DNA of 64,000 nucleotides from an uncultured Chlorobiaceae bacterium. GTDB lineage: Bacteria > Bacteroidota > Chlorobiia > Chlorobiales > Chlorobiaceae. Both the position numbers and the translations under genes were made by a program. This document shows, piece after piece, positions 1 to 64,000 of the stretch. How positions within the stretch are numbered: position 1 is the first letter of the stretch; each line of letters opens with the position of its first letter. A model generated the notes under the pieces. That model had not been told where the DNA came from and did no database searches. It was given only the letters and a program-made list of their open reading frames with translations. The stretch spans positions 705 through 64,704 of the forward strand of contig CAIJWE010000072.1 of assembly GCA_903824295.1 (NCBI GenBank), read 5' to 3'.

Positions 1-177
1 AACACCACCAAGATCAATTTTCTTGATTCGTGTCTTGATCGATATTTCCCAAAGAGTAACCGAACTAATAAACACCCCGTTATTCGGATTCTTTATTTCC
101 GATCGAACTCGCTCCGAAAGCCTCGCGGAGTCAGCTATAGACCAAATAAATGTATGTGTATCCAGTAAATAGTTCAT
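1..177 (-). CDS. PIN-domain toxin (VapC-like); N-terminal 59 codons only, continues past window start
   Basis: Own translation from ATG at 177: MNYLLDTHTFIWSIADSARLSERVRSEIKNPNNGVFISSVTLWEISIKTRIKKIDLGGV. 'LLDTHxxIW' and 'WEIxIK' are typical VapC/PIN N-terminal motifs. The start overlaps the stop of the upstream antitoxin gene (ATGA at 174-177). Confidence 0.75.
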   Translation of the reverse strand, partial: MNYLLDTHTFIWSIADSARLSERVRSEIKNPNNGVFISSVTLWEISIKTRIKKIDLGGV

Positions 178-470
178 TTCAGTTCAAGAAACTCTTCCTC
201 AGTCATTTTAAAATTATCAGCAAATGTGATTTTAACTTTTCCGTCAAGAATTCCGATTTTTCGCTCTTTTTTCTTTTCAGAATCGAAATAAGGAACGATC
301 ATGGCAATTGGTTTTTTTTTCTTGCCGTAAAGGATACCAAAAGATTCACCCTGCTTTACTTTCTCAAGGATCTCGGTGAGTTGAGCTTTTACTTCGCCCA
401 CGGGTAATGTTTTCATATCTGTAGCATAGAGTAGTTCATTTTTGTTGTTGTCCCAGCGGGAAATATTCAC
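174..470 (-). CDS. Phd/YefM-family antitoxin
   Basis: 98-aa ORF. 'LPVGEVKAQLTEILEKVKQGESFGI' is Phd/YefM-like. It is translationally coupled to the downstream PIN gene. Confidence 0.7.
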   Translation of the reverse strand: MNISRWDNNKNELLYATDMKTLPVGEVKAQLTEILEKVKQGESFGILYGKKKKPIAMIVPYFDSEKKKERKIGILDGKVKITFADNFKMTEEEFLELK

Positions 471-769
471 AATCTCAAGTTACGAGAATATGTGTTTTAC
501 GTCAAGATATTTTTTACCCCGGTCTGAAACTGTACCAGAGAAAACGGGGGGTTCTGCCGGATGGTGGAGCAGGAAAAAGCCCTTCGTAGAATTTAATGAG
601 TTGAAGTGAACCCATACTCTCAGCCTGAAGCGTGGCTGAAACGATCGTGCCTGAGATTCTGGCTGAGGGTGAAGCTCTGCTGACGAGAAAAATTCCCGGG
701 GTGTACTCAAACATTTTCAGAATCAGACGAGAGAGAGCGCTACGCACCCGCAAATCATAAAAGCTGCGC

Positions 770-807
770 CGTACAAAAAAAAATTATCAGGGGGCAAAAG
801 CCCCCTG
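770..807 (-). terminator. Rho-independent terminator after the DUF1566 gene
   Basis: Hairpin cagggggcaaaagccccctg (788-807), followed on the minus strand by a T-run (A-run 772-780 on plus). Confidence 0.7.
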
Positions 808-843
808 TACCCCCAGAGATTAATTGTTAAAGAGATAAAATGG

Positions 844-1797
844 TTAAAAAGCCCGCACAGCCCGAACCCGAAAGTTGGACGTCTTTTCCATCCAATACGG
901 GAACCCATCTTGGAAGAACTGGAACCGTGCCATAAACTGAGAGTACTCCGTAGAACTCCAGTAGGCGGCGTCAGCAAAACCGACAACAGCACCGCTCACT
1001 TTCGCATTATAAAGCTTGTCCAATTCATCCTTGCTCGGCAAATACCAGTCATTATAGCCTCCTCCATTATATGCTCTTGCAAGACCAGCAGCATAAGTAA
1101 TGCCTTCACCGTTTTGGGCAATAATAGCGTCAGTATTGGCTTTTCCTTTGCCAATCTCGATTCCTGTTCCCCCTACTGCTGTGCCCTGCTTAGCAACAAT
1201 TGCCCATATTATGCCGCTGTCTGATGGGGTTTGATCCGCTTCCGCCGCAATGAGGCCATGCGTTTCTTCTGCCACATACCCAGGATCGCCATCGACAAAA
1301 ATATAGAAAATGATGCCACCTTGGTAGCTGTCGCCGATAGCCAGCGGTGCGGTAATCGTAAGGGCCAGAGTTGTCGTGGCCGAAGTTAAACCTGTAGCGC
1401 TTGCCGTGAGCACTTTGTCGGTGCCTGCCTGGTTGATGTTCAGACCTTTGCCGCTGAAGTCTGCAACTCCCTTGACGGCATTCATTGAGAGCGTACCGCC
1501 GAGGGTACCGGTGCCAGTGGTGAGCGACAGGGTTATCAAGTCGGTGGCTGTGGTTATGGTGGTGCCTGCTGCATCCTGTATGGTCACCACAGGCTGCTGC
1601 GCAAAGGCTACACCGCTCATCGTACTCGCTGAGGGTTGCGTTGTGAAGGCAAGCTTGTTGGTACTGGTTCCTGTCGTAACGGTAATACTTTCGATGGTGA
1701 ACGCCTGCGCCCGGGCAACGAGGGTGAGAAAAAAGAGCCCGAAGAGCAGGAGTACTCTGGCCATGACGGCCAACGGATGTTTTGTTGAAAGGTGCAT
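844..1797 (-). CDS. Secreted Ig-like repeat protein with C-terminal DUF1566 (Lcl C-terminal-like) domain
   Basis: Signal peptide MARVLLLFGLFFLTLVARAQA. The C-terminus 'GGIIFY..GLIAA..W..GT..IG.GKANT..I..YNGGGYNDWYLPSKDEL' matches the DUF1566 pattern. Confidence 0.7.
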   Translation of the reverse strand: MHLSTKHPLAVMARVLLLFGLFFLTLVARAQAFTIESITVTTGTSTNKLAFTTQPSASTMSGVAFAQQPVVTIQDAAGTTITTATDLITLSLTTGTGTLGGTLSMNAVKGVADFSGKGLNINQAGTDKVLTASATGLTSATTTLALTITAPLAIGDSYQGGIIFYIFVDGDPGYVAEETHGLIAAEADQTPSDSGIIWAIVAKQGTAVGGTGIEIGKGKANTDAIIAQNGEGITYAAGLARAYNGGGYNDWYLPSKDELDKLYNAKVSGAVVGFADAAYWSSTEYSQFMARFQFFQDGFPYWMEKTSNFRVRAVRAF

Positions 1798-1817
1798 AGT
1801 GGTCGCGTTAGCGCTCC

Positions 1818-3525
1818 TTATTTTTTGAGAATGATGGTTACGAGCCAGGCGGCAGAGAGGCTGTCAGTGCAGCTAATGAGCCAGGTATCACTGGTGCCTG
1901 TTGGTTCAGGAAACTGCCTTGTATGAATAACCACCTGCGCCGGAGTGGTGGTGAGCAGTGCGGCATAACCATAAGGCGATCCATTGCGCGTAACGCCGGT
2001 GATGGCGGGCGAACCGCTACCAACGGTCACAAAAACATCGCCTTCGATGTTGACCGTAGCGCCACCCGGCAACCCGGTCTTGCTGATAGTCGCCGCCAGA
2101 GTGACCGCCGTGGGGTCAACTTTGGCAAGGAAGGAGTGCGGGAGTTGCGCTGGTCGCAGGAGAGCATCGGCAAGCAGGTTTGCCGTGTCGCTGCTGCGGG
2201 TTGGCTTCATGCGTTGGGCAAGCGAGCTTTTCTGCTTTCCTCCGGGCAACAGAAGGCGGCAGGTGAGCATCATGCCGTTATTGTCGGCAACTCCGTTCTG
2301 CCCCTCATTGTGAAAGGCGCTGAGCTGCCAGTTGGCAATTTCTGCCATAATGGTTATGCGATTCTCTCCTGCTCCTGATCGGTAGCCTGCTCCAAAGAAG
2401 AGCGAAGAAAAAGGCTCAGAGAAGAGATCAATACTGTAATAAAGGCTTTGGCTAAGCTCTCTGGTGCCGTCAGAGAAGGGGTAGCAAATTTGTTCATATC
2501 CAAGTGATCCTTTGACAACAAGGCTGGAGTAGAGGGCCACCTGCGCATCGGCAGCCGCGCCAAGCAACCTGCCCTCCGAAAGTTTGAGAGGGTCACTCAT
2601 GGTGAGGTAGTCGGTGGCGGTCTCCTGCATGAAGAAACGGGGAGCATCAGCAGTTGACTTTTGACTGGCCTGTGCTCCCCATGCCGAGAGCCCTATGGAT
2701 TGCAGTTTGCCGGTTTCTGCGCTGTCGTTGAGGATGTATTGGGTAGCAAGGGAGTAACTGAACTGTCCAAGATCGATATTTGCTTCGCCGGAGGGGAAAT
2801 TGAAATTCTGGTTGCCCCAGAGGTAGCCACCGGAAGCTTTAAAGCGGAACCCGGAGTCGGGGAGCTGCCAGACAGTATTAAAAACAAGATCCCTGCGATC
2901 ATTAAAAAGTGCGAGTGTGGAACCTAAGGCAAACTGCTTCCCCAGCATGGTTGCAAGCTCAAGCTGGCCGCCAGCCATTGAGCTACCAATTTCAGGCTTG
3001 AAATAGCCCAGGCCAAGACCCAGGGAGGCAAGACTCTCTTTACCACGGTAGTGCATGGAGGCTCTTTCGGGGCTGAGCGCACCGGTCAGTGAACCATCGG
3101 CAAGGGTAAAGGAAACGGAAGGGAGGAGGCTTTCAACACTCGGTGTTGCTGTGCGGGTTTGCAGAGAAGGGTCACTGTTGGTAGTTCCGGAGGTCATGCT
3201 GGTTGCTGCACTGGCAACCATTCCGGCAAGGGTGCCCGAGGCTCCTGTTAATGTCCCCCCCTCCCCTTCCATCCGACAAAGCTTCAGTGGCGATTGATTT
3301 AGAGAGTTCGCTGGAGGTAACAGCATATTCCTGCTTTTGGGCAAAAAGCGAAAGAGGCGTGCATAATGGCAAGGCAGCGATCAAAACAACCGCAAGCGAT
3401 GCGTTATAATGCACTGTTTTGGTACCGAAATTAGGCAAAATCGGCTTCTGAAAAGGAAGCATACATACAACGGTTAACGTACAATTAAACCAAAGAGAAC
3501 TCTTTGCGTACTCAACAATACCCAA
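1818..3525 (-). pseudogene. Outer-membrane beta-barrel protein (inverse-autotransporter/intimin-like), split by a frameshift at a G7 run
   Basis: ORF 3172..3525 supplies a signal peptide (KTVHYNASLAVVLIAALPLCTPLSLFAQ). ORF 1818..3344 supplies the beta-rich body. The two frames meet at C7 (3255-3261 on plus), and removing one G joins ...SDGRGGG to TLTGASGTLAG... The family call is tentative. Confidence 0.5.
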
Positions 3526-3643
3526 GATTAAGCATTGTTTCTCGTAACGTTACCCTGTATTACAACTCAAATTATCTCAGTGAAAGTAAAGTGTATGATT
3601 ACATACAGCGCCAAGTAATAAGCTGTTGAAACAAGCCGTATGA

Positions 3644-3676
3644 CAAAAAAAAAGCCGGTAACTTTTTTTTACCAGC
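3644..3676 (-). terminator. Rho-independent terminator after bchY-like gene
   Basis: Minus-strand hairpin GCTGGTAA/TTACCGGC (3654-3676), followed by a T9 run (A-run 3645-3653 on plus). Confidence 0.65.
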
Positions 3677-3710
3677 TTTTTTTGCTTGATGATAAATGGT
3701 TCAACAGAGA

Positions 3711-4994
3711 TCATGCAAAATACTCTTTCATCCTGCGGAACACCTCTTTTTTGCCAAGCAGGCCGCTGATCATGCCGAGCACCGTTGCAGCCCCGGCAGC
3801 AAAAAAGAGCGGGCGGGAGGAGATGTTGTTGGTGTAATAGATAGCCGGGATTCCACGCTCCTTGGCAAAGCTGTCGAGCGAGGTGGTGCCGATGACAAGA
3901 TCAGGCCCATAGTCAATTACCGCCTGCATATCCTCTTCAAGGTACTTGCGATAACGAATCTCGGTGCCGAGCATGGTGAGCACCTTGTGATCTTCCTCTC
4001 CAAGCGGCATTCGTGCAATGGAGGTAGAGGCGTAGGGCACCTCAAGACCAGCCTCAAGCAGGAGACGGACAAGGGGAAGCTCATTGCCTTCGTAACCGGC
4101 CACAATCACCTTTCCCTTCAACTGGCTGAACTGCGCAAGCACCGCCCTGGTTTTCTGCGATTCCTCTTCGGCAACAGCCTGAACGGTCACGGGATCAAGG
4201 CCGAGAGCCTCTCCGATTCGACCGATCCATTGCGCCGTTGCATTCGCTCCGATAGGGTTCCCCTTGACAATCTTTACACCCTTCTCTTCAAGCAGCGAAA
4301 CCGTTCTTTCATAAAAGGGGTGGAGCACCGCACAAGCTTCAGCCTGACCTGCCTCGATATAATCCTCAAGCGCCGTGCCAGGCAGCGTTATGACCGACTC
4401 AACACCTATTTTCTGAAGAACCGCCCCGATGGTCATGGCATCAACCGGAAATATCTCACCGAGCACAACAAGTGATTTCAATTTTTTTTGGCCTTCAAAG
4501 CGGCCAAATCGCTTCAGGAGCGTCGCCACAGCAACATCTTTTGCCTCAGGGTGTGTCCTGATCTGGAAGGCTGGCAGGCGTACCAGCAGCACCTCCGCAT
4601 TGCCAGCCTTGCGGGGCAGCAGCTCCTCGGCAATTCCGGCAGTTTCAGCCACACAGGTGCTTACCACCGGAATAAAACGCACCGCAGGGTCGCGGGCAAT
4701 CTCCTCTATCGTGCGACGCACATCGTCAATCATGGTTCCGCCTGAAATCTGCACATTCATCAGTTCAGGTGAAATGATCGATTTGCGTGCAGCATAAAAA
4801 TGCGACACAAAGGTGAGCCCGTAGAGGCACCCCTGATCGGCCACCAGACAAACCTGGACACCGTCTATTCTTGTCAGCACCCTCAGCCCACCGAATGCCG
4901 GACACATCGACTGGGGATGCAACGTGTTACAACCCTTTTTTTCCATGAAGCACAACCCTCTTGATAACATGTTGGATATAGGCGCCGTCAGCAA
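3711..4994 (-). CDS. bchY: Nitrogenase-like chlorophyllide a reductase subunit Y (BchY-like)
   Basis: 'HPQSMCPAFGGLRV' and 'CLYGLTFVSHFYAARKS' match the BchY motifs I remember. Three Cys at C31/C56/C114 have the spacing (25, 58) typical of BchN/BchY-type cluster ligands. The true start is probably an internal Met (4970 or 4946). Confidence 0.6.
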   Translation of the reverse strand: MLTAPISNMLSRGLCFMEKKGCNTLHPQSMCPAFGGLRVLTRIDGVQVCLVADQGCLYGLTFVSHFYAARKSIISPELMNVQISGGTMIDDVRRTIEEIARDPAVRFIPVVSTCVAETAGIAEELLPRKAGNAEVLLVRLPAFQIRTHPEAKDVAVATLLKRFGRFEGQKKLKSLVVLGEIFPVDAMTIGAVLQKIGVESVITLPGTALEDYIEAGQAEACAVLHPFYERTVSLLEEKGVKIVKGNPIGANATAQWIGRIGEALGLDPVTVQAVAEEESQKTRAVLAQFSQLKGKVIVAGYEGNELPLVRLLLEAGLEVPYASTSIARMPLGEEDHKVLTMLGTEIRYRKYLEEDMQAVIDYGPDLVIGTTSLDSFAKERGIPAIYYTNNISSRPLFFAAGAATVLGMISGLLGKKEVFRRMKEYFA

Positions 4995-6009
4995 TATTTT
5001 GCGCCATTCGCGCGATACGCTCTCTGGCCGCCTGACGACTTGAAAAATTGCCCGTAATGAGCCTGTAGTATTTGATTCCCTTTACCTCTGCCGGCCAGAC
5101 AAAAGCCATCACCCGTTCTGAACGCAGACGAGCCACCTCTTTCTGAACACTCTCCGTCTTGCTCAGGGTAACGAGCACTATGGTATAACTTTCCGGAACA
5201 AGAACAAGTGAGCTATCGGCATCTTCCCTTGCAGCAGAACGAAGGGTAACGCTGGGCTCGCTGACCGTGACGTTCTCGTTGTGAACCACTGCGGCGGCGG
5301 CACTCTCTGCCTGAATCGCAGCCTTGAGGATGCCGGCAGGTTGCGGCACCGTTGCATGGGAAAAGAGTGGTTTGGGTTCTATGCTGTAGAAAAGGGCAAG
5401 CAGCAAGGCGACAACAGTCAAAAATGCAAGCGGCACCTTGTAACGAAGCATTTTCTGCGCACCCTTCTCTTGCCGTTGCTCACGCAGTGGCAGAACAACC
5501 TCCTGAAGATCCTGATACTCCCGGTTTAAAAGCTCTTCAAGAGATCGTTCAGGAAAAAAAACAAGAGTTCTCTGCTCAAGAGTAAAGCGGCCTATGCCGT
5601 TCAGGCGGATCTCTCTCTGCTGCTGAACCGCACGCATGAAGAGAGCGGCAAGAGCCGCACAAAACCGATCGGCATCTTCGGGGCTCATGGAAAGACGAGA
5701 AACTGCCAGACGCAGGGTATCATCAGCGCCCGTCAGCCGATTGGTGAAGAGGAGGCGGTTACTCGGAGGAGTATAGATAACGGTTGAAGCGCTGCTCTTT
5801 TTTGCTGCGGAGAAATGCGTCACCGCAAACGTCCCAAGCCCTTTAATTGAGAGCTTCCGTACAGCAAGAAGCTCCGCCGCCATGGCAGAGGAAAATCGGA
5901 CCAGAAGCAACTCCGCATCATGCCGCTCAACGTCAAGCAGTCCGGCAAGCTCTTCTACACAATCATGCTGTATCATAACGTCATGCTTCCCCGATCGGGC
6001 AGTCGCCAC
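4927..6009 (-). CDS. HU-like DNA-binding repeat / SPOR-domain membrane protein
   Basis: Two HU-like segments ('KLSIKGLGTFAV', 'IRLNGIGRFTL'), one TM helix (VPLAFLTVVALLLALFY), and a C-terminal SPOR-like domain ('YTIVLVTL..EVARLRS..KYYRLITGNFSSRQAARERIARM'). Confidence 0.6.
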   Translation of the reverse strand: MATARSGKHDVMIQHDCVEELAGLLDVERHDAELLLVRFSSAMAAELLAVRKLSIKGLGTFAVTHFSAAKKSSASTVIYTPPSNRLLFTNRLTGADDTLRLAVSRLSMSPEDADRFCAALAALFMRAVQQQREIRLNGIGRFTLEQRTLVFFPERSLEELLNREYQDLQEVVLPLREQRQEKGAQKMLRYKVPLAFLTVVALLLALFYSIEPKPLFSHATVPQPAGILKAAIQAESAAAAVVHNENVTVSEPSVTLRSAAREDADSSLVLVPESYTIVLVTLSKTESVQKEVARLRSERVMAFVWPAEVKGIKYYRLITGNFSSRQAARERIARMAQNIADGAYIQHVIKRVVLHGKKGL

Positions 6010-6154
6010 ACACGGTTAATAAAAACCGAATATAACACTTCCCCCCTCAAAACCCCTCTTTGGAACCGTTTCAAGCTACCCCCACTCCTGAAAGGCTCCA
6101 ACACCGTGCTGACAAATGGAACGACGAAGCAATATGGAAGCAAACGACATCCTC

Positions 6155-8695
6155 TCAAAAGGCTTTCGTGATACCTGCCATCAACGTATAGTCGTATGAA
6201 TTTTTTCCGCCATCCATGCCACAGAGTGCTCCAACCTTGGCGTAGTAGGCAACGCTCTCTTTTTTATTGGTTTTCGCACTGCTGATACCGATCGCTCCTC
6301 CAAGTTTTGTGGTTTCCGGTTTTGAGTTGAGGATACTGTTGTCTGCCGCATAGATGACCTGAGAATTATCGGTAAAGTCTTTGACCAGATTAACTTCAAA
6401 GAAGGGATTGAAGGGTACACCTGTTTTCGTGAAGGTACCGGTCAGACCGAGACGGGCGCGCAACCCGTCATGGCTCTTGATGGTGGCATCACCAATAACG
6501 GTTGAGATATTGATGTCGCCCCTGTGCTGGTAGATAAGCTGCGCCTGAGGTTCGAGCTTCAGCGAGTTGGCGGTCTGCAGAGTAAAACCACCCTCAAGCG
6601 AGGAGAGAAAGCTCCATGTGTGTGTTGTGATGGTTTCCGGCTCATCAGGAGTGATGATATCGATGTAATGATAGCCAGATTGAACCACCCCTTCGATGTA
6701 GTAGGATTCGGGACGCTCAATGCTTGCATAGAGCCCCAGATTATAGACGTTCTGGGTCAGCTCTCCGGCCTTCGACGTTAGAATGCCAGCAACATCTGCT
6801 TTCTGCCATCCGGTTCCGGCATAGCCACCAATGTGGTATTGTAACATCTCCTTGCCTTTACTGCCGGTGAGGAAATCGCCGCCTATTTGCGTGCCACCGC
6901 TGAAACCCTTGATGGTTGTTGCGGCATCACCCGTAGTACCAATGGCAAAAGAGCTGCCATAGGCACGAGCCCAGAACATCGGCGACTCTTTTTCACCGCG
7001 GGCAAGATGGTTATAGGCATGACGGTCGTGGAACCCGGCAAGCGACTCAAAACCAAGGTTTTCAACAAACGGAGTTACCCCTTGCAAAAGGGCAGCCTCT
7101 TCACGGTAGCGGTCAAATTCGAGAGAAGAGAAATAATAAAAGCCGTTATTCTCAGTCAAGGTGAAGGTGTAGAGCTTTGGCCCATAGGGATAGATGTACT
7201 GCCCGGCAGTGAAGACGCCGGGAGTAGCAGCAGGAACAGTGGTCAGCAACAAAATCTCTGTTGCTGGACTTGTTGGCACTCCAAGCTCATAAAGATCAAG
7301 TCTGGTGATACCGGTTGTCGCACCGTTAATGGCAACCCGATCAGCTTCTGCACTGCCAGTATGAACATCAAGCTTGATGGATCCACTGATGCCTTGATAG
7401 GCGCCGTTGATCGTCAGCCGGTCTCCCGTATCGTGGTTGTCGACAAGACTGATGGAGCCTGAGTTGGTGATTGGTCCCGTCAGTGTGTAAAATCCGGGGG
7501 ATGAACCTGCTGCAAGAAGGGTGGATGTTGCGTCAATGGTGAGGCCGTTCGAAAATGTTATCACTTTTGGAAGCTGCAAATCTGTAGAAGCACCGAGATT
7601 GACTGTGGAGCCGTTTTTCAGTTCAATAGTCTCCCATTCGGTGACAGTGACGCCGCTCAACGACCCGCTCCATCCATCAAACTGCAGTTGATCGTTATCG
7701 TCTCCGCCGCCAAGCAGCGGAACTCCTGAAATATCGGCATGACCCCTGAGGATGAAGCGATCATCACCCTCATTGAGAACAACACTGCCGATCAGTTTGC
7801 CATTACCACACAGGGCGACCAAGTCATTGTTCGCCCCCTGGGAATAAATGGCATAAGCATGGGATATGCTATCGGGCGCATAGGCCGCAACAGTACCGGA
7901 AATGCCACTTAACAGATCGGATAATGAGCCTATTGTGAGACCATGAGCTCTCAAACCATAAACATTGGCATCAAAATCAGATGTACCGCCAGTTGCAGTA
8001 ATGGTGCCTGAAAGTTTGTTGATTTGTATATGGGCACCTTGTCCCCATATACCTACGCCATAAGCAGTGGAAACAGAGCTTCCACTACTTGCTGTGATAG
8101 AACCAGAAAAATTATTGATGTCGATATTTTCTCTGCTAAAAATACCTATACCAGAAGAATAAGACGATGCTGTATTTCCTTTTGCTGTAATAGCGCCTGT
8201 AAAGTTATCGATTTCGACTCCACCAGAATTCCAGTTAACGATACCCACAGCTTCAGCGGTATATCCATATCCGGCGGTTACATTTATGGCTCCTGAAAAT
8301 GTGCCAATCGTAATTTTACCATCTACATTACCAATTCCAGTAGCACTACAATAAGATGAAGAGTTTCCAGCTCCACCAGTGGCCGTAATGGTGACATCAT
8401 TTGTAATTTCGTTGATATTGATCGTGCCGTTATCAATCCATATACCATGAGCATCAGCATCTGTTGATGTTGCTGTAATAGTACTGTTTGAGATCGTACC
8501 AATAGCAATATTGCCAGTACCATCTATAATATCATACCCGTAAGTTTGAAATGGATCCACGGCGTTTACTGTTCCAGATAAGGGGCCAGCAGTAATAGTC
8601 GCACCATCGATGTTAGCGCCTCCAGCGGCATAAGCCTGTGATGACCAGGCAAGTGTCACCAGCAGAAGGATATTGCTTAACACTCTTTTTTTCAT
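6155..8695 (-). CDS. Autotransporter outer-membrane protein (repetitive passenger + C-terminal beta-barrel)
   Basis: Signal peptide MKKRVLSNILLLVTLAWSSQAYA. Repeated 'G.I.ATGG/ITASSG' passenger units. C-terminal autotransporter beta-domain ending in ...MAGITKAF. Confidence 0.8.
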   Translation of the reverse strand: MKKRVLSNILLLVTLAWSSQAYAAGGANIDGATITAGPLSGTVNAVDPFQTYGYDIIDGTGNIAIGTISNSTITATSTDADAHGIWIDNGTININEITNDVTITATGGAGNSSSYCSATGIGNVDGKITIGTFSGAINVTAGYGYTAEAVGIVNWNSGGVEIDNFTGAITAKGNTASSYSSGIGIFSRENIDINNFSGSITASSGSSVSTAYGVGIWGQGAHIQINKLSGTITATGGTSDFDANVYGLRAHGLTIGSLSDLLSGISGTVAAYAPDSISHAYAIYSQGANNDLVALCGNGKLIGSVVLNEGDDRFILRGHADISGVPLLGGGDDNDQLQFDGWSGSLSGVTVTEWETIELKNGSTVNLGASTDLQLPKVITFSNGLTIDATSTLLAAGSSPGFYTLTGPITNSGSISLVDNHDTGDRLTINGAYQGISGSIKLDVHTGSAEADRVAINGATTGITRLDLYELGVPTSPATEILLLTTVPAATPGVFTAGQYIYPYGPKLYTFTLTENNGFYYFSSLEFDRYREEAALLQGVTPFVENLGFESLAGFHDRHAYNHLARGEKESPMFWARAYGSSFAIGTTGDAATTIKGFSGGTQIGGDFLTGSKGKEMLQYHIGGYAGTGWQKADVAGILTSKAGELTQNVYNLGLYASIERPESYYIEGVVQSGYHYIDIITPDEPETITTHTWSFLSSLEGGFTLQTANSLKLEPQAQLIYQHRGDINISTVIGDATIKSHDGLRARLGLTGTFTKTGVPFNPFFEVNLVKDFTDNSQVIYAADNSILNSKPETTKLGGAIGISSAKTNKKESVAYYAKVGALCGMDGGKNSYDYTLMAGITKAF

Positions 8696-8923
8696 GGCTG
8701 CATTGTTTACATCGTGACAAAAGCGCTGTTCTGGAACAAGTTTTTCTCAAGAAAGTATTTCTGACAGTAATTGTATTTTTTTCTCGAAATTGCACGACTA
8801 ACAGCATATTCGCGATAAAGGCCATACATAAAACAAATCATGATTCTTTCAAACACAGGTACAAGATAGCAAAAAACGCAGTACGTTCAGATTGTCAATA
8901 TTTTTTCTTTATTTCTCAAGAAA

Positions 8924-10132
8924 ATGAGCAGAGAGATTCTTTCAGTCAGTGAACTGACGCAGCAGATCAAAAACAGGCTTGAGACCTCCTTTACACAAGT
9001 CAAAATCAGGGGGGAGATATCTAACTGCAAGCGGCACGGTTCGGGCCACATCTATCTGACACTGAAAGATGAGGGAGCCCAGATTCCGGCGGTGGTCTGG
9101 AAAACAACCGCAAGCCGTCTGGCCGTTGCGCTGAAGGATGGCTTGGATGTTATTGCTGAAGGGCGTCTTGAGGTTTATCCTCCATCAGGCCGCTATCAAC
9201 TGATCTGCACGTCGGTCACTGAGGCCGGGCAGGGGGCACTTCAGCAGGCCTTTGCCGAACTCCTGCAGAAACTTGCCAAGGCAGGCTACTTCAGCACTGA
9301 ACGGAAGCGGGCAATCCCGGCAATTCCGGAAACCATCGGGCTCATCACCTCATCCACGGGCGCCGTAATTGAGGATATGAGCAAGGTGCTGGAGCGACGC
9401 TTCCCTGCTGCACGACTCCTTCTCTACCCGGTCAAGGTGCAGGGCACCAGTGCCGCGGAAGAGGTTGCCGCTGCCGTAGCGTGGTTCAACACAACAAAAA
9501 AAAGGCAGCACCAGCCAGATGTGATTATTATTGCAAGAGGCGGCGGTTCACTGGAAGATCTGCAAGCCTTCAATGGAGAGGTTGTTGCCAATGCCATCTA
9601 CCACTCCAGGATACCGGTTATCAGCGCCATCGGCCACGAAACCGACCTCACCATTGCTGACATGGTGGCCGATCTGCGGGCAGGCACACCCTCCATTGCG
9701 GCAGAACTTGCCGTGCCGGACAGCCAGGAGCTGCTGCGTCATATCGCCACTCTCCAGTCGCGGCAGGATCGTCTGCTGCAGGCGAAGCTGGAGGGGGCAG
9801 AGCGTCATGTCTACTCGATCTGCAGCAGTTACGCCTTCAACCGCCCGCCTTTGCAGATGGAGCAGTTTCATGATCGGCTCAACGCTCTCGCAGCACAGAT
9901 GACACGAAGCATCTCAACCATCTTTGACCAGCGGGTGGAGCACTACGCATCAGTCAAACAGCAATTGACCATGCTCGATTACCGCAAAACGCTTGAACGG
10001 GGATATGTCCTTGTCAAAAAAGAGGGGAAATTTATGACCGGTTCGCAAAAACTGAAAGCATCCGATAACGTGGAGCTTCTCTTTCACAACGGCGTGCTGC
10101 CTGCCGTTATCAGCCCTGCAAAGAAGCCCTGA
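8924..10132 (+). CDS. xseA: Exodeoxyribonuclease VII large subunit
   Basis: '[35 protein letters not shown]' OB-fold N-terminus and '[12 protein letters not shown]' motif. Confidence 0.9.
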
Positions 10133-10853
10133 TAATACTCCGCACCAATTCAAGATCCTCCTGAGTATTAACGCCGGGATTGTCAACAAACGTTGTAACA
10201 CACTGTATGCGAAAGCCGTTCTCCAGAAGCCGCAACTGCTCAAGTGATTCAGCCTCTTCGAGCATTGAAGGAGGAAGCGCGGAAAATTTCTCCAGCACCT
10301 CTGCCCTGAAGGCATAAAGCCCGATATGGCGATAGAAGATGGTTGACGAATGCGTATTGCGCCGGAAAGGTATCGGACTGCGCGAAAAATAGAGGGCAAA
10401 CCCTCTGGCATCCATGACAACCTTCACCTGATGCGGATCTTCGATCTGCACGCGGTCATCAGGTTGGATCGGCAAAACGAGGGTTGAGCAATCGGGAGGA
10501 TGGTTGGAAAAGAAGGGCTCAAGGGCCAGATCAATATTTGCAGGGCTGATCAAGGGCTCATCACCCTGCAGATTGAGGAAAACATCCGCATCAATATGAC
10601 GGGCAGCTTCAGCAATCCGCTCGGTACCGCAGCTCGCCTCCGGGGAGGTCATGACCACCTCTGCTCCACAGGAATCAAGAACAGCGGCAATCTCCAGGCT
10701 GTCGGTAGCAACCACAACCCTTTCGGCCAGGCGTGATTTGAGCGCCTGGCGCCAGGTGCGCACAATCAGCGGCTCGCCTTCGAGATCGGCCAGCATTTTG
10801 CGCTCAAGGCGGCTCGAATCAAGCCGTGCGGGTATAAGAATTACTGCTTTCAT
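10110..10853 (-). CDS. kdsB: 3-deoxy-manno-octulosonate cytidylyltransferase
   Basis: '[30 protein letters not shown]' and 'NLQGDEPLI' are KdsB signatures. Confidence 0.9.
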
Positions 10854-10868
10854 GGGCGTACGGAAGTT

Positions 10869-11162
10869 TCAAACGAAGGGTTCAAAAATGAGGGCCGCAG
10901 CCTCGGAGCTGATTCCCTCAACCATCACGGTTTTTGTCCGGGAACTCTGGCCCGTCAAGATATGCACCCGCGACGGAGCGATGTGAAAGAGCTTCGCAAA
11001 GAGTTCACAGCACTCCTTGTTTGCAGCATCATCAACAGGCGCTGCTTTCAGGCTCACCTTCAAGCCACCGTTGTAAAGGCCGCAAACCCGACTTTTTGAT
11101 GATCGGGGCTGCGCCTTGACAACAAAAATAGCACTTCCATTTTTTTCGCGGAGTTCAATCAC
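10869..11162 (-). CDS. DUF167 (YggU) family protein
   Basis: 97 aa; '[12 protein letters not shown]...[17 protein letters not shown]' is the typical DUF167 pattern. Confidence 0.75.
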
Positions 11163-11170
11163 CGCAGAAA

Positions 11171-11458
11171 CTACCCGATCACTTTCGGCACCTTGAAAAA
11201 GCGATCCTGCCTGTCAGGAGCGTTCAATAATACCTCCGATGAGGAGAGGGGCTGAAGCTCTACATCCTCACGCAGCACATTCGTTGCGTCATGAATGCTG
11301 CTGAGCGGCATGACGCCTTCGGTATCGACTTCATTAAGCTTTTCAACATAGTGCAGAATATTGTTCAGCTCGCTGGTCATTGTCACCATCTCTTCATCGC
11401 TGAAGCGCAGCTTGGCCAATTCGGCGATATAGGCAACATCTTTGGTGGTAACCGACAT
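11171..11458 (-). CDS. gatC: Asp/Glu-tRNA(Asn/Gln) amidotransferase subunit C
   Basis: 95 aa; '[16 protein letters not shown]...[19 protein letters not shown]' is GatC-like. Confidence 0.9.
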
Positions 11459-11530
11459 AAAAAAAGCTTCGTAAAGTTATAAAAACAGCGTGATCAACAA
11501 CATCTCAAAAAATCGATGCAGGGTTTAATG

Positions 11531-12874
11531 TTACAACATGCATACATCTGCACTCTGATCCTCATTGCGGCTTTTCGGACGCTGCTCAACCGGCACAAAA
11601 TTTCTCTCCTCTTTACCGAGGTAAATCTGCCGCGGTCTTGCAATTTTCTGATCCCCATCCTTGACATGCTCAGTCCACTGCGCAAGCCATCCGGGAATGC
11701 GACCAATGGCAAAGAGCACAGGGAACATATTCAATGGAAAGCCCATCGCCTGGTAAATCAGGCCGGAATAAAAGTCAACATTTGGATAGAGCTTCCGGTT
11801 AATGAAATATTCATCCTCAAGGGCGATGCGCTCAAGCTCGAGCGCAATATCGAGCAGCGGACTGCGCCCGGTCTCCTCAAAAACCTGAAAAGCAATTTCC
11901 TTGATGATTTTTGCCCTTGGATCATAATTTTTATAAACCCTGTGGCCAAATCCCATCAAACGACCTTCACCATCCTTAACTGATTGAACAAATGCAGGAA
12001 TTTTGTCGATTGAACCGATTTTCAGCAGCATGTGAATAACCGCCTCATTGGCTCCGCCGTGCAGGGGCCCGTAGAGTGCCGCACAACCTGCGGCGAGCGC
12101 CGTATAGGGATCAACGCCGGAGCTGCCTACCGCACGGACTGCATTGGTTGAACAGTTCTGTTCATGGTCGGCATGAAGAATAAACAGAACATCAAGAGCA
12201 TGTTCGAGCACCGGATTGGGCTTGTAATGATGTTCAGTCATCTTGAACATCATGGAGAGGAAATTGGCCGTATAGCTCAGTTCATTGTCGGGGAGAACGT
12301 ACGGATAGCCGAGGCTGTGGCGGAAACTCATGGCTGCAAGCGTCGGTATTTTACCGATAAGGCGATGAACCTGAAGTTTGCGCGACTCTTCACTGCAAAT
12401 ATCCTTCGCGTCACGGTAAAAAGTCGAAAGCGCTCCAACAGTACCAACCAGAATGCCCATCGGGTGCGCATCATAACGAAACCCGTCCATAAACTTGACA
12501 ATATTGGAGTGGGTCATGGTATGATGGCGGATGTTATTGGTCCACTCCGCAAGGCGCTCCTGATCGGGCAACTCACCCTTGATAAGAAGATATCCTGTTT
12601 CAAGAAAAGAGCTCTTTTCTGCGAGTTGCTCAATAGGATAGCCGCGATAACGCAAAATCCCCTTATCTCCATCAATGAAGGTAATACGGCTTTTGCATGA
12701 CGCTGTGTTTAAAAAACCAGGGTCATAACCCAACACTCCGAAATCTTCGGGTGAAACCTTGATCTGGCGCAGATCCATTGTGTTGATGCAACCGTGTTCA
12801 AGCGGAAGTTCGTAGGCCTTTCCGGTACGGTTATCAGTAATTGTCAGAGAACTTCTCGAATCTGTAACGGGCAT
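11531..12874 (-). CDS. gltA: Citrate synthase
   Basis: 447 aa with 'LHADHEQNCST' and 'MGFGHRVYKNYDPRA' citrate synthase signatures. Confidence 0.92.
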   Translation of the reverse strand: MPVTDSRSSLTITDNRTGKAYELPLEHGCINTMDLRQIKVSPEDFGVLGYDPGFLNTASCKSRITFIDGDKGILRYRGYPIEQLAEKSSFLETGYLLIKGELPDQERLAEWTNNIRHHTMTHSNIVKFMDGFRYDAHPMGILVGTVGALSTFYRDAKDICSEESRKLQVHRLIGKIPTLAAMSFRHSLGYPYVLPDNELSYTANFLSMMFKMTEHHYKPNPVLEHALDVLFILHADHEQNCSTNAVRAVGSSGVDPYTALAAGCAALYGPLHGGANEAVIHMLLKIGSIDKIPAFVQSVKDGEGRLMGFGHRVYKNYDPRAKIIKEIAFQVFEETGRSPLLDIALELERIALEDEYFINRKLYPNVDFYSGLIYQAMGFPLNMFPVLFAIGRIPGWLAQWTEHVKDGDQKIARPRQIYLGKEERNFVPVEQRPKSRNEDQSADVCML

Positions 12875-13024
12875 AATGAATACTCTCTTGATGATTGAAT
12901 ACCGTTGATAAAAAAAAAGTTGCTGGAAAACTTCTCTATTTTCAGTCGCTTAATATAAACAGAAATAAACGAAAATAGTTTTTGGATGTTACAATATAAC
13001 TTCCTACATTTACAACTTCTTAAT

Positions 13025-13099
13025 GGAGCTGTAGCTCAGTTTGGTTAGAGCGCCTTCCTGTCACTCAGGAGGTCGCGGGTTCGAAACCCGTCAGCTCCG
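13025..13099 (+). tRNA. tRNA-Asp (anticodon GTC) with an imperfect anticodon stem
   Basis: Cloverleaf read by eye: acceptor GGAGCTG/CAGCTCC, D arm GCTC..GAGC, anticodon loop CTGTCAC, T arm GCGGG-TTCGAAA-CCCGT. Very similar to the canonical bacterial tRNA-Asp. CCA is not encoded. Confidence 0.75.
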
Positions 13100-13117
13100 C
13101 AGAAAACAAATAAAAAA

Positions 13118-13142
13118 GGGAGTGCATAGCACTCCTTTTTTT
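13118..13142. terminator. Bidirectional rho-independent terminator (tRNA-Asp / OmpA-family gene)
   Basis: Hairpin GGAGTGC-ATA-GCACTCC flanked by an A-run upstream and a T-run downstream. Confidence 0.75.
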
Positions 13143-13160
13143 ATTTCCCCCCTTTAAGCC

Positions 13161-14174
13161 TTACCTCGGCACCAGTTCAACACGACGGTTCTTGGCTCGC
13201 CCGGCTTCCGAGCTGTTCGACGCAACAGGAGCCAGATAGGCTGCGCCGTTGGCCGTAAGGCGAAGTGCCGAAATACCAAACTCCTTGACGAGCGTCGCGA
13301 CAACGGCCTCGGCTCTCCGTTTTGAAAGCACCGTATTAACCTCATATCCTCCAATGTTGTCGGTATGCCCCACAACATGCAGCTTCAAATCCGGCCGCTT
13401 TTTCAGGAGGGTTGCAATTTCCTGGATCGCAGGACGGGAGGCTGGCTTGATTTCCGATTTATTGGGATCGAAATAGATGCCGTAAAGAGAGACCTTGCCG
13501 ACAGCATTGATAGACTGCGCCATTTCATCGGCAGAGACCGTAACCATTTTCTGCACCATCGGCTGCATCTCAATGATATCAAGTGCAAGGTAGGCGCCGC
13601 GCTTTGCCTTGTAGACCGCATCACTTTTGCCCCATTCCACCACAGTCAGATGCACATAAACATCCCCTTCAGGCCGACTCTTTTTGGCGCTGAGAACACA
13701 GATGCCGGCCTTTTCAGCCGCAAAAAAAACATAGTTGCTGCGGTTGGTCTGGATATCCATACTGCCAAATGGAGCAAGGTAATTACTCCATCTGGTGGCA
13801 GCAGGATCTTTTTTGGAATCATAAAGAATAACAAACCCTTTGGCCGTCAGCTCATTGAGATAGTTCCTGAACACCTCAAGAGAGCCGGTATCCCCGACCA
13901 CCTCATACCATATCCGTGTGAATCGTCCTTCCGGCTTCAGGGGAGGTTTCACATACTCCCGCTTTTTTGACTCAAAGTTATAACGGCTGAAGGTAGAGCT
14001 CTGCAGCTCATAGGCATCAAAACGCTTAACCTGGTAGCCAACAATTTCCGAGCCGGCAAAGCGCCTCAACAATGGATTATCCCTGGAACCGGCAAGATCA
14101 ACTGCGACTGCATCCCTGAAGGGCAGCGCCGCGAAAATGAAGAACAACAGCAGAATGGCCTTGAGTGATTTCAT
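13161..14174 (-). CDS. OmpA-family protein
   Basis: Signal peptide plus a C-terminal OmpA domain: 'VVGHTDNIGGYEVNTVLSKRRAEAVVATLV..GRAKNRRVELV'. Confidence 0.85.
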   Translation of the reverse strand: MKSLKAILLLFFIFAALPFRDAVAVDLAGSRDNPLLRRFAGSEIVGYQVKRFDAYELQSSTFSRYNFESKKREYVKPPLKPEGRFTRIWYEVVGDTGSLEVFRNYLNELTAKGFVILYDSKKDPAATRWSNYLAPFGSMDIQTNRSNYVFFAAEKAGICVLSAKKSRPEGDVYVHLTVVEWGKSDAVYKAKRGAYLALDIIEMQPMVQKMVTVSADEMAQSINAVGKVSLYGIYFDPNKSEIKPASRPAIQEIATLLKKRPDLKLHVVGHTDNIGGYEVNTVLSKRRAEAVVATLVKEFGISALRLTANGAAYLAPVASNSSEAGRAKNRRVELVPR

Positions 14175-14206
14175 AAGATAATACTCCTTGGGTTTAATGA
14201 TAAAAA

Positions 14207-14977
14207 TCAGCCTTTTTTACGCTTATCACGCACATAAATCGCTTTTGATTGCCCCTCACCGATGATACGCTCCTCAATATCAAAAAGTTTTGTAGCGGCG
14301 AGCAGCTCTCCAAGCCTTATATAGCCATAGTTGCGAGGATCAAACTCCGGTGACTGTTTCGCAATGTTACTCCCGGTCGTAGCAAGATGGGCCCAGCCGC
14401 TTTCGTCCGATGATGCCTCAACGGCATTCCTTAACAAACGTACCAGACGGGTGTCACGCTTGAGCTCCACCATCGACTTTTTTGCAATCGATTCGTTTTC
14501 ATTGATTTTTGCCCGCAAAACTTCAATATAAATGAATTTATCGCAGGCAGAAACAAATGCGGCCGGGGTCTTTTTCTCTCCAAATCCATAAACAAAGAGC
14601 CCGGATTCCCTTATCCTTGAAGCAAGTTTCGTAAAATCACTGTCGCTGGAGACAATGCAGAAACCGTGAAACTTCCCGGTATAGAGCAGATCCATGGCAT
14701 CAATAATCATGGCGCTGTCGGTAGCATTTTTTCCCTTGGTATAGCCGAACTGCTGAATAGGTTGAATGGAGTACTCCAGCAGTACCTCCTTCCAGCTTCT
14801 GAGCGCTGTTGACGTCCAGTCGCCATAAATTCTTTTGACGCTTGATGTTCCGTACTTTGCGACCTCCGCAAGAAGACCTTCAATGATTGTCGCCTGCGTA
14901 TTATCCGCATCAATCAGTACTGCGAGGCGCTCTGTTTTTTCCATTGCCATGTCACGTTTCACTCTTTTATTGTACAA
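14207..14977 (-). CDS. NYN-domain (LabA-like) protein with C-terminal OST-HTH/LOTUS domain
   Basis: 'LAVLIDADN...YGDW...VSSDSDFT' (NYN) and 'SGWAHLATTGSNIAKQSPEFDPRNYGYIRLGELL' (OST-HTH). Confidence 0.75.
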   Translation of the reverse strand: MYNKRVKRDMAMEKTERLAVLIDADNTQATIIEGLLAEVAKYGTSSVKRIYGDWTSTALRSWKEVLLEYSIQPIQQFGYTKGKNATDSAMIIDAMDLLYTGKFHGFCIVSSDSDFTKLASRIRESGLFVYGFGEKKTPAAFVSACDKFIYIEVLRAKINENESIAKKSMVELKRDTRLVRLLRNAVEASSDESGWAHLATTGSNIAKQSPEFDPRNYGYIRLGELLAATKLFDIEERIIGEGQSKAIYVRDKRKKG

Positions 14978-14992
14978 AAAAACCAGAGAGCC

Positions 14993-15199
14993 TCAAGCTT
15001 GCACCTTGAAACCCTGCTCTTCAATAACCGATGCAATGAATGCAACGCTGACGGTTTCGGGTTCATAGTCGACAACAACGGTACCCTTGAGATGAGAGAC
15101 ATCCGCCTCCCTGACCCCCGCAACCTCTTCGAGTGCCTCCTTGACAAGCAGTTCACAACTGCCGCAGCGCATCCCGCTTACCTGTAGTTCATTTTTCAT
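14993..15199 (-). CDS. Heavy-metal-associated (CopZ-like) metallochaperone
   Basis: 68 aa with the 'GMRCGSC' metal-binding motif. Confidence 0.85.
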   Translation of the reverse strand: MKNELQVSGMRCGSCELLVKEALEEVAGVREADVSHLKGTVVVDYEPETVSVAFIASVIEEQGFKVQA

Positions 15200-15344
15200 G
15201 CTATCTTTTCCAATATTTAGTAAATCTTATCCCTTGTGAACGTACTCATTGAGAAAGAAGTTACGTACACTACCGACAATATTAAAATATTTCCGTCAAA
15301 TCAGGATTGGCAGATCATTCAGGGAGTCGTTATATTAAGAAACT

Positions 15345-15944
15345 ATGAATCCATCACAACGACACTCAAGACCAGGCATATCAGGCCTTTTGCTACTCAT
15401 TCTTCTGGCAGGAATGACAACGCTCACTTCATGCAACCGCACAGAGAATGAGATCAACAGCCTGCAGCAGGAGGTCTGGAAGAGTCCTCAGAATGCCAAC
15501 GGCTATCTCCTTCTCGGAAATGCTTCTGCACGCGCCCGGCGCTACAGCGAAGCTACGGCAGCATACAAAAGTGCGCTATCCATCAATCCGAAACTCGATG
15601 AAGCCCTCCACGCGCTGGGTGCCATCGCCTTTAACCAGAAAAACTTCGGTGAAGCCGAGAAATATTTTCAGCAGCACCTTGAACGCTCTCCAAAAGACTC
15701 CCTGCGGCTTTATGATCTCGGTAATGCACAAATGCAGCTCGGGCAGTTCGACAAGGCGGTCACATCTTACAGTAACGCGATAGAAAACAGCGACTCATTT
15801 ACTGATGCCCATTACAACCTTGCAGTCTGCTACATCAGAACAGGACGAAGGGCCGAAGCCGAGGTTATTTATAAATGGCTTCTTGTGAAAAACAACTATC
15901 TTGCCCTCTCTCTGCAGAAACATCTCAAAAATGAGGCCCGGTGA
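15345..15944 (+). CDS. TPR-repeat lipoprotein
   Basis: Lipobox 'LTSC' followed by several TPR-like repeats (A..Y..AL..NP....A...LG). Confidence 0.7.
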   Translation: MNPSQRHSRPGISGLLLLILLAGMTTLTSCNRTENEINSLQQEVWKSPQNANGYLLLGNASARARRYSEATAAYKSALSINPKLDEALHALGAIAFNQKNFGEAEKYFQQHLERSPKDSLRLYDLGNAQMQLGQFDKAVTSYSNAIENSDSFTDAHYNLAVCYIRTGRRAEAEVIYKWLLVKNNYLALSLQKHLKNEAR

Positions 15945-17347
15945 TTAACCCTTCGGAGAAACCATTATCCATAGAAAAGGCTGTGTCAAGCCTTGCTGCG
16001 GCTTTACAGCTTTATCGTGACAGCCACGCCCTATCCCGCCGTGACCGTCCAGAGCTCGTAACGTTCCGTCAGCCTCTTCAACCGACAAAGCTCCCTGAAT
16101 GGCTTTGCTGTCAGCGGGTCTATCCACGACTCTTCTGGATGAACCGGGAGAAGGATTTTTCCGTGGCAGGTATCGGAGTTGCCGACACCATTGCGTTGCA
16201 CGAATCAGGCAGTAATGCGGCCAGCTTCGAGCAGTTCGAACGCTGCATCGCTGCCAAAAATCCCGATGCACGCTATTTCGGTGGTTTTTGTTTCAACAAC
16301 GAGGAAAAACAGGATCCGATCTGGCAGGAATTCTCCTCATTTTCCTTTATCCTTCCACTTGTCAAGTTAACGTTTGAGGAGGGCGCTTACACCCTCTCCT
16401 GCCACCTCTGGCTGGAAGTTGACGACGAGATAGCGGCAAAAATCAGCGCAATCACCGAAGTACTCGATCGCCTGGTCATCGACACTGATTGCTCTGCAAT
16501 GAAACTGCCTGAGCTGCAAAACATCTCCTATAATCCGGATGAGAACGAGTGGATGGAGCTGTGCCGAAAAGCGCTGCTCACCTTTGAGTCGGGCGAAATG
16601 CAAAAGATCATGCTTGCGCGCCAGACTACGCTTGAATTCAGCCACAGCTTTTCGCCGCTTCTTTTTCTGTTGCGCTACCCCTCTGCACAGAACCCCATCT
16701 ACAGGTTCTACTTTGAACCCGTCGAAAACCATGCCTTTTTCAGCTTTACCCCCGAACGGCTCTACCGCCGGGATGGCAGGATGCTGCTCACGGAAGCACT
16801 GGCAGGAACCTGTTCAAAGGAGTCCACCAACGGCTGTGACCATCTCGCGTCAGCAGTACTTTTGAATTCAGAAAAGGATATCCGCGAACACAACTTCGTC
16901 AAGGAGATGATCTCCCTTGAGCTGCTCAAGATATGCAGCACCATAGATATGGATAAAGAGGTACAGGTGCTGCAACTCAATCGCCTTGCACACCTCTACA
17001 CACGCTGCAGCGCCCAACTGAAACCAGAGTTTGAGCACGACGACAGCGCCGTCCTGCAACTCCTCCACCCCACTCCTGCGGTCGGCGGAGTACCCAAAGC
17101 TCCGGCCATGCAGCATATCATGGAGCTTGAACCCTTCAGCCGTGGCTGGTATGCAGCACCTGTAGGCTGGATAAGCCGGGATGCTGCCGAATTTGCCGTC
17201 GCCATCCGTTCCGCCCTTGTCAATGGCCGTTTTGCCTCTCTCTACTCCGGCGCCGGTCTCGTCAAAGGATCAAACCCCTTTGCCGAATGGGAAGAGGTTG
17301 ATCAGAAAATAGGAGAGCTGCTGGCCATAACCCGGCAGGAAGCATGA
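15941..17347 (+). CDS. menF: Isochorismate synthase
   Basis: Chorismate-binding C-terminus ('LHPTPAVGGVP','RGWYAAPVGW','GAGLV'). Overlaps the menD start. Confidence 0.85.
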   Translation: MINPSEKPLSIEKAVSSLAAALQLYRDSHALSRRDRPELVTFRQPLQPTKLPEWLCCQRVYPRLFWMNREKDFSVAGIGVADTIALHESGSNAASFEQFERCIAAKNPDARYFGGFCFNNEEKQDPIWQEFSSFSFILPLVKLTFEEGAYTLSCHLWLEVDDEIAAKISAITEVLDRLVIDTDCSAMKLPELQNISYNPDENEWMELCRKALLTFESGEMQKIMLARQTTLEFSHSFSPLLFLLRYPSAQNPIYRFYFEPVENHAFFSFTPERLYRRDGRMLLTEALAGTCSKESTNGCDHLASAVLLNSEKDIREHNFVKEMISLELLKICSTIDMDKEVQVLQLNRLAHLYTRCSAQLKPEFEHDDSAVLQLLHPTPAVGGVPKAPAMQHIMELEPFSRGWYAAPVGWISRDAAEFAVAIRSALVNGRFASLYSGAGLVKGSNPFAEWEEVDQKIGELLAITRQEA

Positions 17348-19095
17348 ACAACCGCCAGATCACCACACTGTGGAGCCAGATCATTGTTGAAGAGCTGATC
17401 CGTCAGGGTGCAGATTTTTTCTGCATCTCACCAGGCTCACGCTCAACACCCCTCACCATCGCCATTGCAAGAAACCCGAAAGCGCGATGGAAAATGTTTG
17501 CCGACGAACGCTCAGCAGCCTTTTTTGCACTCGGTTATGGACGCGCAACCGCCCTGCCAGCCGTGCTCGTCTGCACATCCGGCACCGCTGTCGCCAACTA
17601 TTTTCCAGCAGTGGTTGAGGCATCAATGGACTTTCAGCCGATGCTTGTGCTTTCAGCCGACCGTCCCTTCGAGCTGCTTGAATGCGGCGCAAACCAGACC
17701 ATTCGCCAGGAGAACATCTTCGGCGGTTACACCCGGTGGCAGATGCAGCTCCCCGTACCATCAACCGATACTCCCCTCAAAGCGCTGCTCTCTACCATCG
17801 CCTACGCTATAGCAACATCTCTCGGAGAGTCAGCAGGCCCGGTCCACCTGAATCAGCCCTTCCGGGAGCCTTTTGAACCGGAACAACCTGATCAACATGA
17901 TCTCTGGCTTGCTCCCCTCCAGGAGTGGCTTGAAAGCGGAAACCCATTCAGCAGTTCGATAGTACCCGAAAAACAGCCTGACGGCAACACCATCACCATG
18001 CTCCGCAAACTGCTTGCAGCGGCAAAGAGGCCGATGATCATTGCCGGCAGCATGACAAGCAGGGCGGACGCGTTGGCGGTCAATGCACTGTCGATCGACC
18101 TGAACATTCCGCTCTACGCCGATTTTTCATCCGGCCTGAGAATGGTGGCCTCTGCCGATCCCTGGCAGCTCCTGCTCCAGTCAACCGAAGTTCGAAAATC
18201 ATTCAAGTGTGACCTTGTTTTGCACTTTGGCGGCAACGTCATTGCAAAACACCCCGCAACCGCGCTGAAAGAGTGGCAACCGGAACACTACATTGTTGTC
18301 AAGCCGCAACCGACACGCTTTTCCCCCGACCACAACGTCACCTGCCGTCTTGAAGCATCCATTGCACAGACAGCAGGAATGCTGAAAGGGTGCCGCGCCA
18401 CTCCGCCACAACCCGACAGCAACCCCGTTGAGCGCTTTTTCAAAAGAGCATCCGAAGAGATGCAAACCGAACTGCGTCCCGACAAGCCGGTCACCGACAT
18501 CTCCGCTGCCCGACTCGTTTCAGAGCTGATCACCAGCCAACAGGTGCTTTTTGTGTCAAACAGCATGCCCGTCAGAGATATGGACAACTATGCCAACAGC
18601 AGCCATGAAGGAGGCATTCCAACCGCCATCAACCGAGGAGTAAGCGGCATTGACGGCATCATCTCCACCGCTGCCGGTTTTGCTACTGGACACTTGAAGC
18701 CCGCAACACTGATGATTGGCGACATTGCATTTCTGCACGACCTCAACGCCCTCTCGCTCCTCGGCTCACTCCCGGTACCCATGCAGATCATCGTTTTGAA
18801 CAACAATGGTGGCGCAATATTCTCGTTCCTTCCGGTCTCAGCATGCAGCGACGTCTTTGAAACCCACTTCGCCACCCCCCAGAACTACAGCATCCGCTCA
18901 GCCGCCGAAACCTTCGGGCTCGACTATGCCGCCCCGCACACCAACCGCGAATTCAGTGAGGTGTACCGCGCTGCGTGCAGCAGCAACCGGAGCATCATTA
19001 TTGAGGTAAAAAGTTCACGGGCGGAGAATGTACTCCAGCACCGCGCCCTGCGGGAACAAATCATGACGCTGGCGGAAGAGGAACTCTGTCATTAA
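17344..19095 (+). CDS. menD: SEPHCHC synthase (ThDP-dependent)
   Basis: 'CISPGSRSTPL','CTSGTAVANYFPAVVEA','GDIAFLHDLNAL' are MenD signatures. Confidence 0.9.
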   Translation: MNNRQITTLWSQIIVEELIRQGADFFCISPGSRSTPLTIAIARNPKARWKMFADERSAAFFALGYGRATALPAVLVCTSGTAVANYFPAVVEASMDFQPMLVLSADRPFELLECGANQTIRQENIFGGYTRWQMQLPVPSTDTPLKALLSTIAYAIATSLGESAGPVHLNQPFREPFEPEQPDQHDLWLAPLQEWLESGNPFSSSIVPEKQPDGNTITMLRKLLAAAKRPMIIAGSMTSRADALAVNALSIDLNIPLYADFSSGLRMVASADPWQLLLQSTEVRKSFKCDLVLHFGGNVIAKHPATALKEWQPEHYIVVKPQPTRFSPDHNVTCRLEASIAQTAGMLKGCRATPPQPDSNPVERFFKRASEEMQTELRPDKPVTDISAARLVSELITSQQVLFVSNSMPVRDMDNYANSSHEGGIPTAINRGVSGIDGIISTAAGFATGHLKPATLMIGDIAFLHDLNALSLLGSLPVPMQIIVLNNNGGAIFSFLPVSACSDVFETHFATPQNYSIRSAAETFGLDYAAPHTNREFSEVYRAACSSNRSIIIEVKSSRAENVLQHRALREQIMTLAEEELCH

Positions 19096-19138
19096 CAATA
19101 GTGTCGGAGAGATCTGCACTTTTTGAGGGAAAAAAGAG

Positions 19139-19182
19139 AATTGCCCGGAAAACCTTGCTGAAGAGTGGTTCACCGGGCAATT
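19139..19182. terminator. 10-bp inverted repeat between menD and the FISUMP gene (terminator-like hairpin)
   Basis: AATTGCCCGG (19139-19148) and CCGGGCAATT (19173-19182). There is no clear U-tract. Confidence 0.35.
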
Positions 19183-19208
19183 GCAGGAATCATGACATTT
19201 CTATGCGT

Positions 19209-19961
19209 TTAATTCTTGATGCAGCGCACAGACATGCCATCAGCATTCTGTTCAGAGCCTTGAACAAAGGTTGGAAGGTGGTAAGAAAGAGCACCATACC
19301 ATGAGATTGTAGGAGTTACTTCAGAAGAAGTCCAGAAAAAAGCATTTTCACCCATAAAGAAAAAACCTCCATCGACGCCTCTCATGCCACCTGGCATTCC
19401 AGTGAATTTGCTGCTGTTATCGGCTGTAAAATTGGGCCTGCAGACCGATGAAAGTACATTGCCATTAGGAACACATACTGCGGGCTGGCCGCTGTTATCG
19501 GCTGTAAAAATGGGGCTGATCCAAAGTGTGGTGGATTTCATTTTTCCGCCAGCAACATAGACCCCGCCAAGTGCGTTTGAGAGTTTTTTGAACTCCTGAT
19601 TGTTCGGTATATGCCACCCTTTCGGAGCAAGACCGCGAGGATCGTGTACGGCATACCAGTTATAAAGGCGACCATATTTTCCGTTGCCGGCGGCATCATT
19701 TTTGTAGTAGCTCCATGCGCCTTTTCCACTTGCTGCGGCGTCAAGCCACTCCTGTGTCGTAGCGGCATGTTTAATCAGCTCTCCGTTGCGATAACGGCTG
19801 ACGTCAAGATTCTCCTGCATCCAGACCTGACCGCCTATGGTCACGGTATTGATAACGTGTCCGTCAATATCCGTCTCTGCCGCCCGGAGATCTGAAACCG
19901 AAGTCATAACGGTTATCAGGAGAAGAAGTAATCCGTAGAGTGCCTTATGTGAATAGTTCAT
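19209..19961 (-). CDS. Fibrobacter succinogenes major paralogous (FISUMP) domain protein
   Basis: Signal peptide; 'IGGQVWMQENL','GRLYNWYA','APKGWHIPNNQEFKKL' match the FISUMP pattern. Confidence 0.8.
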   Translation of the reverse strand: MNYSHKALYGLLLLLITVMTSVSDLRAAETDIDGHVINTVTIGGQVWMQENLDVSRYRNGELIKHAATTQEWLDAAASGKGAWSYYKNDAAGNGKYGRLYNWYAVHDPRGLAPKGWHIPNNQEFKKLSNALGGVYVAGGKMKSTTLWISPIFTADNSGQPAVCVPNGNVLSSVCRPNFTADNSSKFTGMPGGMRGVDGGFFFMGENAFFWTSSEVTPTISWYGALSYHLPTFVQGSEQNADGMSVRCIKN

Positions 19962-20267
19962 TGCCTGGTGTTTGATGTTTACAGTTGATTATGTTTTTAA
20001 GGACGTTATGTCTTGGTTAATCCGGCGATGCACCAGGAAATCCTGATGAACCTCACTTTTTCTTTTTTCTCCCCGCTTTAGATTGATAGAGTCTTGATCA
20101 TCTGCTTCTTTATTTTTTATCACGTGACAAAGGTACCGAGATTAACCTTTGGAAAAGGTTAACGTATTCTTAAAAAAGAGATAAATATTTGGGGATGAAT
20201 GATTGCGACCAAGACCAATAATTTTGAGAGTACGATTGATGCGCATGAGCGCAACAAGCTCGGCTGT

Positions 20268-20393
20268 TCATAATGCCGGTTTTTCCACTGCTTCGGCAAA
20301 GCGCTCCATATCGGTATAGCGTCCGAGCCCGGTTTCGGTAAATAAACCGAGATCATTGATGCCAAAAATGCCGATGCTGTCACATGAAAGAAG
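20268..20393 (-). pseudogene. Orphan C-terminal gene fragment (unknown family)
   Basis: Own translation: VLLSCDSIGIFGINDLGLFTETGLGRYTDMERFAEAVEKPAL*. It looks protein-like, but has no start codon and a stop lies immediately upstream. Confidence 0.25.
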
Positions 20394-20576
20394 AACTCAC
20401 CAAATCGTAATTAAAATTATAAATACACGTTATAGTGACTTTTCGATCATTTGCATCTTAAACTTCCGCAGCATAGGCATTGCTACATCAGATTGCCGCA
20501 GAGCTTTGTTATATTTGTTCTCACGTTGTACGCCGGATTTTGATAAATGAGCATTTGCCGGGAGGCATGACACACA

Positions 20577-22046
20577 TTGTTTACCGTTGCTGAAAAAAAC
20601 CGCCTGAACGTATCAAAGCGTACCGATGCGAAAAAGAAATCGCAGTTAGGGCAATATCTTACCCCCGCAAAGACGGCATCGTTCATGGCAGGGCTCTTTC
20701 CTCGGTCAAGTGGTGAATGCCGCCTGCTGGATGCCGGAGCCGGGATAGGTTCGCTCTCAAGCGCATTTCTTGAACGATGCTCAAAGGGAGATCTGGACTT
20801 CCACTCAATCCGGTTAAAAGCCTATGAGATTGACGACGTCATTCACGAAGAACTTCGAAACTCCCTTTCACCGTACAGTGCCATACCCCGATTCTCTTAT
20901 GAAATCATCGGAGATGATTTTATTGAAGCAGCCGTAAATGCAATTCAATTCAGAGAGTATGACTTTACTCATGCCATTTTAAATCCACCATACAAGAAAA
21001 TTGGGAGTTACTCAAGAGAGCGCCTGCTTCTTCGCCAGGTTGACATCGAAACGGTCAATCTCTATTCAGCTTTTGTGGCACTCGCTATAGCCCTGGCCGC
21101 CCCGGGAGGTCAAATTGTCGCAATTATTCCGCGCAGCTTCTGCAACGGCCCCTACTATCGTCCGTTTCGTGACTTTCTGCTTCAGTATGCTGCCATCCGC
21201 CACATCCACCTCTTCGACTCTCGCAGCCAGGCCTTCCGCGATGATGCCGTCTTACAGGAGAACATTATCATTCGGCTTGAACGTGATGGCTGTGTTGGGC
21301 CGGTGAGGGTTTCAACCTCTACTGACGACACGTTCAATGACCTTGCAACCACAGAATATCCATTCGAAAGCATTCTCTGGCCTGATGATAGAGAGCGCTT
21401 TATCCACATACCAACGTCACAAGAGGACAACTCCACCAAATTCTCCCCGGCAATTTCCTTTCAGTTGAGTGATCTGGGCATACAGGTATCAACAGGGCCG
21501 GTTGTCGATTTTCGGCTGAAAGAGCATCTGCGTGCCATGCCTGAAGCCGATACCGTGCCTCTCCTCTACCCCGGCCATTTCAGTGGTATCAAAAGCCGAT
21601 GGCCTATAGCCGGTATGAAAAAACCGAATGCCATTGTGAGAAACCCTGATACCGAAAAGTGGCTCTACCAGAATGCCTTTTACTGTGTTGTTCGACGCTT
21701 TTCATCCAAGGAAGAAAAACGTCGCATCGTGGCAAGTGTGGTTGAACCCGGCACATTTGGAGACGCAGCCATGCTTGGCTTTGAGAACCACCTGAACCTC
21801 TTTCACGAAAACAAAAAAGGATTGCCGGAAGCATTGGCACGTGGGCTTGCGGTCTATCTCAACACCAGCGCGGTCGATGAGCATTTTCGAAGCTTTAACG
21901 GCCACACACAGGTCAATGCCACAGACCTCCGGCAAATCAGGTATCCAAGCCGTGATGCCCTGACAGCACTCGGGAAATGGGTCATGCGGCAGGATGAGCT
22001 TGAAGAATCAGAAATTGAAGCCAGGATAAAAGCCATGACCGCATGA
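20577..22046 (+). CDS. N6-adenine DNA methyltransferase (Eco57I/PstI-type, gamma class)
   Basis: 'LGQYLTPAKTASFM', motif I 'LLDAGAGIGSLS', motif IV 'ILNPPYKKIG'. TTG start. The stop overlaps the start of the next gene (ATGA 22043-22046). Confidence 0.85.
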   Translation: MFTVAEKNRLNVSKRTDAKKKSQLGQYLTPAKTASFMAGLFPRSSGECRLLDAGAGIGSLSSAFLERCSKGDLDFHSIRLKAYEIDDVIHEELRNSLSPYSAIPRFSYEIIGDDFIEAAVNAIQFREYDFTHAILNPPYKKIGSYSRERLLLRQVDIETVNLYSAFVALAIALAAPGGQIVAIIPRSFCNGPYYRPFRDFLLQYAAIRHIHLFDSRSQAFRDDAVLQENIIIRLERDGCVGPVRVSTSTDDTFNDLATTEYPFESILWPDDRERFIHIPTSQEDNSTKFSPAISFQLSDLGIQVSTGPVVDFRLKEHLRAMPEADTVPLLYPGHFSGIKSRWPIAGMKKPNAIVRNPDTEKWLYQNAFYCVVRRFSSKEEKRRIVASVVEPGTFGDAAMLGFENHLNLFHENKKGLPEALARGLAVYLNTSAVDEHFRSFNGHTQVNATDLRQIRYPSRDALTALGKWVMRQDELEESEIEARIKAMTA

Positions 22047-23026
22047 AACGAAAAAAACAATATATCAAGGAGGCTCTTCAGGTTATCGCTTCACTTGGCT
22101 TGCCACGAGAACAGCATAACGAACGTTCTGCTCTTTGCCTTCTGGCTCTTCTTGGAATGACTCCAGGCAAGGAGTGGAGTGATGCTGAAAACCCGCTTAT
22201 GGGTATTACGCCTGTCATGGATTGGGTTCGTGAACACTATCGCAAGGAGTATGCCCCAAACACACGCGAAACATTCCGGCGGCAGACAATGCACCAGTTC
22301 TGCGACGCAGGTATCACGCGGTATAACCCCGACAAACCTGATCGTGCAGTTAACAGCCCCAAAGCGGTCTATCAAATCGAGTCCTCCACTCTGGCGCTGC
22401 TCCGCACCTTTGCCTCCAACACCTGGCATGAAGCACTGACAGCCTACCTCTCAGAAAGGGAGACGCTTATCGCCCGTTATGCAAACGAGCGTGAGCAGAA
22501 CCGCATTCCGGTTGAAATTGCTCCGGGAAAAAAAGTCACCCTGAGCCCCGGTGAGCACAGCCAACTGATCAAGTCCATTATCGAGAATTTTGCCTCTCGA
22601 TTTGCTCCCGGAAGTGTGCTGGTCTATGCTGGTGACACCGGTGACAAATGGAGTTATTTCGACGCTCCCCTGCTGTCAAGGTTGGGTGTAGATGTGGATG
22701 CTCATGGAAAGATGCCCGATGTCGTTCTGCATTACGCCGAAAAGAACTGGTTGTTGCTTGTTGAAGCAGTAACAAGTCACGGGCCCGTCAATGGAAAGCG
22801 GCACGACGAGCTTGCAAAGCTCTTCGAAGGGTCAAGCGCTGGACTGGTTTATGTGACAGCCTTTCCTGACCGGGCACTCATGAGTCGTTATCTTGGGGAT
22901 ATTGCATGGGAAACCGAGGTCTGGGTTGCTGACTCCCCCTCTCATCTCATACATTTCAATGGGCATCGCTTTCTTGGGCCGTATAGTGAGCCTGTTGATG
23001 TCAAGAAGATTGAACCTTTAGACTGA
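22043..23026 (+). CDS. BsuBI/PstI-family type II restriction endonuclease
   Basis: 327 aa (R.PstI is ~326 aa). 'PDVVLHYAEKNWLLLVEAVTSHGPVNGKRHDEL' matches the BsuBI/PstI catalytic region as I remember it. Coupled to the methyltransferase. Confidence 0.8.
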   Translation: MKRKKQYIKEALQVIASLGLPREQHNERSALCLLALLGMTPGKEWSDAENPLMGITPVMDWVREHYRKEYAPNTRETFRRQTMHQFCDAGITRYNPDKPDRAVNSPKAVYQIESSTLALLRTFASNTWHEALTAYLSERETLIARYANEREQNRIPVEIAPGKKVTLSPGEHSQLIKSIIENFASRFAPGSVLVYAGDTGDKWSYFDAPLLSRLGVDVDAHGKMPDVVLHYAEKNWLLLVEAVTSHGPVNGKRHDELAKLFEGSSAGLVYVTAFPDRALMSRYLGDIAWETEVWVADSPSHLIHFNGHRFLGPYSEPVDVKKIEPLD

Positions 23027-23036
23027 TTTTTGGCCA

Positions 23037-23369
23037 ATGTGGAACATGAACGACATTGTGCGTATCGCCTGCAAAGAGGGGTATGTTTACCATATCATCT
23101 TTGATAACGGCATCAGTGGCGACGTTGATTTTTCCGAATATCTTTCAAAGGGCCCTGTTTTTGAGCCGTTGAGAGAGTTAGCTTTTTTCCGGAAAGCATC
23201 AATTGAGGGTGGAACCATATCATGGCCAAATGGTGCAGACATTGCGCCCGAAACGCTCTACGACAAAATCCTGCAAGCTCAAAGCGATATCAATCCCGAG
23301 TGCCTTCATTCACAACCTGCAGATCATTTTCGAGAAGAAGTACAATCTCCCCTTTCGCTTCAGGGATAA
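23037..23369 (+). CDS. DUF2442 domain protein
   Basis: 'YHIIFDNGISGDVDFSEYL..GPVFEPLR...FFRKASIEGGTISWPNGADIAPETLY' is the DUF2442 pattern. Confidence 0.7.
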   Translation: MWNMNDIVRIACKEGYVYHIIFDNGISGDVDFSEYLSKGPVFEPLRELAFFRKASIEGGTISWPNGADIAPETLYDKILQAQSDINPECLHSQPADHFREEVQSPLSLQG

Positions 23370-23384
23370 AACGGGTGGCGAATT

Positions 23385-26120
23385 TCACTGCCTCTTATTT
23401 TTTTCTTTGAGGAGCATCTTTTGAAGATGCTCAACAACCGCCTGAGCATCACTATACTCTCCGGTGCTGCGGGCACGCTCACGCGATGCAAGCCCTCGGG
23501 CAATGAACTCCGATGTGTCTGCAAGAATGGTACGAATAGCTTCGGTCAGTTTATCGGAGGTATCTTGTTCTGACTCAGTCAAGTCAAGCAGAAATGCGGT
23601 GGCTTCGGGATTGATACGGCCATAGGTCAGAGTTTCTGCAAAATGACCTTCCTGAAGGGCGCGGAAGAGTGCACGGGCAAAAAAGAACTCAAGAAAGCTT
23701 CGGTGCGAAAAGCGGTAATAGCCGTCAGTACTCCGCACAAGGAAAGAGGCTGTACGCAGTTCAAGGTCAACCCGCTCACTGTCGAGGCTGCGGGCAAGTC
23801 CACCTTCATGATGCAGCAGCACGGCGAGATCGGTGTAGTGAATCTGGTTGCGTGGCCTGCTCCAAAGCTCACAGGCCATGCGCTCAAGCAGGTCGCGCAT
23901 GTGATCGACATTTACCTCCCCTTGGCTCAGAAGAATGGCGTTCAACCAGCGGGTAGTGTAGGTCAGGTAGAGTGACCCGGTGGTCACTTTCTCTCCCTGT
24001 TTTATCAGATCGGGAAGAGAAGCTACAATCATATCAAGCAACTGGGGTGTTGAAGCGATATCCTGAAAGCCATATCTCTCTTCGATAAACTGCCGCGCCT
24101 GATCACCCTCAACAATGCCGAGGCGCTTTTGCAAGTACTCGGCAATCTGCTCATTTGTGAAGACGGGCAAAGTATCGAGCGTAGCATCGAAAGCACGTGC
24201 AGCCTTGCCCAGAGCTGAATCTGCTTCGAAGAGCTTGTCACTACCCTCAACTGCTTGCCGAGCACTGCTGTTGTCGCGGAAGAAGTGGCTGCGAGAGGTG
24301 ATGAGTACCCGGTTGGCACGTGGGTTACGACCGGAATTTGCTGTTGGACGCACCAGTTGGCGGAACTGCTCTTCAACACTGCGTCCGGCCTGAGCTACGC
24401 CCATTTCATCAAAACTGTCGAGCAGGAGTACCAAGCGCCCGGCTTCAAGCAAGTGCAGCACGATCTCTGGATTGAGCACGGTGCGCAGTTCGGTTTCGAG
24501 ATGCTCGCGAATCAGGCTTTCAATCGAAATGGCATTGGGAAACTGGCGCAGATTGATTTCGACCGGAATCGGGCTTTCGGGATTATTTTCGCAGTTACGG
24601 GCAAGTTCGTAGGCAAGACGCTCAACCAGCGTGCTTTTACCGGTACCATAATCGCCGAGCACCAGCCACAATCGACTTCCCGCTCCTGAAACCCACTGGA
24701 GCGCATGAGGCAACATCGGCACCGGTTTTTCGTCGGGCTGCTTTTCAAGAATCAGATATTGATCGACATAGTTACCTGCAAGTGCACTTGCTTCGTAGCG
24801 CTGACGGATGCGGGCAAGGTAGGGTGAAAAATCGAAGAGACTGCGCTCAAGTTCATCGTAGGTGAGGGCCAATATCCCTGCATTTTTTGAGGTTTTGCGG
24901 GCTGCGGGGGTGAAATCGTGTGAAGCAATAATCATACCTTTTGCCTGCATTACTCTGGCATCAGGGTCATCAAGCCAGGTTCTGAATTTCGTAACAGTTC
25001 CCTCTGGAGTGACGGCCTGATGATCCTTACACTCTACAAGATAAACCTCCTCTCTTCCGAAATCGCTTCTTTTCCGGGCAACCAGGTCTATCCTGTGCGA
25101 ATCGATCAACTGTTCCCGTTCAACGGTATAACCAAGCAGACGCAGAAGGTGGGCAACTCGCTCTTCGAATCTTTTACCTTGTGCATTGCTCTCCTTGTTA
25201 CGGCGGGTTATCAGGTCGGGACGGGTATCGTCGCTACGACGGGCCGTCTCGCTCTCAGCGATAACCTGCTGGCGCACTTTGTCGATTCGGCGTTCCAGAT
25301 CGTTATAGGCTTTGGCTACCGGAGTTTCCGGGCGTGTTGCTGCGTAAAGTTCTTCGGTGAAGAGCATACGCTGATCAAAAGGGATGGTGTCCAGCTCAGA
25401 GTGTGTCAGACCAAAGGACTCTTTCCAAATCTCTTGGCCTTGGGCACGCAAATCTGAAATATCCGGAATCGGTGAAGCAACCAGCAAGCGGGTAAGGGGC
25501 GGCAGCGTACCCCGTGCGGCAATTCGCCCCTCGCAGGCTGATTGGAGGGCTTGCCAGACGTGGGCAAGTCCTTTGGTATTTTGCCTGCCGTAGTTGCCGA
25601 CAAGAACGGTGGCGTGTGGCAGCAGGGCGGCAAGCAGACCGCCAATGTCGGTGATACCAGTACGAGAGTCGAGCAACACTGTTTCGAAACCTGCTTTACC
25701 GAAGGCATCAAGGATACCGCGAAAAAGCCCAAGACCGCTGTCGAGATCACGAACCAGAAAATCGTCCCAACGGATGCTCTGGAAAAGCCCGGCAAAATCT
25801 TTGTTATCGCCATAGGCGGGCAAGATGAAGAGGCGATCCTGTTCCGGCGTCTGGCAAGCGAGTTTGACAAGTTTGCCGAAATCAGCTTTGTTCGATGCTT
25901 TTCCAGACTCCTGCCATGCAATCATCCATTCAAAAAAACCCTCTTTGACCGGTTTTGATGGTGTCAACCCCGGGATATTGTGCAACCCAGGCGCTTCGAT
26001 ATCAAGATCCCACAGCAGCGTCTTGCCGCGCCGGGCGCAAAGAACACCGATATTGGCGGCAAGCAGGCTGCGCCCGACTCCGCCCTTGAAGCTGTAGAAG
26101 GTTACGATGAAGGGAGTCAT
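23385..26120 (-). CDS. Fusion protein: ParA/MinD-like ATPase (variant KGGVGR P-loop) + Mrr-like restriction endonuclease + NACHT/STAND NTPase
   Basis: aa 1-290: 'FYSFKGGVGRS', 'LWDLD', 'VLLDSRTG'. aa ~315-430: 'GKRFEERVAHLLRLLGYTV..RIDLVA..VYLVECKD' (PD-(D/E)xK). aa ~480-870: Walker A 'GDYGTGKST' (nt ~24634-24657), Walker B 'LVLLLDSFDEM', 'RVLITSRSHFF', and a winged helix 'YRFSHRSFLEFFFA'. Confidence 0.8.
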   Translation of the reverse strand: MTPFIVTFYSFKGGVGRSLLAANIGVLCARRGKTLLWDLDIEAPGLHNIPGLTPSKPVKEGFFEWMIAWQESGKASNKADFGKLVKLACQTPEQDRLFILPAYGDNKDFAGLFQSIRWDDFLVRDLDSGLGLFRGILDAFGKAGFETVLLDSRTGITDIGGLLAALLPHATVLVGNYGRQNTKGLAHVWQALQSACEGRIAARGTLPPLTRLLVASPIPDISDLRAQGQEIWKESFGLTHSELDTIPFDQRMLFTEELYAATRPETPVAKAYNDLERRIDKVRQQVIAESETARRSDDTRPDLITRRNKESNAQGKRFEERVAHLLRLLGYTVEREQLIDSHRIDLVARKRSDFGREEVYLVECKDHQAVTPEGTVTKFRTWLDDPDARVMQAKGMIIASHDFTPAARKTSKNAGILALTYDELERSLFDFSPYLARIRQRYEASALAGNYVDQYLILEKQPDEKPVPMLPHALQWVSGAGSRLWLVLGDYGTGKSTLVERLAYELARNCENNPESPIPVEINLRQFPNAISIESLIREHLETELRTVLNPEIVLHLLEAGRLVLLLDSFDEMGVAQAGRSVEEQFRQLVRPTANSGRNPRANRVLITSRSHFFRDNSSARQAVEGSDKLFEADSALGKAARAFDATLDTLPVFTNEQIAEYLQKRLGIVEGDQARQFIEERYGFQDIASTPQLLDMIVASLPDLIKQGEKVTTGSLYLTYTTRWLNAILLSQGEVNVDHMRDLLERMACELWSRPRNQIHYTDLAVLLHHEGGLARSLDSERVDLELRTASFLVRSTDGYYRFSHRSFLEFFFARALFRALQEGHFAETLTYGRINPEATAFLLDLTESEQDTSDKLTEAIRTILADTSEFIARGLASRERARSTGEYSDAQAVVEHLQKMLLKEKNKRQ

Positions 26121-26779
26121 GCGGCATCGTTCATGTTTCGAATTTTCAAGTGCGATTGAATCGTGGCGTCTGTTGAGAATAACCCTCGAAAACCTGTCAC
26201 GGGTGCAGCCGTCTTTGGCGCTGCGCTTGTAGCGTGCTTCCTCCCGTTCTCAGTGAGTTGCAAAAGAATATCACGGCCATGTTTCCGCTTGGTTACCAAG
26301 CCGCTTGATTCGAGATTCCCGATAAGCTGAGTGACTCGCCCCGCACTGACTCCAAGTTTTTTAATAAGATCCAGTTGGGGGAGTTCACGATTTCCTGTTT
26401 CGAGAAGCAATTGCAGGATTTCCGGAACATGACGGCGTTTCAGTTGTGTCTCAGGATCGGCATGGGCAAGATTGAGTCGCCTCGCTTCGAGCATATCACT
26501 CGCCTCCTGCCATCGGTATATGAACTCTTCAGGAAGCGATGCTGGCGAATTTGCACCGTTAAGAGTTCGATGAATAAGACGTTGCATTTCAGATATACCT
26601 TCGCGATCGTTGAGTCGAGCAATTGCATCCATTGACCAGACGGTAATCAACAGATTGGCCATATCCAGAGCCTGTTCATCCCATTTTTCAAGTGTCCGAA
26701 TGGCTTCAAAGAGTTCGGATGGTGTAGAGCGATCGACAAACAGTATAGGATCGCTGGCATGAAGATCGAGTGTGCTCAT
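26117..26779 (-). CDS. Winged-helix (MarR-like) DNA-binding protein, N-terminal domain unknown
   Basis: The C-terminus 'LDLIKKLGVSAGRVTQLIGNLESSGLVTKRKHGRDILLQLTENG' is wHTH-like. The stop overlaps the start of the 911-aa gene (ATGA). Confidence 0.6.
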   Translation of the reverse strand: MSTLDLHASDPILFVDRSTPSELFEAIRTLEKWDEQALDMANLLITVWSMDAIARLNDREGISEMQRLIHRTLNGANSPASLPEEFIYRWQEASDMLEARRLNLAHADPETQLKRRHVPEILQLLLETGNRELPQLDLIKKLGVSAGRVTQLIGNLESSGLVTKRKHGRDILLQLTENGRKHATSAAPKTAAPVTGFRGLFSTDATIQSHLKIRNMNDAA

Positions 26780-26863
26780 GAGAGTATTTCTAAATTATCC
26801 TAAACCTTTTTAGTTAGAATTAATTTAACATTATTTAGCTATTAAAAAATTCCTGCCTGCATA

Positions 26864-28150
26864 TCAACTCAAGTCAACCAGCGTAAAATAGTCGAATTCA
26901 TCCCTGGTTACAGAGACGATAACCAGATCTTCTTTACACTCAACAAATTTCTGGTGCTGCACAAACCCGCGCACTGGAGTTGAACCAGCAGGCATTTCCT
27001 GATTGGCGACAGCCACAATTGTTCCGAGCGTATCGTGCATTGTTTTTGCTGTCGCCTTATGTGGATTAAGTTTATCGGTCATGCTCGGAACAAGCAGCCA
27101 GTCAAGCGGCAGAGAAGCCAACACCATGGCAGGTTCGCCTTCAAAAAAATCTTTGCAGATCGCCATGGCCATCAGTCCGAGTGATGTAAACAAGCAGGTA
27201 AAATGATTCGGAGCACATTCTATACCCTCCTTTCGCTTGTTAAAGGTAACCGATTTGCGCTTATCGCAGCCAAACAGGAGTGTGCCGTCCAGCCCAAGCA
27301 TAGCCTCAGCATGATTTCGCCACCCTTTTTCGACCTGCTCATGGAAGCTTCCGAGAACAATGAGAGGAACCGAGAGGGAATGCTTTTCACCATTTTTTCT
27401 GTGCAATTGCTGAAACTCTGAAACGATTCGGGATCTGATATCGGGAGTGATTGTAAGCTCTGGCATCACAAGGATGTGAGCGTTTCGTTTTTTTTCTTCA
27501 CTGATATGGTGCAGCGCCGATGCAAAACGCGTTTCAGTGTCACTGATCTCTTTGCAGATGAAGTGCGAGGGCTTCTTGTCAGAAACATTCGGCCTCACTC
27601 CGTCATCAAAATGAACGACGGCAATTCTGATCGTTGTTGCAGAAAAATGATTTGCAAGCCAATCATGGTAGCCCCTCGGTATTCCAACCACATTGACAGG
27701 AATCTTTTGAGGGTTATTGTGCGGTACCACTCTGTAATGCTTCAACCAATAGGCAATATTGCCAAATTGCAAGCGCTTTCCACCCCCGCACGATTCAGAT
27801 TTTTGATAAATTGGCAGCATCCAGACCTGATCTTCACCATCATCAATACGTAAATTCCGTAAATAACCATACGATTTCGGGTTAATACGAACGCAAAAAT
27901 CGTCAAGAGCCCTAAGCCAAAGCAACGGATCATTGTTGACCTCTTCGGACGTAATCGTTGATTCTTTATTGTCGATGCTTTCGATGCGATCTATGGCATC
28001 CATGAGCATCAATTCATCCTTTTCATGCTGGTTTTCCCAATCGTCAAGAACCCGGCGACCATCAATAGTTGGCGAACCCGCAAGTCGGCACAGACGGGCA
28101 AGAGCCTGGCGGTAACTTTTGGCATTGATAAATTCAGCTACCTTTTCCAT
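26864..28150 (-). CDS. Two-domain protein: unknown N-terminal domain + nitrilase-superfamily (CN-hydrolase)-like domain
   Basis: aa ~173-428 follow the CN-hydrolase layout: 'IRIAVVHFD', 'AHILVMPE(231)L', 'LFGCDK(297)RK', 'GLMAMAIC(332)KDFFE', 'DWLLVPS'. I recognise no motif in aa 1-170. Confidence 0.6.
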   Translation of the reverse strand: MEKVAEFINAKSYRQALARLCRLAGSPTIDGRRVLDDWENQHEKDELMLMDAIDRIESIDNKESTITSEEVNNDPLLWLRALDDFCVRINPKSYGYLRNLRIDDGEDQVWMLPIYQKSESCGGGKRLQFGNIAYWLKHYRVVPHNNPQKIPVNVVGIPRGYHDWLANHFSATTIRIAVVHFDDGVRPNVSDKKPSHFICKEISDTETRFASALHHISEEKKRNAHILVMPELTITPDIRSRIVSEFQQLHRKNGEKHSLSVPLIVLGSFHEQVEKGWRNHAEAMLGLDGTLLFGCDKRKSVTFNKRKEGIECAPNHFTCLFTSLGLMAMAICKDFFEGEPAMVLASLPLDWLLVPSMTDKLNPHKATAKTMHDTLGTIVAVANQEMPAGSTPVRGFVQHQKFVECKEDLVIVSVTRDEFDYFTLVDLS

Positions 28151-28396
28151 ACTTGAGCTTCACCTGTTGTTCTGGCAGAGCCGGAAAATAGTAACGTCAT
28201 TCCGGCGTTGATTGCACAACCAATCCAGATGATTGCGACAGAAGAGTATCTGCTCAGGTTACAAAGTTTTTTCTTGCTTAACAACCATCATTTTCACTCG
28301 CAAATCATTTTCTGCACATCGATAAGGTTTCTATATTAATCCGGAATCGTTCCTGATGACCACCCTAAACAAGCATAACAATCTGTCAATAATAGT

Positions 28397-29221
28397 ATGC
28401 CCACAACAACCAGTTCCAATAGTGAGACCCCACTCAACACTGAAAGCGTAAAGGATTCTTCCCTGCCCCGCATCATCTTTTTGCACGGCTTTCTGGGCTC
28501 GGGGAGCGACTGGGCTCCAATGGCCCGGCAGCTTGAAAATGATTATTGCTGCATTCTGGTTGACTTGCCTGGGCACGGAGAGAGCGATATAGAAGCAAAC
28601 GGCAACCCTGACCTCTTTTTTACCGAAACTGTCGATGCGCTTGCGGAAGAACTGAGCCGCTCGGCAACTCCCGAACCCTGCTTTCTTGTCGGCTATTCGA
28701 TGGGCGGGCGTATCGCGCTCTCCCTGCTGCTGCGCCACCCGGAACTCTTTGCCAAAGCGATTATTGTCTCTGCCTCCCCCGGCCTCAGAACCGAAGAGGA
28801 GCGCCTCAACCGACGGGAAAGCGACGAAGGTATTGCACGAAAAATTGAAAAAAACTTTGAGGGATTCATTGATGCGTGGTATGAGCAGCCACTCTTTGCC
28901 ACACTCAAAAGTCACCCGATATTCAAAGAGGTTGAGGGTGAACGAAAAATCAATAATCCTGAAAATCTTGCCCTTGCTCTCAGGTTGCTCGGCACGGGTC
29001 GGCAGCCCTCTGCGTGGGATGAACTGCAAAAAAACAGGGTGCCGATACAATTTTTTGCAGGGGAAAAAGACCTGAAATTCGTTGAGATTGGGCGTCAAAT
29101 GGTTAATTTATGCACTGAATCAACGCTTGAGATTTTTCCCGGCTGCGGTCACACGCTGCACATTGAAAACCGGGAGCTGTTTCTTGACCGCCTGACACAA
29201 TTTTTCAACAAGCATCAATAA
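28397..29221 (+). CDS. menH: SHCHC synthase (alpha/beta hydrolase)
   Basis: 'FLHGFLGS', nucleophile elbow 'GYSMGGR', and its position immediately upstream of menB. Confidence 0.8.
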
Positions 29222-29228
29222 TCCTGAT

Positions 29229-30050
29229 ATGAGCGCTGTAAACTGGATACCAGAAGGTGACTTTACCGACATCCTTTACCATAAAGCTGAAGGCATTGCC
29301 AAAATCACCATCAACCGCCCGGAAGTGCGCAATGCGTTCCGCCCGCAAACGGTTGACGAGATGATTGAGGCCCTTCAAGATGCAAGGAATGACAATGCAA
29401 TTGGTGTTATTATCCTCACGGGCCAGGGCGATCTGGCCTTCTGCTCGGGCGGCGACCAGAAAATCAGGGGTAACGCCGGTTATGCCGACGGCAAAGGGGT
29501 CAACAAGCTCAATGTCCTCGATTTTCAGCGCGATATCCGCACCTGCCCGAAACCGGTTATTGCCATGGTTGCCGGGTACTCCATCGGCGGCGGCCACGTG
29601 CTCCACATGCTCTGCGACCTCACCATTGCGGCTGAGAATGCCATCTTCGGCCAGACCGGCCCCAAGGTTGGTTCATTTGACGGAGGATGGGGTGCAAGCT
29701 ATATGGCACGGCTTGTCGGTCAGAAAAAGGCACGCGAAATATGGTTCCTCTGTCGCCAGTACAATGCTGCAGAAGCGCTTGCCATGGGGCTGGTGAACAC
29801 CGTTGTGCCGCTCGAACGGCTCGAAGAGGAGACCGTGCAGTGGTGCCGCGAAATTCTTGCCAACTCCCCGCTTGCCATCCGCTGCCTGAAGTCGGCTCTT
29901 AATGCCGATTGTGACGGTCAGTCTGGCCTGCAGGAACTTGCTGGCAATGCCACCATGCTCTATTATATGAGTGAAGAGGGTCAAGAGGGGCGCAACGCCT
30001 TTGTCGAAAAACGGAAGCCTGATTTCAGCAAATTTCCCAAAAGACCGTGA
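29229..30050 (+). CDS. menB: 1,4-dihydroxy-2-naphthoyl-CoA synthase
   Basis: Crotonase fold; '[12 protein letters not shown]','FCSGGDQK','[10 protein letters not shown]','[17 protein letters not shown]'. Confidence 0.92.
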
Positions 30051-31120
30051 ACGCGGCGCATATCGTTCTCTACCGATATGCCATCCCCTTTACGGAGCCC
30101 GTCACCGTCAAGGGGCGGCGTCTTGTGCAACGGGAGGGCATTATCGTTGCACTGAAAAGTCAGGGAGAGCGGCATATCGGCTATGGTGAAATTGCTCCGC
30201 TTCCGGGTCTGCACCGGGAAGTGCTGCAATCAGCCGAAGCACAACTGGTAGAGCTGCTGGCAAAACACGATCTTGCCAATCCCAGCCTTTTGCTGGAAGG
30301 GCTCTACCCCTCGGTTCGTACCGGTCTGGAGATGGCGATGATCAACCTTGACGCAGCCATAGGGGGCACTCTTCCCGCTTTTGCAGATGCCGGGCCTGCC
30401 GCCCGCCAGGTACCAGTCAATGCTCTCCTCTTTGGCGATACAACGCTCGTCACACAGCGGGCAGAGGAGTATTTCACACTTGGATACCGCACCTTCAAGC
30501 TTAAAGTCACGGCAAGTGATACCGAGAGTGCCATCAGAAGCATCAGGGCACTGTACCGCACCTTCGGAGATCGTATTGAGCTACGGCTTGATGCTAACCA
30601 GTCGCTCACACTTGACGAAGCGCTCGATTTTGCGCAACACATTCCGCAAGGAAGCATCGCCTATATCGAAGAGCCACTGAAAAAGGCCGAGCTGATTAGC
30701 GAATTTTGGGCAAAAACAGCGATCCCCTCAGCACTCGACGAAACGCTCTGGCAAAAACCTGAACTGCTCTCTGAACTTCCTGAAGCATCACTTGCGGCGC
30801 TGATACTGAAGCCAAGCCGGTTGGGAGGTATTTCAACCGCACTGACCTTCGCCAGATATGCGAGAGAACACAATCTGCTTGCGGTTTTCAGCTCCGCGTT
30901 CGAAAGCGGCATCAGTCTGAGCTTTTACGCCTGGTTGGCAGCATCAACTGCCGTCAAACCAGCCGCCTGCGGGCTCGACACCTACCGTTATCTGAAGCAC
31001 GACCTGCTCGAAACAGCGTTTGGAGCTGAGAATGCTCTGCTTGATGCTCAAAAACTCTACGGAGAAGGGTTAAAGGTCAATCAAAGATGTCTCAAGCGTA
31101 CTTCAGTATGGACATTATAG
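30047..31120 (+). CDS. menC: o-succinylbenzoate synthase (enolase superfamily)
   Basis: 'FKLKV','LRLDANQS','YIEEP','LKPS' metal and acid-base motifs, plus men-operon context. Confidence 0.85.
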
Positions 31121-32592
31121 GGCCGGCGGCAACGCGATTCGGCAACGCGCCCATGCTGAGAATTGGTGGCAAAACGATCTCCTTCACTGAATGCGAGAGA
31201 GCAGCGCAAAAGATTGCAAAGAGCCTCGGACGAAAGGGAGTTCGTGCCGGAGATATTGTGGCAATTGCCGCGCCAAACAGCGGGGAGATGGTACTGCTTC
31301 TTCTCGGGCTGCTGAAAGCCGGCATGATTGCCGCGCCGCTCAACTACCGTTTTCCGGAACACCTGCTCAGCAAAACGCTGGAACGGCTGAATCCCCGTCT
31401 GGTGGTTACCTCCCATCACGAGCAATTCACCCGTTTCAGCACAGTAACACTTGCCTCACTTCTTGACTATCCGTCGCGCGGCACAGAACGCAGCAAAACC
31501 CTTGAGGAGAGCCCGACTGACGCACCTCCGGAGTCTGGAGCAGCGAACACAATGGATCGTTCCGTAACCATTATCCACACCTCCGCAAGCTCGGGGGAGG
31601 CAAAAGCGGCTCTGCACAGCTTTGCCAACCACTGGTATAACGCTCTCGGCTCGAATGAAAATATTGCGTTTGGTGCGGGTGACTGCTGGCTTCTTTCACT
31701 GCCGCTCTACCACATTGGCGGCTACTCACTCCTTTTCCGATCGCTCATCTCCGGCGGCGCACTTGCTCTCGCAGAACCGGATGAATCGCTCGGCCAATCG
31801 CTGCAAAACTTCCCGCTCACCCACCTCTCCCTTGTACCCACGCAGCTCTACCGTCTGCTTGATGACCAAAAGAGCACGGCCCTGCTCCGCCAGTTGAAGG
31901 TCGTTCTGCTCGGCGGAAGTGCCGCGCCAAAATCGCTGATTGAAGAGGCTATCCGCGAGGCTATCCCCCTCTACCTGAGTTACGGCTCAACCGAGATGGG
32001 ATCACAGATTGCAACCACTCCTGCACCGATAACCGCCACCGAGCAGAACAGCGGCCAACTCCTCCCCTACCGGGAGCTGAGTGTAGCAAAAGATGGAGAG
32101 TTGCTGGTCAAAGGGCCCTGTCTCTTTCAGGGATACTTGCGAGATGGCGTTATTCAGCCCCAAACCGACCGGGAGGGGTGGTTTCATACCGCCGACATCG
32201 GCACTTTATCAAAAAAAGGGGAGGTTACCGTACTTGGCCGCAAGGACAATATGTTCATCTCAGGAGGGGAAAACATCCACCCCGAAGAGATCGAAAGAGC
32301 ACTGATGATGGTTGAGGGTATTCTGGAAGCTCTGGTCATCGCGGCTCCTGATAAGGAATATGGCCATCGCCCCGTGGCCTTCATAAAAACCGCTGCTGCA
32401 GAAACACCTGATGACGCAACCGTCGTCGAGGCCATGCGCTCTATGGTTGGAAAACTGAAAAGCCCGACCAGTTACAGCCGGGTAAACGAGTGGACGACAC
32501 TGCCTGGCTCACAAAAGATCGACCGTAAATTTTACAACAAGCTGGTTCTTGACGGCTATTGGCCGCTCAGCCCCGTGCCGCCTGACGCTTAA
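31087..32592 (+). CDS. menE: o-succinylbenzoate-CoA ligase (AMP-binding)
   Basis: 'IIHTSASSGEAKA','SYGSTE','WFHTADIG','GGENIHPEEIE' adenylate-forming motifs. The start may be Met at 31108. Confidence 0.85.
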   Translation: MSQAYFSMDIIGPAATRFGNAPMLRIGGKTISFTECERAAQKIAKSLGRKGVRAGDIVAIAAPNSGEMVLLLLGLLKAGMIAAPLNYRFPEHLLSKTLERLNPRLVVTSHHEQFTRFSTVTLASLLDYPSRGTERSKTLEESPTDAPPESGAANTMDRSVTIIHTSASSGEAKAALHSFANHWYNALGSNENIAFGAGDCWLLSLPLYHIGGYSLLFRSLISGGALALAEPDESLGQSLQNFPLTHLSLVPTQLYRLLDDQKSTALLRQLKVVLLGGSAAPKSLIEEAIREAIPLYLSYGSTEMGSQIATTPAPITATEQNSGQLLPYRELSVAKDGELLVKGPCLFQGYLRDGVIQPQTDREGWFHTADIGTLSKKGEVTVLGRKDNMFISGGENIHPEEIERALMMVEGILEALVIAAPDKEYGHRPVAFIKTAAAETPDDATVVEAMRSMVGKLKSPTSYSRVNEWTTLPGSQKIDRKFYNKLVLDGYWPLSPVPPDA

Positions 32593-33112
32593 GCCTGCGC
32601 ACGGCATAGGCTCCACCAAGGCCGGCTATCAGTGCATAAAAAGCGCCAAAAACAACCGCGTTCATCAGCAGGTCGGTGAAGGTTAACTCTGCCGGTGCAA
32701 GAACAAGTTTTTTGGCCTCCACAAGCGTCCGCACCTGCTCCTGAAGCTCCGGTTTTCCCTTTGCTACATCGAGCATCCAGTCAATCACAAAGAGAAAGCT
32801 CTCCATTCCCGGTGTATAATTGATAACCTGAATGAGAAGAAAGCTGACAACTACGGAGAGGATACCTCCAACCAGACCGCTCGTACATCCCAGAACAAAG
32901 GCTTCACTGTAGGGCAATCTCACCTGGAAGCGCATGATGGTCTGATGAAGCGCAACCGCTCCAGCCACAAAAATGCCGACAGGAAGAAGAATATTGAGCA
33001 GGGTAAGGTAGGGTACCGTTGTTGTAACAAGAATAATGGCCGCACCCAGCAGAACAGCGAACCGTTTCCCCGCAAACGGCAAACGAGAATGAACCGGTTT
33101 TTCAGCAGGCAT
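32567..33112 (-). CDS. Multi-pass membrane protein (DUF4199-like?)
   Basis: 181 aa with 4-5 hydrophobic helices and no catalytic motif. Confidence 0.5.
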   Translation of the reverse strand: MPAEKPVHSRLPFAGKRFAVLLGAAIILVTTTVPYLTLLNILLPVGIFVAGAVALHQTIMRFQVRLPYSEAFVLGCTSGLVGGILSVVVSFLLIQVINYTPGMESFLFVIDWMLDVAKGKPELQEQVRTLVEAKKLVLAPAELTFTDLLMNAVVFGAFYALIAGLGGAYAVRRLKRQAARG

Positions 33113-33143
33113 ATCTTTCAGAGAAAATTTTATTCATGATGGG

Positions 33144-33668
33144 TTATTCAGTTTTTTTGTTCAATGATTCAAAAAACATTTTTCGCAAATTTTTATTGGG
33201 ACGAATATTTTGCGTTCCGCCATTTGTGGTATGAACTTGAATTTGCATTGTTGCGATATCTAACGGAGATTTGATGAAGTCTTTACAAAGGCCATTGATC
33301 CATGAGAATTTTTCATCCAAAGGAATACACCAATGACCTTGATCACCATCATTCAGTAACATTGGAATTTTATCTGAATAATTGTCTCGGTCAACAGGAA
33401 TGATTCCATAACGTCTTCTAAACAGGCCAATACGGATACCAATGTTATTAATTACAGTTCCACGGCTACCAATATTTGTGATATCTATAGACACAAGATT
33501 TTGCTTAAGCATTCCGCCGCCTAACCTAACCGTATATCCGCAATATCCTCTAAGTCTGACCCTTTGTGAGATTTTGGCTATATATAAAGCCACAATAGCC
33601 GCAGAAAGCGAACCAATACCGGAGACCCAATCGGCAACTGAGCCCCAATTGATAGTTGAGACATCCAT
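33144..33668 (-). CDS. Hypothetical protein, N-terminal TM helix
   Basis: 174-aa ORF in a visibly AT-richer stretch. TM segment 'WVSGIGSLSAAIVALYIA'. No recognisable family. Confidence 0.45.
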   Translation of the reverse strand: MDVSTINWGSVADWVSGIGSLSAAIVALYIAKISQRVRLRGYCGYTVRLGGGMLKQNLVSIDITNIGSRGTVINNIGIRIGLFRRRYGIIPVDRDNYSDKIPMLLNDGDQGHWCIPLDEKFSWINGLCKDFIKSPLDIATMQIQVHTTNGGTQNIRPNKNLRKMFFESLNKKTE

Positions 33669-33727
33669 ACAAATAACACAGTAAAAGAAAACCTATCACA
33701 TTGAAATAATATGCGGCATCCTGATCT

Positions 33728-34048
33728 CTAACTTGCCATCCAACCAATAATCCGCCCATGTCCCCACTGTATAAAAATCGAAAATACAACCAATAAAATC
33801 ACCGTGATGACTGCCTTACGAACTCCAGCGGCTCTCGATACTGTTGTAGCTTCGCTTGCATAAATACTCGGAGTTTCCTTGATTGCAGCCCACCAAAGAA
33901 AACCAGGTATAAGCAAAGAAAAAGGCCAAATGAAAAGTACGAGCACATATCCCGCCCATCCCCAAACGTCTTTCATTACTTTTACATAGGCAAGGGTCTG
34001 AATACCGCCTAAAAAGAATGCTCCGACAGTACCAAAGATGAGAAACAA
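33728..34048 (-). CDS. Hypothetical small membrane protein
   Basis: 106 aa with three hydrophobic, Trp-rich segments. No recognisable family. Confidence 0.4.
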   Translation of the reverse strand: MFLIFGTVGAFFLGGIQTLAYVKVMKDVWGWAGYVLVLFIWPFSLLIPGFLWWAAIKETPSIYASEATTVSRAAGVRKAVITVILLVVFSIFIQWGHGRIIGWMAS

Positions 34049-34156
34049 AAAAACAGGTATCGTGATTATAGATGCTGAACCTCAGGTAAACCACTAAGAA
34101 AGTGTTCTTGGATTTGTGTCAGTAGAAGCAATCATGGCGGAATAACACTGATAATT

Positions 34157-34300
34157 TTAGAAATCAATTGAGAGGCACACTTCTATCGCTTCAGATAAAT
34201 GAGACAACACCTCCTCATAGCTTTCGCCTTGAGTGGCGCACCCTGAAATAGCGGGGACTTATGCCCAATATCCACCCTCTTCAGCTTCATGAACAATCAC
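34157..34300 (-). pseudogene. HicB-like antitoxin relic with in-frame TAA
   Basis: Own translation: VIVHEAEEGGYWA*VPAISGCATQGESYEEVLSHLSEAIEVCLSIDF*. This matches the HicB/UPF0150 pattern 'EGGYxAxVPxxPGCxTQGxTxEE'. No ATG, and no hicA partner. Confidence 0.5.
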
Positions 34301-34321
34301 TTTCAGTTTTATGGGGTTAAG

Positions 34322-34540
34322 TCAGGCTTGCTTTTTCACCTTTTGCTGAGCCCGAATTTCAGCAAGAACATCGTCCAATGAGAGATGGTCGAAAAGTGCC
34401 GCTCGCTCCTCAGTATAATTTCCCGTGCCTGTAGAAAATTGACCAATAAAACGCATGGTGTCAGCAGAACCAATTTCTCTGGTAAGTACCCGGAGCGCCT
34501 GATTGGTTACTTCAGTTAAAGACTTTGCTGGAATATTCAT
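34322..34540 (-). CDS. Putative antitoxin partner of the upstream PIN protein
   Basis: 72-aa ORF overlapping the PIN gene stop by 4 nt. I could not assign a family. Confidence 0.45.
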   Translation of the reverse strand: MNIPAKSLTEVTNQALRVLTREIGSADTMRFIGQFSTGTGNYTEERAALFDHLSLDDVLAEIRAQQKVKKQA

Positions 34541-34977
34541 GGTTCGATTACCTCAATAAGTTCCAAAGGAGAAACAACCTTTGTTTGTTCTGTTTCAACT
34601 TGTTTTGCTCGCCGAAAAAAACGGTCATCACACGTGCAAAAATAAGTTGCATGAGCTTCTACCACACAAGCAAGATGCAAGGCATCCAATACATTAATCC
34701 CATTATGGACGTAGCCTTGAGCGCGTCGCTCTACCGAATCCCCAGCCTGAATAACCTGGCTACTTTTCAATAACGTTTGTAAAACAAAAGCTTTTCTTGC
34801 GGGATAAGGATTGTGATCAACTTCGTAACCCAATGCCACGGAATTGAGTAATTCGGCACTCCCTGATTCACACCAAGTAAGTATACCAAGTATAGCCTCA
34901 GCTTCCAAGTGAATGCGCAAATGTGTTTGATCGTCCATTGGACGCTGTAAACAGCACATGTCCAAATAAATTCGCAT
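34537..34977 (-). CDS. PIN-domain nuclease (VapC-like toxin)
   Basis: Acidic PIN residues in the expected order: 'IYLDM', 'EAEA', 'LDALHLA', 'CTCDDRF'. Confidence 0.65.
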   Translation of the reverse strand: MRIYLDMCCLQRPMDDQTHLRIHLEAEAILGILTWCESGSAELLNSVALGYEVDHNPYPARKAFVLQTLLKSSQVIQAGDSVERRAQGYVHNGINVLDALHLACVVEAHATYFCTCDDRFFRRAKQVETEQTKVVSPLELIEVIEP

Positions 34978-35044
34978 ACAAGTTGTTTACTTTACCAAGT
35001 CCAGTGATGTCCGAAAAAAAAAATCAAGTCATCAAAAGTCGATA

Positions 35045-35794
35045 TTACCCAGCAAACTTTTCATTCAAAAAATCATCCATCGTATAAAATCCCGGCGCAG
35101 TTTTGTGGCGCAGGGCGAGCCAGTTAGCCGCTTCAACGGCACCAGAGGCAAATCCGGAGCGGTTTTTGGCCGTGTGGGAGACCACAATTTCATCAGCTTC
35201 GGAATCAATGAAGGCGGAGTGCTTCCCGAACACAGAACCAAGGCGCAAAGAGGCCACCTGCAGCTCATCCGGCGCAAGCTTTTTATCATCGAAGAGTTGG
35301 CGCACAATACTCTTTTTCCGGCTGTTGGCCGCAAGAATCAGGTCAGCCGCCCGCAAAGCCGTACCGCTGGGAAAATCGGCCTTGGCGGTATGATGCTGTT
35401 CAGCAAAGGCAATATCGAACTGGCCGAAGGGTGCGATAAGGCGTGCAGCTTCACGCACTGTGCGCAAAAAGATGTTGACGCCGAGCGAAAAATTTGCCGA
35501 ATAAAGCAATGAGCTGCCGGCATCGGAGAGCATCGCTTTGACCTCCTGCTGCCGGTCATCCCAGCCGGTGGTACCCACAACAACGGGCACGCCCGATGCG
35601 AGCATGGCGGGGAGGTTGGCCAAAAATGCCTCTCTGACGGTAAAATCTATGATGGCATCGCTTCCCTGAAAAAGGTCAGGAGTGATGGCTGTATTGATAT
35701 CGAGCACGGCCGCCGTCTCGTGGCAGCCCGACCGGGCAATGACCAGAGCCACCTGCTGGCCCATTTTTCCGTTTCCAACAAGGGTAAACCTCAT
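35045..35794 (-). CDS. dapB: 4-hydroxy-tetrahydrodipicolinate reductase
   Basis: 'LVGNGKMGQ' NAD(P) fold; 'VVGTTGW','[15 protein letters not shown]' DapB signature. Confidence 0.9.
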
Positions 35795-35856
35795 GATTAT
35801 TGTTTCTTGCTTATGTGTGGACTTTTATTTTCAACGCGGAAGCTTCTGTGGGGAGT

Positions 35857-36753
35857 TTACTCATGGCGCATCAGTTCGAGAAGCCTGTCGAGATCATCAT
35901 TAGAGAAGTACTGGATATGAATCTCTCCTTTGCCCCCCTTTTTTTCAACAATGCGAACCTTCGTTGCAAGGTTGTTTCTCAACATGCTCTCAAGCTCCGT
36001 CAAGTATGAAGAGCGCTCCGAAGATGCCGTCTGAAGGGGCTTTGACTGCTCCTTGAACATGCGACTCACCAGTGCCTCGGTCTGGCGAACGGAAAGCTGA
36101 TGGGAAAGAATCTGTTTCCACACCTTCAACTGCTGCTGTTCTCCGGGAAGGTTGACCAGTGCTCTCGCATGACCGGAAGAGATTTCGCGGCTTCTGATGC
36201 TGTCCTGAATCTGCAGCGGCAGTTTGAGGAGGCGGAGAAAATTGCTGACAGTGGAGCGGTTTTTGCCCACCTTTTGCGCAATCTCCTCCTGTGTCAGGTT
36301 ACACTTCGTTGTCAGGCTTTTAAGGGCGAGGGCAATTTCGATGGCATTGAGATCTTCGCGCTGGATATTCTCAATCAGCGCCAGTTCAAGCTTGGTTGAA
36401 TCATCATGCGCCTCAATGACGTAGGCTGGAATAAATTTGAACCCGGCAAGCGTGACCGCCCTGAGCCGCCGCTCTCCACTGATAAGCTGGTAGCCATCAC
36501 CATCCCGGCAAACCGTAACCGGCTGAATCACCCCATTTTCAAGAATGGAATTTTTCAGCTCCTCAAGAGCGGTTTCATCAAATTCCTTGCGGGGCTGAAA
36601 CGGATTTGCAATGATCTTCTCAATCGACAGACTGCCGATACTTCCAACCGGAGCAGGCTCCTCTGCCTCATCCTTCGAAACAGAAACAAATCCGTCGTCC
36701 TGAAAAAGTGCTTTCAGACCACGTCCCAATGCTTTTTTCGCCATATCACCCAT
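35857..36753 (-). CDS. parB: Chromosome partitioning protein ParB/Spo0J
   Basis: 'GRGLKALF','NPFQPRKEFD','ISGERRLRA','IENIQREDLN', plus an HTH. Confidence 0.92.
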   Translation of the reverse strand: MGDMAKKALGRGLKALFQDDGFVSVSKDEAEEPAPVGSIGSLSIEKIIANPFQPRKEFDETALEELKNSILENGVIQPVTVCRDGDGYQLISGERRLRAVTLAGFKFIPAYVIEAHDDSTKLELALIENIQREDLNAIEIALALKSLTTKCNLTQEEIAQKVGKNRSTVSNFLRLLKLPLQIQDSIRSREISSGHARALVNLPGEQQQLKVWKQILSHQLSVRQTEALVSRMFKEQSKPLQTASSERSSYLTELESMLRNNLATKVRIVEKKGGKGEIHIQYFSNDDLDRLLELMRHE

Positions 36754-36769
36754 CAGCTTACCCGGTCAG

Positions 36770-37567
36770 CTACGGCTGACGAACTTTAAATTTATCAATA
36801 TTGCCATCCCTTTCAAAAATCTCCTGGGCCAGATCAAGATAGTCTTTCGATCCTATACACTGTGCATCATAAAGCAAGGCTGGCTTGCCATGACTTGGCG
36901 CCTCGGAAAGCCGTACATTGCGGCGAATATAGGTTTTGTACACCTTCTCCTTGAAAAATTTCTTGACCTCCTCAGCAACCTGCGATGCCAGCCGGAGCCG
37001 CGCATCATACATGGTCACCAGAACCCCTTCGATCTCGAGCTTTGGATTGAGGTGCTTGCGAACGATACTGATGGTATTAAGCAGTTTTCCCAACCCCTCA
37101 AGCGCATAATATTCAGCCTGAACAGGAATCAGAACGGAATCTGCCGCCGTAAGTGAATTCAGGGTGATAAGACCGAGCGAGGGCGGACAGTCGATAATGA
37201 TGTAGTCGTAGAGGTCGCGGATACCCTTGAGCGCCTTCTGCATCACATACTCACGCTCTTTCATGTTCACCAGCTCAACCTCCATCCCGACAAGATTGAC
37301 ATTGGAAGGAAGCACATCAAGATACTCCAGACTGGATGATTTAATGGCATCCTGTATCTTGCCGCCCTTTACCATCACCTGGTAAAAGGTATTGTCGATC
37401 TCATCGCCAATTTCAAGGCCGAAACCAGAGGTCGCATTGGCTTGCGGATCGATATCGATCAGCAGCGTCCGGAACTCAGAGATGGCGATAGAGGCCGCTA
37501 TATTAACAGAAGTGGTTGTCTTTCCGACCCCCCCCTTCTGGTTTGCAATCGCAATAACTCTGCCCAT
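36770..37567 (-). CDS. parA: Chromosome partitioning ATPase ParA/Soj
   Basis: Deviant Walker A '[11 protein letters not shown]','IDCPPSLG'. Located upstream of parB. Confidence 0.92.
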
Positions 37568-37896
37568 GTACTAACCAGGGAAATTTACAGCAGTTGAAGT
37601 TTAATCATGACTTACTACATTATAATACATACATGAACCATTACAAATTATAATTTTGCTGCGATGGAGCGGCTCAAAAAACAATATCTATGGCTATTGA
37701 CTCGCTGTGCAACGGAATCGATCTCTTCGATAAGAAGTTCTGTCATGATCAACAACGCCCAGGTATCGAAGGGTAAGGTTACATAAATGTTAAAAAAGCG
37801 GATCGTATTGGAAAGTTTCAAAAAATAACTCTTTTTGAGGCTGAGCCTCTCTCTGCAGAAAGCTGCCATAACCGATAGATTTAACCTGCTCCGCCC

Positions 37897-39279
37897 ATGC
37901 TCGGAACCTCACTCTTGCCGGAAATCAGGGAGCTGATTGAGCAGCGCAACTTCAGCGCCTTACAGCGTATTTTCAACGACTGGCTGCCGGTCGACCTCGC
38001 CGAACTTATTTCCGATCTTCCTGAAAACGAGCAGGCTGTCCTCTTCCGGCTGCTTCCAAAAGATCTGGCAACAGAAACCTTTGAATATCTTGATTTTGAC
38101 TCCCAGCAGAACCTGCTGACAGCGCTGACCAAAAAGCATGTCACCCAGATTCTCAACAGTATGTCGGCCGATGACCGTACGGCACTGCTTGAAGAGTTAC
38201 CAAGTACCGTGGTACAGGAGTTACTGAAACTGCTCTCCTTCAAAGAGTTCAAGATTGCAAAAACCCTGCTTGCCTACGCCGAAGGAAGCGTCGGACGACT
38301 CATGTCTCCCGACTACCTCAGCGTCAAGAAAGACTGGGACATCAATCAGGTGCTCGACTACATCCGCACCTACGGCCACGAGAGCGAAACCCTCAACGTC
38401 ATCTATGTTGTCGACGACAACGGCAAACTCAAGGGTGAACTGCTCGCAAGGGCACTCCTGCTCTCCCCGCCTGAAAAAAAGGTGAGTGAGATCATTGCTG
38501 AAGAGAAGATCATCACCCTCACGGCATCACAGGATCAGGCCGATGCTCTCGAAGCTTTCAAGCGTTACGACAGCATTGCGCTTCCGGTTGTCGACTCCAA
38601 CGGCTACCTGATCGGTGTTGTAACCGTTGACGACATGCTCGACGTCGCAGAAGAGGAGGAGACCGAAGACATACAGAAATTTGGCGGTATCGAAGCGCTT
38701 GAGGATCCCTACATTGATCTGCCAATACCCCAGTTGATCAAAAAACGTGCCGTCTGGCTGGTGATTCTCTTTGTCGGCGAAATGCTGACGGCCTCGGCGA
38801 TGGCATATTTTGAAGATGAAATGGCCAGAGCGATTGTGCTCGCGACCTTTATACCGCTCATCATTTCAAGTGGAGGTAATTCGGGCTCACAGGCAGCATC
38901 CCTTATTATCCGGTCACTCTCGCTTGGTGAGATAACCATCAGCGACTGGTGGAAGGTCATGCGCCGTGAACTTGCTTCCGGTTTGGCGCTTGGCTTAATT
39001 CTTGGCACTATTGGTGCATTCAGGGTCATTCTGTGGAGCATGGCCTTTGGCAAATACAGCACACAAACGCTCTACGTAGCGGCAACCATAGGCATTTCTC
39101 TTGTCGGTATTGTCCTGTTCGGAACGCTCACCGGCTCAATGCTTCCGTTGCTCCTGAAGCGGCTCGGCCTCGACCCGGCAGTCTCCTCAGCACCTTTTGT
39201 GGCAACACTTGTCGACGTCACCGGTATCGTTATCTACTTCAGCGTTGCATCGCTGATTCTGGGAGGAATTCTTCTCTGA
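37897..39279 (+). CDS. mgtE: Magnesium transporter MgtE
   Basis: MgtE N-domain, a CBS pair and a C-terminal 5-TM domain ('[13 protein letters not shown]','[18 protein letters not shown]'). Confidence 0.92.
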
Positions 39280-39288
39280 ACCATTAGC

Positions 39289-40971
39289 TTGACCAGCATG
39301 AAACAGGAACGTGAATCAGTCGAATTTGACATCGTGTTTGTTGGCGCAGGCCCGGCAAACCTCACCTCGGCTATCCACCTGCAGCGTATGATCAAGCGAC
39401 ACAATGCCAGGTCAGCAAAGCCTCTTGAACCCTCAATTGCGATCATCGAAAAAGGGCGCTACGCAGGCGCACACCTCCTCTCAGGAGCGCTGCTCGACCC
39501 AAGGGCCCTCGCTGAGTTTTTTCCCGACTATCGGGAGCAGGGCTGCCCGATTGAGGCCACCGTCTCAAAGGAGAGGCTCTGGTTTCTGCAAAATAGAAGG
39601 AAATTCCCGATTCCCTTTATCCCCAAAGAGTTCAGCAACGAGGGAGCACTTCTCCTCTCGCTCAGCCGCCTCGGCGCCTGGATGGCTGAAAAAGCCGACG
39701 AGGAGGGCATCCAGCTTTTCGACAACACCGCCGCCGCCGCCCCCTTTCTCGAAAACGGCAAAGTTGCGGGCATCATTACTGACGACAAGGGGCTCGACCG
39801 GGAAGGAAAAGCGAAAGCCAACTTTGAACCAGGACTTCTGCTCAAAAGCAACGTTACCGTGATCGGCGAAGGCTCCGACGGCTCGCTCGCTCGCCAGCTC
39901 TCCGCACTCTTTCCATCAGGAAGCACAGGGCAGCGCTACGAAACCGGAGTAAAAGAGAGCTGGCAGATAGTGGAAGGGCAGCTCAAGGCAGGAGAGGTAC
40001 ACCAGTTTTTCGGTTATCCTCTTTCAACTGAGAGCTATGGCGGCGGATGGCTCTACGCCTTCTCCCCGACACTCATCTCCATCGGGTTCATCTCCTCACC
40101 GGGGGCAGAGGCGCCCCTCTCGGACCCCCACCTGAACCTCCAGCGCTTCAAAATGCACCCGTTCCTTGCCAATATCCTCAAAGGAGGCTCAATGATTGAG
40201 TCGGGCGCAAGAACCATCGCCTCAGGAGGCTTTGACGCCATACCACCGCTCTACGGGCCCGGTTTTCTCGTTACCGGAGAATCCGCCGGGATGGTGAACA
40301 TGCAACGCCACAAAGGGATACACCTCGCCATGAAGTCGGGCCTCCTTGCCGCCGAAACCCTCTTTGAAGCGCTGCTGCACAACGACTTCTCCACGGAACG
40401 CCTCGGCAGCTACGCCGAACGGTTCAAAAACTCATGGGCCTTCGAAGAGCTGCACGCCGCCCGGAACTACCGCAAAGCCTTCGACAAAGGGCTCTACGCC
40501 GGACTTGTTCAGGCAGGCCTTCAGCTCAGCTTTCCCGGCCTCTCATTGCCGAAAACGCAACTCACTCAGCCAGCGCTTGCACCCCTCCCCGGCCTTGGCC
40601 TGAAAAAAAGAAAAACAGCATTCCCCTCAATACCAGAGTTCAGGGCAGACGGCACACTCACCTTCAGCAAAGAGCAGAGCCTCTTCCGCTCCGGCGTCAT
40701 GCACGAAGAGAACCAGCCCTGCCACCTGCGCATCAAGCCTGAAGATATTGCTGAAATCTGCCTCAAAAAATGCTTTGCGGAGTTCGCCAACCCCTGCCGG
40801 CACTTCTGCCCCGCATCGGTCTACGAAATAACCACAGAACCCGTCCCGGCGCTCAAGCTCAACTCCTCCAACTGCCTCCACTGCAAGACATGCGAAGTGG
40901 CCGACCCCTACGGCATCATCACCTGGACGGTGCCTGAAGGCGGTGGCGGCCCAGGGTACAAGATAAGCTGA
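39289..40971 (+). CDS. Electron-transfer flavoprotein:quinone oxidoreductase (ETF-QO)
   Basis: 'DIVFVGAGPANL' FAD fold and a C-terminal 4Fe-4S motif 'CLHCKTCEVADP'. Confidence 0.85.
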   Translation: MTSMKQERESVEFDIVFVGAGPANLTSAIHLQRMIKRHNARSAKPLEPSIAIIEKGRYAGAHLLSGALLDPRALAEFFPDYREQGCPIEATVSKERLWFLQNRRKFPIPFIPKEFSNEGALLLSLSRLGAWMAEKADEEGIQLFDNTAAAAPFLENGKVAGIITDDKGLDREGKAKANFEPGLLLKSNVTVIGEGSDGSLARQLSALFPSGSTGQRYETGVKESWQIVEGQLKAGEVHQFFGYPLSTESYGGGWLYAFSPTLISIGFISSPGAEAPLSDPHLNLQRFKMHPFLANILKGGSMIESGARTIASGGFDAIPPLYGPGFLVTGESAGMVNMQRHKGIHLAMKSGLLAAETLFEALLHNDFSTERLGSYAERFKNSWAFEELHAARNYRKAFDKGLYAGLVQAGLQLSFPGLSLPKTQLTQPALAPLPGLGLKKRKTAFPSIPEFRADGTLTFSKEQSLFRSGVMHEENQPCHLRIKPEDIAEICLKKCFAEFANPCRHFCPASVYEITTEPVPALKLNSSNCLHCKTCEVADPYGIITWTVPEGGGGPGYKIS

Positions 40972-40986
40972 CCACACCAGGCAACT

Positions 40987-41865
40987 TCAGCTTCCCAGCG
41001 CCCCGCACTGCATAAAGAAATCACGCAACCGATGCGTGCCATAGAGCGGGGCGATGAAGTCCACCCGGCTGAGCGTCGTCGCAAAAAGCGCAACATCATG
41101 GACATCGCGATTGAAGAGACCAACTGCCGCAACCAGCCCGTCAGCCGCCCAAAGTGGCAGAGGAAAGACGATGGGCTTGGTTTGGGCAATTTCAATAGCG
41201 AGATCAACCATTTCGAGATAGGTGAACACTTCAGGCCCGCCCACGGAAACCTCTTTTGCCGTTCCATCAACAGCATCAACGCAAACCTTTGCCAAATCAG
41301 CGCCATGAATGGGATTGGAGCGCTGATAACCATCACCAACCATCAGCATAAATCCCTTGCGGGCCCTCGCAACAAACTGCCCGATCTCCGAATAGTAGCC
41401 CGTCGGGCGGATAATGGCAGAGTCAATGTTGGCCGCCTTCAGCTCCCTGACAAACTTCTCGTGAGCCTGAACGTTCGGAATATTCATCATGCGATGCGCA
41501 TCAAAAACCGAGACATAAACAAACTTCTTGACCTTCGCCTTCAGCGCCAAATCCAGCAAATTCATATTGGCCTGATAATCCACCTCAAAAATGGTATGCA
41601 CAAAATCAGGCTTGATCATGCCAAGCGATGAAAAAACCACATCAATGCCATCACACGCCGCCAGAATGGTTTCGGGCTTTGTGGCATCGCCCACAAGCAC
41701 CTCGTCAACCAGATCCTCAATAGAGGGCGTAAAGTAAGGGCCGGGCTGCTTGAACTTATCAGGATTACGCACCAGAGCACGAACCCAATAGCCGCGATTT
41801 TTAAACTCCTGCACTGCATAGCGACCCAGATAGCCGGTCGAACCGGCCACAAGTACTCTCTTCAT
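40987..41865 (-). CDS. NAD(P)H-binding atypical SDR (NmrA/DVR-like)
   Basis: 'MKRVLVAGSTGYLGRY' Rossmann motif. Start moved to the internal Met (41865). Any BciA-like role is speculation only. Confidence 0.65.
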   Translation of the reverse strand: MKRVLVAGSTGYLGRYAVQEFKNRGYWVRALVRNPDKFKQPGPYFTPSIEDLVDEVLVGDATKPETILAACDGIDVVFSSLGMIKPDFVHTIFEVDYQANMNLLDLALKAKVKKFVYVSVFDAHRMMNIPNVQAHEKFVRELKAANIDSAIIRPTGYYSEIGQFVARARKGFMLMVGDGYQRSNPIHGADLAKVCVDAVDGTAKEVSVGGPEVFTYLEMVDLAIEIAQTKPIVFPLPLWAADGLVAAVGLFNRDVHDVALFATTLSRVDFIAPLYGTHRLRDFFMQCGALGS

Positions 41866-41934
41866 GATGATGCCAAAAAAATTGAAATAGATTATTGAAC
41901 AGTTTCCATCAGCCACCCCTGTTTTCCGCAAAGC

Positions 41935-42771
41935 CTAAAATAACTCTTTACCAAGAATCCGGCGCATACCAGCGAATATCCTGAAAAACGTTTTTGCCAG
42001 CGGCTCATACCTCACGCGACGGTTTCGTCCCTCTATCGCCCGTATTTTCGGCACCAGAACAGCCGCCACCTTTTCAGGCTTTTCTGCGATAACCCGTAAA
42101 AACCTGCTTGCCGATTCCGTCGCATCGCGAAGCAAAAGTTCTGTCAGCACCAGAGCGGGACTCAACTCATGAACCCCAATACTTGTTACCCCTGCCGCCT
42201 TTAACTCCCCCGAAAGAAAGTGGGTCACTTCAGCCACCCCCCGTTTCGACGCCTTGTGGGGCACCGCTGAACGCGACAAAGCCGCCCCTGCCGAGGAAAA
42301 GCCCATATTGAAAATATGATAGCACGGTTTTTTGGAAGCTGGCTGCCGCCGCATCACCCTGACAGCCTCAGCACACATAACAATGGTGCCCGAAAGGTTG
42401 GTCGAGCATGTTTCGCGAATATCTTCCCCGTCCAGCTCCCACAACGGTCGCTTCAAGAGCCCCGCCGTCCCTGCATTGTTAATCCAGCGATCCACCCTTC
42501 CAAGCCGCGAAACCGCAAAATCGGCAAGCAATTTTCCGCTGGAACGCTCGCCCACGTCGCAAACAATGCCATGCACCGCCCCTCCCGGCACAGCCAGACG
42601 AAGGGAGTGTAACGCATCCTCTACACCCTGCCAATTTCTGCCGCAGAGCACAACACGGTCACCCGCCGCAAGAAATTCTGACGCAAGAGCATAGCCCAGC
42701 CCCTTGCTTCCACCGGTGATGACAACGCCAAGAGAGCGCTCTCTATCCTTTATTGTACACGCTGATGCCAC
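41935..42771 (-). CDS. Classical short-chain dehydrogenase/reductase
   Basis: 'VITGGSKGLGYALA','NNAG'. GTG start at 42771. Confidence 0.75.
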   Translation of the reverse strand: MASACTIKDRERSLGVVITGGSKGLGYALASEFLAAGDRVVLCGRNWQGVEDALHSLRLAVPGGAVHGIVCDVGERSSGKLLADFAVSRLGRVDRWINNAGTAGLLKRPLWELDGEDIRETCSTNLSGTIVMCAEAVRVMRRQPASKKPCYHIFNMGFSSAGAALSRSAVPHKASKRGVAEVTHFLSGELKAAGVTSIGVHELSPALVLTELLLRDATESASRFLRVIAEKPEKVAAVLVPKIRAIEGRNRRVRYEPLAKTFFRIFAGMRRILGKELF

Positions 42772-42785
42772 TACAGACCCCGTTC

Positions 42786-42833
42786 AACCTTCACCATACC
42801 AAACCCCATAGAATTCTTTTCACCAAACCCGCA
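42786..42833. repeat. 48-bp direct repeat, copy 1 (encodes the cas6 C-terminal motif on the minus strand)
   Basis: aaccttcaccataccaaaccccatagaattcttttcaccaaacccgca is identical to 44753-44800. Minus-strand reading gives CGFGEKNSMGFGMVKV, then ERGL* (stop at 42771-42773). Confidence 0.95.
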
Positions 42834-42844
42834 GCTAAACAACG

Positions 42845-44530
42845 TCAAGTCAACTTGCCAGGAACAAACCCAAGCAGGCGATCGAGGTCATAGCGGCTTT
42901 TGGCTGACTTGAAATAGCCGTTGTGCGAGTATGTTAACCCTTTCGCCGTATAGATGGTTTTTTCATCCCCGGATGCCTGAAACAGAGCATCGTACACGCT
43001 ACGGTAGTGTGCTGAATAATCATCGCCATCAAGTTTGTAGAGGCCATAACAGAAAAGTTCGTCGGCATACATCACAAAATCTGCATGACTGTCGGCTCCA
43101 TTGCGCTGCTCTACAACGAAACGATAGATGTGATAGACCGCGAGCAACTGCTGATAGAGTGGTGAATCGGCATCCCCTGAAAAAAGAAAATGCAAGGGGT
43201 GACTGCTGGTTGAAGTTGCTTCAAAAATCTCTTCGAGTACCCTGGCCTTGGAGTTTTTGGCAAGCTCCGGCTTTTCGTAACAGGTGGCATACCAGAACTT
43301 CAGTAAATGGTCGGCATGAATGGATTCGTTGAGAGCACGACTATAGCTGTTTTCAAAAGTCTCTCCCCGTTTTGTCAAGTAACCAATTCCCCGCGACTCA
43401 AACAAGGCTTTGACATAGTGGTTGAAATTTTTGTTACTCATCTTGTCGCGAAAATTGATGGGCGACTGGGTATTGGTTGCATCCGTAATTTTGGCAACCA
43501 GTTCAGGATCCGCAGTTTCATAGAGACGCATCAAAACGTACACGCCCTCCAAATCCGCAGGGTTGTTGAGGTATGCGTCATAGATGACATGGGTCGTCTG
43601 CAAGCCGTTGACAATTACCGGGTTTTTGGTTTCAACAGGATAGACTCCAGCCTGCATTTCACGGGGTATCTTTACCTGCTCGGCAATGATGGTGATGCCA
43701 TTGTTCAAAAAGGGAAAATACTCGGCATAGTCGCTCTGGATGGTTTCGCGAATTTTTGTATTCGTTCGGTTTGAACCCAAATAGCCACGGATATTATCGC
43801 TGAAAACGGAATCAATACGCTTGTTGACCTCCTTCTCCTTGTCGAGCAAGCGGCAAAGGTCGAGCGCCGACAATCGAAAATTAAGAGCCTTGACATTCTG
43901 TATCTGAAAAGAGATCAATGCCTGTGGGTCACTTTTCAAAGAGATGTTGGAGCGCTGCGCCATAAAACTGAAGGTGACAGGCTTGCGCTTCCGGTGTTCT
44001 GCTACCAGATTTTCTATCTGATCATAAAGATCATTGCGATCGTAAATGGTCAATCGCTCATTGGCCTCCAGATGCCGCGTGGCAATCGCCCGATTCTGGG
44101 GGGTTATCTCGCCACCAAAAACAAAATGCAACTGTGTCTCAATTGCCCGTCCCGAAAGGGCGAGTGAGTGATACATCTCAAAAGCCCTGGTAACCTTACT
44201 GTTCAAGGGGAGTTGCGTGATATTGCCAAACACAAAGAGATTCCGGTAATCATTGACAAACTTTGCAAGAATAGTATCGCCAAGATGAGCCCCTGACTTT
44301 ACCTGAAAGAGATGTATGACCGCCTCCTCCTCGTCAATAAAAATGCCATCCATCCCTCCATCGTGCGAACCACTGCCATTTTCAAGGGTTGAAACATTGT
44401 CCATAACCTCATCAAAGGTCATATCAAGCACAGCGGCAACAGCAAGGATTTCAAAAGCAAAATCCTTTGACAGCCCAAACCTGCTGGCAATACGCCCAAT
44501 AAAACCATCAAGAAAAAGATCCCGGTTCAT
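42845..44530 (-). CDS. AIPR (abortive-infection phage-resistance) family protein
   Basis: 'IRGYLGSNRTNTKIRETI..FPFLNNGITIIAE' is the AIPR core. Start set at Met59 of the ORF (44530, MNRDLFLDGF...). Confidence 0.75.
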   Translation of the reverse strand: MNRDLFLDGFIGRIASRFGLSKDFAFEILAVAAVLDMTFDEVMDNVSTLENGSGSHDGGMDGIFIDEEEAVIHLFQVKSGAHLGDTILAKFVNDYRNLFVFGNITQLPLNSKVTRAFEMYHSLALSGRAIETQLHFVFGGEITPQNRAIATRHLEANERLTIYDRNDLYDQIENLVAEHRKRKPVTFSFMAQRSNISLKSDPQALISFQIQNVKALNFRLSALDLCRLLDKEKEVNKRIDSVFSDNIRGYLGSNRTNTKIRETIQSDYAEYFPFLNNGITIIAEQVKIPREMQAGVYPVETKNPVIVNGLQTTHVIYDAYLNNPADLEGVYVLMRLYETADPELVAKITDATNTQSPINFRDKMSNKNFNHYVKALFESRGIGYLTKRGETFENSYSRALNESIHADHLLKFWYATCYEKPELAKNSKARVLEEIFEATSTSSHPLHFLFSGDADSPLYQQLLAVYHIYRFVVEQRNGADSHADFVMYADELFCYGLYKLDGDDYSAHYRSVYDALFQASGDEKTIYTAKGLTYSHNGYFKSAKSRYDLDRLLGFVPGKLT

Positions 44531-44734
44531 GCACCTGCCTTCATTGTTTTTAATAGAAATCTCCACGACCCTTCTGCCATCAGCAAATGGAGGGCCATTC
44601 CCTCTTGAACGAGCAAATATAAGCAGAATAGATGAAGATAGAGTCCTTGTTTTCCCCAATCGCATAACAGTGCATGGGGCTTTCCGTCTCAGGCCAACAC
44701 CCAATTGTCAACCCTTTTTGCCGGAATCAACTCA

Positions 44735-45007
44735 TCAATCAACGCACAACTGAACCTTCACCATACCAAACCCCATAGAATTCTTTTCACCAAACCCGCA
44801 CGCATAGCCGACCTCCATCAACTCACAGGGAGCCCTCAACCTGAACGGCGCAAGCGTCCCCTTGATCTTTGTCTCATCCGAACGCCCCTCCTTCAACGTA
44901 ATCAGCTTCTGAACCTTCCCCTGCATCCGCTCAACATAAGCTGCATCAAGAGCAAAACCAAACTGCCCGGGCAAAGGTTGAGTTTTTGAAAAAATTGAGT
45001 CAACGAA
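44735..45007 (-). pseudogene. cas6: cas6 C-terminal fragment (CRISPR endoribonuclease relic)
   Basis: 'IKGTLAPFRLRAPCELMEVGYACGFGEKNSMGFGMV' carries the Cas6 glycine-rich 'G.G..(x)..GFG' loop. The upstream part of the 239-aa ORF looks non-coding and overlaps the opposite-strand gene. Confidence 0.55.
44753..44800. repeat. 48-bp direct repeat, copy 2
   Basis: Perfect copy of 42786-42833. The flanking bases differ on both sides. Confidence 0.95.
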
Positions 45008-45334
45008 ACAATTGTCTGGCCGAGTTGGGGCTCGGCGTTCCCGGGCCAAGTACATCATGGGTGACCTTATTGAGTGAGCGGGGGTTCGGAAAACTGGATT
45101 ACCGGATACATCAAAAAAAATGTAAGTTTCGGGCAACTGCGGTAGCGAATGTCGACACACCCACTGCGATGCATGAACATCTGATATTTTTGAACGCGAA
45201 CACATAGAGAATCTTGCCGACTGCACACACGATTGTTGCGGTAACCAGGAGAGTGAGGCGAAACCTCGTTGGCATTGAAATTGTGCCAACGTACTCTGCA
45301 ACGGGAAAAACTGAGCTGAAACAAAGGAAGGAGA

Positions 45335-46096
45335 ATGAAACCACTTGACCTGAACGACGTATCGGCCTACGTTAAAGAGAACATCGGCACGTTGTATCAG
45401 AAAAAAATTGAAGTTCTTGATACGTTTAATTTCTCTGAAATGCTGGAACAGCAAAACTTCTACCTCTGCAGCTTAAAACGGGCTCAGACTATCGGCAAGA
45501 TTGTCAGGGGCCTTGTTGATGCTCATATCTCATCAAACGAGGAGACTGTTTTTGGTGACTGGCTGGAAGGGCTGGCCATTTTTATCAATGAAAAGGTGTA
45601 CGGTGGATGGAAATCGGGCATTGCGGGTATTGACCTTGAATTTGACAAGGAGGGGAAGCGCTTTATCGTCAATATCAAGTCGGGGCCGAATTGGGGGAAC
45701 AGCAGCCAGATTGCCAAAATGAAGTCTGACTTCAAGACTGCGGCAAAGACGTTGCGCACGAGTAACTCAAAGCTTCAGGTTGTTGCGGTTAATGGATGCT
45801 GTTACGGGAGAACCACGACTTCGGATCAGGGTGACTATTTCAAGTATTGCGGTCAGACCTTTTGGGAGTTTATCTCTTCAGATCCCAATCTCTACACCGA
45901 GCTTATCGACCCGCTGGGTCACATGGCGCGGGAAAAAAACGATGAGTTTCAAGACTCCTATGCGCGAATGGTCAATAAATTTACCGTTCAATTCGGGAGC
46001 GAGTATTGCGACAGCAGTGGGGCTATCAACTGGCACAAGCTCGTGGCTTTCAATTCCTCTACGATTCAGTTGCCGGAGCGCCGACCGACGACATGA
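45335..46096 (+). CDS. Solitary type II restriction-endonuclease-like protein (PmeII/TdeIII-like PD-(D/E)xK candidate)
   Basis: 'GDWLEGLAIFI','GIAGIDLEFDKEGKRFIVNIKSGPNWGNSSQ' resemble the D..(E/N)xK core of this small REase family. No adjacent methyltransferase. Confidence 0.45.
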   Translation: MKPLDLNDVSAYVKENIGTLYQKKIEVLDTFNFSEMLEQQNFYLCSLKRAQTIGKIVRGLVDAHISSNEETVFGDWLEGLAIFINEKVYGGWKSGIAGIDLEFDKEGKRFIVNIKSGPNWGNSSQIAKMKSDFKTAAKTLRTSNSKLQVVAVNGCCYGRTTTSDQGDYFKYCGQTFWEFISSDPNLYTELIDPLGHMAREKNDEFQDSYARMVNKFTVQFGSEYCDSSGAINWHKLVAFNSSTIQLPERRPTT

Positions 46097-46226
46097 ACTG
46101 TTTGAAGAGAGTCGCCATTTTCCCTACATTCCGACTCGCAAGAATTTTTGCCAAAAAGGAGCGGAGTTGATGCAAATCCCGGTAATTTACCGCCGTTGCC
46201 TGCCTGTTATAATTTAGGGGTAACCT

Positions 46227-47312
46227 ATGAGCGTACAGAAAAAAGTTGTTGTCGGTATTTCGGGCGGGGTTGATTCTGCTGTTTCGGCTTGCCTCCTTGT
46301 TCAGCAGGGCTACGAGGTGACTGGTCTGAACATCCGGGTGCTCGACTCCCTTGAGGAGAGTCCTTCGCTGAAGCCTTCGCCGCTGGTAATCAGTGACCAT
46401 CCCGATTTTCAGATTCCGGTGTTGACCCTGAACCTGAGCAGGAAGTTCAGAGATGACGTTATCGGCTATTTTCATGAGGACTATCTTGGCGGCAAAACGC
46501 CGAATCCCTGCATGGTCTGCAACAAGAAAATCAAGTGGTTTGGCCTCTTTGAGGGGCTGAAGCTGCTTGAGGCGGATTTTGTTGCTACGGGCCATTTTGC
46601 GGCGACGGCTTTCAGCGGGGGAAGATACCGGCTTTATAAGGGAGCTGATGCGGAAAAGGATCAGAGTTACTTTCTCTGGATGCTTACTCAACGTGACCTG
46701 GCAAAAACCCTCTTTCCTCTCGGGGAGCTGACCAAACCGGAGGTACGTGCGCTGGCCCGCTCGTTTGGCGTCAGGGCGGCTGAAAAGAAGGAGAGCCAGG
46801 AGATCTGTTTTGTGCCGCAGGATGATTATTGCGGCTACCTTGCTGGCGCAATTCCCGGTTTGGCGGAACGGGTCGCGGATGGCGATATTGTGGATGAATC
46901 GGGCAAGGTAATTGGCAAGCATCGGGGCTATCCCTTTTATACCATCGGCCAGCGCCGGGGGCTCGGTGTTTCGGCCAAAGAGCCGCTCTATGTCACGGCG
47001 CTCGACACGGAGCATAACCGTATTGAGGTCGGCAACAAGTCATCCCTTGCTTTTTCTTCGCTCATTGCTTCCAAAATCAACTGGATCGGCATTGAGGAGC
47101 CAGAATGCGCAATTGAAGCCTCTGGCAAAATTCGCTATCGTGACCGCGAAACTCCCTGCACCCTTGAGCCTCTCGGTGAGGGTGCCGCAAAAGTCTCATT
47201 CGCTGCACCTAAAAGCGCCGTTGCAACGGGGCAGGCGGCGGTCTTTTACCGCGATCGCGAAGTGCTCGGAGGCGGTTTTATTTCCAAAGTCATTCACCCA
47301 TACAAACCGTAA
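46227..47312 (+). CDS. mnmA: tRNA 2-thiouridine(34) synthase
   Basis: PP-loop 'VVVGISGGVDSAV','NPCMVCNKKIKW'. Confidence 0.92.
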   Translation: MSVQKKVVVGISGGVDSAVSACLLVQQGYEVTGLNIRVLDSLEESPSLKPSPLVISDHPDFQIPVLTLNLSRKFRDDVIGYFHEDYLGGKTPNPCMVCNKKIKWFGLFEGLKLLEADFVATGHFAATAFSGGRYRLYKGADAEKDQSYFLWMLTQRDLAKTLFPLGELTKPEVRALARSFGVRAAEKKESQEICFVPQDDYCGYLAGAIPGLAERVADGDIVDESGKVIGKHRGYPFYTIGQRRGLGVSAKEPLYVTALDTEHNRIEVGNKSSLAFSSLIASKINWIGIEEPECAIEASGKIRYRDRETPCTLEPLGEGAAKVSFAAPKSAVATGQAAVFYRDREVLGGGFISKVIHPYKP

Positions 47313-47326
47313 CCATATCTTTTATA

Positions 47327-48004
47327 ATGCTGCAACGACGCCATCTCTCGCTTGCCTACCTTGAACTTGCTCCGGCAAAACCGGAAAATGCTCCGCTCAT
47401 CATCATGCTGCACGGCTATGGCAGCAACGAAAAAGATTTGATTCAGCTTGCTCCCTCGCTGAGGCCGGAATTCCGTTACATCAGTGCACGAGCACCTGAA
47501 GAGATGGATTTCGGCATGTTCGCCTGGTTCCCTCTCGAGTTTACCCCGACAGGAATCAGGGTGGATCATGGTGAGGCACAGCGAGCTGTTGAACAGTTGA
47601 TCGGCTTTATCCGCGAAATTATTGCCGAGTACCAGCCTCTGGGCAACAAGGTTTTTCTGATGGGGTTCAGCCAGGGAACGGTGATGAGCTATCTGACGGC
47701 CTTTCTGGCTCCGGAGCTGCTGCATGGCGTAATTGCCTGTTCAGGACAGTTGCCTGAAAAAACAGTGCCGCACGACACTCTGAAACCTGTATTGAAGAGG
47801 CTCCCTTTTCTGGTGATGCATGGCAGCTTTGACGATGTTCTGCCGATTGCAAAGGGGCTTGCCGCAAAAGCGTGGCTGGAGGAGCATGTGGAGGATCTCA
47901 CCTGGCGCCAATACCCCATAGCGCACCAGATCTCCGACAGCGGCGTTGAGCTGATGCGAACCTGGCTTGAAAAAAGGCTGCCACAAGCTCCCCAAAAAGA
48001 GTAA
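47327..48004 (+). CDS. Phospholipase/carboxylesterase-family alpha/beta hydrolase
   Basis: 'MLHGYGSNEKDL' and nucleophile elbow 'GFSQG'. Confidence 0.75.
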   Translation: MLQRRHLSLAYLELAPAKPENAPLIIMLHGYGSNEKDLIQLAPSLRPEFRYISARAPEEMDFGMFAWFPLEFTPTGIRVDHGEAQRAVEQLIGFIREIIAEYQPLGNKVFLMGFSQGTVMSYLTAFLAPELLHGVIACSGQLPEKTVPHDTLKPVLKRLPFLVMHGSFDDVLPIAKGLAAKAWLEEHVEDLTWRQYPIAHQISDSGVELMRTWLEKRLPQAPQKE

Positions 48005-48062
48005 TTCCCCCAGCCAAGCTGTATATTCTCTTTTTTTAACCACCGCCATGCTTTAACATCGA

Positions 48063-51000
48063 ATGAAGGACACACTACTCAAACTGCTCGAAGAGCGCAT
48101 TCTGGTGCTTGACGGTGCGATGGGCACCATGATCCAGCGCCATAAATTACAGGAAGCGGACTACCGGGGTACGCGCTTTGCCGCCCACTCGCATCCGCTT
48201 ATCGGGAACAACGACATCCTTGTGCTGACTCGCCCGGATATCATTTATGCGCTCCACTGCGACTTTCTTGAAGCTGGTTCCGACATTATCGAAACCAACA
48301 CCTTTAATGCCAACCCGATTTCACAGGCTGACTACAATGCCTCTGAGCTGGTGAAAGAGCTGAATGTTGAAGCTGCCCGCCTTGCAAGGAGAGCGGCGGA
48401 TGAGTATACGACGCGGACCCCCGACAAACCTCGCTTTGTTGCCGGCTCCATCGGCCCGACCAACAAAACGCTCTCGCTCTCGCCGGATGTGAACAATCCC
48501 GGTTTTCGGGCGGTCACCTTCCAGGAGGTTGTTGATAACTACACCCTGCAGCTTGAGGGGCTGATGGAGGGTGGTGTTGACCTGCTGCTTGTTGAGACGG
48601 TCTTTGATACCCTGAACTGCAAGGCGGCCCTTTTTTCGATTGAAGAGTTTTTCAACCGCACCGGTGTTCGTATACCGGTTATGGTCTCCGGCACGGTTGT
48701 AGACGCCAGCGGACGCACCCTCTCCGGCCAGACAACTGAGGCTTTCTGGATCTCCATTGCCCATACGCCCGACCTGCTCTCCATCGGACTCAATTGTGCC
48801 CTCGGTTCAAAACAGATGCGCCCCTTCATCCAGGCTCTGGCCGGAATTGCTGAAAGCTATGTGAGCGTCTATCCCAATGCGGGGCTGCCGAACGAGTTTG
48901 GAGAGTATGACGACTCCCCTGAGTATATGGCCCGGCAGATTGCCGATTTCGCCATTTCCGGCTTTGTCAATATTGTCGGTGGCTGCTGCGGTACCACTCC
49001 AGACCATATCAAGGCAATTGCCGAGGCGGTCAAAGGGCTGAAACCGCGCCAGCGCCCCATAAAAAAACATGAGTTGCAGCTCTCCGGTCTTGAACCGCTC
49101 CTCGTCAATCGCACAACGGGCTTCATCAACGTGGGCGAGCGCACCAATGTGACCGGATCAAAAAAATTCGCCCGACTCATCAAGCAGGGAAACTATGACG
49201 AGGCGCTCTCGATTGCCCGCCAGCAGGTAGAGAGTGGCGCACAGGTAATTGACGTCAATGTGGATGAGGGGATGCTCGACTCGGAAGCGGTGATGAAGGA
49301 GTTCTTGAACCTGATCGGCTCCGAGCCTGAAATTTCACGCGTACCGGTGATGATCGACAGTTCGAAATGGTCGGTCATTGAGAGTGGCCTCTGTTGCGTT
49401 CAGGGCAAAAGCATTGTCAACTCCATCAGCCTCAAGGAGGGTGAGGAGCTTTTCCGCGAGAGGGCCCGCAAAGTGTTGCAGTATGGAGCTGCCGCCGTGG
49501 TGATGGCTTTCGATGAAGCGGGACAGGCCGACAGTTTCTGGCGCCGTATTGAAATCTGCAAACGTGCCTACGATATTCTGACGCAACAGGTGGGCTTTCC
49601 GGCGGAGGATATTATTTTTGATCCCAATGTACTGACGGTTGCCACCGGTATTGAGGAGCACAACAACTATGCCGTCGATTTTATCCAGACGGTTGTGTGG
49701 ATAAAGGAGAACCTCCCTTATGCCAAGGTATCCGGCGGCATCAGCAATGTCTCGTTCTCTTTCCGTGGCAACGAAACGGTTCGTGAGGCGATGCACGCGG
49801 CTTTTCTCTATCATGCCATTAAGGCCGGGCTCGACATGGGCATTGTTAACGCGGGCCAGCTTGCCATCTATGAGGATATTGATCCGGAGTTGCTGGTGCG
49901 GGTTGAGGATGTGCTGCTCAACCGTCGTGCGGATGCGACCGAACGCCTCGTCAGCTTTGCTGAAACCATTCAGGATGGCGGTGAAAAAACTGAAGCCAAG
50001 GCGGCTGAATGGAGAGGCCTGCCGGTTGAGGAGCGGCTGCGCCACGCACTGATAAAGGGGATTGTTGACCATATCGAAGAGGACACCGAAGAGGCACGCC
50101 AGCTCTATCCGAGTCCGCTCCAGGTGATTGAGGGGCCGCTGATGAACGGGATGAACGCCATCGGCGACCTCTTTGCCGAAGGGAAGATGTTCCTGCCGCA
50201 GGTGGTCAAAAGCGCCCGCGTCATGAAACGCTCGGTTGCTGTGCTGCTGCCGTACATCGAAGCGGAGAAGGCGCTGAACAAGGATACGCGTGCTGCGGCC
50301 AAGGTACTGCTTGCAACGGTCAAGGGGGATGTGCACGATATCGGCAAGAATATTGTCGCCGTTGTGCTCGCCTGTAACAACTATGATGTGGTCGATATCG
50401 GCGTCATGATGCCGTGCGACAAGATTCTTGAAGCGGTCGAGCGCGAACATGCCGACCTGCTTGGCCTGAGCGGCCTCATCACCCCTTCGCTCGACGAAAT
50501 GGTGCATGTTGCCAGCGAGATGGAGCGGCTCGGCATGAAAATCCCGCTGCTTATCGGGGGGGCCACCACATCAAGAATGCACACTGCGGTGAAAATTGCT
50601 CCGGTCTATTCTGGAGCTGTTGTTCAGGTACTCGATGCCTCACGGAGCGTTCCGGTGGTCAACAGCCTGCTCAATGGGGCACTCAGCCCCGCTTACATAG
50701 CCCAGCTCAAAATGGAGCAGGCTGGACTGCGCGAAAGCCATGCGTCACGCACCTCCACCCTCAAGTACCTGTCGCTCCAGGAGGCACGCAACAATCGCCC
50801 GACACTCCAGGAGGCCATCTACAAGCCGCTGCAACCCGGTGTTACCCTGCTTGAGGATGTTACTGCCGGTGAGGTGCGCCCCTATATCGACTGGACGCCC
50901 TTTTTCATGGCATGGGAGCTGCATGGCCGTTACCCGCAGATTTTTGACGATGCGAAGTATGGAGTGGAAGCAAAAAAACTCTTTGACGACGCCAACAGCC

Positions 51001-51791
51001 TGCTTGACAAAATGGAGACGACGCAACTGCCAACCCTGAAAGGTGTTGCCGGCCTCTTTCCCGCCAACAGCTCGGGGGATGACATTGAGGTCTACACCGA
51101 CGAGAAGCGCACCAGTGTGCTCACCACACTGCACACCCTCCGCCAGCAACAGGCAAAAAGTGCCGGTGAGCCCAATCTGGCTTTGGCCGACTTTATTGCG
51201 CCCGTCAGTTCGGGGTTGGTTGACTACATCGGAGGCTTTGCCGTCACCGCCGGGCTCGGCATTGAGAAGCTGCTCAATGAGTTCAGCGACCAGCAGGACG
51301 ATTACCACCGCATCATGACGCAGGCACTGGCCGACCGACTGGCGGAAGCATTTGCCGAGATGCTGCATGAGCGTGTGCGCCGGGAACTGTGGGGCTATGA
51401 GGCAGTTGAAAAGAGGCAAAAGGGGCAAAGCTGTGCCTGTCATCCCGACACGAAGTGCCAGCCACACCCAATCCATGAACTGCTGGCAGAAAAGTACCAG
51501 GGAATTCGTCCTGCTCCCGGCTATCCTGCCAACCCTGATCATACGGAGAAGGCGGAACTCTTCACCCTGCTGAATGCCGAAACCAATACCGGCATCACGC
51601 TCACCGAAACCTACGCCATGAAGCCCGCTGCATCGGTCTGCGGTCTCTACTTTGCACACCCGGAAGCAAAATACTTTGTACTCGGCAAAATCGGATGCGA
51701 CCAGGTTGAGGAGTACGCCAAACGCAAGGGGATGGAGGTTAAAGAGGCCGAGAGGTGGCTCGCACCAGTATTGAATTACGATCCGAAATAA
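48063..51791 (+). CDS. metH: Cobalamin-dependent methionine synthase
   Basis: 1242 aa with Hcy-binding, pterin-binding, B12-binding ('[10 protein letters not shown]') and AdoMet activation domains. Confidence 0.95.
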
Positions 51792-51810
51792 GAGAACTGA
51801 CCGCAAACAT

Positions 51811-51841
51811 CCGGAGCAATGATTTCGCACCATTGCTCCGG
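51811..51841. terminator. 11-bp-stem hairpin between convergent metH and the HD gene
   Basis: CCGGAGCAATG-atttcgcac-CATTGCTCCGG. There is no strong U-tract. Confidence 0.45.
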
Positions 51842-51854
51842 GTTGCTGATACAA

Positions 51855-52511
51855 CTACCATTTCATCATGGGCAGAGGATTGAGCGGATGGCTTTGGAGC
51901 CGCTTGACGGCAAGCCTTACAAGCATGGCATGAAACCCGGCATTTGGAAAGGCATCAAGCACATCTGAAACAAAATCATCCTTCAAACGGTAGCGCAACA
52001 AACCGCCCGAAAGATCGATCCTGTCAGCCTTTCTGAACGCTTCAACCAGCCATGAGGGATTAGCCTGATAGCGGGTAAGCTTATGGTGCTCACCGATCAT
52101 GGCCTCTATCTCTTTGCACCACGATTCCTTAAAACTCTTTTCCAGATAACGCTGCGCAAGCAGTTGGGAGGGTTGCAGGTAGTCAAAAGTGTTCTCTGTC
52201 CAGATCCCGAGATCATGAAAAACAGCGGCAATGATGATTTTATTCTCTGCTGCTGCCGCTTCAGCGCCAGCCAACGCAGAGCAATAATTGAACACTCTCA
52301 TGCAGTGGTTGCGGTAGGCTGCGTAATCCTCAGCGAGTTGCTCACGGTATCCTTCGAGCAACTCGTCAAGCAGAGTAGATTCGGCAATAACATCCATGTC
52401 CTGTGGTGGGTTCAACTGCATTTTCAAACCACTAACATAGCTCATGAAAGCTGAAAAGGGAAGAAAATAATAAAGCACTGCTGTAACACAGGGCTTTACT
52501 GCTAAACACAC
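51855..52511 (-). CDS. HD-domain phosphohydrolase
   Basis: 'AAVFHDLG' HD motif. The start is uncertain because several in-frame Met codons are available. Confidence 0.65.
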   Translation of the reverse strand: MCLAVKPCVTAVLYYFLPFSAFMSYVSGLKMQLNPPQDMDVIAESTLLDELLEGYREQLAEDYAAYRNHCMRVFNYCSALAGAEAAAAENKIIIAAVFHDLGIWTENTFDYLQPSQLLAQRYLEKSFKESWCKEIEAMIGEHHKLTRYQANPSWLVEAFRKADRIDLSGGLLRYRLKDDFVSDVLDAFPNAGFHAMLVRLAVKRLQSHPLNPLPMMKW

Positions 52512-52548
52512 AACAACTCACAGCGTCACAAATGTTACAAACTATTGA

Positions 52549-53100
52549 TCAGAAGTAGTAGTGCGCACCGATAGCTACGGTTGTTCCATCAATGTTGAGA
52601 TCAGTGATATCAGCGCCCTGAACAGACAAATCACTTGTATTGATATGATGCCACTTGTAGCCAACCTCAAAATTAAAGCCCAGTTCAGGAATCTCTGTAA
52701 AATTAAACTCTGCACCAACAAGAGGTTCTACAGTCCAGATTGAAGTATCGGAAGCAACGTCACCACCTATACTGCCTAAACCGCCTTCAAGACCCACATA
52801 GAAACGACTGTTCGGCTTGACAACCGGTGCATAGAGTACCTTTGCTGTAGCAAGAAACAAATCAGCATCGCCCAAATGTACGGAACCGGCATCAGCACCA
52901 ACCGTTCCGTAAAACAGGTTCAGTTCGCCAGCGACCTTCTCATCAAACCAATAACGACCGCTTATACCCTGAAGAAAATTTCCGGCAACTACGCCCTGAT
53001 AACCAAGACCGAACTTATTGGCATTAGGCGCCGCCGAAGCTGTACCTGCACCAAGTGCAAGCGCAAGAGCTGCCAATACAACTGCTTTTCCTTTTTTCAT
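52549..53100 (-). CDS. Small outer-membrane beta-barrel protein (OmpW/porin-like)
   Basis: Signal peptide MKKGKAVVLAALALALGAGTASA (start moved to 53100), alternating beta pattern, and a C-terminal 'GAHYYF'. Confidence 0.7.
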   Translation of the reverse strand: MKKGKAVVLAALALALGAGTASAAPNANKFGLGYQGVVAGNFLQGISGRYWFDEKVAGELNLFYGTVGADAGSVHLGDADLFLATAKVLYAPVVKPNSRFYVGLEGGLGSIGGDVASDTSIWTVEPLVGAEFNFTEIPELGFNFEVGYKWHHINTSDLSVQGADITDLNIDGTTVAIGAHYYF

Positions 53101-53306
53101 GATCTTTCTCCGTTTTTTATTGTTTTCACCAGACAAGAATGTTCTGTTGCCACAGTTTCCGCTCTTTCCTCTAACAGAACAACTCAGATTCAATCACTTA
53201 GCTAATGTAATACTAATACTTATGATTTTAAAAAAAAATTAAAGTGTAAAAAAATTATTGCTTTTCCCTTCAATGGAAGAAGAGGAATCCATACTGTACG
53301 CTCTTT

Positions 53307-54080
53307 TCACTCATTACTACTCGAGCGTTGGCCTGCCATCTCTTTTTCAATATCTACCTCCTGAATGGTATAGCCTGCCGGTACTTCAAATTTTGCGGCA
53401 GAAACGGCGGCGTTTTCCTCAATCTTTGCCGCAGTGATTGTTATGGCACCCATCTGGGTCTTGAGGGCGATTTTTTTATAGAGCACTCCGTAAACCCGCT
53501 GATCTTTTTGCTCCTTGTTGAGAGTGATGGAGTATTTGGTGCCCGTAACACCTGCAATAACCTCATTGCCCTCTTCGCGATAATCAAAATCCTTTTTCAT
53601 CTGTTCGCCGATAGTTGCACCCATCTGCACAGCCATCTCTTTGAACTTTCTGATATCTGTTTTTGTCGCAACCTTGCTGGTCTCATCCTTGCCATTGACC
53701 ATTTTTTCAGCTTCGTAAGAGATCATATAATCGCCATCAATGATATCCACCTTTTTTTCATGCGACTTCATTCCCATAATATTCGAGTCCGTTACGCTTT
53801 CTCTTGCCTCCCTGCGACCATAATCATCGAAATAAAGGGTTGTTTGACTCTTTATCCCCATAATCACCATTGGCTCATAGGTGACAATGCCCGACTGCAA
53901 GTCGTAACGCCCTGGGGTTGACGTGGATGAAGATTCCGCTGAACTTCCCTGTTTTACAGAATCTTCTTTTTTGGAACAACCGGGGAGAAATGTCAACGTT
54001 GAGAGGAGCAAGAGAGCAGCAGTTCTTTTCGTGGTTGATTTCATTGAGGTAGTTGGTGTCGTATTAAGAGAGCTTTGCAC
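53307..54080 (-). CDS. Lipoprotein of unknown function
   Basis: Lipobox 'FLPGC'. No recognisable family. Confidence 0.55.
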   Translation of the reverse strand: MQSSLNTTPTTSMKSTTKRTAALLLLSTLTFLPGCSKKEDSVKQGSSAESSSTSTPGRYDLQSGIVTYEPMVIMGIKSQTTLYFDDYGRREARESVTDSNIMGMKSHEKKVDIIDGDYMISYEAEKMVNGKDETSKVATKTDIRKFKEMAVQMGATIGEQMKKDFDYREEGNEVIAGVTGTKYSITLNKEQKDQRVYGVLYKKIALKTQMGAITITAAKIEENAAVSAAKFEVPAGYTIQEVDIEKEMAGQRSSSNE

Positions 54081-54401
54081 GGGATAACGTAAGCATATCG
54101 CTGCTGATTGTCAAATTTTTACAGAGCTACAAACAACTGTTCACGGCGTTCTCTTCTATCAAATGATTAAAATTCCATCGCACCTTACGCCCGATCTTCT
54201 TCCATTTTCAATCACAACATCCAGGCACCCGAAAAAATGACGGTTAAACGCAACTCCCGCAATAAGCTAAAAGTGAGATAATTGTTACCGAAAAAAGAGT
54301 ACCCTACCGGATTTATTGCTTGGATTAAAGGAATACTTTGTATTTTAGGAGATAAAATTTTCTCAATCGTACACTTCCATAAACCACTAAATAATAAAAC
54401 A

Positions 54402-54662
54402 ATGGCAAACGAATCAATCAATGATTTCTCAGTTGCGCTCAACAATCTTTTGAAAACCGTCGGCACACTTGCACAGCAGCAGGTCGACCTGTTAAACCTT
54501 GGAATCAAGGCAGCAGGACAGGTTATTGAGCCTCTTGTCAAAACTTCTACTGATCTTGTCGGGAACGCTGTCAAAATCTCCTCTGATCTTATCGGCAGCG
54601 TCATCAACACCGTTGGTCAGCTTTTCCAGAGTGCAACGACTGCTCTTGCTCCTAAAAAGTAA
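54402..54662 (+). CDS. Chlorosome envelope protein, CsmB/CsmF-like
   Basis: 86 aa starting at MANESIND. 'VEPL.KT..DLVGN' and the C-terminal '..ALAPKK' resemble CsmB-family proteins as I remember them. Confidence 0.5.
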   Translation: MANESINDFSVALNNLLKTVGTLAQQQVDLLNLGIKAAGQVIEPLVKTSTDLVGNAVKISSDLIGSVINTVGQLFQSATTALAPKK

Positions 54663-54683
54663 GCCGCTGTTTCAATTGAAAAA

Positions 54684-54717
54684 GCACCCTCTGCATCTCG
54701 CACAGGGTGCTTTTTTT
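54684..54717. terminator. Bidirectional rho-independent terminator
   Basis: GCACCCT...AGGGTGC stem (54684-54710), preceded by an A-run and followed by T7 (54711-54717). Confidence 0.7.
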
Positions 54718-54719
54718 GT

Positions 54720-56396
54720 TTACAAGCCGCCATGTTCCGTTTTGAATTGAGGGAGCGGTGTGGTAAGCGCCTTTAATAAGCGGTCATCACGGCGGTATAT
54801 ATCATCATGAAAGTGGAGTTCATCACCTTCATCGGTAGCGGTCAGGTAAAGGATATAGACCGGAATCCGTTTCGTCAGAAAGACAACTCTTGTTTTTCCC
54901 CTCTTGATTGCAGCAAGAACATGCTCTTTACTCCAGGTGACGCTATCCTGCAACACCAGAGCGGCAAGATCGACAGGATTTTGAACCCTGACACATCCCG
55001 AGCTGAAGTTTCTGATACTCTCTGCAAAAAGCTCCTTGTTTGGCGTATCGTGCAAGTAGACAATATAGGGATTCGGAAACATGAACTTGACTCTCCCCAG
55101 TGAACCATGATCTCCGGCACTCTGCTGAAGGCGGTAAGGAAAGTTCCCGGCTGAATACTGTGACCAGTTGACCGATACAGGGTCGACGACGCTGCCGTTC
55201 GAGGCAATAACCCTGAGATGTTTATGGTAAAGATACGAACTGCTTTTACGAAGAGCCGGAAGAGCATCTTTATCAAGAATAGTTGGCGGAATGACCCACT
55301 GGGGATTGAGGATAACGTATTGCATATCAGCCTTGAACAGCGGAGTTTCACGCCCTGGTTTTCCAACAATGACCTTTGTGCTCCAACGGTAGCGGCCATT
55401 TTCGACATAACGCAGGTTAAAGCTGGCAACATTCACCAGAATGGCGGTCGGTTCGAGATCACTTAAAAACCATCTGTACCGTTCAAGATTGAGGCGAATC
55501 TCATCAATACGACGAGCCACCGGGATATTCAGGAGACGGAGGGTGGCCGCTCCAACAACACCATCATCCTCCATACCATTCCGCTTCTGAAAGCGCTTGA
55601 CGCCGTCCACCAACTCTCTGCTGTAGACCGTTGACGTATCAGTATTCTGAAGAGAGATGTCCCCCGCAATTTTGAGTCGCTCACGCAGTATGGTGACACG
55701 ACTCTGTCGTACACCCTCCTGCAGCTTCGGCCCTTCCCGCAAAATCGGCCATCCGCCTTCACGCGCAATAGTACGATAACGTGCAAGCCCTTTTCTGAGC
55801 AGATCATAAACCGGATGCTGCAATCGTATCTCTTTCAGGCCGGTGGCAATCTGCTGGGTGGCAATGAAGCGGTTAAGCCTGTACTCAAGAGCACTGCGAT
55901 TCATCTCCTGGCGCAAACCCAGGTGAATATCAAGGGTTTCGGGATTAACCTTTCCGTAACGGAGATGGCTGGCAAGGGTAAAAAATGATTCAGTCAAAAG
56001 AAGGTCATAACAAGCTATCTGCTCAGGAGATACAGGGGGGGTGGTATAAAAGCTCCTGATCTCACGGAGATGATAGTCTGCTGGATCGAGGCCGTCATCG
56101 GCAGCCCCCTCAACCGCACTCATCAGTTCAAAAACCATGGTCCGCGTTGTCCAGACAGGCTGAAAGCCCCTTGCTGCATAGAACCGCTCAAGGCGGATGT
56201 TAAAGAGAGCCCTTTCACGGCCTCCTTCAGGACTCTTCTGCTGAATCAGCCAGTTAAAGCGATCGTAAATCTTCCGGGGTATACCCACTGGAGGCGCACT
56301 CTGAGGCTGAAGCTGTTGCGGCGGCACAACCAAAGATTTTACCTGGACAGGTCGCACCGGACTGAAGGCAAGCCAGAGCAGAAGAATACCAATCAT
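54720..56396 (-). CDS. L,D-transpeptidase (YcbB-like; PG-binding + YkuD domains)
   Basis: 'VKRFQKRNGMEDDGVVG' (PG_binding_1) and 'YLHDTPNKELF..SSGCVRV' (YkuD active site). Confidence 0.85.
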   Translation of the reverse strand: MIGILLLWLAFSPVRPVQVKSLVVPPQQLQPQSAPPVGIPRKIYDRFNWLIQQKSPEGGRERALFNIRLERFYAARGFQPVWTTRTMVFELMSAVEGAADDGLDPADYHLREIRSFYTTPPVSPEQIACYDLLLTESFFTLASHLRYGKVNPETLDIHLGLRQEMNRSALEYRLNRFIATQQIATGLKEIRLQHPVYDLLRKGLARYRTIAREGGWPILREGPKLQEGVRQSRVTILRERLKIAGDISLQNTDTSTVYSRELVDGVKRFQKRNGMEDDGVVGAATLRLLNIPVARRIDEIRLNLERYRWFLSDLEPTAILVNVASFNLRYVENGRYRWSTKVIVGKPGRETPLFKADMQYVILNPQWVIPPTILDKDALPALRKSSSYLYHKHLRVIASNGSVVDPVSVNWSQYSAGNFPYRLQQSAGDHGSLGRVKFMFPNPYIVYLHDTPNKELFAESIRNFSSGCVRVQNPVDLAALVLQDSVTWSKEHVLAAIKRGKTRVVFLTKRIPVYILYLTATDEGDELHFHDDIYRRDDRLLKALTTPLPQFKTEHGGL

Positions 56397-56411
56397 AGGT
56401 CACCCCATAAG

Positions 56412-57143
56412 TTATGAAAACTGGTCAGAAACAGGCTGCAGCCGGGCAAGATCAGGAGAAAAAAGGGTAGACTTGGTGGCATAGTCTCTGCCGTCATGAT
56501 AAATAAAGAGGCAACTCCCCCCTTTGATAAGATCAATAACCTGCTGAAACGTCTCTAAAGAGAGGGCAGGGCAACCCTCACTTCTGCCAAGGCGCCCATG
56601 CCTTCTGATAAAATCGTAGGAGACGTAATCCGCACCATGGATGACAATGCTTCTTGATTGGGCATTGTCGTTAATCCCGCTCTCCATACCCTGTAGCCTG
56701 AGCGAATAACCATTTTTACCGTCATAAGTTTCTCCTGTTGTGTAAAAACCAAGGCTGCTCTGAAAGGAGCCCGGAACATTGGAAAAATTCTCGGCATAAT
56801 TATCGCCACTGTTCCTGCCGTGCGCAACAAGTGCAGAATAAAGCAACTGGCCCCGGTTGACGTCAATAACAAAAAGACGCTCATCAACTGAAGGCCTGTT
56901 GAAATCGATAACCGTTAAAATACCGTCACGGCTTACCTTTCCCTGATCTTTGAGAGTACGATATCCCTCAATAGCCATAGTGAGAACCTTCGAACTGATC
57001 CTGCCGCTCAGTTCAGGAAATTGGGAAAATACGGAACTGTTTTTTTCAAAAGGATTTATGTTAATAGACATCGAGCGTCCGTTTACCGGAAACGCAAACA
57101 TAATCAACAAAGCAAATACCGTCATCAATCGAATCATAAGCAA
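56412..57143 (-). CDS. Murein L,D-transpeptidase catalytic-domain family protein
   Basis: 'VAHGRNSG','IVIHGADYV','GRLGRSEGCPAL'. Confidence 0.75.
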   Translation of the reverse strand: MLMIRLMTVFALLIMFAFPVNGRSMSININPFEKNSSVFSQFPELSGRISSKVLTMAIEGYRTLKDQGKVSRDGILTVIDFNRPSVDERLFVIDVNRGQLLYSALVAHGRNSGDNYAENFSNVPGSFQSSLGFYTTGETYDGKNGYSLRLQGMESGINDNAQSRSIVIHGADYVSYDFIRRHGRLGRSEGCPALSLETFQQVIDLIKGGSCLFIYHDGRDYATKSTLFSPDLARLQPVSDQFS

Positions 57144-57304
57144 CTGTATACAGAGTTAAACCGGCGCACAAAAAAAAAGCTAAACCGGCAAATACATAAC
57201 AATAATCAAACACTGCCAAATCCGTCCGTGAAGAGGATTGGCGATCATAATCATAGTAGAGCCAACAAAGATAATTTTTTTTTCGGAATGGTCAAACCGA
57301 CGGA

Positions 57305-57910
57305 TTACCTGCCAGGGCGTTCTTCTCCTCCTGAAAAAGGCTCTGCGGGACGCTGAAACTGTACAGGAGCTTCAGCAATTTTTCGGAAAAGCCTGATATG
57401 AAAGAGATGTTGTGGCCAGTTCAGCAAGAAGGTGGCAAGAGCTTCCCACACCGAAACCCATGCTACAATGGTAAGGCCTTCGGCAAAAACAGTATTGAGA
57501 AATGAGGGGCTGCCGTCAACGGCAAAGAGATGATTGACCCAGAGAGAGAGACCGAGAATAACAATGCCAATAACAAGAAGCGTTACCGAGGTTCTCAGCA
57601 TCTTGTTCATCGCTTCAAGCTCAAGTTCCCGCTGGTAGATGAAAAATTTATGAACACTGGTGCGCACCCGCAACATAAACTCTTCGGAAGGAAAACACTC
57701 AAACATGAAACGGATCACAAAGCCAACCCGGCCTATTTCACGCGCACACTCGGTGAGATAAGAGGCAAGATCTTCATCAAGATCCTTTTTGTGATAGGGA
57801 GCAGTTTTGTCGAAGTCCTCATAGAGATCCTCAACACGCCTTGCGGCTACATCAATGATAACAAGACCATCATCGGTATGCTCGTAGCGGTCAACTATTC
57901 TTTTTTTCAC
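57305..57910 (-). CDS. Conserved hypothetical membrane protein
   Basis: 201 aa: a soluble acidic N-terminal half followed by two TM helices. Confidence 0.5.
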   Translation of the reverse strand: MKKRIVDRYEHTDDGLVIIDVAARRVEDLYEDFDKTAPYHKKDLDEDLASYLTECAREIGRVGFVIRFMFECFPSEEFMLRVRTSVHKFFIYQRELELEAMNKMLRTSVTLLVIGIVILGLSLWVNHLFAVDGSPSFLNTVFAEGLTIVAWVSVWEALATFLLNWPQHLFHIRLFRKIAEAPVQFQRPAEPFSGGEERPGR

Positions 57911-57983
57911 CTCTTCTCCCCGAACTTGTCTGACAGAATAGCGCTTCCGGGATATTTATGCTATTCAACCCTTCCAAGGTGAA

Positions 57984-58703
57984 CTACCTGACGGCAGGTG
58001 AAGCGATAAAACGCCAGCTTGACGTGATCGTGACCACAATATCCTGCTCAGAAGGTGCTATCTCGGTAGGCGCCGGAGCCGCCTTCAATGCCATCATTTC
58101 CATGGCTGGCCTGCCGCTGTACGGTGGCTGACTGACACCAACCTCAATCAACGGGCCAAGTCGCCCTCCTGCCGCCTGAGCCATGATTGAGCCATCCCTT
58201 CGGGCATTGCCCACAGCAGCGGCAAGCGCCTGCTGACGAAGCTCTTCATAACGGCTCGATGAAAAGGTGATACTCTGAACCTCATCAGCCCCGGCCTGCA
58301 CTGCGGCATCAATGGCCCGGCCGATCAAGCCCAGCGTGCGCACATGCACCATGATGGCATGACGGGCCGTGTACCCCTTCAGCAAGCTCTTACCCAGCGA
58401 CTGATCCCACTCCCAGTTGGGAGAGACCGTATAGCTTACCGTCGGCGCATCTTCAAGAGGAACCGGCGCCGTCCGAAGTGCCGCCTGCACACGGTGATAC
58501 TTTTCGGCGGTCTCGGCAGCAGCCCTCTCGGCACTTTTTGCATTCGATTGCAATACCACACCAAACTCTGCCATGTCAGGCTTTACCGACACCTTCCCTG
58601 ATGCAGAAACCACAACACGACTCTCTTCAGCATGCGCGGGCAGGGAAAAACCCGCCACTCCGACAAGCAACCAGAGAGTGCAAAAAATCAGCTTCGTCTT
58701 CAT
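57984..58703 (-). CDS. SIMPL (DUF541) domain periplasmic protein
   Basis: Signal peptide; 'VSASGKVSVKPDMAEFGVVL','GYTARH','ARRDGSIMAQAAG' follow the SIMPL pattern. Confidence 0.75.
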   Translation of the reverse strand: MKTKLIFCTLWLLVGVAGFSLPAHAEESRVVVSASGKVSVKPDMAEFGVVLQSNAKSAERAAAETAEKYHRVQAALRTAPVPLEDAPTVSYTVSPNWEWDQSLGKSLLKGYTARHAIMVHVRTLGLIGRAIDAAVQAGADEVQSITFSSSRYEELRQQALAAAVGNARRDGSIMAQAAGGRLGPLIEVGVSQPPYSGRPAMEMMALKAAPAPTEIAPSEQDIVVTITSSWRFIASPAVR

Positions 58704-58772
58704 TACGTCATTTTTGATTCACCGACCACCATCACCACAGCCCATGCGCACGCAAACCAAAGAATTATGAGA

Positions 58773-59294
58773 TTAATTCTTGTACAACTCTTTTACCTGG
58801 AACAAAATGTACCAACCAATAACGGCTCCGATGATTCCACCGATAATACCACTGAAAGAAAGAACCGTTCCAATCAAACTGACAATGCTTGCATAAAAAA
58901 GCAATCTCCAGGCACCTGCGGTGCGTTTGAATAATCCCGGCACAGCCATAACTTCCATGATCATCGTGATCACCGCAACAGCGAGCCCGACAATTGCACC
59001 AAACCCCCATGCAAATCCGTACCCATATCCAGAACCTCCCATCATCGCAAATGGAGAAAGAAAGGCCGTAAGCCCCACAGCCGCAAAAATAATCGGCAAC
59101 GCCATAACCGCGAATACAATGATCAGATATGGCGACACCTTGGCAATAAACTCTTTAACTTCTGGCGGCAGGGCAAATGGTGCTTTTTGCACCATGTACT
59201 CATCAAGAATCCCTTCAAACTGCGATAAGAGACCCTTCACATCTGACGTTGCCTGAGCCTTTTGCCCTGAATCATACGGCGTTTTTTCTGACAT
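58773..59294 (-). CDS. Hypothetical membrane protein
   Basis: 173 aa with four Gly-rich TM helices. Confidence 0.5.
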   Translation of the reverse strand: MSEKTPYDSGQKAQATSDVKGLLSQFEGILDEYMVQKAPFALPPEVKEFIAKVSPYLIIVFAVMALPIIFAAVGLTAFLSPFAMMGGSGYGYGFAWGFGAIVGLAVAVITMIMEVMAVPGLFKRTAGAWRLLFYASIVSLIGTVLSFSGIIGGIIGAVIGWYILFQVKELYKN

Positions 59295-59431
59295 AATTAT
59301 GTGGTTTAATAGTTAAATCAAGATACTGCAAATAGATAAAATTACCTCTTCTTTTGCGGTGACGAGCAGTCATCACGACGATTTGTACACCCCCTGCTTC
59401 ACAAGCTTGAACAATTTAGCCAGCAAGCACT

Positions 59432-60088
59432 CTACCACTCGGTCGAGTACAACCCGATGATCTCCTTGTAGGCAATTGCTGTAGCACAAGCCGTAACCGG
59501 AATGGTGACCAGAAGACCGACTCCAAGGGCAAGAAATCCAAGGATGTTTATGACAAAAAGGGCAAAAGAAAATCCAAAAAACGCAAACCAGTTTTTGGTA
59601 ATGATTTTGCGGCTGGTCTCGAGTGCCTGCCAGAACTCCATACGGTAATCAATAATAAGGAAGGTAGTAAACATGTAGGAAACAGCAAGATAGACCGCCG
59701 GAATAATGAAAAGCACAAAACCGATGCCTACAAAAAAACCACCGGCAAGAGCGGCAAGAAAAAGGGGAAGAAAATAGTTAAACCCTTTAAAAAAATCGGC
59801 AAACTCCAGCGGTTGACCGCTCAGGAGCCTGAAAGCAGCAATTCCATATCCGGCGGAGAGCGATGCAAGAACCGCAGAGAAAAGAAACGACCCTGTAAAA
59901 GCAAGTTTTGAGCTTACAGCAGATGCCACAAAGATAATAAGCGTAAAGCCTGCAAACTCCCCGACGTGCTCCTTGAACATCTCAAACCCTCGTTTTATAT
60001 ACTCCTGCACATTGAGGCTGCAAGAAGTATTGAGCTGACGCTCAAACACCTGCGGATCAACTTTTACCCCAAAATCAAAGGCCGCCAT
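59432..60088 (-). CDS. Hypothetical multi-pass membrane protein (DUF975-like?)
   Basis: 218 aa with 5-6 TM helices. Confidence 0.5.
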   Translation of the reverse strand: MAAFDFGVKVDPQVFERQLNTSCSLNVQEYIKRGFEMFKEHVGEFAGFTLIIFVASAVSSKLAFTGSFLFSAVLASLSAGYGIAAFRLLSGQPLEFADFFKGFNYFLPLFLAALAGGFFVGIGFVLFIIPAVYLAVSYMFTTFLIIDYRMEFWQALETSRKIITKNWFAFFGFSFALFVINILGFLALGVGLLVTIPVTACATAIAYKEIIGLYSTEW

Positions 60089-60344
60089 AAGACGCTGTCT
60101 CCATATTTAAACGTTTCGCCGAAAGCAACAACCATCGGCAGAAAGAACGGGAATACCCTTACAGAGCGTAACGAACCGCCCCGCAGAAGAGTGCAGAACT
60201 TGCTGAAATTATAACGCCAAGTTACAAAAGAGACCTATATACACCAACTAAAATCAGAACATCCATAGAAAAAGTGGCCATGGCAGCAACCATTTTGGAA
60301 TTATTGAACCAGAAGACGGACAGTCCAGATCGAAAATTCAGTTC

Positions 60345-61859
60345 TTATTTTATAAAATCATGAGTATCAATTTGAGTATTTCTTGCCTGAAGAACAGATG
60401 ATATTGCATACTCTATATCAGCATTACATGTTCTATGGTTGACAATGGCTGCCCGAATCACCGTTCGGCCACCAAGCTCGGTGGTCGAAAAAACAACATC
60501 TCCTGATAATTGGAGTTGCTGCACAATCGTTGCATTAAGAGCACCTTGTAACAATGCATCCCAACCAAATGGTGCTGCATTGAAACAACAAACATTTAAA
60601 CGAACCGGGGCTTCCATTCTGAGCCAGAGTGAGTCGTTGACAAGAGCCTCCATGTGAGAGGCTAATTCACAGTTTCTCGTTATTGCCTTTCCGAGTGCAA
60701 TACTGCCGTATGTCCGCAAGGCGCACCAAACCTTCAGTGCTCTGAAACTTCTCGACAAATCAGTTCCGTAATCACAATACCAAGGGTCACCACCTCCCAG
60801 GCCTTGTTTCTGACCTGCAAGATAAGCTGGTCTGGTAGCAAATGTCTCACGATGTACCCGACCATCACGAATGAGAACCGCACCGCAGTCGTATTGTACA
60901 TACATCCATTTATGAAAATCGAAAGCAAGCGAGTCAGCCCGCTCTATACCTTTGGCTAATTCCTTCCATGGTGATTCTGCAAGTCTTGCCCAGGCACCAA
61001 ATGCCCCATCAACATGAAACCATATATTCTCTATCGCGCAGAAATCAGCAAGTGCTTCCAGGTCATCGAAAAAACCTGATTCCACTGATCCTGCGGTACC
61101 GATTACACAGAATGGTTGTATTCCGACAGTTCGATCTCTGGCGACGACCTGTTTGAGATGCTGAATGTCAATACCGCCATCAGAATCAAGCGGAATAGTT
61201 CTGAGTGAGGCTGCCCCCAATCCCAACAGTTCAAGAGCTTTGCTCGTTGAACTGTGTACTCCCGAAGCAGCATACGCAGCCAATTTTGGAAATTCCTGAA
61301 TGCCAGTGTAACGAGATTCGATCCCAAGAACTTTGGTGCGAGCAACAGCAAAAGCAATTATGGTTGCCTGGGATGTCCCTGAAACGAGAAGCCCGCTGGC
61401 CCCTTCCGGAAAACCGAAACAGCGACGACACCAATCCATGACTTCCCGTTCAACATAGACCGCTCCATGATCACGACCGCCACAATTACTGTTCATCGTA
61501 GCAGCTACGATTTCAGAAAGGATTCCGCTGGCAAGACCACTGCCATGCACCCAGCCAAAAAAGCGGGGATGGGTATTACCTGTACCAAAAGGCAGAATAT
61601 TGCGAGCAAGTTCATCGACCACCTCTGCATAGCCGACACCTTCAGTGGCTGAACCTAACATCACCGCATCGCAATCAGCATCAACAGGATGGCACCATGG
61701 GTGATCACGTGCTTCACTGAGGTGATCAATGCAAGTATCAAGCAAACGATGAGCGTGCTTTCGGAAATCACCCCAATCTGCTGGATCCAGGGGGGATGGC
61801 ATGTAATTCTCTACAGGGCAATTATCCATGAGATCACGAAGGATTTTCTTTTTTTTCAA
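60345..61859 (-). CDS. Group II pyridoxal-dependent amino-acid decarboxylase
   Basis: 'HPRFFGWV','SGTSQATI','HVDGAFG','DFHKWMYVQYDCG' (PLP lysine). Confidence 0.85.
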   Translation of the reverse strand: MKKKKILRDLMDNCPVENYMPSPLDPADWGDFRKHAHRLLDTCIDHLSEARDHPWCHPVDADCDAVMLGSATEGVGYAEVVDELARNILPFGTGNTHPRFFGWVHGSGLASGILSEIVAATMNSNCGGRDHGAVYVEREVMDWCRRCFGFPEGASGLLVSGTSQATIIAFAVARTKVLGIESRYTGIQEFPKLAAYAASGVHSSTSKALELLGLGAASLRTIPLDSDGGIDIQHLKQVVARDRTVGIQPFCVIGTAGSVESGFFDDLEALADFCAIENIWFHVDGAFGAWARLAESPWKELAKGIERADSLAFDFHKWMYVQYDCGAVLIRDGRVHRETFATRPAYLAGQKQGLGGGDPWYCDYGTDLSRSFRALKVWCALRTYGSIALGKAITRNCELASHMEALVNDSLWLRMEAPVRLNVCCFNAAPFGWDALLQGALNATIVQQLQLSGDVVFSTTELGGRTVIRAAIVNHRTCNADIEYAISSVLQARNTQIDTHDFIK

Positions 61860-63825
61860 AACAGGGCCAATAAGCGGCCAGTAACTCTATTTTTTTTATA
61901 GCACGTTTTGCATCAGAGATTTCTGATACCAATGCAGCTTCAAATGACCCCTGATCAACCTTGCCAAGAATATTGAAAAAACGGGCCCCAATTACCATGC
62001 GTAATGCGGTAATCTGCCCGTCTGCTTTACTGAGAGTAACCGGTTGCCCAAGGTGGGCCTCCTGTCGGGCCAGGATTTTGGTCGCTTCATCAGGTAAAAG
62101 TATTTCGTCACTGACATCTTTGTTGAGATACTCAAAAAGTTTTCTGCAAGATGCTGCGTTTAAAGGCAACAGTGATCCATCATTTTGCAGGCCCAGCACC
62201 TGAAAGGATGTGATTGTCAAACGCGAAAGTGCATCTGAATCGTCTTCAGGATAAATCCCCCCGGTCTCAACAATTTTTATGAACTTGCTTTGTGAAATAA
62301 ATTGTGTGAGGGCTGTTCGAAAACGGTAAAAGGCTTCTCGCCGGAAGTTATTTGATAACGAGGATAATAACCGTGCCTCAAGAAGTGCAGGCAGCCAGCG
62401 GAAAAGCGGCCCAAATCCAGCACTCGATGATCCGGAAACAGGCATGTGTGAAGACCATCGACATGTCCAGTCTGAAGCATGCCCAATTCCAGGGGCCTGT
62501 ACAAGGGCTTCCCCCACAGCAGTTGCTCTTTGTTGCATTGACGCAGGAACAACAAGCGCCCCGGAAAACGGAGGGCCAGTAAGAAACTTTGATCCGGAAA
62601 TTTGAACCATCCACCCTTTCCGTACAAGACCCCCTAATTCACTGAATGGCGTTCGCATCTGGCAGGCATCAACGACGACATCAACACGTCCAGGCATTCT
62701 CGTCACCAAAAGTTCAATTGCGCTGAGGCTCGGCGCACTCAGGCCCGTCTTTGAAGCCAGCAGGAGATGCACAAGAACATGATATCCTTTATCAATTGCA
62801 ATAGATGCTGTCTTTAAAAAATCGGCGTCGATATCCGACATTGATCGAGGTAAAGCGTTTTCATCCCTGATCTGAATTTTATGCAATGGAATGGGCCCCT
62901 CAGGCCAGACAGGCACTCCTTTTGTGATTGGTACATTTGCTCGAGAATTGTCGTCAAAATAACAACCACTACCGGCTAACAGTACCCCTTGGCCAGATTC
63001 TTCTGGCGCAATCAAGATATTACACAGAGGGCGTTTTCGTGCACCACTTCGGGAAACCAGTACCGCCAGCAACTCGGTATCCGTTCCTGATGGTGTAATA
63101 GCTATATCCGCATCTTCAGGCCCTAAATTTAGAAGAACCAGAATTTCAGATCCAATTGCATCCGATACTTTTTTTCGCAATTGCTCAACAGAAAAATCAC
63201 CGTTTATATATGCGGCTAAAAGATCACGACGAAAAAGATCACAGTAAAAAAAACCATAATCGCTGATTGCCGAAGCAGTAGAAGAGGAAAAGTGAATAGC
63301 CTCTGGTCGTGGTCGAGGCGGCACTCCATAAACGTTCTTGCTTGTCGTCTTGTCAAGACATAATCGGCTATCTCCTCCAGAAATGAGAAGCATCTCCAGC
63401 GGGGTTTCAAGTTCGCCGAATCCTACTGATGATTGAGAGTACTCATCAACAACCGCTCCGTCAACAAGGCTTGCTTGCCATTGCAAAAGCTCGTGATCAG
63501 GCCTCTCAATACATTTTTTGTTCTCCTCAAGAAACGCCGGAGGCAATATCTCTTCAACCAGTTTGCGCGATCGAGATGGCAACATTGCGATCAATTTCGC
63601 CCCATACTTTAAAAGATAACAAAGATGTGATGTTCGGACATGAGGAACTGCAGATCGAATAAATGATGCTTCAATAGCCCATCGTGCAATGGCTGCGGCT
63701 GCCTCAGAATCTTCAAGCAGAACAGGCGAGAGGACAACAAGAGCTGATGAAGTTATTGAAAATGGAATATTCTCCTGATCACCAAGCGCAATTCTGTTTG
63801 ACATACCGGAAAGCAAGGCTGACAT
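61834..63825 (-). CDS. Large protein with a class-V aminotransferase/desulfurase-like PLP fold; 5' end may lie beyond the window
   Basis: 'ITPSGTDTELLAV','DACQ','ISGSKFLTGPPFSGALVV' align with 'T.GgTe','DA.Q','SgHKf.GP.G.G.L'. The reading frame stays open from 63825 to 63999 (58 codons, no stop), so the start is unresolved. Confidence 0.55.
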   Translation of the reverse strand: MSALLSGMSNRIALGDQENIPFSITSSALVVLSPVLLEDSEAAAAIARWAIEASFIRSAVPHVRTSHLCYLLKYGAKLIAMLPSRSRKLVEEILPPAFLEENKKCIERPDHELLQWQASLVDGAVVDEYSQSSVGFGELETPLEMLLISGGDSRLCLDKTTSKNVYGVPPRPRPEAIHFSSSTASAISDYGFFYCDLFRRDLLAAYINGDFSVEQLRKKVSDAIGSEILVLLNLGPEDADIAITPSGTDTELLAVLVSRSGARKRPLCNILIAPEESGQGVLLAGSGCYFDDNSRANVPITKGVPVWPEGPIPLHKIQIRDENALPRSMSDIDADFLKTASIAIDKGYHVLVHLLLASKTGLSAPSLSAIELLVTRMPGRVDVVVDACQMRTPFSELGGLVRKGWMVQISGSKFLTGPPFSGALVVPASMQQRATAVGEALVQAPGIGHASDWTCRWSSHMPVSGSSSAGFGPLFRWLPALLEARLLSSLSNNFRREAFYRFRTALTQFISQSKFIKIVETGGIYPEDDSDALSRLTITSFQVLGLQNDGSLLPLNAASCRKLFEYLNKDVSDEILLPDEATKILARQEAHLGQPVTLSKADGQITALRMVIGARFFNILGKVDQGSFEAALVSEISDAKRAIKKIELLAAYWPCFEKKENPS

Positions 63826-64000
63826 GGCTGCATTGCATTGAAGCAGATGCCGAAGACGAGCATGAGGTATAACCTGTTCAGGCTTTGAATGAATGTTTAC
63901 TTGAACAGATGGGCCTATATCAAGACGATCAAGGATTGTTAAATAAAAAGCGTGTGATATATCCTCATAAGATTTCTTTGTATGAACTATGGTAGAATTA

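Follow-up and report, generated by a model that had tools for sequence, protein, structure and literature searches.

A conserved nitrilase, winged-helix and KGGVGR-Mrr-NACHT gene trio and its truncated allele in a Chlorobiaceae bacterium

Do three consecutive minus-strand genes in the genome of an uncultured Chlorobiaceae bacterium form a three-gene defense system not described before, as an earlier note made from the sequence alone had claimed? The window, that is, the whole stretch of 64,000 nucleotides analyzed here (contig CAIJWE010000072.1), holds the three open reading frames at exactly the coordinates that the note gave (Table 1). Both the length and the AT richness of the spacer between genes 1 and 2 were borne out, and the ATGA described there does double as the stop of gene 2 and the start of gene 3. 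No inverted repeat was found in this spacer, which measures 48 to 114 nt in most related loci, while the [AG]TGA overlap, in frame with gene 3, recurs in 26 of 33 GTDB loci across phyla. The proposed setting within the men operon, beside a type II restriction-modification (R-M) pair, is likewise correct, the methyltransferase (MTase) and restriction endonuclease (REase) lying between menD and menH in the order menD, Fib_succ_major, MTase, REase, DUF2442, trio, menH/B/C/E.

Table 1. Features of the locus, in positions of the window and residues of the encoded proteins.
Feature	Residues	Nucleotides	Strand	Remarks
Gene 1		26864..28150	-	428 aa
Gene 1, family-specific N-terminal alpha/beta domain	1-~170	27641-28150	-	
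Gene 1, predicted nitrilase-superfamily (CN-hydrolase) domain	~173-415		-	profile and structure model
Spacer between genes 1 and 2		26780..26863	-	84 nt, AT-rich
Gene 2		26117..26779	-	220 aa
Gene 2, conserved N-terminal helical domain	1-115		-	
Gene 2, winged HTH	~118-185	26225-26428	-	
Gene 2, C-terminal part after the winged HTH			-	disordered tail
ATGA, stop of gene 2 and start of gene 3		26117..26120	-	
Gene 3		23385..26120	-	911 aa
Gene 3, KGGVGR-motif MinD/ParA ATPase variant	1-290	25251..26120	-	NF047398
Gene 3, Mrr-type PD-(D/E)xK nuclease domain	300-432	24825..25223	-	Mrr_cat
Gene 3, NACHT NTPase module and C-terminal helical region	440-867	23520..24803	-	Pfam NACHT
Gene 3, 44-residue tail and stop codon	868-911	23385..23519	-	replaces the sensor of long relatives
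DUF2442 gene		23037..23369	+	E=1e-16; convergent with gene 3, 15 nt past its stop
Type II R-M pair		20577..23026	+	MTase and REase; neighbor of the trio, outside it
Eco57I-like type II MTase		20577-22046	+	PADLOC MTase_II, 6.5e-198
PstI/BsuBI REase		22043-23026	+	PADLOC REase_II, 3.4e-155
menD		17344-19095		

Domains and motifs of the three proteins

The profile and structure searches that the earlier note had proposed (Pfam/NCBIfam profiles, AF2/Foldseek) support its domain calls. Gene 1 is predicted to encode a nitrilase-family amidase whose catalytic residues are intact. The Pfam CN_hydrolase profile stays below threshold on this protein (E=0.032); the nitrilase-superfamily domain is upheld by a profile built from 38 sequences, which matches Nit2 at 2.6e-7, and by an AF2 model (pLDDT 92) that retrieves MtCPA, Nit2 and a Nesterenkonia amidase in Foldseek (E~1e-11). 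All 38 homologues compared retain the candidate residues named in the note, E231, K297 and C332, and likewise E308, and the N-terminal domain of about 170 residues exists as described. Grouping the family at 50% identity gives 404 clusters, almost all with proteins of 400 to 450 aa, and dN/dS for gene 1 is 0.11 to 0.13.

The winged HTH assigned to gene 2 is supported by HTH_24, which scores 30.8 bits on residues 120 to 163 against a cut-off of 21.9. In the structure model (pLDDT 81), this region resembles the ArsR/HlyU/MarR fold with a target-normalized TM score of ~0.7, at a Foldseek E value of just 3e-3. No match was found for residues 1 to 115.

Gene 3 had been read as a fusion of ParA-like, Mrr and NACHT domains. 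CbiA, Mrr_cat and NACHT indeed all exceed their Pfam cut-offs, and the ParA-like part turns out to be a catalogued KGGVGR variant (NCBIfam NF047398, 113 bits, cut-off 90) in which the P-loop reads KGGVGRS instead of the canonical KGGxGK[ST]. The signature lysine K12 is kept and R17 stands at the position of the P-loop lysine, a replacement that is invariant among homologues. Across 101 of them, K12GGVGR17[ST], D38xDxEAPG and D151(S/A)RTG are conserved or near-invariant. Conservation of all the other nucleotide-binding motifs in the trio-linked clade speaks against a decayed domain; its closest solved structure is MinD (4v03), with a match confined to the surroundings of the P-loop. The nuclease domain (Mrr_cat, 55 bits, cut-off 21; NA-iREase1, 20.9 bits, below its cut-off of 27) has E319, D345, E363 and K365. 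The NACHT module (44.8 bits, cut-off 26.7) carries Walker A (G492-T-G-K495-S) and Walker B (D568-S-F-D571-E572) motifs, both near-invariant in homologues, the latter fitting the signature D[GAS]hDE quoted in Kibby et al.

Conservation and surroundings of the trio

Conservation of the neighborhood had been named beforehand as one of the points on which the claim would stand or fall. The order of gene 1, gene 2 and KGGVGR protein was found in all 37 gene 1-anchored GTDB loci with enough contig, with the sole exception of L010. In a metagenome scan anchored on the KGGVGR protein, gene 2 was present in 13 of 13 loci at ≥35% identity and gene 1 in 11 of the 11 with enough upstream sequence, and a CN_hydrolase gene and a small winged-HTH gene precede even gene 3 homologues of just 31% identity. 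The trio is thus a genuine conserved operon across several bacterial phyla. Its distribution, patchy across these phyla, takes in Chlorobi, Rhodocyclales (Zoogloea, Accumulibacter, Sulfuritalea), Magnetococcales and Myxococcota (Archangium, Pyxidicoccus, Kofleriaceae), and one Chlorobaculum MAG carries a pair of paralogous loci (L015, L017). The link to amidase and winged-HTH genes is confined to one KGGVGR clade; about 60 of the 80 metagenome KGGVGR loci encode a protein of ~550 to 650 aa without gene 1 or gene 2 as neighbors.

The NLR part is not obligatory, since some Magnetococcales members combine KGGVGR with TPR and lack nuclease and NACHT, and distant alphaproteobacterial pairs of genes 1 and 2 occur without any KGGVGR gene. 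The core might be an addiction pair of the toxin-antitoxin kind, in which the gene 1 amidase would be the toxin, the gene 2 protein both antitoxin and repressor, and the KGGVGR/NACHT protein an accessory regulator releasing the toxin. Genes 1 and 2 are indeed the tightest pair, found with no KGGVGR gene in L010, where gene 3 is deleted, and on megaplasmids of Sphingobium and Methylobacterium. Moreover, gene 2 is undisrupted in every related locus examined, gene 1 is recurrently lost or fragmented (L003, L005/L018/L049, L016/L051, L042 and L058), and nitrilase domains are toxic effectors in DRT1. Translational coupling, however, joins gene 2 to gene 3 and not to gene 1, and proteins this large, each carrying private extra domains, do not resemble classical type II toxin-antitoxin pairs. 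We consider this reading very improbable.

The menD-menH gap of Chlorobium is a variable hotspot that contains the R-M pair and, in close relatives, also a DUF4062-NACHT-FGE-sulfatase gene. The R-M pair varies in position: in L004 it flanks the trio on the opposite side, and L005 lacks it. The trio occupies one chromosomal site across Chlorobium species sharing just 70 to 80% nucleotide identity and, accordingly, looks vertically inherited rather than mobile; no integrase or tRNA was found near it, nor any phage or PHROG link. In the roughly 10 loci checked outside Chlorobium, the flanks are unrelated to defense and mostly housekeeping (SpoVR, a class II aaRS-domain protein, pyrophosphatase, a kinase/PP2C protein, an MCP and ABC exporters), so enrichment in defense islands is unsupported. 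The guilt by association on which the earlier note relied thus stands in Chlorobium, by virtue of the R-M pair and the DUF4062-NACHT gene, and fails in the loci checked elsewhere.

These flanks would also suit a signal-transduction or regulatory module, in which the STAND NTPase and the winged-HTH protein respond to a cue from the cell or its environment by controlling how far the amidase is expressed or active, the REase serving as a DNA-binding or structural module. MalT- and AfsR-type STAND regulators provide the model. The syntenic, long-lived Chlorobium locus, the purifying selection on all three genes and the likeness of gene 2 to ligand-responsive ArsR/MarR repressors are consistent with such a role, as is the lack of REase catalytic residues in ~12 to 20% of homologues, iREase domains being common beside NACHT modules (Kibby et al. 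Table S1). On the other hand, these residues are retained in the remaining ~80 to 88%, the window copy included, and bNACHT proteins of similar architecture defend against phage. Patchy spread over phyla, paralogous copies in one genome, repeat sensors of variable length, and recurrent loss of gene 1 and of the gene 3 sensor are, furthermore, traits typical of conflict systems. A purely regulatory module therefore appears rather unlikely to us.

A truncated gene 3 under purifying selection

Long relatives of gene 3 measure 1,100 to 1,950 aa and end in pentapeptide and WD40 repeats, a sensor whose length varies greatly among them. Protein homology of the window copy to these forms stops at residues ~866 to 874, and DNA homology to their loci stops at nt 23517 to 23522, which marks the breakpoint. 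Because its coding region breaks off at residue ~867, at the boundary between NACHT and sensor, the window gene 3 is an allele truncated at its C terminus and devoid of the sensor, and no remnant of the pentapeptide and WD40 region was found anywhere in the window. The junction is identical in L003, L047 and L048, and the DUF2442 gene adjoins it in the same arrangement in the latter two. Other truncated or split forms include proteins of ~660 aa in P0019-22, and a natural short-form clade of ~850 aa without repeats is found in Kofleriaceae-like loci.

The window copy might accordingly be a decaying relic, inactivated by sensor loss, with genes 1 to 3 pseudogenizing and without present function. 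The exact cut at the domain boundary, beside a rearranged DUF2442 and R-M cassette, points that way, and sister loci display all stages of decay, with gene 1 deleted in L003, gene 1 fragmented and gene 3 split in L005, gene 3 fragmented in L051 and gene 3 deleted in L010. Yet the three reading frames are intact in the window, and dN/dS of the truncated allele against L003 is 0.079 over 866 codons (dS 0.18). The allele recurs in at least four related contigs from different samples at 88 to 91% nucleotide identity with no frameshift, and in at least three contigs besides that of the window, all of other samples, it accompanies intact genes 1 and 2. Purifying selection maintains the truncated allele, and, given also the repeat-less Kofleriaceae-like clade, we regard the relic reading as improbable.

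Known systems and a possible mechanism

The PADLOC search that had been suggested gave domain-level matches only and no named system: with the PADLOC-DB v2 HMMs, PDC-M28B matched the KGGVGR domain and PDC-S02 and ZorD the REase, gene 1 had no match, and no Avs or bNACHT system model was matched, full-length gene 3 relatives included. Full-text literature searches found no published description of an amidase, winged-HTH and NLR-like trio. The claim of an undescribed three-gene system holds to that extent, but gene 3 itself appears to be a precedented type of fusion. By its predicted domain layout, rather than by phylogenetic placement, it matches NACHT clade 11, for which Table S1 of Kibby et al. 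gives the layout 'X + (i)REase + NACHT + pentapeptide + WD40'; long relatives carry the same sensor, and an additional module sits at the extreme N terminus. bNACHT25, an Mrr-NACHT protein, can be hyperactivated in experiment. Unlike clade 11, the trio has two upstream genes that are always linked, save in rare decayed loci; its 'X' is a KGGVGR MinD/ParA-like domain and not a caspase, TIR or PNPase; its REase looks catalytically intact; and the window copy lacks the sensor.

With Avs/AVAST, the trio shares the plan of a STAND NTPase switch that has a nuclease effector at the N terminus and a repeat sensor at the C terminus. Its NTPase, however, is of the NACHT clade, WD40 rather than TPR-like repeats make up the sensor of long relatives, and there are three genes instead of one. 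The N terminus of gene 3 resembles an effector domain described as 'inactive MinD/ParA-like' in Kaur et al. 2020, whose authors take such domains of related systems to be inactive. In DRT1 and DRT11, the abortive-infection effector is a nitrilase domain, and gene 1 shares with DRT1/UG5/DRT11 a nitrilase-superfamily domain whose catalytic tetrad is intact, the defense context being a candidate one here and a proven one there; it stands alone, however, with its own N-terminal domain and without a reverse transcriptase, and RT_UG5-nitrilase is matched by just one distant homologue (6e-7). In Methanosarcina, a CN_hydrolase domain is fused to a NACHT protein. Finally, a small HTH protein whose gene directly precedes that of a deviant-Walker-A ATPase domain, the two being coupled in translation, recalls ParA-ParB and MinD-MinE, from which the trio differs in gene order, in the fusion to nuclease and NACHT and in the P-loop arginine; gene 2 has no ParB homology.

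Apaf-1 and bacterial NACHT proteins suggest, by analogy, that full-length gene 3 is a switch. A trigger bound by its pentapeptide and WD40 repeats would lead to nucleotide exchange and oligomerization of the NACHT module, which would cluster the Mrr-type nuclease for DNA cleavage and, at the same time, the KGGVGR domains, probably dimerization or adaptor modules dependent on nucleotide rather than fast ATPases. The coupled gene 2 protein may be a stoichiometric partner of the KGGVGR domain in a ParB- or MinE-like role, acting as a DNA-bound regulator or inhibitor, and gene 1 may supply a second enzymatic effector, as the nitrilase does in DRT1. The core of this mechanism depends on a sensor that the window copy lacks.

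We infer a defense role for the trio and see it as a multi-gene variant of NLR-like conflict systems for which we found no description, the window locus being a truncated member. The reading we favor, if by a little over an even chance, is that a three-gene NLR-like (STAND/NACHT) conflict system is widespread and includes the trio, the window copy having lost the sensor. Because gene 3 stops where the sensor would follow the NACHT module, WD40-based sensing by the window protein is precluded, and the system in this bacterium may instead work independently of the sensor, through genes 1 and 2, or be retained as a partial system.

Organization and distribution of the three-gene locus

The three minus-strand genes that an earlier note proposed to form a defence operon were all recovered as open reading frames; they encode a nitrilase-like amidase (g1), a winged-helix-turn-helix (wHTH) protein (g2), and a fusion of KGGVGR, Mrr, and NACHT modules (g3). 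The AT-rich spacer of 84 nt between g1 and g2 is present, and the ATGA at 26120-26117 serves as both the stop of g2 and the start of g3. The block that carries the trio, bordered by menD and menH/B/C/E, also contains a Fib_succ_major gene, an Eco57I-like type II methyltransferase, a PstI/BsuBI restriction enzyme, and a DUF2442 gene. All three proteins find their best matches in Chlorobium and Chlorobiaceae metagenome-assembled genomes, which points to a Chlorobium-like green sulfur bacterium, and a megablast comparison of the 16-kb region with E. coli genomes gave no match. Thus, the earlier observation as a whole (ORFs, spacer, ATGA, context, and domains) was confirmed.

Coordinates of the trio, its borders, and the modules of g3
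Feature	Position	Strand	Length	Description	Profile match
menD	17344-19095			one border of the block
g3	26120->23385	-	911 aa	KGGVGR/Mrr/NACHT gene
g3 module 1	aa 1-290			KGGVGR-motif variant AAA ATPase	NCBIfam NF047398, 113 bits (cut-off 90)
g3 module 2	aa 300-432			Mrr-type PD-(D/E)xK nuclease (predicted)	Pfam Mrr_cat, 55 bits (cut-off 21)
g3 module 3	aa 440-867			NACHT	Pfam NACHT, 44.8 bits (cut-off 26.7)
g2	26779->26117	-	220 aa	wHTH gene
g1	28150->26864	-	428 aa	amidase gene (predicted)
menH/B/C/E	28397 onward			other border of the block

Two other parts of the window deserve mention. The Fib_succ_major-domain protein (250 aa; 19209-19961, minus strand), located between menD and the restriction-modification (R-M) pair, has no PADLOC match and no counterpart among the other menD-menH loci examined. 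On the other side of the trio, a low-GC segment of ~1.9 kb (33134-35054; GC content, 0.40 to 0.42) is missing from L047, a relative that is otherwise collinear. The segment holds a PIN-domain ORF (34537-34977, minus strand), which shares 4 nt with the ORF before it, then a 72-aa ORF (34322-34540), the two looking like a VapBC-like toxin-antitoxin pair, and additionally two ORFs without a Pfam match.

A scan anchored on g1, with one genome per GTDB species, yielded 37 loci from Chlorobiaceae, Zoogloea, Accumulibacter, Sulfuritalea, Magnetococcales, and Myxococcota (Archangium, Pyxidicoccus, Hyalangium, and Kofleriaceae). Gene order, read with home-made HMMs, is g1, g2, and KGGVGR protein on one strand at every such locus with enough contig, the sole exception being L010, from which g3 is deleted. 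The [AG]TGA stop/start overlap of g2 and g3 is kept in 26 of 33 loci. Anchoring on g3 instead, we found a CN_hydrolase gene and a small wHTH gene upstream even of homologues at 31% identity; among metagenome loci anchored on the KGGVGR domain at an identity of at least 35%, g2 was present in 13/13 and g1 in all 11 with enough upstream sequence.

The association also has its limits. The possibility that g1 and g2 accompany every KGGVGR protein was refuted, since the pair is missing from about 60 of the 80 metagenome loci that were anchored on KGGVGR; these ~60 loci encode a different KGGVGR family of ~600 aa. Distantly related g1-g2 pairs with no KGGVGR gene beside them occur on megaplasmids of Sphingobium, where both genes are annotated as hypothetical, and of Methylobacterium, where the stretch carries no annotation. 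The third gene of six Magnetococcales loci encodes a KGGVGR domain with TPR repeats and neither nuclease nor NACHT. An abundant, separate KGGVGR family (L062-L128; ~550 to 650 aa, 27 to 32% identity to the g3 N terminus) has no g1 or g2 neighbours. In a short-form clade (L043 and L039), g3 is ~850 aa long, without repeats and with degenerate restriction endonuclease (REase) residues, and is followed by three overlapping, codirectional genes of 349, 455, and 433 aa (L043:9960-13676, with L039 about alike). These three genes have no significant Pfam match and may supply the missing g3 functions in trans.

Chlorobium species at 70 to 80% nucleotide identity carry the trio at one and the same site, the gap between menD and menH. 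The other contents of the gap vary: the R-M pair may flank the trio on one side or the other or be missing, and the presence of DUF4160/DUF2442 and of NACHT-FGS genes differs from locus to locus. The guilt-by-association argument for a defence role holds in this gap; in other taxa, the neighbouring genes that were checked have no relation to defence and are mostly housekeeping genes, and the argument is therefore local to Chlorobium. A mobile-element origin of the trio was rejected, given that there is no tRNA near it, that neither g1 nor g2 falls in a PHROG family, and that we found no phage record carrying g1.

Regulatory signals were sought as well. A promoter and terminator scan of positions 23000-28500 gave no sites above shuffled sequence, with models that do not extend to Chlorobi promoters, and an operator search of the g1-g2 spacer found no inverted repeat. 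An imperfect 21-nt inverted repeat (28166-28220; 71% complementary, with a 13-nt loop) lies 15 to 70 nt upstream of the g1 start. We did not accept it as an operator because only the closest loci (L003 and L006) retain it and L007, L033, and L005 lack it. Further upstream of g1, beyond this repeat, a AAGAAAAAACTTTGTAACCT-like block (consensus AGAAAGAACTTCGTAAACT) is conserved more widely in Chlorobium loci.

Predicted domains of the three proteins

The N-terminal module of g3 had been described as a ParA/MinD-like ATPase. Its MinD/ParA-like character is borne out, while the canonical motif is not: the deviant Walker A box, KGGxGK[ST], needs both a signature lysine and a P-loop lysine, and g3 has the former (K12) but carries R17 in place of the latter, as do 97 of 97 aligned homologues. 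The domain was therefore assigned to the KGGVGR variant, NF047398. Its switch motifs, D38xDxEAPG and D151(S/A)RTG, are conserved or near-invariant among homologues, so that all motifs are conserved bar the P-loop lysine. In the second module, E319, D345, E363, and K365 are intact; with these E...D...ExK residues, the Mrr domain is a predicted nuclease, as had been proposed. The NACHT assignment is backed by Walker A (G492TGK495S) and Walker B (D568-S-F-D571-E572) motifs, which are near-invariant and fit GxxGK[ST] and D[GAS]hDE. One Chlorobium homologue of 1,922 aa (L009:9981-15749) has, beyond its first NACHT module, a second and weak match to the NACHT profile at aa 1145-1501.

The CN-hydrolase domain claimed for g1 is less apparent from a single sequence, which scores 14 bits against Pfam PF00795 (E=0.032), below the cut-off of 23.2. 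Nevertheless, a profile of 38 g1 sequences reaches the nitrilases of the PDB, namely, Nit2, the glutaminase of NAD synthetase, and NitFhit (best E value, 2.6e-7), which argues for g1 being a divergent member of the nitrilase superfamily. The AlphaFold2 model (pLDDT, 92) shows the alpha-beta-beta-alpha sandwich of this superfamily and is matched by its amidases at an E value of ~1e-11: a Foldseek search against the PDB returned MtCPA (5h8j; 3.5e-11), Nit2 (2w1v), and the amidase 3hkx (TM score, 0.67). In the alignment of 38 homologues, P230-E231, K297, E308, and C332-x-D334 are invariant. They include the three candidate catalytic residues that had been picked out in the earlier note, E231, K297, and C332, which together with the second glutamate, E308, line up with the PE, hrK, and C.D motifs of Nit2. 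Residues 1 to ~170 make up an alpha/beta domain that is private to the family and has no significant match, the profile giving only RPN8/MPN at a nonsignificant E value of ~0.25. A phmmer search of 1.84 billion representatives gave 404 clusters, nearly all of 400 to 450 aa and aligned over both domains.

The winged HTH of g2 is located at aa ~118 to 185 (HTH_24, 30.8; cut-off, 21.9). It scores just under or under the cut-offs of the MarR profiles (MarR_2, 26.6 against 27; MarR, 21.7 against 24.6), and its predicted fold matches ArsR/HlyU and MarR equally, each weakly (Foldseek E value, ~3e-3). The wHTH is preceded by a conserved helical N-terminal domain of 115 aa, for which no fold match was found.

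A maintained allele without the C-terminal sensor

Most relatives of g3 are 1,100 to 1,900 aa long and carry pentapeptide and WD40 repeats after the NACHT module. In the window, protein homology to these long forms stops at aa ~867, DNA homology to the long-form Chlorobium loci stops at ~23520, and the last 44 residues form an unrelated tail. A tblastn search with the C termini of long homologues found no remnant of the lost sensor in the window. The interpretation of the earlier note must be amended in this respect: the trio is real and conserved, and the window copy is truncated.

The aa-867 junction and the convergent DUF2442 gene next to it are common to three loci from other samples, L003, L047, and L048, at 88 to 91% nucleotide identity to the window, and the truncated g3 of the window and L003 differ with a dN/dS of 0.079 (dS, 0.18). 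The shared junction and the low dN/dS argue that the sensor-less allele is old and maintained and not a fresh lesion. Compared with L047 and L048, the window lacks a 3.9-kb segment between DUF2442 and the R-M pair (L047:15166-19063), which in these loci encodes a 1,050-aa DUF4062-NACHT-FGE-sulfatase protein adjoining the PstI-like REase; it is cleanly absent at 23000/23001, with the junction inside the REase gene, at most ~26 nt before its end. Divergence along the operon is mosaic: between the window and L003, dS is 0.18 for g3 but 1.45 for g2, and relative to other Chlorobium loci, g1 exceeds a dS of 2 while g3 stays at 0.5 to 0.9. Such unevenness suggests that recombination breakpoints lie within the operon or that g1 and g2 turn over faster.

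Decay takes several forms among the related loci. The amidase gene has been deleted from L003; it is broken into fragments in L005/L018/L049 and in L058, and frameshifts interrupt it in L016/L051 and in L042. Besides its truncation at aa 867 in the window lineage, g3 is truncated at ~660 aa in the homologues P0019-22 and fragmented in L051, and in L005 its NACHT and WD40 parts lie in separate ORFs. The wHTH gene is undisrupted in every related locus examined. The Chlorobium series, in which the sensor or the amidase is lost and g2 persists, represents a natural mutagenesis experiment.

Relation to known systems and possible function

PADLOC-DB v2 gave domain-level matches only, none of them for g1, and no named system for the trio. 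The Avs family models matched neither the window g3 nor its full-length homologues. PDC-M28, which requires PDC-M28A and PDC-M28B, is represented by a partial PDC-M28B match that is confined to the KGGVGR domain and covers positions 131-354 of the 438 in the profile, with no PDC-M28A match for any gene. DRT1/UG5, in which a nitrilase accompanies a reverse transcriptase, does not apply either: the locus has no reverse transcriptase, and g1 has no PADLOC match. The closest resemblance is to clade 11 of the bacterial NACHT (bNACHT) proteins, defined by Kibby et al. as "X + (i)REase + NACHT + pentapeptide + WD40". Judged by the architecture strings of their Table S1, the full-length relatives share the C-terminal pentapeptide and beta-propeller sensor, whereas the window has it neither in the 911-aa g3 nor elsewhere. 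The bNACHT genes tested in that study sat only rarely in operons, and those were poorly conserved. The "CN-hydrolase" of their Figure 2 was considered as a possible instance of the trio and rejected on Table S1, where we found CN_hydrolase just once, fused at the C terminus of a Methanosarcina DrHyd-NACHT-HEAT protein. A literature search of incomplete coverage found no paper on an amidase-wHTH-KGGVGR/NACHT operon. Taken together, comparative analysis presents the trio as a real, widespread, and apparently undescribed multigene variant of NLR-like conflict systems, and its architecture, distribution, and analogies suggest a role in defence.

By analogy, the full-length systems are most likely NLR-like switches. 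The WD40/pentapeptide sensor would bind a trigger, the NACHT module would oligomerize, and the Mrr nuclease would thereby be clustered and activated. Inactive MinD/ParA-like domains have been described in related conflict systems (Kaur et al. 2020), and the KGGVGR domain of g3 is probably a nucleotide-dependent dimerization or adaptor module. Since the translational coupling of g2 and g3 is conserved, g2 is probably its partner; regulation of the operon or restraint of g3 is a further probable role of g2. The g1 amidase would act as a second effector, reminiscent of the nitrilase domains of DRT1 and DRT11, which are abortive-infection effectors.

Removal of the sensor tends to derepress the switch in Apaf-1 and NLRC4. 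Therefore, the maintained sensor-less allele of the window, with g2 intact, may be restrained by g2 or be sensor independent; alternatively, it may belong to a partial system. We also speculate, as a tentative and rather unlikely reading, that amidase, wHTH, and KGGVGR constitute a new three-part control-and-effector module plugged into different sensor scaffolds, which would be NACHT with WD40 in most lineages and TPR alone in some Magnetococcales. If so, the trio would represent a conserved multigene bacterial NLR system, in which a ParA-like dimerization switch and a DNA-binding partner gate a nitrilase-family effector alongside a nuclease, and the window allele would be a naturally "decapitated" NLR held in check by g2.

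To our knowledge, the NLR-like proteins of bacteria have until now been regarded essentially as systems of one gene. A multigene variant would show that bacterial NLR signalling can be multicomponent, and its two partner genes, linked to it almost without exception in Chlorobi, Betaproteobacteria, Magnetococcales, and Myxococcota, would offer a tractable handle on the accessory gating of a STAND switch. Furthermore, the operon would provide a second, independent setting for the study of nitrilase-family effectors, and the widespread KGGVGR "pseudo-ParA" domain would gain a defined genetic partner.

Follow-up and report, generated by a model that had tools for sequence, protein, structure and literature searches.

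Organization of the locus

The gene examined here lies at 23385..26120 on the minus strand of the 64-kb window (the whole stretch of DNA analysed, 64,000 nucleotides) and encodes a protein of 911 amino acids, in which a KGGVGR-type MinD/Soj-like domain is followed by an Mrr nuclease, a NACHT module and a short tail. The intact 911-codon frame is far beyond chance expectation, the domain matches are highly significant, and the AlphaFold2 model has a mean pLDDT of 86.2. The frame and all the motifs quoted in the initial annotation can be read in this translation, with LWDLD at aa 36-40, VLLDSRTG at aa 148-155, GTGKS at aa 492-496 and YRFSHRSFLEFFFA at aa 802-815. A scan of 22900-28500 for promoters and terminators gave counts at the level of shuffled sequence. 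The only Rfam or tRNA-scan match, a tRNA-Asp at 13025-13100, is unrelated to the gene.

The usual operon order, conserved across phyla, is a nitrilase-fold hydrolase, a MarR-like winged-helix protein and then the NACHT gene. The winged-helix protein (220 aa, 26117..26779, minus strand) has Pfam HTH_24 and MarR_2 matches at aa 120-170, and its stop codon overlaps the NACHT start codon (ATGA). In every Chlorobiaceae locus, and in many from other phyla, this gene immediately precedes the NACHT gene, and both it and the 4-nt overlap are always kept. The other partner (428 aa, 26864..28150, minus strand) has an N-terminal helical domain and a nitrilase-superfamily (CN-hydrolase) fold. Pfam gives no match for the 428-aa protein of the window, but CN_hydrolase matches some of its homologues. 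Its model (pLDDT 92.2) resembles Nit2, N-carbamoylputrescine amidohydrolase and amidases in Foldseek (E ~1e-11), and residues E231, K297, E308 and C332 are invariant in 56 sequences; the alpha-beta-beta-alpha fold and the Glu-Lys-Cys(+Glu) set of the superfamily are thus both present.

The KGGVGR domain

The N-terminal domain (aa 1-298, 25227..26120, minus strand) was described initially as ParA/MinD-like over some 290 residues, and structure and profile comparisons both place it in the MinD/Soj fold, which is complete, and not in a different one. It scores 113.4 bits (cut-off 90) against NCBIfam NF047398, 'KGGVGR-motif variant AAA ATPase', over aa 3-192 and profile positions 2-189 of 190. The PDB profile search was run with an N-terminal-only alignment, the full-length family profile being drowned in WD40 matches; it found Soj (1wcv, E 2.3e-9), colinear over positions 12-41 and 138-290 and reaching the C-terminal helix. 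Foldseek matches are MinD, Soj and FlhG, with target-normalised TM scores of 0.70-0.77. In Pfam, the 911-aa protein matches CbiA at aa 7-167 (27.0 bits, cut-off 25.4), and ParA (PF10609) is sub-threshold (20.8 versus 27.1).

The deviant Walker A motif FKGGVGRS (codons 11-18, 26067..26090, minus strand), as read from the sequence, keeps the signature Lys (K12) and S18, but the P-loop Lys of the canonical KGGxGK[ST] is replaced by R17. The bona fide ParA of the window, at 36770..37567 on the minus strand, served for comparison. R17 is invariant across 75 aligned homologues; an Arg is found at this position in 110/110 close homologues and in 115 of the 119 N-complete distant representatives, with Lys in none. 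D40 and D151 are also invariant in the 75 homologues and D38 nearly so; these residues align to the D-A-D of MinD and supply the switch-I and Walker-B Asp of deviant-Walker-A ATPases. Compared with canonical ParA/Soj/MinD proteins (T. thermophilus Soj 1wcv/2bej, MinD 4v02/1g3q), the domain shares the fold over the whole 290 aa and the signature Lys, the Ser/Thr after the P-loop, D38/D40 and D151. It differs in the invariant Arg, in its fusion to a nuclease and a NACHT module, and in having no ParB or MinE-type partner. With its signature Lys, its Mg-binding Ser/Thr and the Asp residues of switch I and Walker B all in place, the domain is predicted to bind nucleotide and to dimerise like Soj or MinD.

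At E<=1e-30 the KGGVGR domain family takes in 3,973 clusters. NCBI already uses the name KGGVGR-motif variant AAA ATPase for the Pelodictyon phaeoclathratiforme BU-1 orthologue (WP_012509092.1). The Lys-to-Arg change, which the initial annotation proposed to check for conservation, is on these alignments a fixed hallmark of a large and already curated domain family.

The Mrr and NACHT modules

The Mrr-type PD-(D/E)xK nuclease domain (aa 313-426, 24843..25184, minus strand) matches Pfam Mrr_cat with 55.1 bits (cut-off 21, E 1e-14), and NA-iREase1 falls below threshold (20.9 bits, cut-off 27). The catalytic residues E319, D345 and E363-x-K365 are all present, in columns conserved in 58-66 of the 75 homologues. 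Since they are kept, the domain is a plausible effector, as had been suggested, and judging from its sequence it is plausibly a competent nuclease.

The NACHT NTPase module with its helical and winged-helix parts (aa 432-868, 23517..24827, minus strand) gives a Pfam NACHT match at aa 484-616 (44.8 bits, cut-off 26.7). Its Walker A, GDYGTGKS at aa 489-496 (G489-K495-S496), and its Walker B, D568-S-F-D-E572, conform to GxxGxGK[ST] and D[GAS]hDE, in columns conserved among the 75 homologues, and the winged helix has its His (H806). The P-loop is therefore normal, as claimed earlier, and so is the Walker B. The best Foldseek matches of the module are NLRP3, NOD2 and NLRC4 (E ~1e-11).

Loss of the C-terminal sensor

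The protein had been described as lacking C-terminal sensor repeats, which is true of the window copy but not of the family. Pfam matches no repeat family in the 911-aa protein, and tblastn with long homologues finds no pentapeptide or WD40 remnants in the 64-kb window. The sensor of the tripartite NACHT layout (repeats, FGS or a short domain) is thus absent here, whereas relatives have pentapeptide and WD40 repeats or FGS, and those at 84-88% identity run on into pentapeptide and WD40 repeats. A repeat-bearing allele of 1738 aa (P0197) is 98% identical to the truncated BU-1 allele over aa 1-822. Homology of the window protein to its long relatives stops at aa 868-874. The 43-aa tail that follows (aa 869-911 and the stop codon, 23385..23516, minus strand) has a pLDDT of 35-54 and no homology to the family, and is common to loci L001, L014, L088 and L091. 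The part after the winged helix is somewhat longer than the ~70 residues first given: 96 residues follow 'FFFA', and 816-868 are homologous to the family, leaving only 869-911 as allele-specific.

A DNA rearrangement has exchanged the 3' end of the gene for the tail and foreign genes, which is why the usual repeat sensor is absent. The replaced segment, 19064..23521 by blastn breakpoints against a full-length locus (L003), carries a FISUMP gene, a restriction-modification pair, a DUF2442 gene and the tail. The pair is of the BsuBI/PstI type II (20577..23026, plus strand; methyltransferase 20577-22046, endonuclease 22043-23026; Pfam and PADLOC). The DUF2442 gene (23037..23369, plus strand; Pfam E 1e-16) is convergent with the NACHT gene and separated from its stop codon by 15 bp, and adjoins every truncated allele examined. 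Searched for repeats, the surroundings of the segment show neither IS-like terminal repeats nor target duplications. In the Pelodictyon/Chlorobium lineage to which the window belongs, the site is a variable island flanked by menD and menH, and the same truncated allele is present in at least five diverged genomes, including BU-1. By these sequence comparisons the sensor-less state is secondary and derived from a repeat-bearing form, the long repeat domain being simply truncated in this copy.

In L014, L088-90 and L091/92 the truncated allele adjoins a second NLR with a DUF4062(DrHyd)-NACHT-FGE-sulfatase architecture; L091 has 3.9 kb extra encoding this NLR at a position that in the window is a deletion junction (23000..23001, blastn). 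In L009, L010 and L013 the truncated unit is fused in frame to the second NLR, giving proteins of 1922-1932 aa with pairwise dS of 0.26-0.52 and dN/dS of 0.12-0.17. L002 has the gene split into ORFs of 887 aa and 516 aa, the latter with WD40 repeats, and degenerate Chlorobiaceae alleles are 659-673 aa long, one of them (P0021) with R17C and an end at 673 aa. Recombination is rampant at the locus, where the Mrr segment is of two allelic types and 3' cassettes have been swapped.

The nitrilase-fold partner is present at all of the sensor-bearing loci (at least 15) and has been deleted independently in 5/7 sensor-less lineages (Fisher p = 8e-4); the window retains it. Gaps in blastn had pointed to hydrolase deletions in L008 and L013 as well, and these were ruled out by tblastn, which shows the genes to be intact but divergent. 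The loss in five of seven sensor-less lineages, along with degenerate alleles such as P0021, suggests a tendency of the system to erode after sensor loss.

Comparison with known systems

The KGGVGR variant is not new. NF047398 covers the N-terminal 190 aa above its cut-off with an identical KGGVGR[ST] motif, but as a domain model alone it is silent on the Mrr-NACHT fusion, the operon and the truncation. MinD/ParA-like domains predicted to be inactive were described in NTP-dependent conflict systems by Kaur, Burroughs, Iyer and Aravind (2020, eLife, PMC7159879). Matched by description, those domains resemble the KGGVGR domain in being MinD/ParA-like and predicted catalytically inactive, in occupying the effector position and in being linked to STAND (AP-ATPase) proteins, although the systems discussed there are VMAP-ternary and peptide-processing ones. 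Literature searches under KGGVGR, NA-iREase1 or PDC-M28 returned nothing relevant, and those under NACHT with CN-hydrolase only a figure legend of Kibby et al. The match to the PADLOC candidate system PDC-M28 is confined to aa 6-234, against positions 131-354 of 438 in PDC-M28B (E 2e-15), with no PDC-M28A among the neighbours.

The full-length relatives resemble NACHT clade 11 of Kibby et al. (bioRxiv 10.1101/2022.07.19.500537, Table S1), given there as X + (i)REase + NACHT + pentapeptide + beta-propeller/WD40. Compared by domain order, they share the sequence of REase, NACHT, pentapeptide and WD40, which the window copy, having no repeats, does not. X is the KGGVGR domain here, which is absent among the listed clade-11 examples consulted, and the REase of the window protein keeps its catalytic residues and matches Mrr_cat, not NA-iREase1. 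A reading of 'MNS' in the same table as MinD/NifH/Soj was rejected, as in the entries consulted it denotes a STAND clade, the Npun2340/2341 family.

Two further proteins of Kibby et al. (bioRxiv 10.1101/2022.07.19.500537) are relevant. bNACHT25, an anti-phage protein, combines an Mrr-like REase with NACHT and likewise has an Mrr-type nuclease as presumed effector of the NACHT switch. The bNACHT01 clade, which has a short C-terminal extension and can defend against phage, is a precedent for working NACHT proteins without repeat sensors. Both are single-gene systems without a KGGVGR domain, and bNACHT01 ends in a short domain (SNaCT) that is conserved and diversifying, whereas the window tail is a truncation scar. 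The window gene is a truncated allele within an already known type of bacterial NLR-like immune protein.

Proposed function and alternative explanations

The proposed family mechanism is modelled entirely on characterised bacterial NACHT and Avs proteins: a ligand bound by the pentapeptide/WD40 region of a full-length member would release the NACHT switch, and oligomerisation would gather the N-terminal modules and activate the Mrr nuclease. The KGGVGR domain would bind nucleotide and dimerise as in Soj/MinD with poor or no hydrolysis, and may be an assembly or targeting module rather than a sensor. We consider it probable that the window gene is a 3'-truncated, sensor-less allele of this widespread NLR-like family and that the family works in this way. 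The window copy then most likely still yields a protein that folds, binds nucleotide and has a competent nuclease, but that has lost ligand-specific triggering. The odds appear about even between a remaining role that is regulated or dependent on partners, as opposed to classical sensing, and a gradual progression towards loss. NLRs are often auto-active after losing autoinhibitory repeats. One point stands against the preferred reading: an auto-active, competent nuclease would need to be tolerated, and we offer no explanation for this.

The main competing explanation, possible but on balance doubtful, is that the gene is a relic in slow decay, the three-gene system having become useless after sensor loss and the ORF staying open through recency and patching by recombination with functional alleles. 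The five hydrolase deletions, all at sensor-less loci, are consistent with this, as are the split gene in L002, the 659-673-aa alleles (one with R17C) and a tail of low model confidence and relaxed dN/dS (0.20-0.61 over codons 823-911). The truncation-specific 3' end also has a lower dS among truncated alleles (0.10-0.41) than the 5' part (up to 0.78). Against decay, the five diverged truncated alleles are all intact over >900 codons despite that 3' divergence, and their dN/dS of 0.06-0.12 over codons 1-822 is the same as in full-length pairs and the flanking men genes. In simulations of 9% neutral substitution the ORF stayed open in only 0.02% of runs (closing in the other 99.98%). The winged-helix partner and its overlap are never lost, and the in-frame fusions to a second NLR persist in three lineages. 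To read the low dN/dS between truncated alleles as purely post-truncation constraint would be too strong, given the mosaic recombination; because of this and the lower 3' dS, part of the low 5' dN/dS may have accrued while linked to a full-length allele. The short allele is therefore not plainly decaying on this sequence evidence, and the suggestion that a truncated copy would be a decaying gene is not clearly borne out.

It seems unlikely, though adjacency and fusion give it some footing, that the KGGVGR-Mrr-NACHT unit is an executor working with the adjacent DUF4062(DrHyd)-NACHT-FGE-sulfatase NLR as sensor, the window having since lost this partner and become an orphan. The second NLR adjoins the truncated allele at several loci, the fusions have persisted, and a clean 3.9-kb deletion removing the second NLR gene distinguishes the window from L091. 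However, adjacency is expected by chance in a defence hotspot, a fusion could have arisen by neutral accident through a 0.95-kb deletion, the support for pairing is genomic, and the window lineage maintains an intact truncated gene without a second NLR neighbour. More speculatively, and in our estimate a long shot, the KGGVGR domain may be an ATP-locked, Soj-like dimerisation or DNA-clamping module that loads Mrr onto DNA upon NACHT oligomerisation, the sensor-less allele persisting because it has turned into a helper (executor) NLR activated in trans, either through a separate sensor NLR or through the nitrilase and wHTH partners. If true, bacteria would have a counterpart to the sensor/helper NLR pairs of plants, with the in-frame two-NLR fusions and the loss of the hydrolase along with the sensor as its genomic footprint. 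The model of the initial annotation, in which the protein is sensor-less by design, with the KGGVGR domain or the two operon partners sensing infection and Mrr executing, appears distinctly improbable. KGGVGR domain, winged-helix partner and NACHT do form the invariant core of the family, including a subfamily of ~850 aa naturally without repeats; short-C-terminus proteins of the bNACHT01 clade can defend against phage; and the nitrilase-fold partner in the window appears intact, with a complete catalytic set in sequence and model. Yet the short form here is demonstrably derived from a repeat-bearing one, and the operons of the ~850-aa subfamily contain three additional genes, which could provide other functions. 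Sensing by the partners is weakened by the deletion of the nitrilase-fold protein in most other sensor-less carriers, some with the same allele. The KGGVGR domain, for its part, sits N-terminal to the REase, where the related NACHT architectures drawn on here hold effector or adaptor domains (caspase, TIR, calcineurin), and Kaur et al. (PMC7159879) group the MinD/ParA-like domain with effector-position domains. Delegation of sensing to the ParA-like domain or the partners thus finds no support.

Implications

For annotation, the 'variant ParA' is no anomaly but the hallmark of a family with thousands of members, found N-terminal in STAND and TPR conflict proteins, and the window gene is to be read as a truncated NLR-like allele. 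The findings so far are not surprising enough to alter thinking on STAND immunity. One genus offers a natural allelic series of full-length, stop-split and tail-truncated forms and second-NLR fusions, and in each form the nitrilase-fold partner may be present or absent. This series could be used to ask what the KGGVGR domain and the nitrilase-fold partner each add, whether a bacterial NLR tolerates the loss of its sensor, and why the hydrolase is dispensable after that loss.

Domain organization of the 911-aa protein

The 911-aa ORF (23385..26120, - strand) contains, on translation, every motif quoted in the initial annotation: FKGGVGRS at codons 11-18 (nt 26067-26090, - strand), LWDLD at aa 36-40, VLLDSRTG at aa 148-155, GTGKS at aa 492-496 and YRFSHRSFLEFFFA at aa 802-815. 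The ordinary ParA of the window (36770..37567, - strand) likewise has KGGVGKTT, as described. The stretch after 'FFFA', put earlier at about 70 residues, is 96 residues long. Pfam assigns aa 7-167 to CbiA, aa 313-426 to Mrr_cat and aa 484-616 to NACHT, each above its gathering score, and matches none of its repeat families to the protein. Assignment of the 911-aa copy to the PADLOC system PDC-M28 was rejected (PADLOC).

The ParA/MinD-like fold proposed for the N-terminal module holds. The module matches the NCBIfam family NF047398, 'KGGVGR-motif variant AAA ATPase', with 113.4 bits over aa 3-192 (cut-off 90), and a profile of 18 N-terminal domains retrieves from the PDB only ParA, Soj, MinD, Mrp and ArsA chains, the best being Soj 1wcv (E 2.3e-9), which is colinear up to the C-terminal helix. 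The AlphaFold2 model of the protein (mean pLDDT 86, and ~90 or more across aa 1-298) gives target-normalised TM scores of 0.70-0.77 in superposition with MinD, Soj and FlhG. The profile and structural matches together sustain the assignment to the MinD/Soj fold.

The P-loop arginine, whose conservation had been left as a check, is fixed: all 110 homologues with a complete N-terminus, some as low as 30% in identity, have KGG[VA]GR[ST]. An alignment of 75 sequences shows no variation at R17, nor at G13, G14, G16, D40, D151, R153, T154 and G155. An unbiased profile search against 1.84 billion representatives returned 3,973 clusters at E<=1e-30, and the 125 new top matches comprise 115 with Arg, 3 with Cys, 1 with Gln, none with Lys and 6 whose N-terminus is missing. 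The variant P-loop is real but previously catalogued: the orthologue of Pelodictyon phaeoclathratiforme BU-1, WP_012509092.1, bears the NCBI name 'KGGVGR-motif variant AAA ATPase', and predicted-inactive MinD/ParA-like domains have been described in the effector position of conflict systems, including STAND-coupled ones (Kaur et al. 2020, PMC7159879). The KGGVGR domain heads many architectures, among them a ~615-aa form with TPR repeats, a TIR + DUF4062 + NACHT + FGE-sulfatase form and a TIR/SEFIR + DUF4062 + TPR form. The 911-aa copy differs from a canonical ParA/MinD at the P-loop Lys, and belongs to NF047398 and to the NACHT clade.

The Mrr domain retains E319, D345 and E363-x-K365, and fits Mrr_cat far better than the 'inactive' NA-iREase1 (20.9 bits, below the cut-off of 27). 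These catalytic columns are kept in 58-66 of the 75 homologues and are degenerate mainly in a ~850-aa subfamily. In the NACHT module, Walker A reads GDYGTGKS, Walker B is clade-specific (D568-S-F-D-E572) and the winged helix has His806; structurally, the module matches NLRP3, NOD2 and NLRC4 best. Full-length relatives share the domain order of clade 11 of Kibby et al. (bioRxiv 10.1101/2022.07.19.500537), X + REase + NACHT + pentapeptide + propeller, but their REase appears, from its residues, to be active.

Replacement of the 3' end

The 911-aa copy has no repeat sensor, as noted initially, but by alignment this absence is a truncation of a repeat-bearing form. P0002, P0005 and P0006 (84-88% identity) and P0010 and P0012 (75%) are homologues of 1141-1443 aa with pentapeptide and WD40 repeats. 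In tblastn, their similarity to the window ends at residues 868-874, and no pentapeptide or WD40 remnants were found elsewhere in the 64 kb. The long forms read ...IRTIL.NPY.E.TSE and then NALLIAYR..., while the window copy reads ...TSE and then FIARGLASRERARS....

At L003, the full-length reference locus, menH and menD directly flank three genes, which encode in turn a 423-aa protein, the 221-aa wHTH and the 1179-aa NACHT protein. Compared with L003, nt 19064-23521 of the window stand in place of a repeat-coding stretch of ~1 kb; besides the tail, they encode a FISUMP protein, a DUF2442 protein and a BsuBI/PstI methyltransferase and endonuclease. Over aa 1-822 the 911-aa allele of BU-1 shares 98% identity with P0197, an allele of 1738 aa that has pentapeptide repeats and about 14 WD40 units, a figure that drops to 56% over aa 823-868. 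The 3' cassettes are accordingly swapped by recombination within the conserved 'FSHRSFLEFFFARALFRAL' region. The Mrr segment (24801-25250, aa 291-440) also occurs as two allelic types with a mutual identity of only 74%, one in the window, P0001 and P0194 and the other in BU-1, P0197 and P0196, in proteins that are otherwise 95-98% identical, which indicates cassette-like recombination of the nuclease domain too.

The 250-aa FISUMP (Fibrobacter succinogenes major paralogous) protein (19209-19961, - strand) has a signal-peptide-like N-terminus. Its gene, missing from L003, sits on the menD side, at the border of the island. The BsuBI/PstI-family type II pair (20577-23026, + strand) is intact, with an Eco57I-like methyltransferase of 489 aa whose stop overlaps the start of the 327-aa endonuclease. 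The restriction-modification stretch 21777-23000 is 95% identical to locus L091, and the 14.8 kb examined of locus L014 contain the methyltransferase and no homologue of the endonuclease segment (21992-23000). The DUF2442 gene (23037-23369, + strand) matches the DhiA antitoxin model weakly and is without the DUF4160 gene that precedes it at the BU-1-type locus (L088, 13095-13355). It seems to be one member of a small toxin-antitoxin-like pair brought in with the truncation.

Allele classes and the variable island

Chlorobiaceae have four C-terminal classes (A-D). Class A carries pentapeptide plus WD40 repeats. Class B, of 1922-1932 aa, continues in frame into a second, complete NLR, DUF4062(DrHyd)-NACHT-FGE-sulfatase (L009, L013 and, partial, L010). 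Class C ends in a short tail, next to which lies a DUF2442 gene in convergent orientation (window, L001, L014, the BU-1-type loci L088-90 and L091/92), and in class D (L002) the gene stops at codon 887 and the WD40 part has an ORF of its own, of 516 aa. Class B can be derived from class C by removing ~0.95 kb, and the two-NLR fusions, apparently created by this deletion, persist in three lineages. Two of them, at L009 6001-11796 and L013 6001-11766, join KGGVGR-Mrr-NACHT to the second NLR. Relative to L091, the window has cleanly lost the 3.9 kb of the second NLR, and the deletion junction falls at nt 23000/23001.

The defence island splits the menaquinone genes and is variable in every genome examined. 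The menD-menH gap (window 17344-31120) is a Chlorobiaceae hotspot of variable defence genes (loci L001-L004, L009-L014 and L088-L092), holding NLRs, a restriction-modification pair, a TA-like pair, an IS200-like Y1 transposase and FISUMP or DUF6345 genes. Elsewhere in the window, ~1.9 kb (33113-35044) separate a DUF4199-like gene (32567-33112) from dapB (35045-35794), with a 174-aa ORF (33144-33668) beyond which no further ORF reaches 150 aa; as the two flanking genes are adjacent in L088 and L091, this looks like another small insertion. A tRNA-Asp (GTC) at 13025-13100 (+ strand) is the sole Rfam or tRNA match in the 64 kb.

Operon partners and maintenance of the short allele

The operon hydrolase - wHTH - KGGVGR...NACHT is kept across phyla, and no paper presenting these three genes as a system was found. 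The 428-aa partner (26864..28150, - strand) has no Pfam match, and is modelled (pLDDT 92) as a ~95-aa helical domain followed by a predicted nitrilase-superfamily fold; E231, K297, E308 and C332 do not vary among 56 homologues. The 220-aa partner (26117..26779, - strand) has a MarR-like winged helix at aa 120-175, preceded by an unassigned N-terminal half. The ~850-aa subfamily is repeat-less and Mrr-degenerate and has three additional downstream genes. At L007 (8553-12269) these encode 349, 455 and 433 aa, with overlapping stops and starts and nothing significant in Pfam.

A short allele deprived of its sensor may be eroding. Five class-C alleles are nevertheless intact, and their pairwise dN/dS over codons 1-822 (0.06-0.12) equals that of full-length pairs and of the flanking men genes. 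With neutral substitution at 9%, the ORF was still open in only 0.02% of simulations, and the wHTH gene is kept in all cases, as is the ATGA by which it overlaps the start of the NACHT gene. The truncation-specific codons 823-911, however, change faster (dN/dS 0.20-0.61), and the tail is modelled with a pLDDT of 35-54. These codons have a lower dS (0.10-0.41) than the 5' part (up to 0.78), which means that the short 3' end has spread by recombination, and part of the 5' constraint may date from linkage to full-length alleles.

Some alleles are clearly degenerate, with R17C plus a stop at 673 aa. The most telling point for erosion is that the 428-aa partner has been deleted, with five different breakpoints, in the sensor-less lineages L001, L002, L006, L014 and L088; only the window and L091 are sensor-less with this partner intact. 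The loci that carry a sensor, 15 or more from Chlorobi, Beta- and Gammaproteobacteria, Myxococcota, Magnetococcales and Acidobacteria, all possess it. This statistical tie between sensor and hydrolase (Fisher p = 8e-4) suggests that the hydrolase may act at the sensing or ligand step.

Proposed mode of action

By analogy with bacterial NACHT and Avs proteins for which this NLR scheme has been demonstrated, the repeats of the full-length family would bind the trigger, and the NACHT module would then exchange nucleotide and oligomerise. The N-terminal modules, here the Mrr nuclease with its predicted competent catalytic residues, would be activated by proximity. The KGGVGR domain retains all that a Soj/MinD sandwich dimer needs except the hydrolytic Lys. 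In P-loop NTPases, Lys-to-Arg usually cripples hydrolysis but leaves nucleotide binding in place. A nucleotide-bound dimerisation or targeting module is therefore favoured over a sensor, and such a role agrees with the position of the domain, which in clade-11 NACHT proteins is occupied by caspase, TIR or calcineurin domains (Kibby et al.). The window copy is without the trigger-binding part, and may be inert, partner-controlled or a helper for another NLR. It represents a truncated allele of an established protein type.

Follow-up and report, generated by a model that had tools for sequence, protein, structure and literature searches.

The gene at 26864..28150 (reverse strand) of the window, by which we mean the whole 64,000-nucleotide stretch of an uncultured Chlorobiaceae genome analysed here, was originally predicted to encode a CN-hydrolase with a Glu231-Lys297-Cys332 triad, preceded by some 170 residues of no recognisable kind and set beside a STAND NTPase. 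The question this raises is whether such an enzyme serves as an effector in a conflict system, or whether it is an ordinary amidase with a coincidental neighbour. The best-supported reading, to which we give about an even chance, is that the predicted amidase acts as the conserved effector in a conflict system of three genes under NLR-like (STAND) control, the likeliest role of which is anti-phage defence or abortive infection.

Assignment of the hydrolase to the nitrilase superfamily

The gene, taken from the list of open reading frames and the first of a three-gene module, encodes a protein of 428 aa, the C-terminal 255 aa of which form a CN-hydrolase domain; the catalytic nitrilase-fold domain, as delimited by invariant columns and by alignment to the catalytic motifs of Nit2, covers residues 171-428 (26867..27640, reverse strand). 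The motifs from which the enzyme was first recognised (IRIAVVHFD at residues 173-181, PE231L, CDK297RK, AIC332KDFFE and DWLLVPS) are all present in the translation, numbered as originally given. Taken alone, the window protein scored below threshold against PF00795 (E=0.032, 14 bits, gathering cutoff 23.2), a single-sequence phmmer search of the PDB returned no match, and no match to the hydrolase was found among NCBIfam, PADLOC or PHROGs models. A search of 5.8 billion proteins yielded 65 clusters of homologues, and a family profile and alignment built from 37 diverse homologues matched mouse Nit2 (2w1v, 1e-7), NAD synthetase (5kha, 9e-6) and NitFhit (1ems, 5e-5) in the PDB, with all four catalytic motifs (Glu, Lys, a further Glu and Cys) in register. 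Moreover, 22 of the 37 family members match PF00795 singly at E<=0.01 (best 6.8e-11). Given that the single-sequence searches were sub-threshold or empty, the signal comes only from family-level profiles and from structure.

An AlphaFold2 model of the full hydrolase (pLDDT 92.3, pTM 0.91) displays the four-layer alpha-beta-beta-alpha nitrilase fold, and Foldseek returned 156 PDB matches to it at E<=0.001. The best 50 of these 156 are all nitrilase-superfamily enzymes (top E=2.7e-11, probability 1.00), with target TM values of 0.54-0.67 among those 50 matches listed. Of the checks proposed with the original prediction, the comparison of folds was positive and the Pfam search fell short for the window protein alone. 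The predicted catalytic residues, in the canonical order of the nitrilase E-K-E-C tetrad according to our alignments and the Nit2 motifs, are E231 (codon 27458-27460), K297 (27260-27262), C332 (27155-27157) and, corresponding to the tetrad's second Glu, E308 (27227-27229), all on the reverse strand. All four are invariant in 37/37 sequences of the family alignment, in 28/28 genomic copies, in 92/94 full-length representatives and in both (2/2) alphaproteobacterial plasmid homologues. The predicted triad is thus borne out by family profile and invariant columns, the fold by Foldseek, and the protein is confirmed, at the level of sequence and model, as a nitrilase-superfamily (CN-hydrolase) enzyme with an intact predicted active site.

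The Nit2/omega-amidase, N-carbamoylputrescine amidohydrolase and NadE glutaminase branches have in common with the window hydrolase the alpha-beta-beta-alpha fold and the order of the tetrad, and a C-x-D motif surrounds the nucleophile both here (ICKD) and in Nit2 (ICYD). However, identity to Nit2/NadE-type enzymes is only about 15%, the window protein scores below the Pfam gathering threshold, the family has additional invariant residues (D183, R208, H270, D334) as well as a private N-terminal domain of 170 aa, and its gene sits in a STAND operon, whereas the setting of these relatives is metabolic. The nearest enzymes have as substrates small molecules with terminal amides or carbamoyl groups, so that by analogy the most plausible target is a metabolite or an amide of the Gln/Asn type. 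The suggestion that a modified nucleobase might be attacked gained no support, the nearest enzymes being small-molecule amidases and carbamoylases.

An N-terminal domain private to the family

Residues 1-170 (27641..28150, reverse strand) form a domain of helices with a small beta element, modelled confidently both alone (pLDDT 88) and within the full protein, in which R19, L20, D83 and Q128 are invariant. Foldseek found no neighbour of this domain in the PDB (best E=4) or among the viral structures of BFVD (best E=0.85), and no sequence relatives were found in the PDB, so that the region remains as unrecognisable as it was at first sight. A survey of its homologues, as had been proposed, was made by an exhaustive profile search of 1.84 billion representatives, which recovered 181 clusters; the domain is always at the N-terminus, and a CN-hydrolase is attached to it in 92 of 94 full-length profile matches. 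On these grounds, namely the lack of any structural or sequence neighbour, the constant N-terminal position and the hydrolase borne by full-length matches, sequence and model together mark the domain as private to this hydrolase.

Several candidate relatives were considered and set aside. Weak matches suggesting kinship with RPN8/MPN domains (E=0.09-0.3) were unsupported by Foldseek and were dropped, and one match (P0230) proved to be a low-complexity repeat. A protein joining the N-terminal domain to an ABC ATPase (P0124) might have represented a swap of effectors, yet its junction falls inside the hydrolase fold, within the first strand, which makes a chimeric assembly or a rearrangement more likely.

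A winged-helix protein and a ParA-like STAND protein complete the module

The hydrolase gene is followed by an AT-rich spacer of 84 nt, identified by reading the sequence (26780..26863, reverse strand), and then by a gene for a 220-aa winged helix-turn-helix (wHTH) protein (26117..26779, reverse strand; Pfam HTH_24 2.1e-7, and synteny). This intervening gene was passed over in the original prediction, and it belongs to the module: a wHTH gene comes after the hydrolase in all of the 37 genomic loci that have room downstream. The protein has a family-specific N-terminal region of about 110 aa, with a winged helix of the MarR/ArsR type at residues 120-185; its MarR scores in Pfam are sub-threshold or borderline, and a word-indexed search with it recovered close Chlorobi relatives only. 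In the window, the stop codon of the wHTH gene and the start codon of the STAND gene share nucleotides (ATGA), an overlap of this kind (ATGA/GTGA) occurs in about 29 of the 37 loci, and by its arrangement in the sequence the wHTH gene is translationally coupled to the sensor gene.

The third gene encodes a short STAND protein of 911 aa (23385..26120, reverse strand; NCBIfam AAA_KGGVGR 1.6e-32, Mrr_cat 1e-14, NACHT 1.6e-11), in which a KGGVGR-type ParA-like domain (~25371-26120), an Mrr-type nuclease with a D...ECK motif (~24843-25184) and a NACHT domain (~23961-24671) follow one another on the reverse strand. Neither the nuclease nor the ParA-like domain had been remarked upon in the original prediction, nor had the lack of a sensor part in the window copy. 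All 27 partners examined conserve the ParA-like motifs KGGVGR[ST], D-x-D-x-x-APG and D-[SAC]-RTG, which suggests, as far as sequence can indicate, that the domain is a selected nucleotide switch rather than a decayed remnant. The NACHT motifs are also kept: wherever a NACHT domain is present it retains the Walker A and DSFDE motifs, and the window partner has both Walker A (GDYGTGKS) and a Walker B of the D[GAS]hDE form (LLLDSFDE). The C-terminal sensor modules, by contrast, vary among close relatives, which carry FGE-sulfatase, WD40, pentapeptide or TPR modules; the 911-aa protein of the window is without C-terminal sensor repeats.

Most STAND partners carry an apparently intact Mrr nuclease of their own, which is a point against the amidase as effector: the nuclease could be the real effector and the hydrolase an accessory. 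We think it quite unlikely that Mrr acts as the effector, as in bNACHT25-type proteins, with the hydrolase working upstream of it, for instance by producing or breaking down a small-molecule ligand of the MarR-like wHTH protein, which would then set the threshold of expression or activation. MarR/ArsR-type wHTH domains commonly bind small ligands, and the wHTH protein has Pfam and NCBIfam matches of that type, although it is not a canonical MarR protein, having a single wHTH behind a private domain of 110 aa. Among the partners, those of Chlorobi and Rhodocyclales and some of those of Magnetococcales retain an intact D...ExK motif, and Mrr-NACHT proteins are established defence effectors (10.1101/2022.07.19.500537). 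However, the motif reads RCK or ACK in Archangium/Pyxidicoccus and is unrecognisable in Kofleriaceae, and the nuclease is absent altogether in one Magnetococcales group, in which the partner consists of a ParA-like domain and TPR with no detectable NACHT, and on one further contig (P0065). The hydrolase tetrad is intact in all lineages, including those with a dead or absent Mrr, and the hydrolase is consequently the sole constant catalytic candidate. In addition, its own private, docking-type domain suggests coupling between proteins and not a free metabolic role.

Distribution of the module and of the hydrolase-wHTH pair

The order of the module is fixed, with the CN-hydrolase first, the wHTH protein second and third a large protein that always starts with the KGGVGR-variant ParA-like domain, after which Mrr, NACHT and hypervariable sensor modules usually follow. 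This order is kept in practically all loci whose downstream DNA is long enough (5 contexts and 37 genomic loci), spread over Chlorobiaceae, Rhodocyclales, Magnetococcales and Myxococcota. The genetic tie between the hydrolase and a NACHT-type STAND NTPase in a conflict-type context, which the original prediction had read from a single locus, therefore holds across conserved loci. Neighbours of the module include restriction-modification systems, DUF2442/DUF4160, ParE, PemK, BrnT/BrnA, Abi_2 and further NACHT-FGE-sulfatase genes. One metagenome-assembled genome holds two paralogous systems, and decay is frequent: the hydrolase gene is frameshifted in three loci (L019, L021, L045), the STAND gene is lost in a fourth (L013), and the window has suffered a deletion. 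No hydrolase homologues were found in a search of phage genomes.

In another reading, the hydrolase is an ordinary metabolic or detoxifying amidase with a MarR-type regulator, unrelated to conflict and with a coincidental or regulatory STAND neighbour. Its closest structures are those of omega-amidase Nit2, N-carbamoylputrescine amidohydrolase, D-carbamoylase and the NadE glutaminase domain; in Chlorobiaceae its gene lies between menD and menH, and copies of the hydrolase-wHTH pair occur on plasmids of xenobiotic-degrading Sphingobium. The position inside a menaquinone gene cluster, like the lack of any PADLOC or PHROG model for the hydrolase, counts against the conflict reading. However, the flanking housekeeping genes depend on the lineage (the men operon in Chlorobiaceae, hrpA in Rhodocyclales, a PAS sensor or a kinase elsewhere), they differ in every lineage, and neither a metabolic neighbour conserved across lineages nor a canonical MarR regulator was found. 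Since the flanks are unrelated outside Chlorobiaceae, the men adjacency marks, from the genomic comparison, a site of insertion rather than a link in function; the module is transcribed divergently from menH. Strict synteny with the ParA-like/STAND gene in four lineages, the overlaps of start and stop codons, the rarity and patchiness of the family (181 clusters among 1.84 billion representatives) and its frequent pseudogenisation also speak against a housekeeping role, and we regard a purely metabolic function as highly improbable.

In three loci the hydrolase and wHTH genes occur as a pair without any STAND gene, which indicates that the sensor is not strictly required by the hydrolase. One of these is a Chlorobiaceae locus (L013) from which the STAND gene was lost and in which the pair is followed by 4HB_MCP and RecD2 genes; the other two are alphaproteobacterial (L049, L050), on the Sphingobium conjugative plasmid pTK1 and on a Methylobacterium megaplasmid, with the tetrad intact. 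We had suspected from a motif resemblance that the 160-aa gene after the pair in pTK1 encodes a SecB-like chaperone, but no SecB match was found in Pfam, NCBIfam or the PDB, and the ORF at the equivalent place in Methylobacterium is unrelated; the idea was rejected.

The pair-only loci raise the possibility of a self-contained cassette akin to a toxin-antitoxin system, made up of the hydrolase and the wHTH protein and able to stand alone, in which the amidase is the toxin, the DNA-binding protein is both inhibitor and autorepressor, and the ParA-like/STAND protein is a trigger acquired in most lineages. As in type II systems with a DNA-binding antitoxin, an enzyme is paired with a small DNA-binding gene, and the pair occurs alone on plasmids and beside other toxin-antitoxin genes, the pTK1 copy being near BrnT/BrnA. 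Furthermore, the N-terminal domains of both proteins are family-specific and occur together, and many of the wHTH proteins end in -AA, -AS or -SA, endings that resemble C-terminal protease degrons. However, the GC(A)TGA overlap of start and stop in part dictates the -AA ending, the suspected chaperone has fallen away, and the order and sizes are atypical of type II systems: the 428-aa enzyme is encoded first and the 220-aa partner second, the parts are much larger, and they are usually coupled to a giant sensor protein. A cassette of this kind seems to us unlikely, if well short of negligible, and it is compatible with the amidase being the effector of a STAND-controlled system, not exclusive of it.

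The island of the window and its reduced copy

In the window, the module lies on an island within the menaquinone cluster, between menD (17344-19095) and menH-menB-menC-menE (28397-32592), from which it is separated on the menH side by a divergent intergenic region (28151..28396); the same site is occupied in three relatives (L001, L046 and L047). A scan for promoters and terminators gave counts equal to those of shuffled sequences. Also on the island is a PstI/BsuBI-type type II restriction-modification pair (20577..23026, forward strand), comprising a methylase of 489 aa and an endonuclease of 327 aa (Pfam BsuBI_PstI_RE 1.9e-63; PADLOC MTase_II 6.5e-198 and REase_II 3.4e-155), which to judge by these matches is a neighbouring defence system. 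Between this pair and the STAND gene, and convergent with the latter, is a DUF2442 gene (23037..23369, forward strand; Pfam DUF2442 1e-16), which in sister strains is located between two STAND genes.

The short STAND protein of the window is best understood against its relatives. In L046 and L001 the partner is a single protein of 1920 aa, composed of ParA-like, Mrr and NACHT domains and then DUF4062, NACHT and FGE-sulfatase domains. In the closest strains, which come from at least 3 samples and have a hydrolase 98% identical to that of the window, the L046-type partner is split into three genes, namely a short STAND protein of 916 aa, a DUF2442 gene on the opposite strand and a separate DUF4062-NACHT-FGE-sulfatase protein of 1050 aa. 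The STAND gene of the window upstream of ~23513 matches residues 1-865 of the 1920-aa protein, and the DNA downstream of ~23513 matches L046 sequence several kb further on; blastp and blastn against L046 thus delimit a divergent tail of about 40 aa (23385..23513, reverse strand). We had taken the 911-aa protein for a simple truncation of the 1920-aa one, a view now refined, as sister strains have both the short form and a second STAND gene.

It is this second STAND gene that the window has lost, as is evident from a collinear comparison with the sister strain L047: window positions 32000..23001 align to L047 4148-13165 (88% identity), and from 23000 onwards the alignment resumes at L047 17064. 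The deletion junction lies at 22990..23010, and some 3.9 kb with the DUF4062-NACHT-FGE-sulfatase gene are absent here. Besides the hydrolase and its wHTH partner, the window retains a STAND protein devoid of a sensor, for the exact 911-aa form of which no other database record was found. Given that the sensor-bearing STAND gene is deleted, the system of the window is reduced, and it may lack activity or may function in another way.

Relationship to known defence systems

The original prediction assumed that no anti-phage effector with a nitrilase fold had been characterised, which is mistaken: DRT1 (PMC13275509) and UG5/DRT11 (PMC13436386) defence both depend on a nitrilase domain as effector, and the activity of the nitrilase fold generally needs oligomerisation (PMC13275509, PMC13436386), a property that DRT1 exploits (PMC13275509). 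Compared by description, DRT1 (UG1) and UG5/DRT11 are abortive-infection-type systems whose nitrilase-fold effector is regulated through oligomers (PMC13275509, PMC13436386). However, no reverse transcriptase domain is present in the three genes of our module or in their neighbours, PADLOC is blank for the hydrolase, and control would be exerted in trans by NACHT/ParA-like and wHTH proteins, unlike in the DRT class 3 RT-nitrilase systems DRT1/UG5.

Nor is the link to STAND proteins wholly new. A Methanosarcina DrHyd-NACHT-HEAT-CN_hydrolase fusion appears in Table S1 of the bNACHT paper, without discussion, and CN-hydrolase is named among NACHT-associated domains in the legend of its Figure 2 (10.1101/2022.07.19.500537). 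That C-terminal fusion is the only recorded NACHT-CN-hydrolase link, whereas the hydrolase of our module is encoded separately. The module has much in common with bNACHT/Avs and the NTP-dependent conflict systems surveyed by Kaur et al. 2020, including NACHT domains with GxxGxGK[ST] and DSFDE motifs, an N-terminal Mrr, FGE-sulfatase, WD40, pentapeptide and TPR sensors, MinD/ParA-like domains, and aggregating or multicellular hosts (PMC7159879; 10.1101/2022.07.19.500537). Characterised bNACHT/Avs systems are, in contrast, mostly single genes with fused effectors, without the separately encoded and obligatory CN-hydrolase and wHTH partners found here. Nitrilases are not mentioned by Kaur et al. 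2020, in which MinD/ParA-like domains in conflict systems are predicted to be inactive (PMC7159879). Our literature searches found no description of a trans-encoded hydrolase-wHTH-ParA/STAND operon, no report of phage protection by any member of the module and nothing relevant on the KGGVGR domain. What is new, as far as these searches go, is this rare trans-encoded operon, nitrilase defence effectors being already known.

A possible mode of action

STAND proteins act by induced oligomerisation, and the private N-terminal domain of the hydrolase, together with the wHTH protein, would be the obvious coupling elements between such a protein and the enzyme. Fold, active-site conservation, synteny, translational coupling, sensor variability, an optional nuclease and frequent decay are features of the loci themselves; from these we infer a route of activation and a target. 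The C-terminal repeats of the STAND partner would sense an invader, upon which its STAND/ParA-like part would oligomerise and, via the wHTH protein and the N-terminal domain of the hydrolase, either free the hydrolase or build its active oligomer. The hydrolase would then destroy an essential compound with a terminal amide or carbamoyl group, or a Gln/Asn amide in proteins, and growth would stop. The wHTH protein is probably both an inhibitor or adaptor of the hydrolase and an autorepressor. A more specific version, which we put forward tentatively and consider rather less than even in its chances, is that the pair is an effector-inhibitor cassette, that the NLR-like sensor, through the ParA-like switch, unleashes the amidase on an essential metabolite that bears an amide or on a protein side chain, and that the N-terminal domain is a new docking fold by which the parts are coupled.

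Implications

Nitrilase-fold effectors entered the defence field only recently, via DRT1 and DRT11. If an independent, STAND-controlled nitrilase system exists as well, the chemistry would be a recurrent immune strategy, and the module would offer a second and simpler handle for finding the substrate of nitrilase effectors, simpler because the hydrolase is free-standing. Should the pair indeed be an effector-inhibitor cassette, it would represent a metabolite-amidase arm of NLR-type immunity. With the sensor gene lost from the window copy, the value of this particular locus is lower, and the family is of more interest than the locus. Across that family, the module gives a concrete set of partners to the enigmatic KGGVGR ParA-like domain, of a kind predicted to be inactive in conflict systems, and it delimits an orphan domain, perhaps a new adaptor.

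The STAND gene and its surroundings

The STAND partner of the hydrolase has a history in two steps, seen on comparison of positions 22990-23520 of the window with the equivalent sequence of a Chlorobiaceae relative (L046) and a sister strain (L047). In the first, occurring in the window's lineage, a DUF2442 cassette split a 1920-aa double-NACHT protein, and in the second, which concerns the window itself, the DUF4062-NACHT-FGE-sulfatase half was then deleted, amounting to ~3.9 kb relative to L047. DUF2442 genes seem to be markers of rearrangement points around the STAND genes of this module. The example in the window (23037-23369, + strand) matches the model of the DhiA antitoxin weakly (7.6e-6), far under the cutoff of that model. 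Those of L046 are paired with DUF4160 (6226-6789 and 18170-19282). Their occurrence around the STAND genes of the module is a repeated one, observed in both the window and L046.

The module is adjoined by a complete type II restriction-modification pair of PstI/BsuBI type (20577-23026, + strand), and the same endonuclease gene occupies the equivalent position in L047. Between this system and menD, and also within the island, lies a gene encoding a Fib_succ_major-domain protein (19209-19961, - strand; Pfam 2.3e-40). A stretch of low GC content (0.41-0.47), positioned between the men genes and dapB/parB, contains small ORFs at 34537-34977 and 33144-33668 (- strand). This region is possibly another small insertion: a related locus (L001) lacks it and has dapB immediately after a gene for a 181-aa product.

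Variation of the module among relatives

A variant of the module is found in Magnetococcales (L026, L029, L033, L035, L037, L038), in which the wHTH proteins are longer and the third gene combines a KGGVGR ParA-like domain with a middle region and TPR repeats; neither Mrr nor NACHT was detectable in the third gene of these six loci. Two divergent paralogous copies of the entire three-gene module are present in a single Chlorobaculum MAG, JAAXXD (L018, L020). On three MAG contigs the hydrolase gene is split over two or three frames (L019 9992-11292, L021 9992-10928, L045 9464-10866), representing either pseudogenes or assembly errors.

Large plasmids of Sphingobium (pTK1, L049) and Methylobacterium (pMaq22A_1p, L050) carry the hydrolase-wHTH pair, with no ParA-like or STAND gene beside it in either. 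In pTK1 the wHTH stop is overlapped by a 160-aa gene, and in pMaq22A_1p an IS21-like transposase lies immediately upstream of the pair.

In ~29/37 related loci the stop codon of the wHTH gene runs into the STAND start through an ATGA or GTGA overlap; in the window this junction lies at 26117-26125. Among the 37, the wHTH protein terminates in -AA (14/37), -AS (6/37) or -SA (4/37), and these ends could constitute a protease degron, or reflect a mere constraint imposed by the GCATGA overlap.

Follow-up and report, generated by a model that had tools for sequence, protein, structure and literature searches.

A single-gene AIPR insertion that duplicates the 3' end of cas6 in Chlorobiaceae fits ordinary, homology-anchored recombination

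Introduction

How does a single gene of a defense family come to lie between two identical copies of the last conserved segment of another gene? The question is raised by a locus in a 64,000-nucleotide stretch of DNA from an uncultured Chlorobiaceae bacterium (hereafter, the window), in which a gene for an AIPR protein sits at the 3' end of a cas6 remnant. Defense islands gain and lose single genes fast, often without visible mobile-element machinery, and this locus constitutes a clean natural series of empty, filled and derived alleles across related Chlorobiaceae populations. A first-pass annotation of the window had described the repeat and read the arrangement as an att-like site-specific or microhomology-driven insertion, in which one defense gene overwrote another. 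Here we compare the locus with related loci and with other sites occupied by AIPR genes. The pattern is better matched by ordinary recombination than by a new mobile element, and we modestly favor an account in which a cassette of ~1.9 kb, comprising a leader and the AIPR gene, was placed at the cas6 3' extremity by recombinase-independent, homology-anchored 3'-end displacement and then spread.

Methods

Comparative loci, designated by L numbers, were anchored on the gene for an SDR-family oxidoreductase (41935-42771, minus strand; Pfam adh_short, E=5.8e-28), a conserved downstream neighbor whose orthologs in L002-L005 share 87-94% amino acid identity. The displacement topology, in which the 3' part of the upstream gene is repeated, a new tip is attached to it and the old tip lies downstream, was scored in the window, L059 and L023 (cas6), in L024 (Fic) and in L033-L042 (NusG-like). 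For microhomology, the right junctions scored were those of L023 and L024; scoring the window's own junctions needs the donor sequence.

Results

Organization of the locus

Comparison of the two segments at 42786-42833 and 44753-44800 yields a perfect direct repeat of exactly 48 bp, the bases directly outside the two copies being different, and both the coordinates and the sequence match the first-pass description of a perfect repeat around a single AIPR gene and its leader. Allowing up to three mismatches, the 48-mer has just two copies within the 64-kb window, with none expected in 100 shuffles, and it is thus not a dispersed repeat there. Its minus-strand translation is CGFGEKNSMGFGMVKV. 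The copies are separated by 1,919 bp, in which the sole real gene, accompanied by its leader, encodes the 561-aa AIPR protein.

All elements of the locus described below lie on the minus strand unless stated otherwise. The copy at 42786-42833 (R2, formerly copy 1) is the displaced original 3' end of cas6, now a fragment upstream of the SDR gene, and has a single-copy ortholog in the empty-site loci L002, L003, L005 and L019. Direct reading of the sequence continues it into the original Cas6 tail, ERGL and a TAG stop (42771-42785), where the stop (42771-42773) and the SDR gene's GTG start (42769-42771) overlap as TAGTG. Equivalent ends, ESGL or EQGL with a stop and an overlapping GTG, close the intact cas6 genes of L003 and L005 and the cas6 genes of L002 and L019, bearing out the proposal that this copy and ERGL represent the original terminus. 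Between the AIPR stop and R2 lies a right-junction spacer of 11 nt, CGTTGTTTAGC (42834-42844), which shows one change in L059 and is replaced in L023 and L061 by 17 nt of cas6 sequence.

The copy at 44753-44800 (R1, formerly copy 2) is attached to the cas6 remnant and passes, at the left junction GGTT|CAG, into a new Cas6 tail, QLCVD and a stop (44735-44752; stop codon at 44735-44737), within an ORF spanning 44735-45454. The same tail is found on the full-length cas6 of L059 / P0122. A 10-mer, GAAGGTTCAG, occurs inside cas6 (44909-44918) and again at 44750-44759, straddling the junction between R1 and the leader; recombination between its two copies removes R1, as seen in L061.

The cas6 remnant

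The remnant comprises the 72 C-terminal codons of cas6 (44753-44969), the same interval (44969-44753) that is covered by blastn homology to the L003 gene. It scores 58 bits against Pfam Cas_Cas6_C (cutoff 23) and 47 bits against TIGR01877, below the cutoff of 58.65. A full-length Cas6 endoribonuclease has two RRM-like halves and a G-rich loop at its C-terminus, of which the window holds the C-terminal remnant alone. A table of variable sites resolves the remnant into a three-part mosaic, L002-like at its 5' end, L059/L023-like in the middle and L003-like at its 3' end.

The loss of the 5' part of cas6 is an event separate from the AIPR insertion and linked to an EcoO109I-type restriction endonuclease gene (45335-46096, plus strand; Pfam RE_EcoO109I, E=1.7e-80). 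The identical truncation junction is present in L002 and L019, which lack the AIPR gene, and the endonuclease gene does not belong to the AIPR insertion. The changes made by the insertion itself are confined to 4 codons at the very end of Cas6, past the conserved G-rich motif and within a naturally hypervariable C-terminal tail, and L059 keeps a full-length cas6 next to it; the notion of one defense gene overwriting another therefore does not hold.

A type III-B/C-like CRISPR-Cas locus ends, in relatives, with cas6, which lies directly against the SDR gene; the window contains no CRISPR array. We discarded a Cas1-Cas2-type repeat duplication as the source of the 48-mer, which is cas6 coding sequence and unrelated to the CRISPR repeat of L003 (GTTTCAATCCGCTATGCGTGCAATTAGATA...), and a tRNA or tmRNA attachment site, the single tRNA of the window lying at 13 kb.

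The AIPR gene and its leader

The cargo of the insertion is the AIPR/AbiU-like gene at 42845-44530. Its product exceeds the curated threshold of Pfam PF10592 (166.7 bits against a cutoff of 25, E=1.3e-48, residues 243-499), which places it in the AIPR family, and the PADLOC AbiU profile covers most of it (E=1.2e-42, residues 20-469 of 561). It has 494 homologs at E<=1e-20, and a PDB search returned no structural relative. On the strength of its family, the protein is presumably a stand-alone Abi-type defense system. Searches of viral contigs (IMG/VR) and plasmids (PLSDB) yielded nothing closely related, plasmid-borne AIPR proteins being merely 25-26% identical to that of the window, and a phage or plasmid vehicle was rejected on these grounds. 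Membership in an MZA system was likewise set aside: the match to NCBIfam MzaE is weak and partial (35.9 bits against a cutoff of 1050), and the insert holds one gene, the partners MzaA-D being absent.

The leader (44531-44734) has two parts. By alignment, its proximal ~100 nt (44531 to ~44631) recur in conserved form at AIPR genes elsewhere and include TATATTTG (44614-44621), a possible Bacteroidota-type -7 box. Past ~100 nt the leaders at different sites diverge, and the distal part (~44632-44734) has matches in other filled alleles alone and none elsewhere in the window or in the other fetched loci. The leader matches no Rfam family, and there was no sigma-70-type promoter or terminator prediction of note. 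Because no terminator follows the AIPR gene, its transcription probably reads through into the SDR and NmrA genes.

Within the cassette we identified no recombinase, transposase, integrase, RT or nuclease gene, the sole hint being a sub-threshold match to Mrr_cat (E=0.0077). There is no recombinase gene adjacent to the insert either, and its ends carry no inverted repeats.

Empty and filled alleles in related Chlorobiaceae

Relatives provide both states of the site. The Chlorobiaceae MAGs L003 and L005 carry an intact cas6 of 265 aa that runs up to the SDR start; in L002 and L019, which lack the AIPR gene and have the 48-mer once, it is a truncated cas6 that abuts the SDR gene. The empty site proposed in the first-pass annotation thus exists with both intact and truncated cas6. 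Single-copy empty sites are equally expected from homologous deletion. The gene order of the window is matched in three ENA assemblies, and the insertion recurs in three more independently assembled alleles (L023, L059 and L061), so that at least six independent assemblies span the structure. Since R1 and R2 differ at 3/48 positions in L023 and at 1/48 in L059, the copies are physically distinct there. Because filled alleles recur in these independent assemblies, the single-gene insertion into the 3' end of cas6 is genuine and not the assembly artefact against which the annotation had cautioned.

Three backgrounds carry a filled allele (the window, L059 and L023/L061), and the left junction is common to all. 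In L059 the insertion lies alongside a full-length cas6 within a Cas10c-Cmr4-Cmr5-Cmr3-CorA-cas6 module, a type III effector module. Across filled alleles the AIPR gene is 97.2-98.6% identical, against 90.6-93% for the SDR gene, and the SDR side of the window is nearest to that of the empty-site L002. In the window R1 and R2 show no difference at all, and both carry two states that are absent from L059 and L023. In L023 and L061 the spacer has turned into cas6 sequence, giving a repeat of 73 bp, and in L061 R1 is deleted. We rejected the 73-bp repeat of L023 as ancestral, L059 being L023-like by AIPR identity and carrying the window's form of 48 bp and an 11-nt spacer. Breakpoints of other rearrangements likewise cluster at this end of cas6 (L005 7735-7803; L060).

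The same topology at other target genes

Two further sites reproduce the arrangement. An AIPR homolog in L024 is bracketed by a 251-bp duplication of a Fic gene's 3' end (96% identity, 9/251 positions differing), and in L033-L042 and L049-L052 the duplicated segment is 32-40 bp of the end of a NusG-like gene. At both, the upstream gene is co-oriented and gains a new tail, the old tail lying downstream. No sequence is common to the repeats of the cas6, Fic and NusG sites, and their lengths range over 32-40, 48, 73 and 251 bp; none of 280 control intervals in the window bears such repeats. Clear bracketing was found in 3 of ~9 AIPR contexts. L024, L025 and L026 are alleles of one locus and were not kept as three independent contexts; L026 has no terminal overlap and was dropped as a closed circle, and L039, considered as a NusG-site allele without repeat, merely has a scaffold gap at R1.

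All three left junctions are located 0-6 codons from the end of a co-oriented gene, and at every site the inserted unit is tight around the AIPR ORF (-15 to +33 nt around the stop). Right junctions display microhomologies of 5-8 bp (TGAGTTGA in L023, TGTTC in L024), alongside the variation in repeat length. The boundaries of the cas6 and Fic repeats are sharp, with no residual similarity past them, and at the NusG site residual similarity extends beyond the repeat (22/40). Neither cassette end carries a conserved motif or hairpin across ~10 contexts.

Discussion

Proposed homology-anchored displacement

We infer the order of events, the structure of the donor, the possible involvement of a circle and the exact mechanism as follows. 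The incoming DNA would have consisted of a cas6 3' portion joined to an AIPR gene. Upon recombination, the body of the resident cas6 would keep its final 48 conserved bp once (R1) and acquire the 5-codon tail, the leader and the AIPR gene, and its old end (R2, ERGL and the overlapping SDR start) would be shunted intact to the far side. Two routes may be envisaged: entry of a re-circularized fragment by a single crossover in a short stretch of cas6 common to both DNAs, or a left-hand homologous crossover in cas6 combined with an illegitimate, microhomology-type join on the right, upstream of the end of homology; either would duplicate the segment between the two recombination points. Homologous recombination in the flanking cas6 and SDR sequences would then have carried the filled allele from one Chlorobiaceae lineage to another, a step we propose because the flanks are mosaic and the AIPR gene is 97-99% identical against 90-93% for SDR, and later changes may have converted the spacer to cas6 sequence (L023, L061) and removed R1 (L061). 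The differences between repeat copies in L023, L059 and L024 are as expected of donor and recipient alleles or of an old event. Of the two mechanisms first put forward, the microhomology-driven one comes closer, given the 5-8 bp of microhomology at the L023 and L024 right junctions, and the overall topology best fits homology-anchored displacement.

Several considerations weigh against displacement and hold our preference to little better than even. No donor-type locus, with a QLCVD-tailed cas6 followed by AIPR and without R2, was present among the Cas6-fragment homologs and AIPR contexts, every QLCVD-tailed cas6 found also having R2 and SDR, and an AIPR gene would be needed beside a homolog of each target gene in three separate donors. 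Lengths of 32-48 bp are close to the lower limit for a RecA-dependent crossover. The tight fit of the unit around the ORF is not predicted for random donor fragments, the perfect identity of the window copies demands gene conversion or a lucky donor allele, and the sharp cas6 and Fic boundaries suit a one-step duplication equally well as the divergence of hypervariable-tail alleles.

The combination of features places the locus close to the displacement of C-terminal modules in Rhs, CDI and T6SS systems (Jackson et al. 2009, PMC2935791; Kirchberger et al. 2017, PMC5361080). In both, an incoming conserved part arrives with new cargo, the resident gene gets a new tip, the old tip moves downstream with a conserved piece, and a direct repeat of varying length is left without a dedicated recombinase; a circular intermediate has been offered for the varying repeats of Rhs and HFIR-type displacement (homology-facilitated illegitimate recombination) for Vibrio T6SS modules. 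Here, however, the core is a cas6, Fic or NusG-like gene rather than a polymorphic-toxin gene, the new tip amounts to a handful of codons, the cargo proper being an unrelated defense gene that stands alone, the repeats are far shorter (32-251 bp) and no successive orphan array has accumulated. Experimental precedent comes from E. coli, where a single crossover of partly degraded, re-circularized donor DNA gave insertions with variable duplications of 109-950 bp of the homologous locus, and HFIR junctions commonly have microhomology of 3-10 bp (Amarir-Bouhram et al. 2011, PMC3240628). That work used laboratory conjugation and engineered plasmids, whereas our case is drawn from natural variation, and classical HFIR usually deletes the recipient DNA that is here duplicated.

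Alternative explanations

Part of the same evidence would be accommodated by a one-step replicative or repair capture (MMBIR/FoSTeS-like, or by fill-in of long staggered ends), which we consider unlikely. Starting from a fork collapse or a staggered break close to the 3' end of cas6, synthesis would prime on foreign DNA by microhomology, copy the leader and AIPR gene, and return 48 bp upstream of its exit point, duplicating recipient sequence. Window copies that are identical and of the lineage's own allele type, the clean repeat edges, the microhomology at right junctions, a spacer that looks like filler DNA and the variation in repeat length from site to site would all follow, and the cas6-AIPR donor that was not found would be unneeded. 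Such a capture leaves unexplained, however, why three left junctions hit the end of a gene and not intergenic DNA; the residual similarity at the NusG site is expected of two alleles, and the non-identical copies in L023, L059 and L024 also argue against it. To our knowledge, the process is poorly documented for the capture of foreign DNA in bacteria.

The recurrence at three different co-oriented target genes, each struck at its extreme 3' end, may instead suggest that the AIPR family forms a minimal single-gene mobile defense cassette with an insertion route of its own at such ends. We hold this to be improbable, even though duplications of 32-251 bp with 3' microhomology are more like target-primed or replicative insertion than known transposition or att recombination. 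Quite improbable, in our judgment, is also a new autonomous or trans-mobilized element whose insertion chemistry, for example target-primed and transcript-templated, yields variable-length target duplications at gene 3' ends. Variable-length duplications resemble TPRT products, the unit is trimmed tightly to a promoter-proximal leader and the ORF, and its AIPR 3' end shares microhomology with the target at the right junction. Yet the cassette encodes no identifiable RT, nuclease or recombinase beyond the sub-threshold Mrr_cat match, clear bracketing is confined to 3 of ~9 contexts, the leaders diverge between sites beyond ~100 nt, no poly-A/U or defined 3' end is present, and generic recombination produces all the same features.

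The att-like reading also fares poorly, and we deem it very doubtful. It would make the AIPR gene a mobilizable cassette integrated at the cas6 3' end by an integrase acting in trans, with the 48-mer as the identity block of attL and attR. The order of gene body, repeat and element-supplied tail, with the displaced 3' end opposite, is indeed the product of integrases that target the 3' ends of tRNA, tmRNA and protein genes; the left junction is constant in several diverged backgrounds, and the breakpoints in L005 and L060 again fall at the cas6 3' end. But such systems differ from the present one, in which insert and neighborhood lack a recombinase gene, the cargo is a single gene, the identity blocks vary and no core is common to the cas6, Fic and NusG sites, the repeats at the latter two being unrelated in sequence and of other lengths (251 and 32-40 bp). 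The right junction also varies between alleles (48-bp and 73-bp forms), neither cassette end has a conserved motif or hairpin, close relatives are missing from viral contigs and plasmids, and shared junctions are accounted for by descent with flanking homologous recombination. An integron cassette is equally unsuited, with no 3' element or hairpin past the AIPR stop across contexts and no integrase. An assembly artefact or a transposon target-site duplication is exceedingly improbable: short-read assemblies do break at the repeat (the start of unitig L001, the gap of L039), but at least six independent assemblies span the locus with differing copies in L023 and L059, and a duplication of variable rather than fixed length, with no transposase gene or terminal inverted repeats in the 1,919 bp, does not fit a target-site duplication, for which the first-pass annotation had considered 48 bp far too long.

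Implications

Under homology-anchored displacement, the series of alleles would show one route by which a stand-alone Abi-type gene can be slotted at the end of a resident gene, leaving that gene and the start of the downstream operon intact, together with a short direct repeat that can later mediate loss. Because the same signature appears at three unrelated target genes, the comparison suggests that the route has been used repeatedly, and, if it is recurrent, one could search genomes for gene-end duplications as traces of recently acquired defense genes. The locus also documents the stepwise decay of a type III CRISPR-Cas locus into a mixed defense islet. As a minor observation, the Logan unitig L001 starts 29 bp into the repeat.

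Results

Structure of the cas6 insertion

The 48-bp sequence AACCTTCACCATACCAAACCCCATAGAATTCTTTTCACCAAACCCGCA occurs exactly twice in the window, at 44753-44800 (R1) and 42786-42833 (R2), and the repeat is exactly 48 bp long because the bases flanking the two copies differ. A third copy was found nowhere in the 64-kb window, even with three mismatches allowed, and none is expected by chance. On the minus strand, R1 closes a cas6 remnant of 72 C-terminal codons (Pfam Cas_Cas6_C, 58 bits) and runs into a new tail, QLCVD*, whereas R2, also on the minus strand, continues as ERGL*, with a TAG overlapping the GTG start of the SDR gene (41935-42771, minus strand). The sole credible gene in the 1,919 bp between them encodes a 561-aa AIPR-family protein (42845-44530, minus strand; Pfam AIPR, E=1.3e-48; PADLOC AbiU, E=1.2e-42), with a leader of 222 nt upstream and just 11 nt separating its stop from R2. 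The perfect direct repeat around a single AIPR gene reported in the first-pass annotation is thus confirmed.

Between 42.8 and 46.1 kb, GC content is 0.45-0.48, down from about 0.55, and the window contains no CRISPR array. An EcoO109I-type restriction endonuclease gene (45335-46096, plus strand; Pfam E=1.7e-80) lies between mnmA and the cas6 remnant and has no adjoining methyltransferase gene; its counterpart in locus L061 (1-508) is missing about 525 bp from its interior.

Assembly graphs built from short reads are interrupted at the repeat (Logan unitig L001; a scaffold gap in L039). The identical AIPR protein nevertheless occurs in the same gene order (mnmA, EcoO109I-type endonuclease, Cas6 fragment, AIPR, SDR) in three ENA assemblies, one of them with a 2.8-kb contig covering both copies, and three loci (L023, L059 and L061) are independently assembled, diverged versions of the filled structure. 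R1 and R2 also differ from each other within L023 (3/48) and within L059 (1/48), which is beyond assembler invention; an assembly artefact is rejected.

Empty sites and the limits of cas6 loss

With the SDR protein as anchor, we retrieved 18 Chlorobiaceae MAG loci. The empty site is present among them: in L003 and L005 an intact 265-aa cas6 abuts the SDR gene, its stop overlapping the SDR start, which establishes the copy continuing as ERGL* as the original terminus. In L002 and L019 the cas6 remnant shares its 5' truncation, and the EcoO109I-type gene ahead of it, with the window; each has one 48-mer and no AIPR gene. These loci bear out the earlier proposal: AIPR was inserted at the 3' end of cas6, and 48 bp were duplicated.

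The companion claim, that one defence gene overwrote another, is not supported. What the insertion replaced was no more than the four final Cas6 codons. They follow the conserved GFGxxxxxGFG motif, and the tail they belong to is hypervariable by nature, taking the forms ESGL, EQGL, EQCL, DNTLLSE, DFSL and others in homologues. Full-length cas6 stands beside AIPR in L059, and the 5' truncation is a separate event, also found in the AIPR-less L002 and L019 and accompanying the EcoO109I-type gene.

Ancestral locus and decay of the interval

Locus L059 reads Cas10c, Cmr4, Cmr5, Cmr3, a CorA-like accessory gene, full-length cas6, the QLCVD tail, leader, AIPR, the 48-bp R2 and SDR, its effector genes being type III-C-like, and L003 and L005 keep cas6, a Csx3-like gene, a three-repeat mini-array and toxin-antitoxin-like genes. 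From these effector genes and leftovers it follows that cas6 once closed a type III-B/C-like system and directly adjoined SDR. The mnmA-SDR interval is a decaying, hypervariable defence islet, a variability shown by L004 (5480-9163), where cas6 is replaced by a 1,227-aa repeat-rich protein with an autotransporter-like C-terminus.

Several smaller features were noted in these loci. The mini-array (L003 8441-8644; L005 8470-8650) has three repeats of about 34 nt spaced at 71-72 bp, upstream of intact cas6 and csx3, with no effector or adaptation genes within the 10 kb fetched. The L059 cas6 (7483-8283) has one in-frame stop (..PEFE*VVLEN..) and may be a pseudogene or reflect a sequencing error. 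L005 carries a second, decayed cas6 3' end at 7735-7803, 71 bp long with about 80% identity and closing in GAAGGTT followed by TAG. It lies between the Csx3-like gene and the nucleotidyltransferase gene, a position occupied in L003 (compare 7307-7846) by a HEPN gene; this is another rearrangement at the same cas6 end. In L060 (6001-6266) a Cas6 fragment ending ...GFGMVK|PYFKPF... leads directly into an NmrA-like gene, SDR being deleted, a further breakpoint a few bases from the 48-mer end. Nearly all database relatives of the Cas6 C-terminus (P0121-P0142) are short fragments of 64-181 aa with differing tails after GFGMVKV; truncated remnants appear common in these Chlorobiaceae populations, some fragments being contig-edge calls.

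Spread and modification of the filled allele

AIPR identity among the window, L023 and L059 is 97.2-98.6%, against only 90.6-93% for the adjacent SDR. The SDR side of the window is closest to the empty-site L002, and three kinds of sequence make up the window's 217-nt cas6 remnant, a mosaic resembling L002 at 44958-44943, L059/L023 from about 44931 and L003 beside R1. The identities and the mosaic together indicate that the cassette moved between lineages through homologous recombination in its flanks. Because L059 groups with L023 on AIPR but shares its right junction with the window (stop, 11-nt spacer, 48-bp R2), parsimony makes this form the ancestral one. Conversion of the spacer to cas6 sequence in L023 and L061 has lengthened the repeat to 73 bp and put the right junction at an 8-bp microhomology, TGAGTTGA, in which the AIPR stop is contained. 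L061 has lost R1 by deletion between two GAAGGTTCAG 10-mers, one inside cas6 and the other across the R1/leader junction.

AIPR homologues at other genes

AIPR homologues were gathered from some 9-10 independent contexts. In L024, AIPR follows a Fic-domain gene whose 3' coding end is duplicated: 251 bp of it flank AIPR on either side at 96% identity. The copy upstream of AIPR reads into a new tail, the downstream one into the original tail. The right junction lies within AIPR by five codons, at a TGTTC microhomology. L025 and L026 carry the locus as decayed alleles. In L033-L042 and L049-L052, 32-40 bp from the extreme end of a NusG-family gene are repeated 33 nt past the AIPR stop. Two more contexts show weaker repeats (L026, 55 bp at 84%; L044, 67 bp at 88%), and the rest of the contexts show none. 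Flanking repeats of at least 28 bp occurred in 0 of 280 random 1.7-kb intervals of the window. The three clear repeats (cas6, Fic, NusG) share no common sequence, no conserved motif or hairpin was found at either cassette end across AIPR contexts, and the AIPR tail past ...LLGFV differs in nearly every context.

The L044/L045 repeat (2536-2602 and 5872-5937) encloses three small ORFs and AIPR downstream of an AbiEii gene, and may be a multi-gene version of the footprint at cas6. In L043 (AIPR 4001-5680) and L047 (AIPR 902-2584), AIPR sits inside polysaccharide gene clusters between a formyltransferase gene and neuB, with spacers of 20-37 nt and no flanking repeat; in L043, AIPR is additionally preceded by a gene for an AAA_21 ATPase and by a 178-aa ORF. 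A short motif, CGG(G)TCTGTTGTGG, is found repeatedly where rearrangements have their boundaries (L025 3005-3017 and 3053-3065; both contig ends of L026); its resemblance (12/14) to GGGGTCTGTAGTGG at the window's cas6-tail/SDR-start (42772-42785) may be coincidence.

Discussion

The AIPR insertion at cas6 has the topology known from C-terminal displacement at Rhs and T6SS loci. There, the resident gene retains its body and acquires a new tip together with cargo, and its old tip, along with a variable piece of conserved sequence, is shunted downstream. Rhs displacement has been described as homologous integration of a circular intermediate with variable core length (Jackson et al., PMC2935791), T6SS displacement has been attributed to homology-facilitated illegitimate recombination (Kirchberger et al., PMC5361080), and single crossovers with partly degraded, re-circularised donor DNA gave variable duplications of 109-950 bp in experiment (PMC3240628). 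Displacement would explain the 3'-terminal position, new tails, variable repeat length, non-identical copies, junction microhomologies and lack of a recombinase.

Against displacement stand the sharp repeat boundaries at the cas6 and Fic sites, the perfect identity of R1 and R2 in the window, the close trimming of the cassette to the ORF at every site, and a distal leader that, among the loci fetched, matches nothing but other filled alleles. A further weak point is the donor: cas6(QLCVD)-AIPR lacking R2 was not found among Cas6-fragment homologues or AIPR contexts. Because of these weaknesses a one-step template-switch or staggered-break repair event is still a serious rival, albeit an unlikely one. 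An insertion chemistry that is novel and specific to the cassette seems improbable. We regard the AIPR insertion at cas6 as a further, thoroughly documented case of an already known type of event, and gene-end duplication around AIPR, recurrent over three target genes (cas6, Fic, NusG-family), is a modestly interesting pattern. A transposon target-site duplication (no enzyme gene, no terminal repeats, no fixed duplication length) and an att-type integrase (no enzyme gene, no common core among the repeats) are both poorly supported; the att-like site-specific insertion suggested at first is not borne out.

We infer from family membership only that the AIPR cargo would be a stand-alone Abi-type protein. 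It is ruled out as an MZA component (MzaE, 35.9 bits vs a cutoff of 1050), and no solved structure of a relative was found. Between the AIPR stop and SDR there is no terminator-like site, R2 keeps the native 63 nt upstream of SDR, overlapping stop/start included, and transcription from the AIPR leader probably runs on into SDR and NmrA. The conserved leader block begins near TATATTTG (44614-44621), which we presume may be a putative Bacteroidota-type -7 box.
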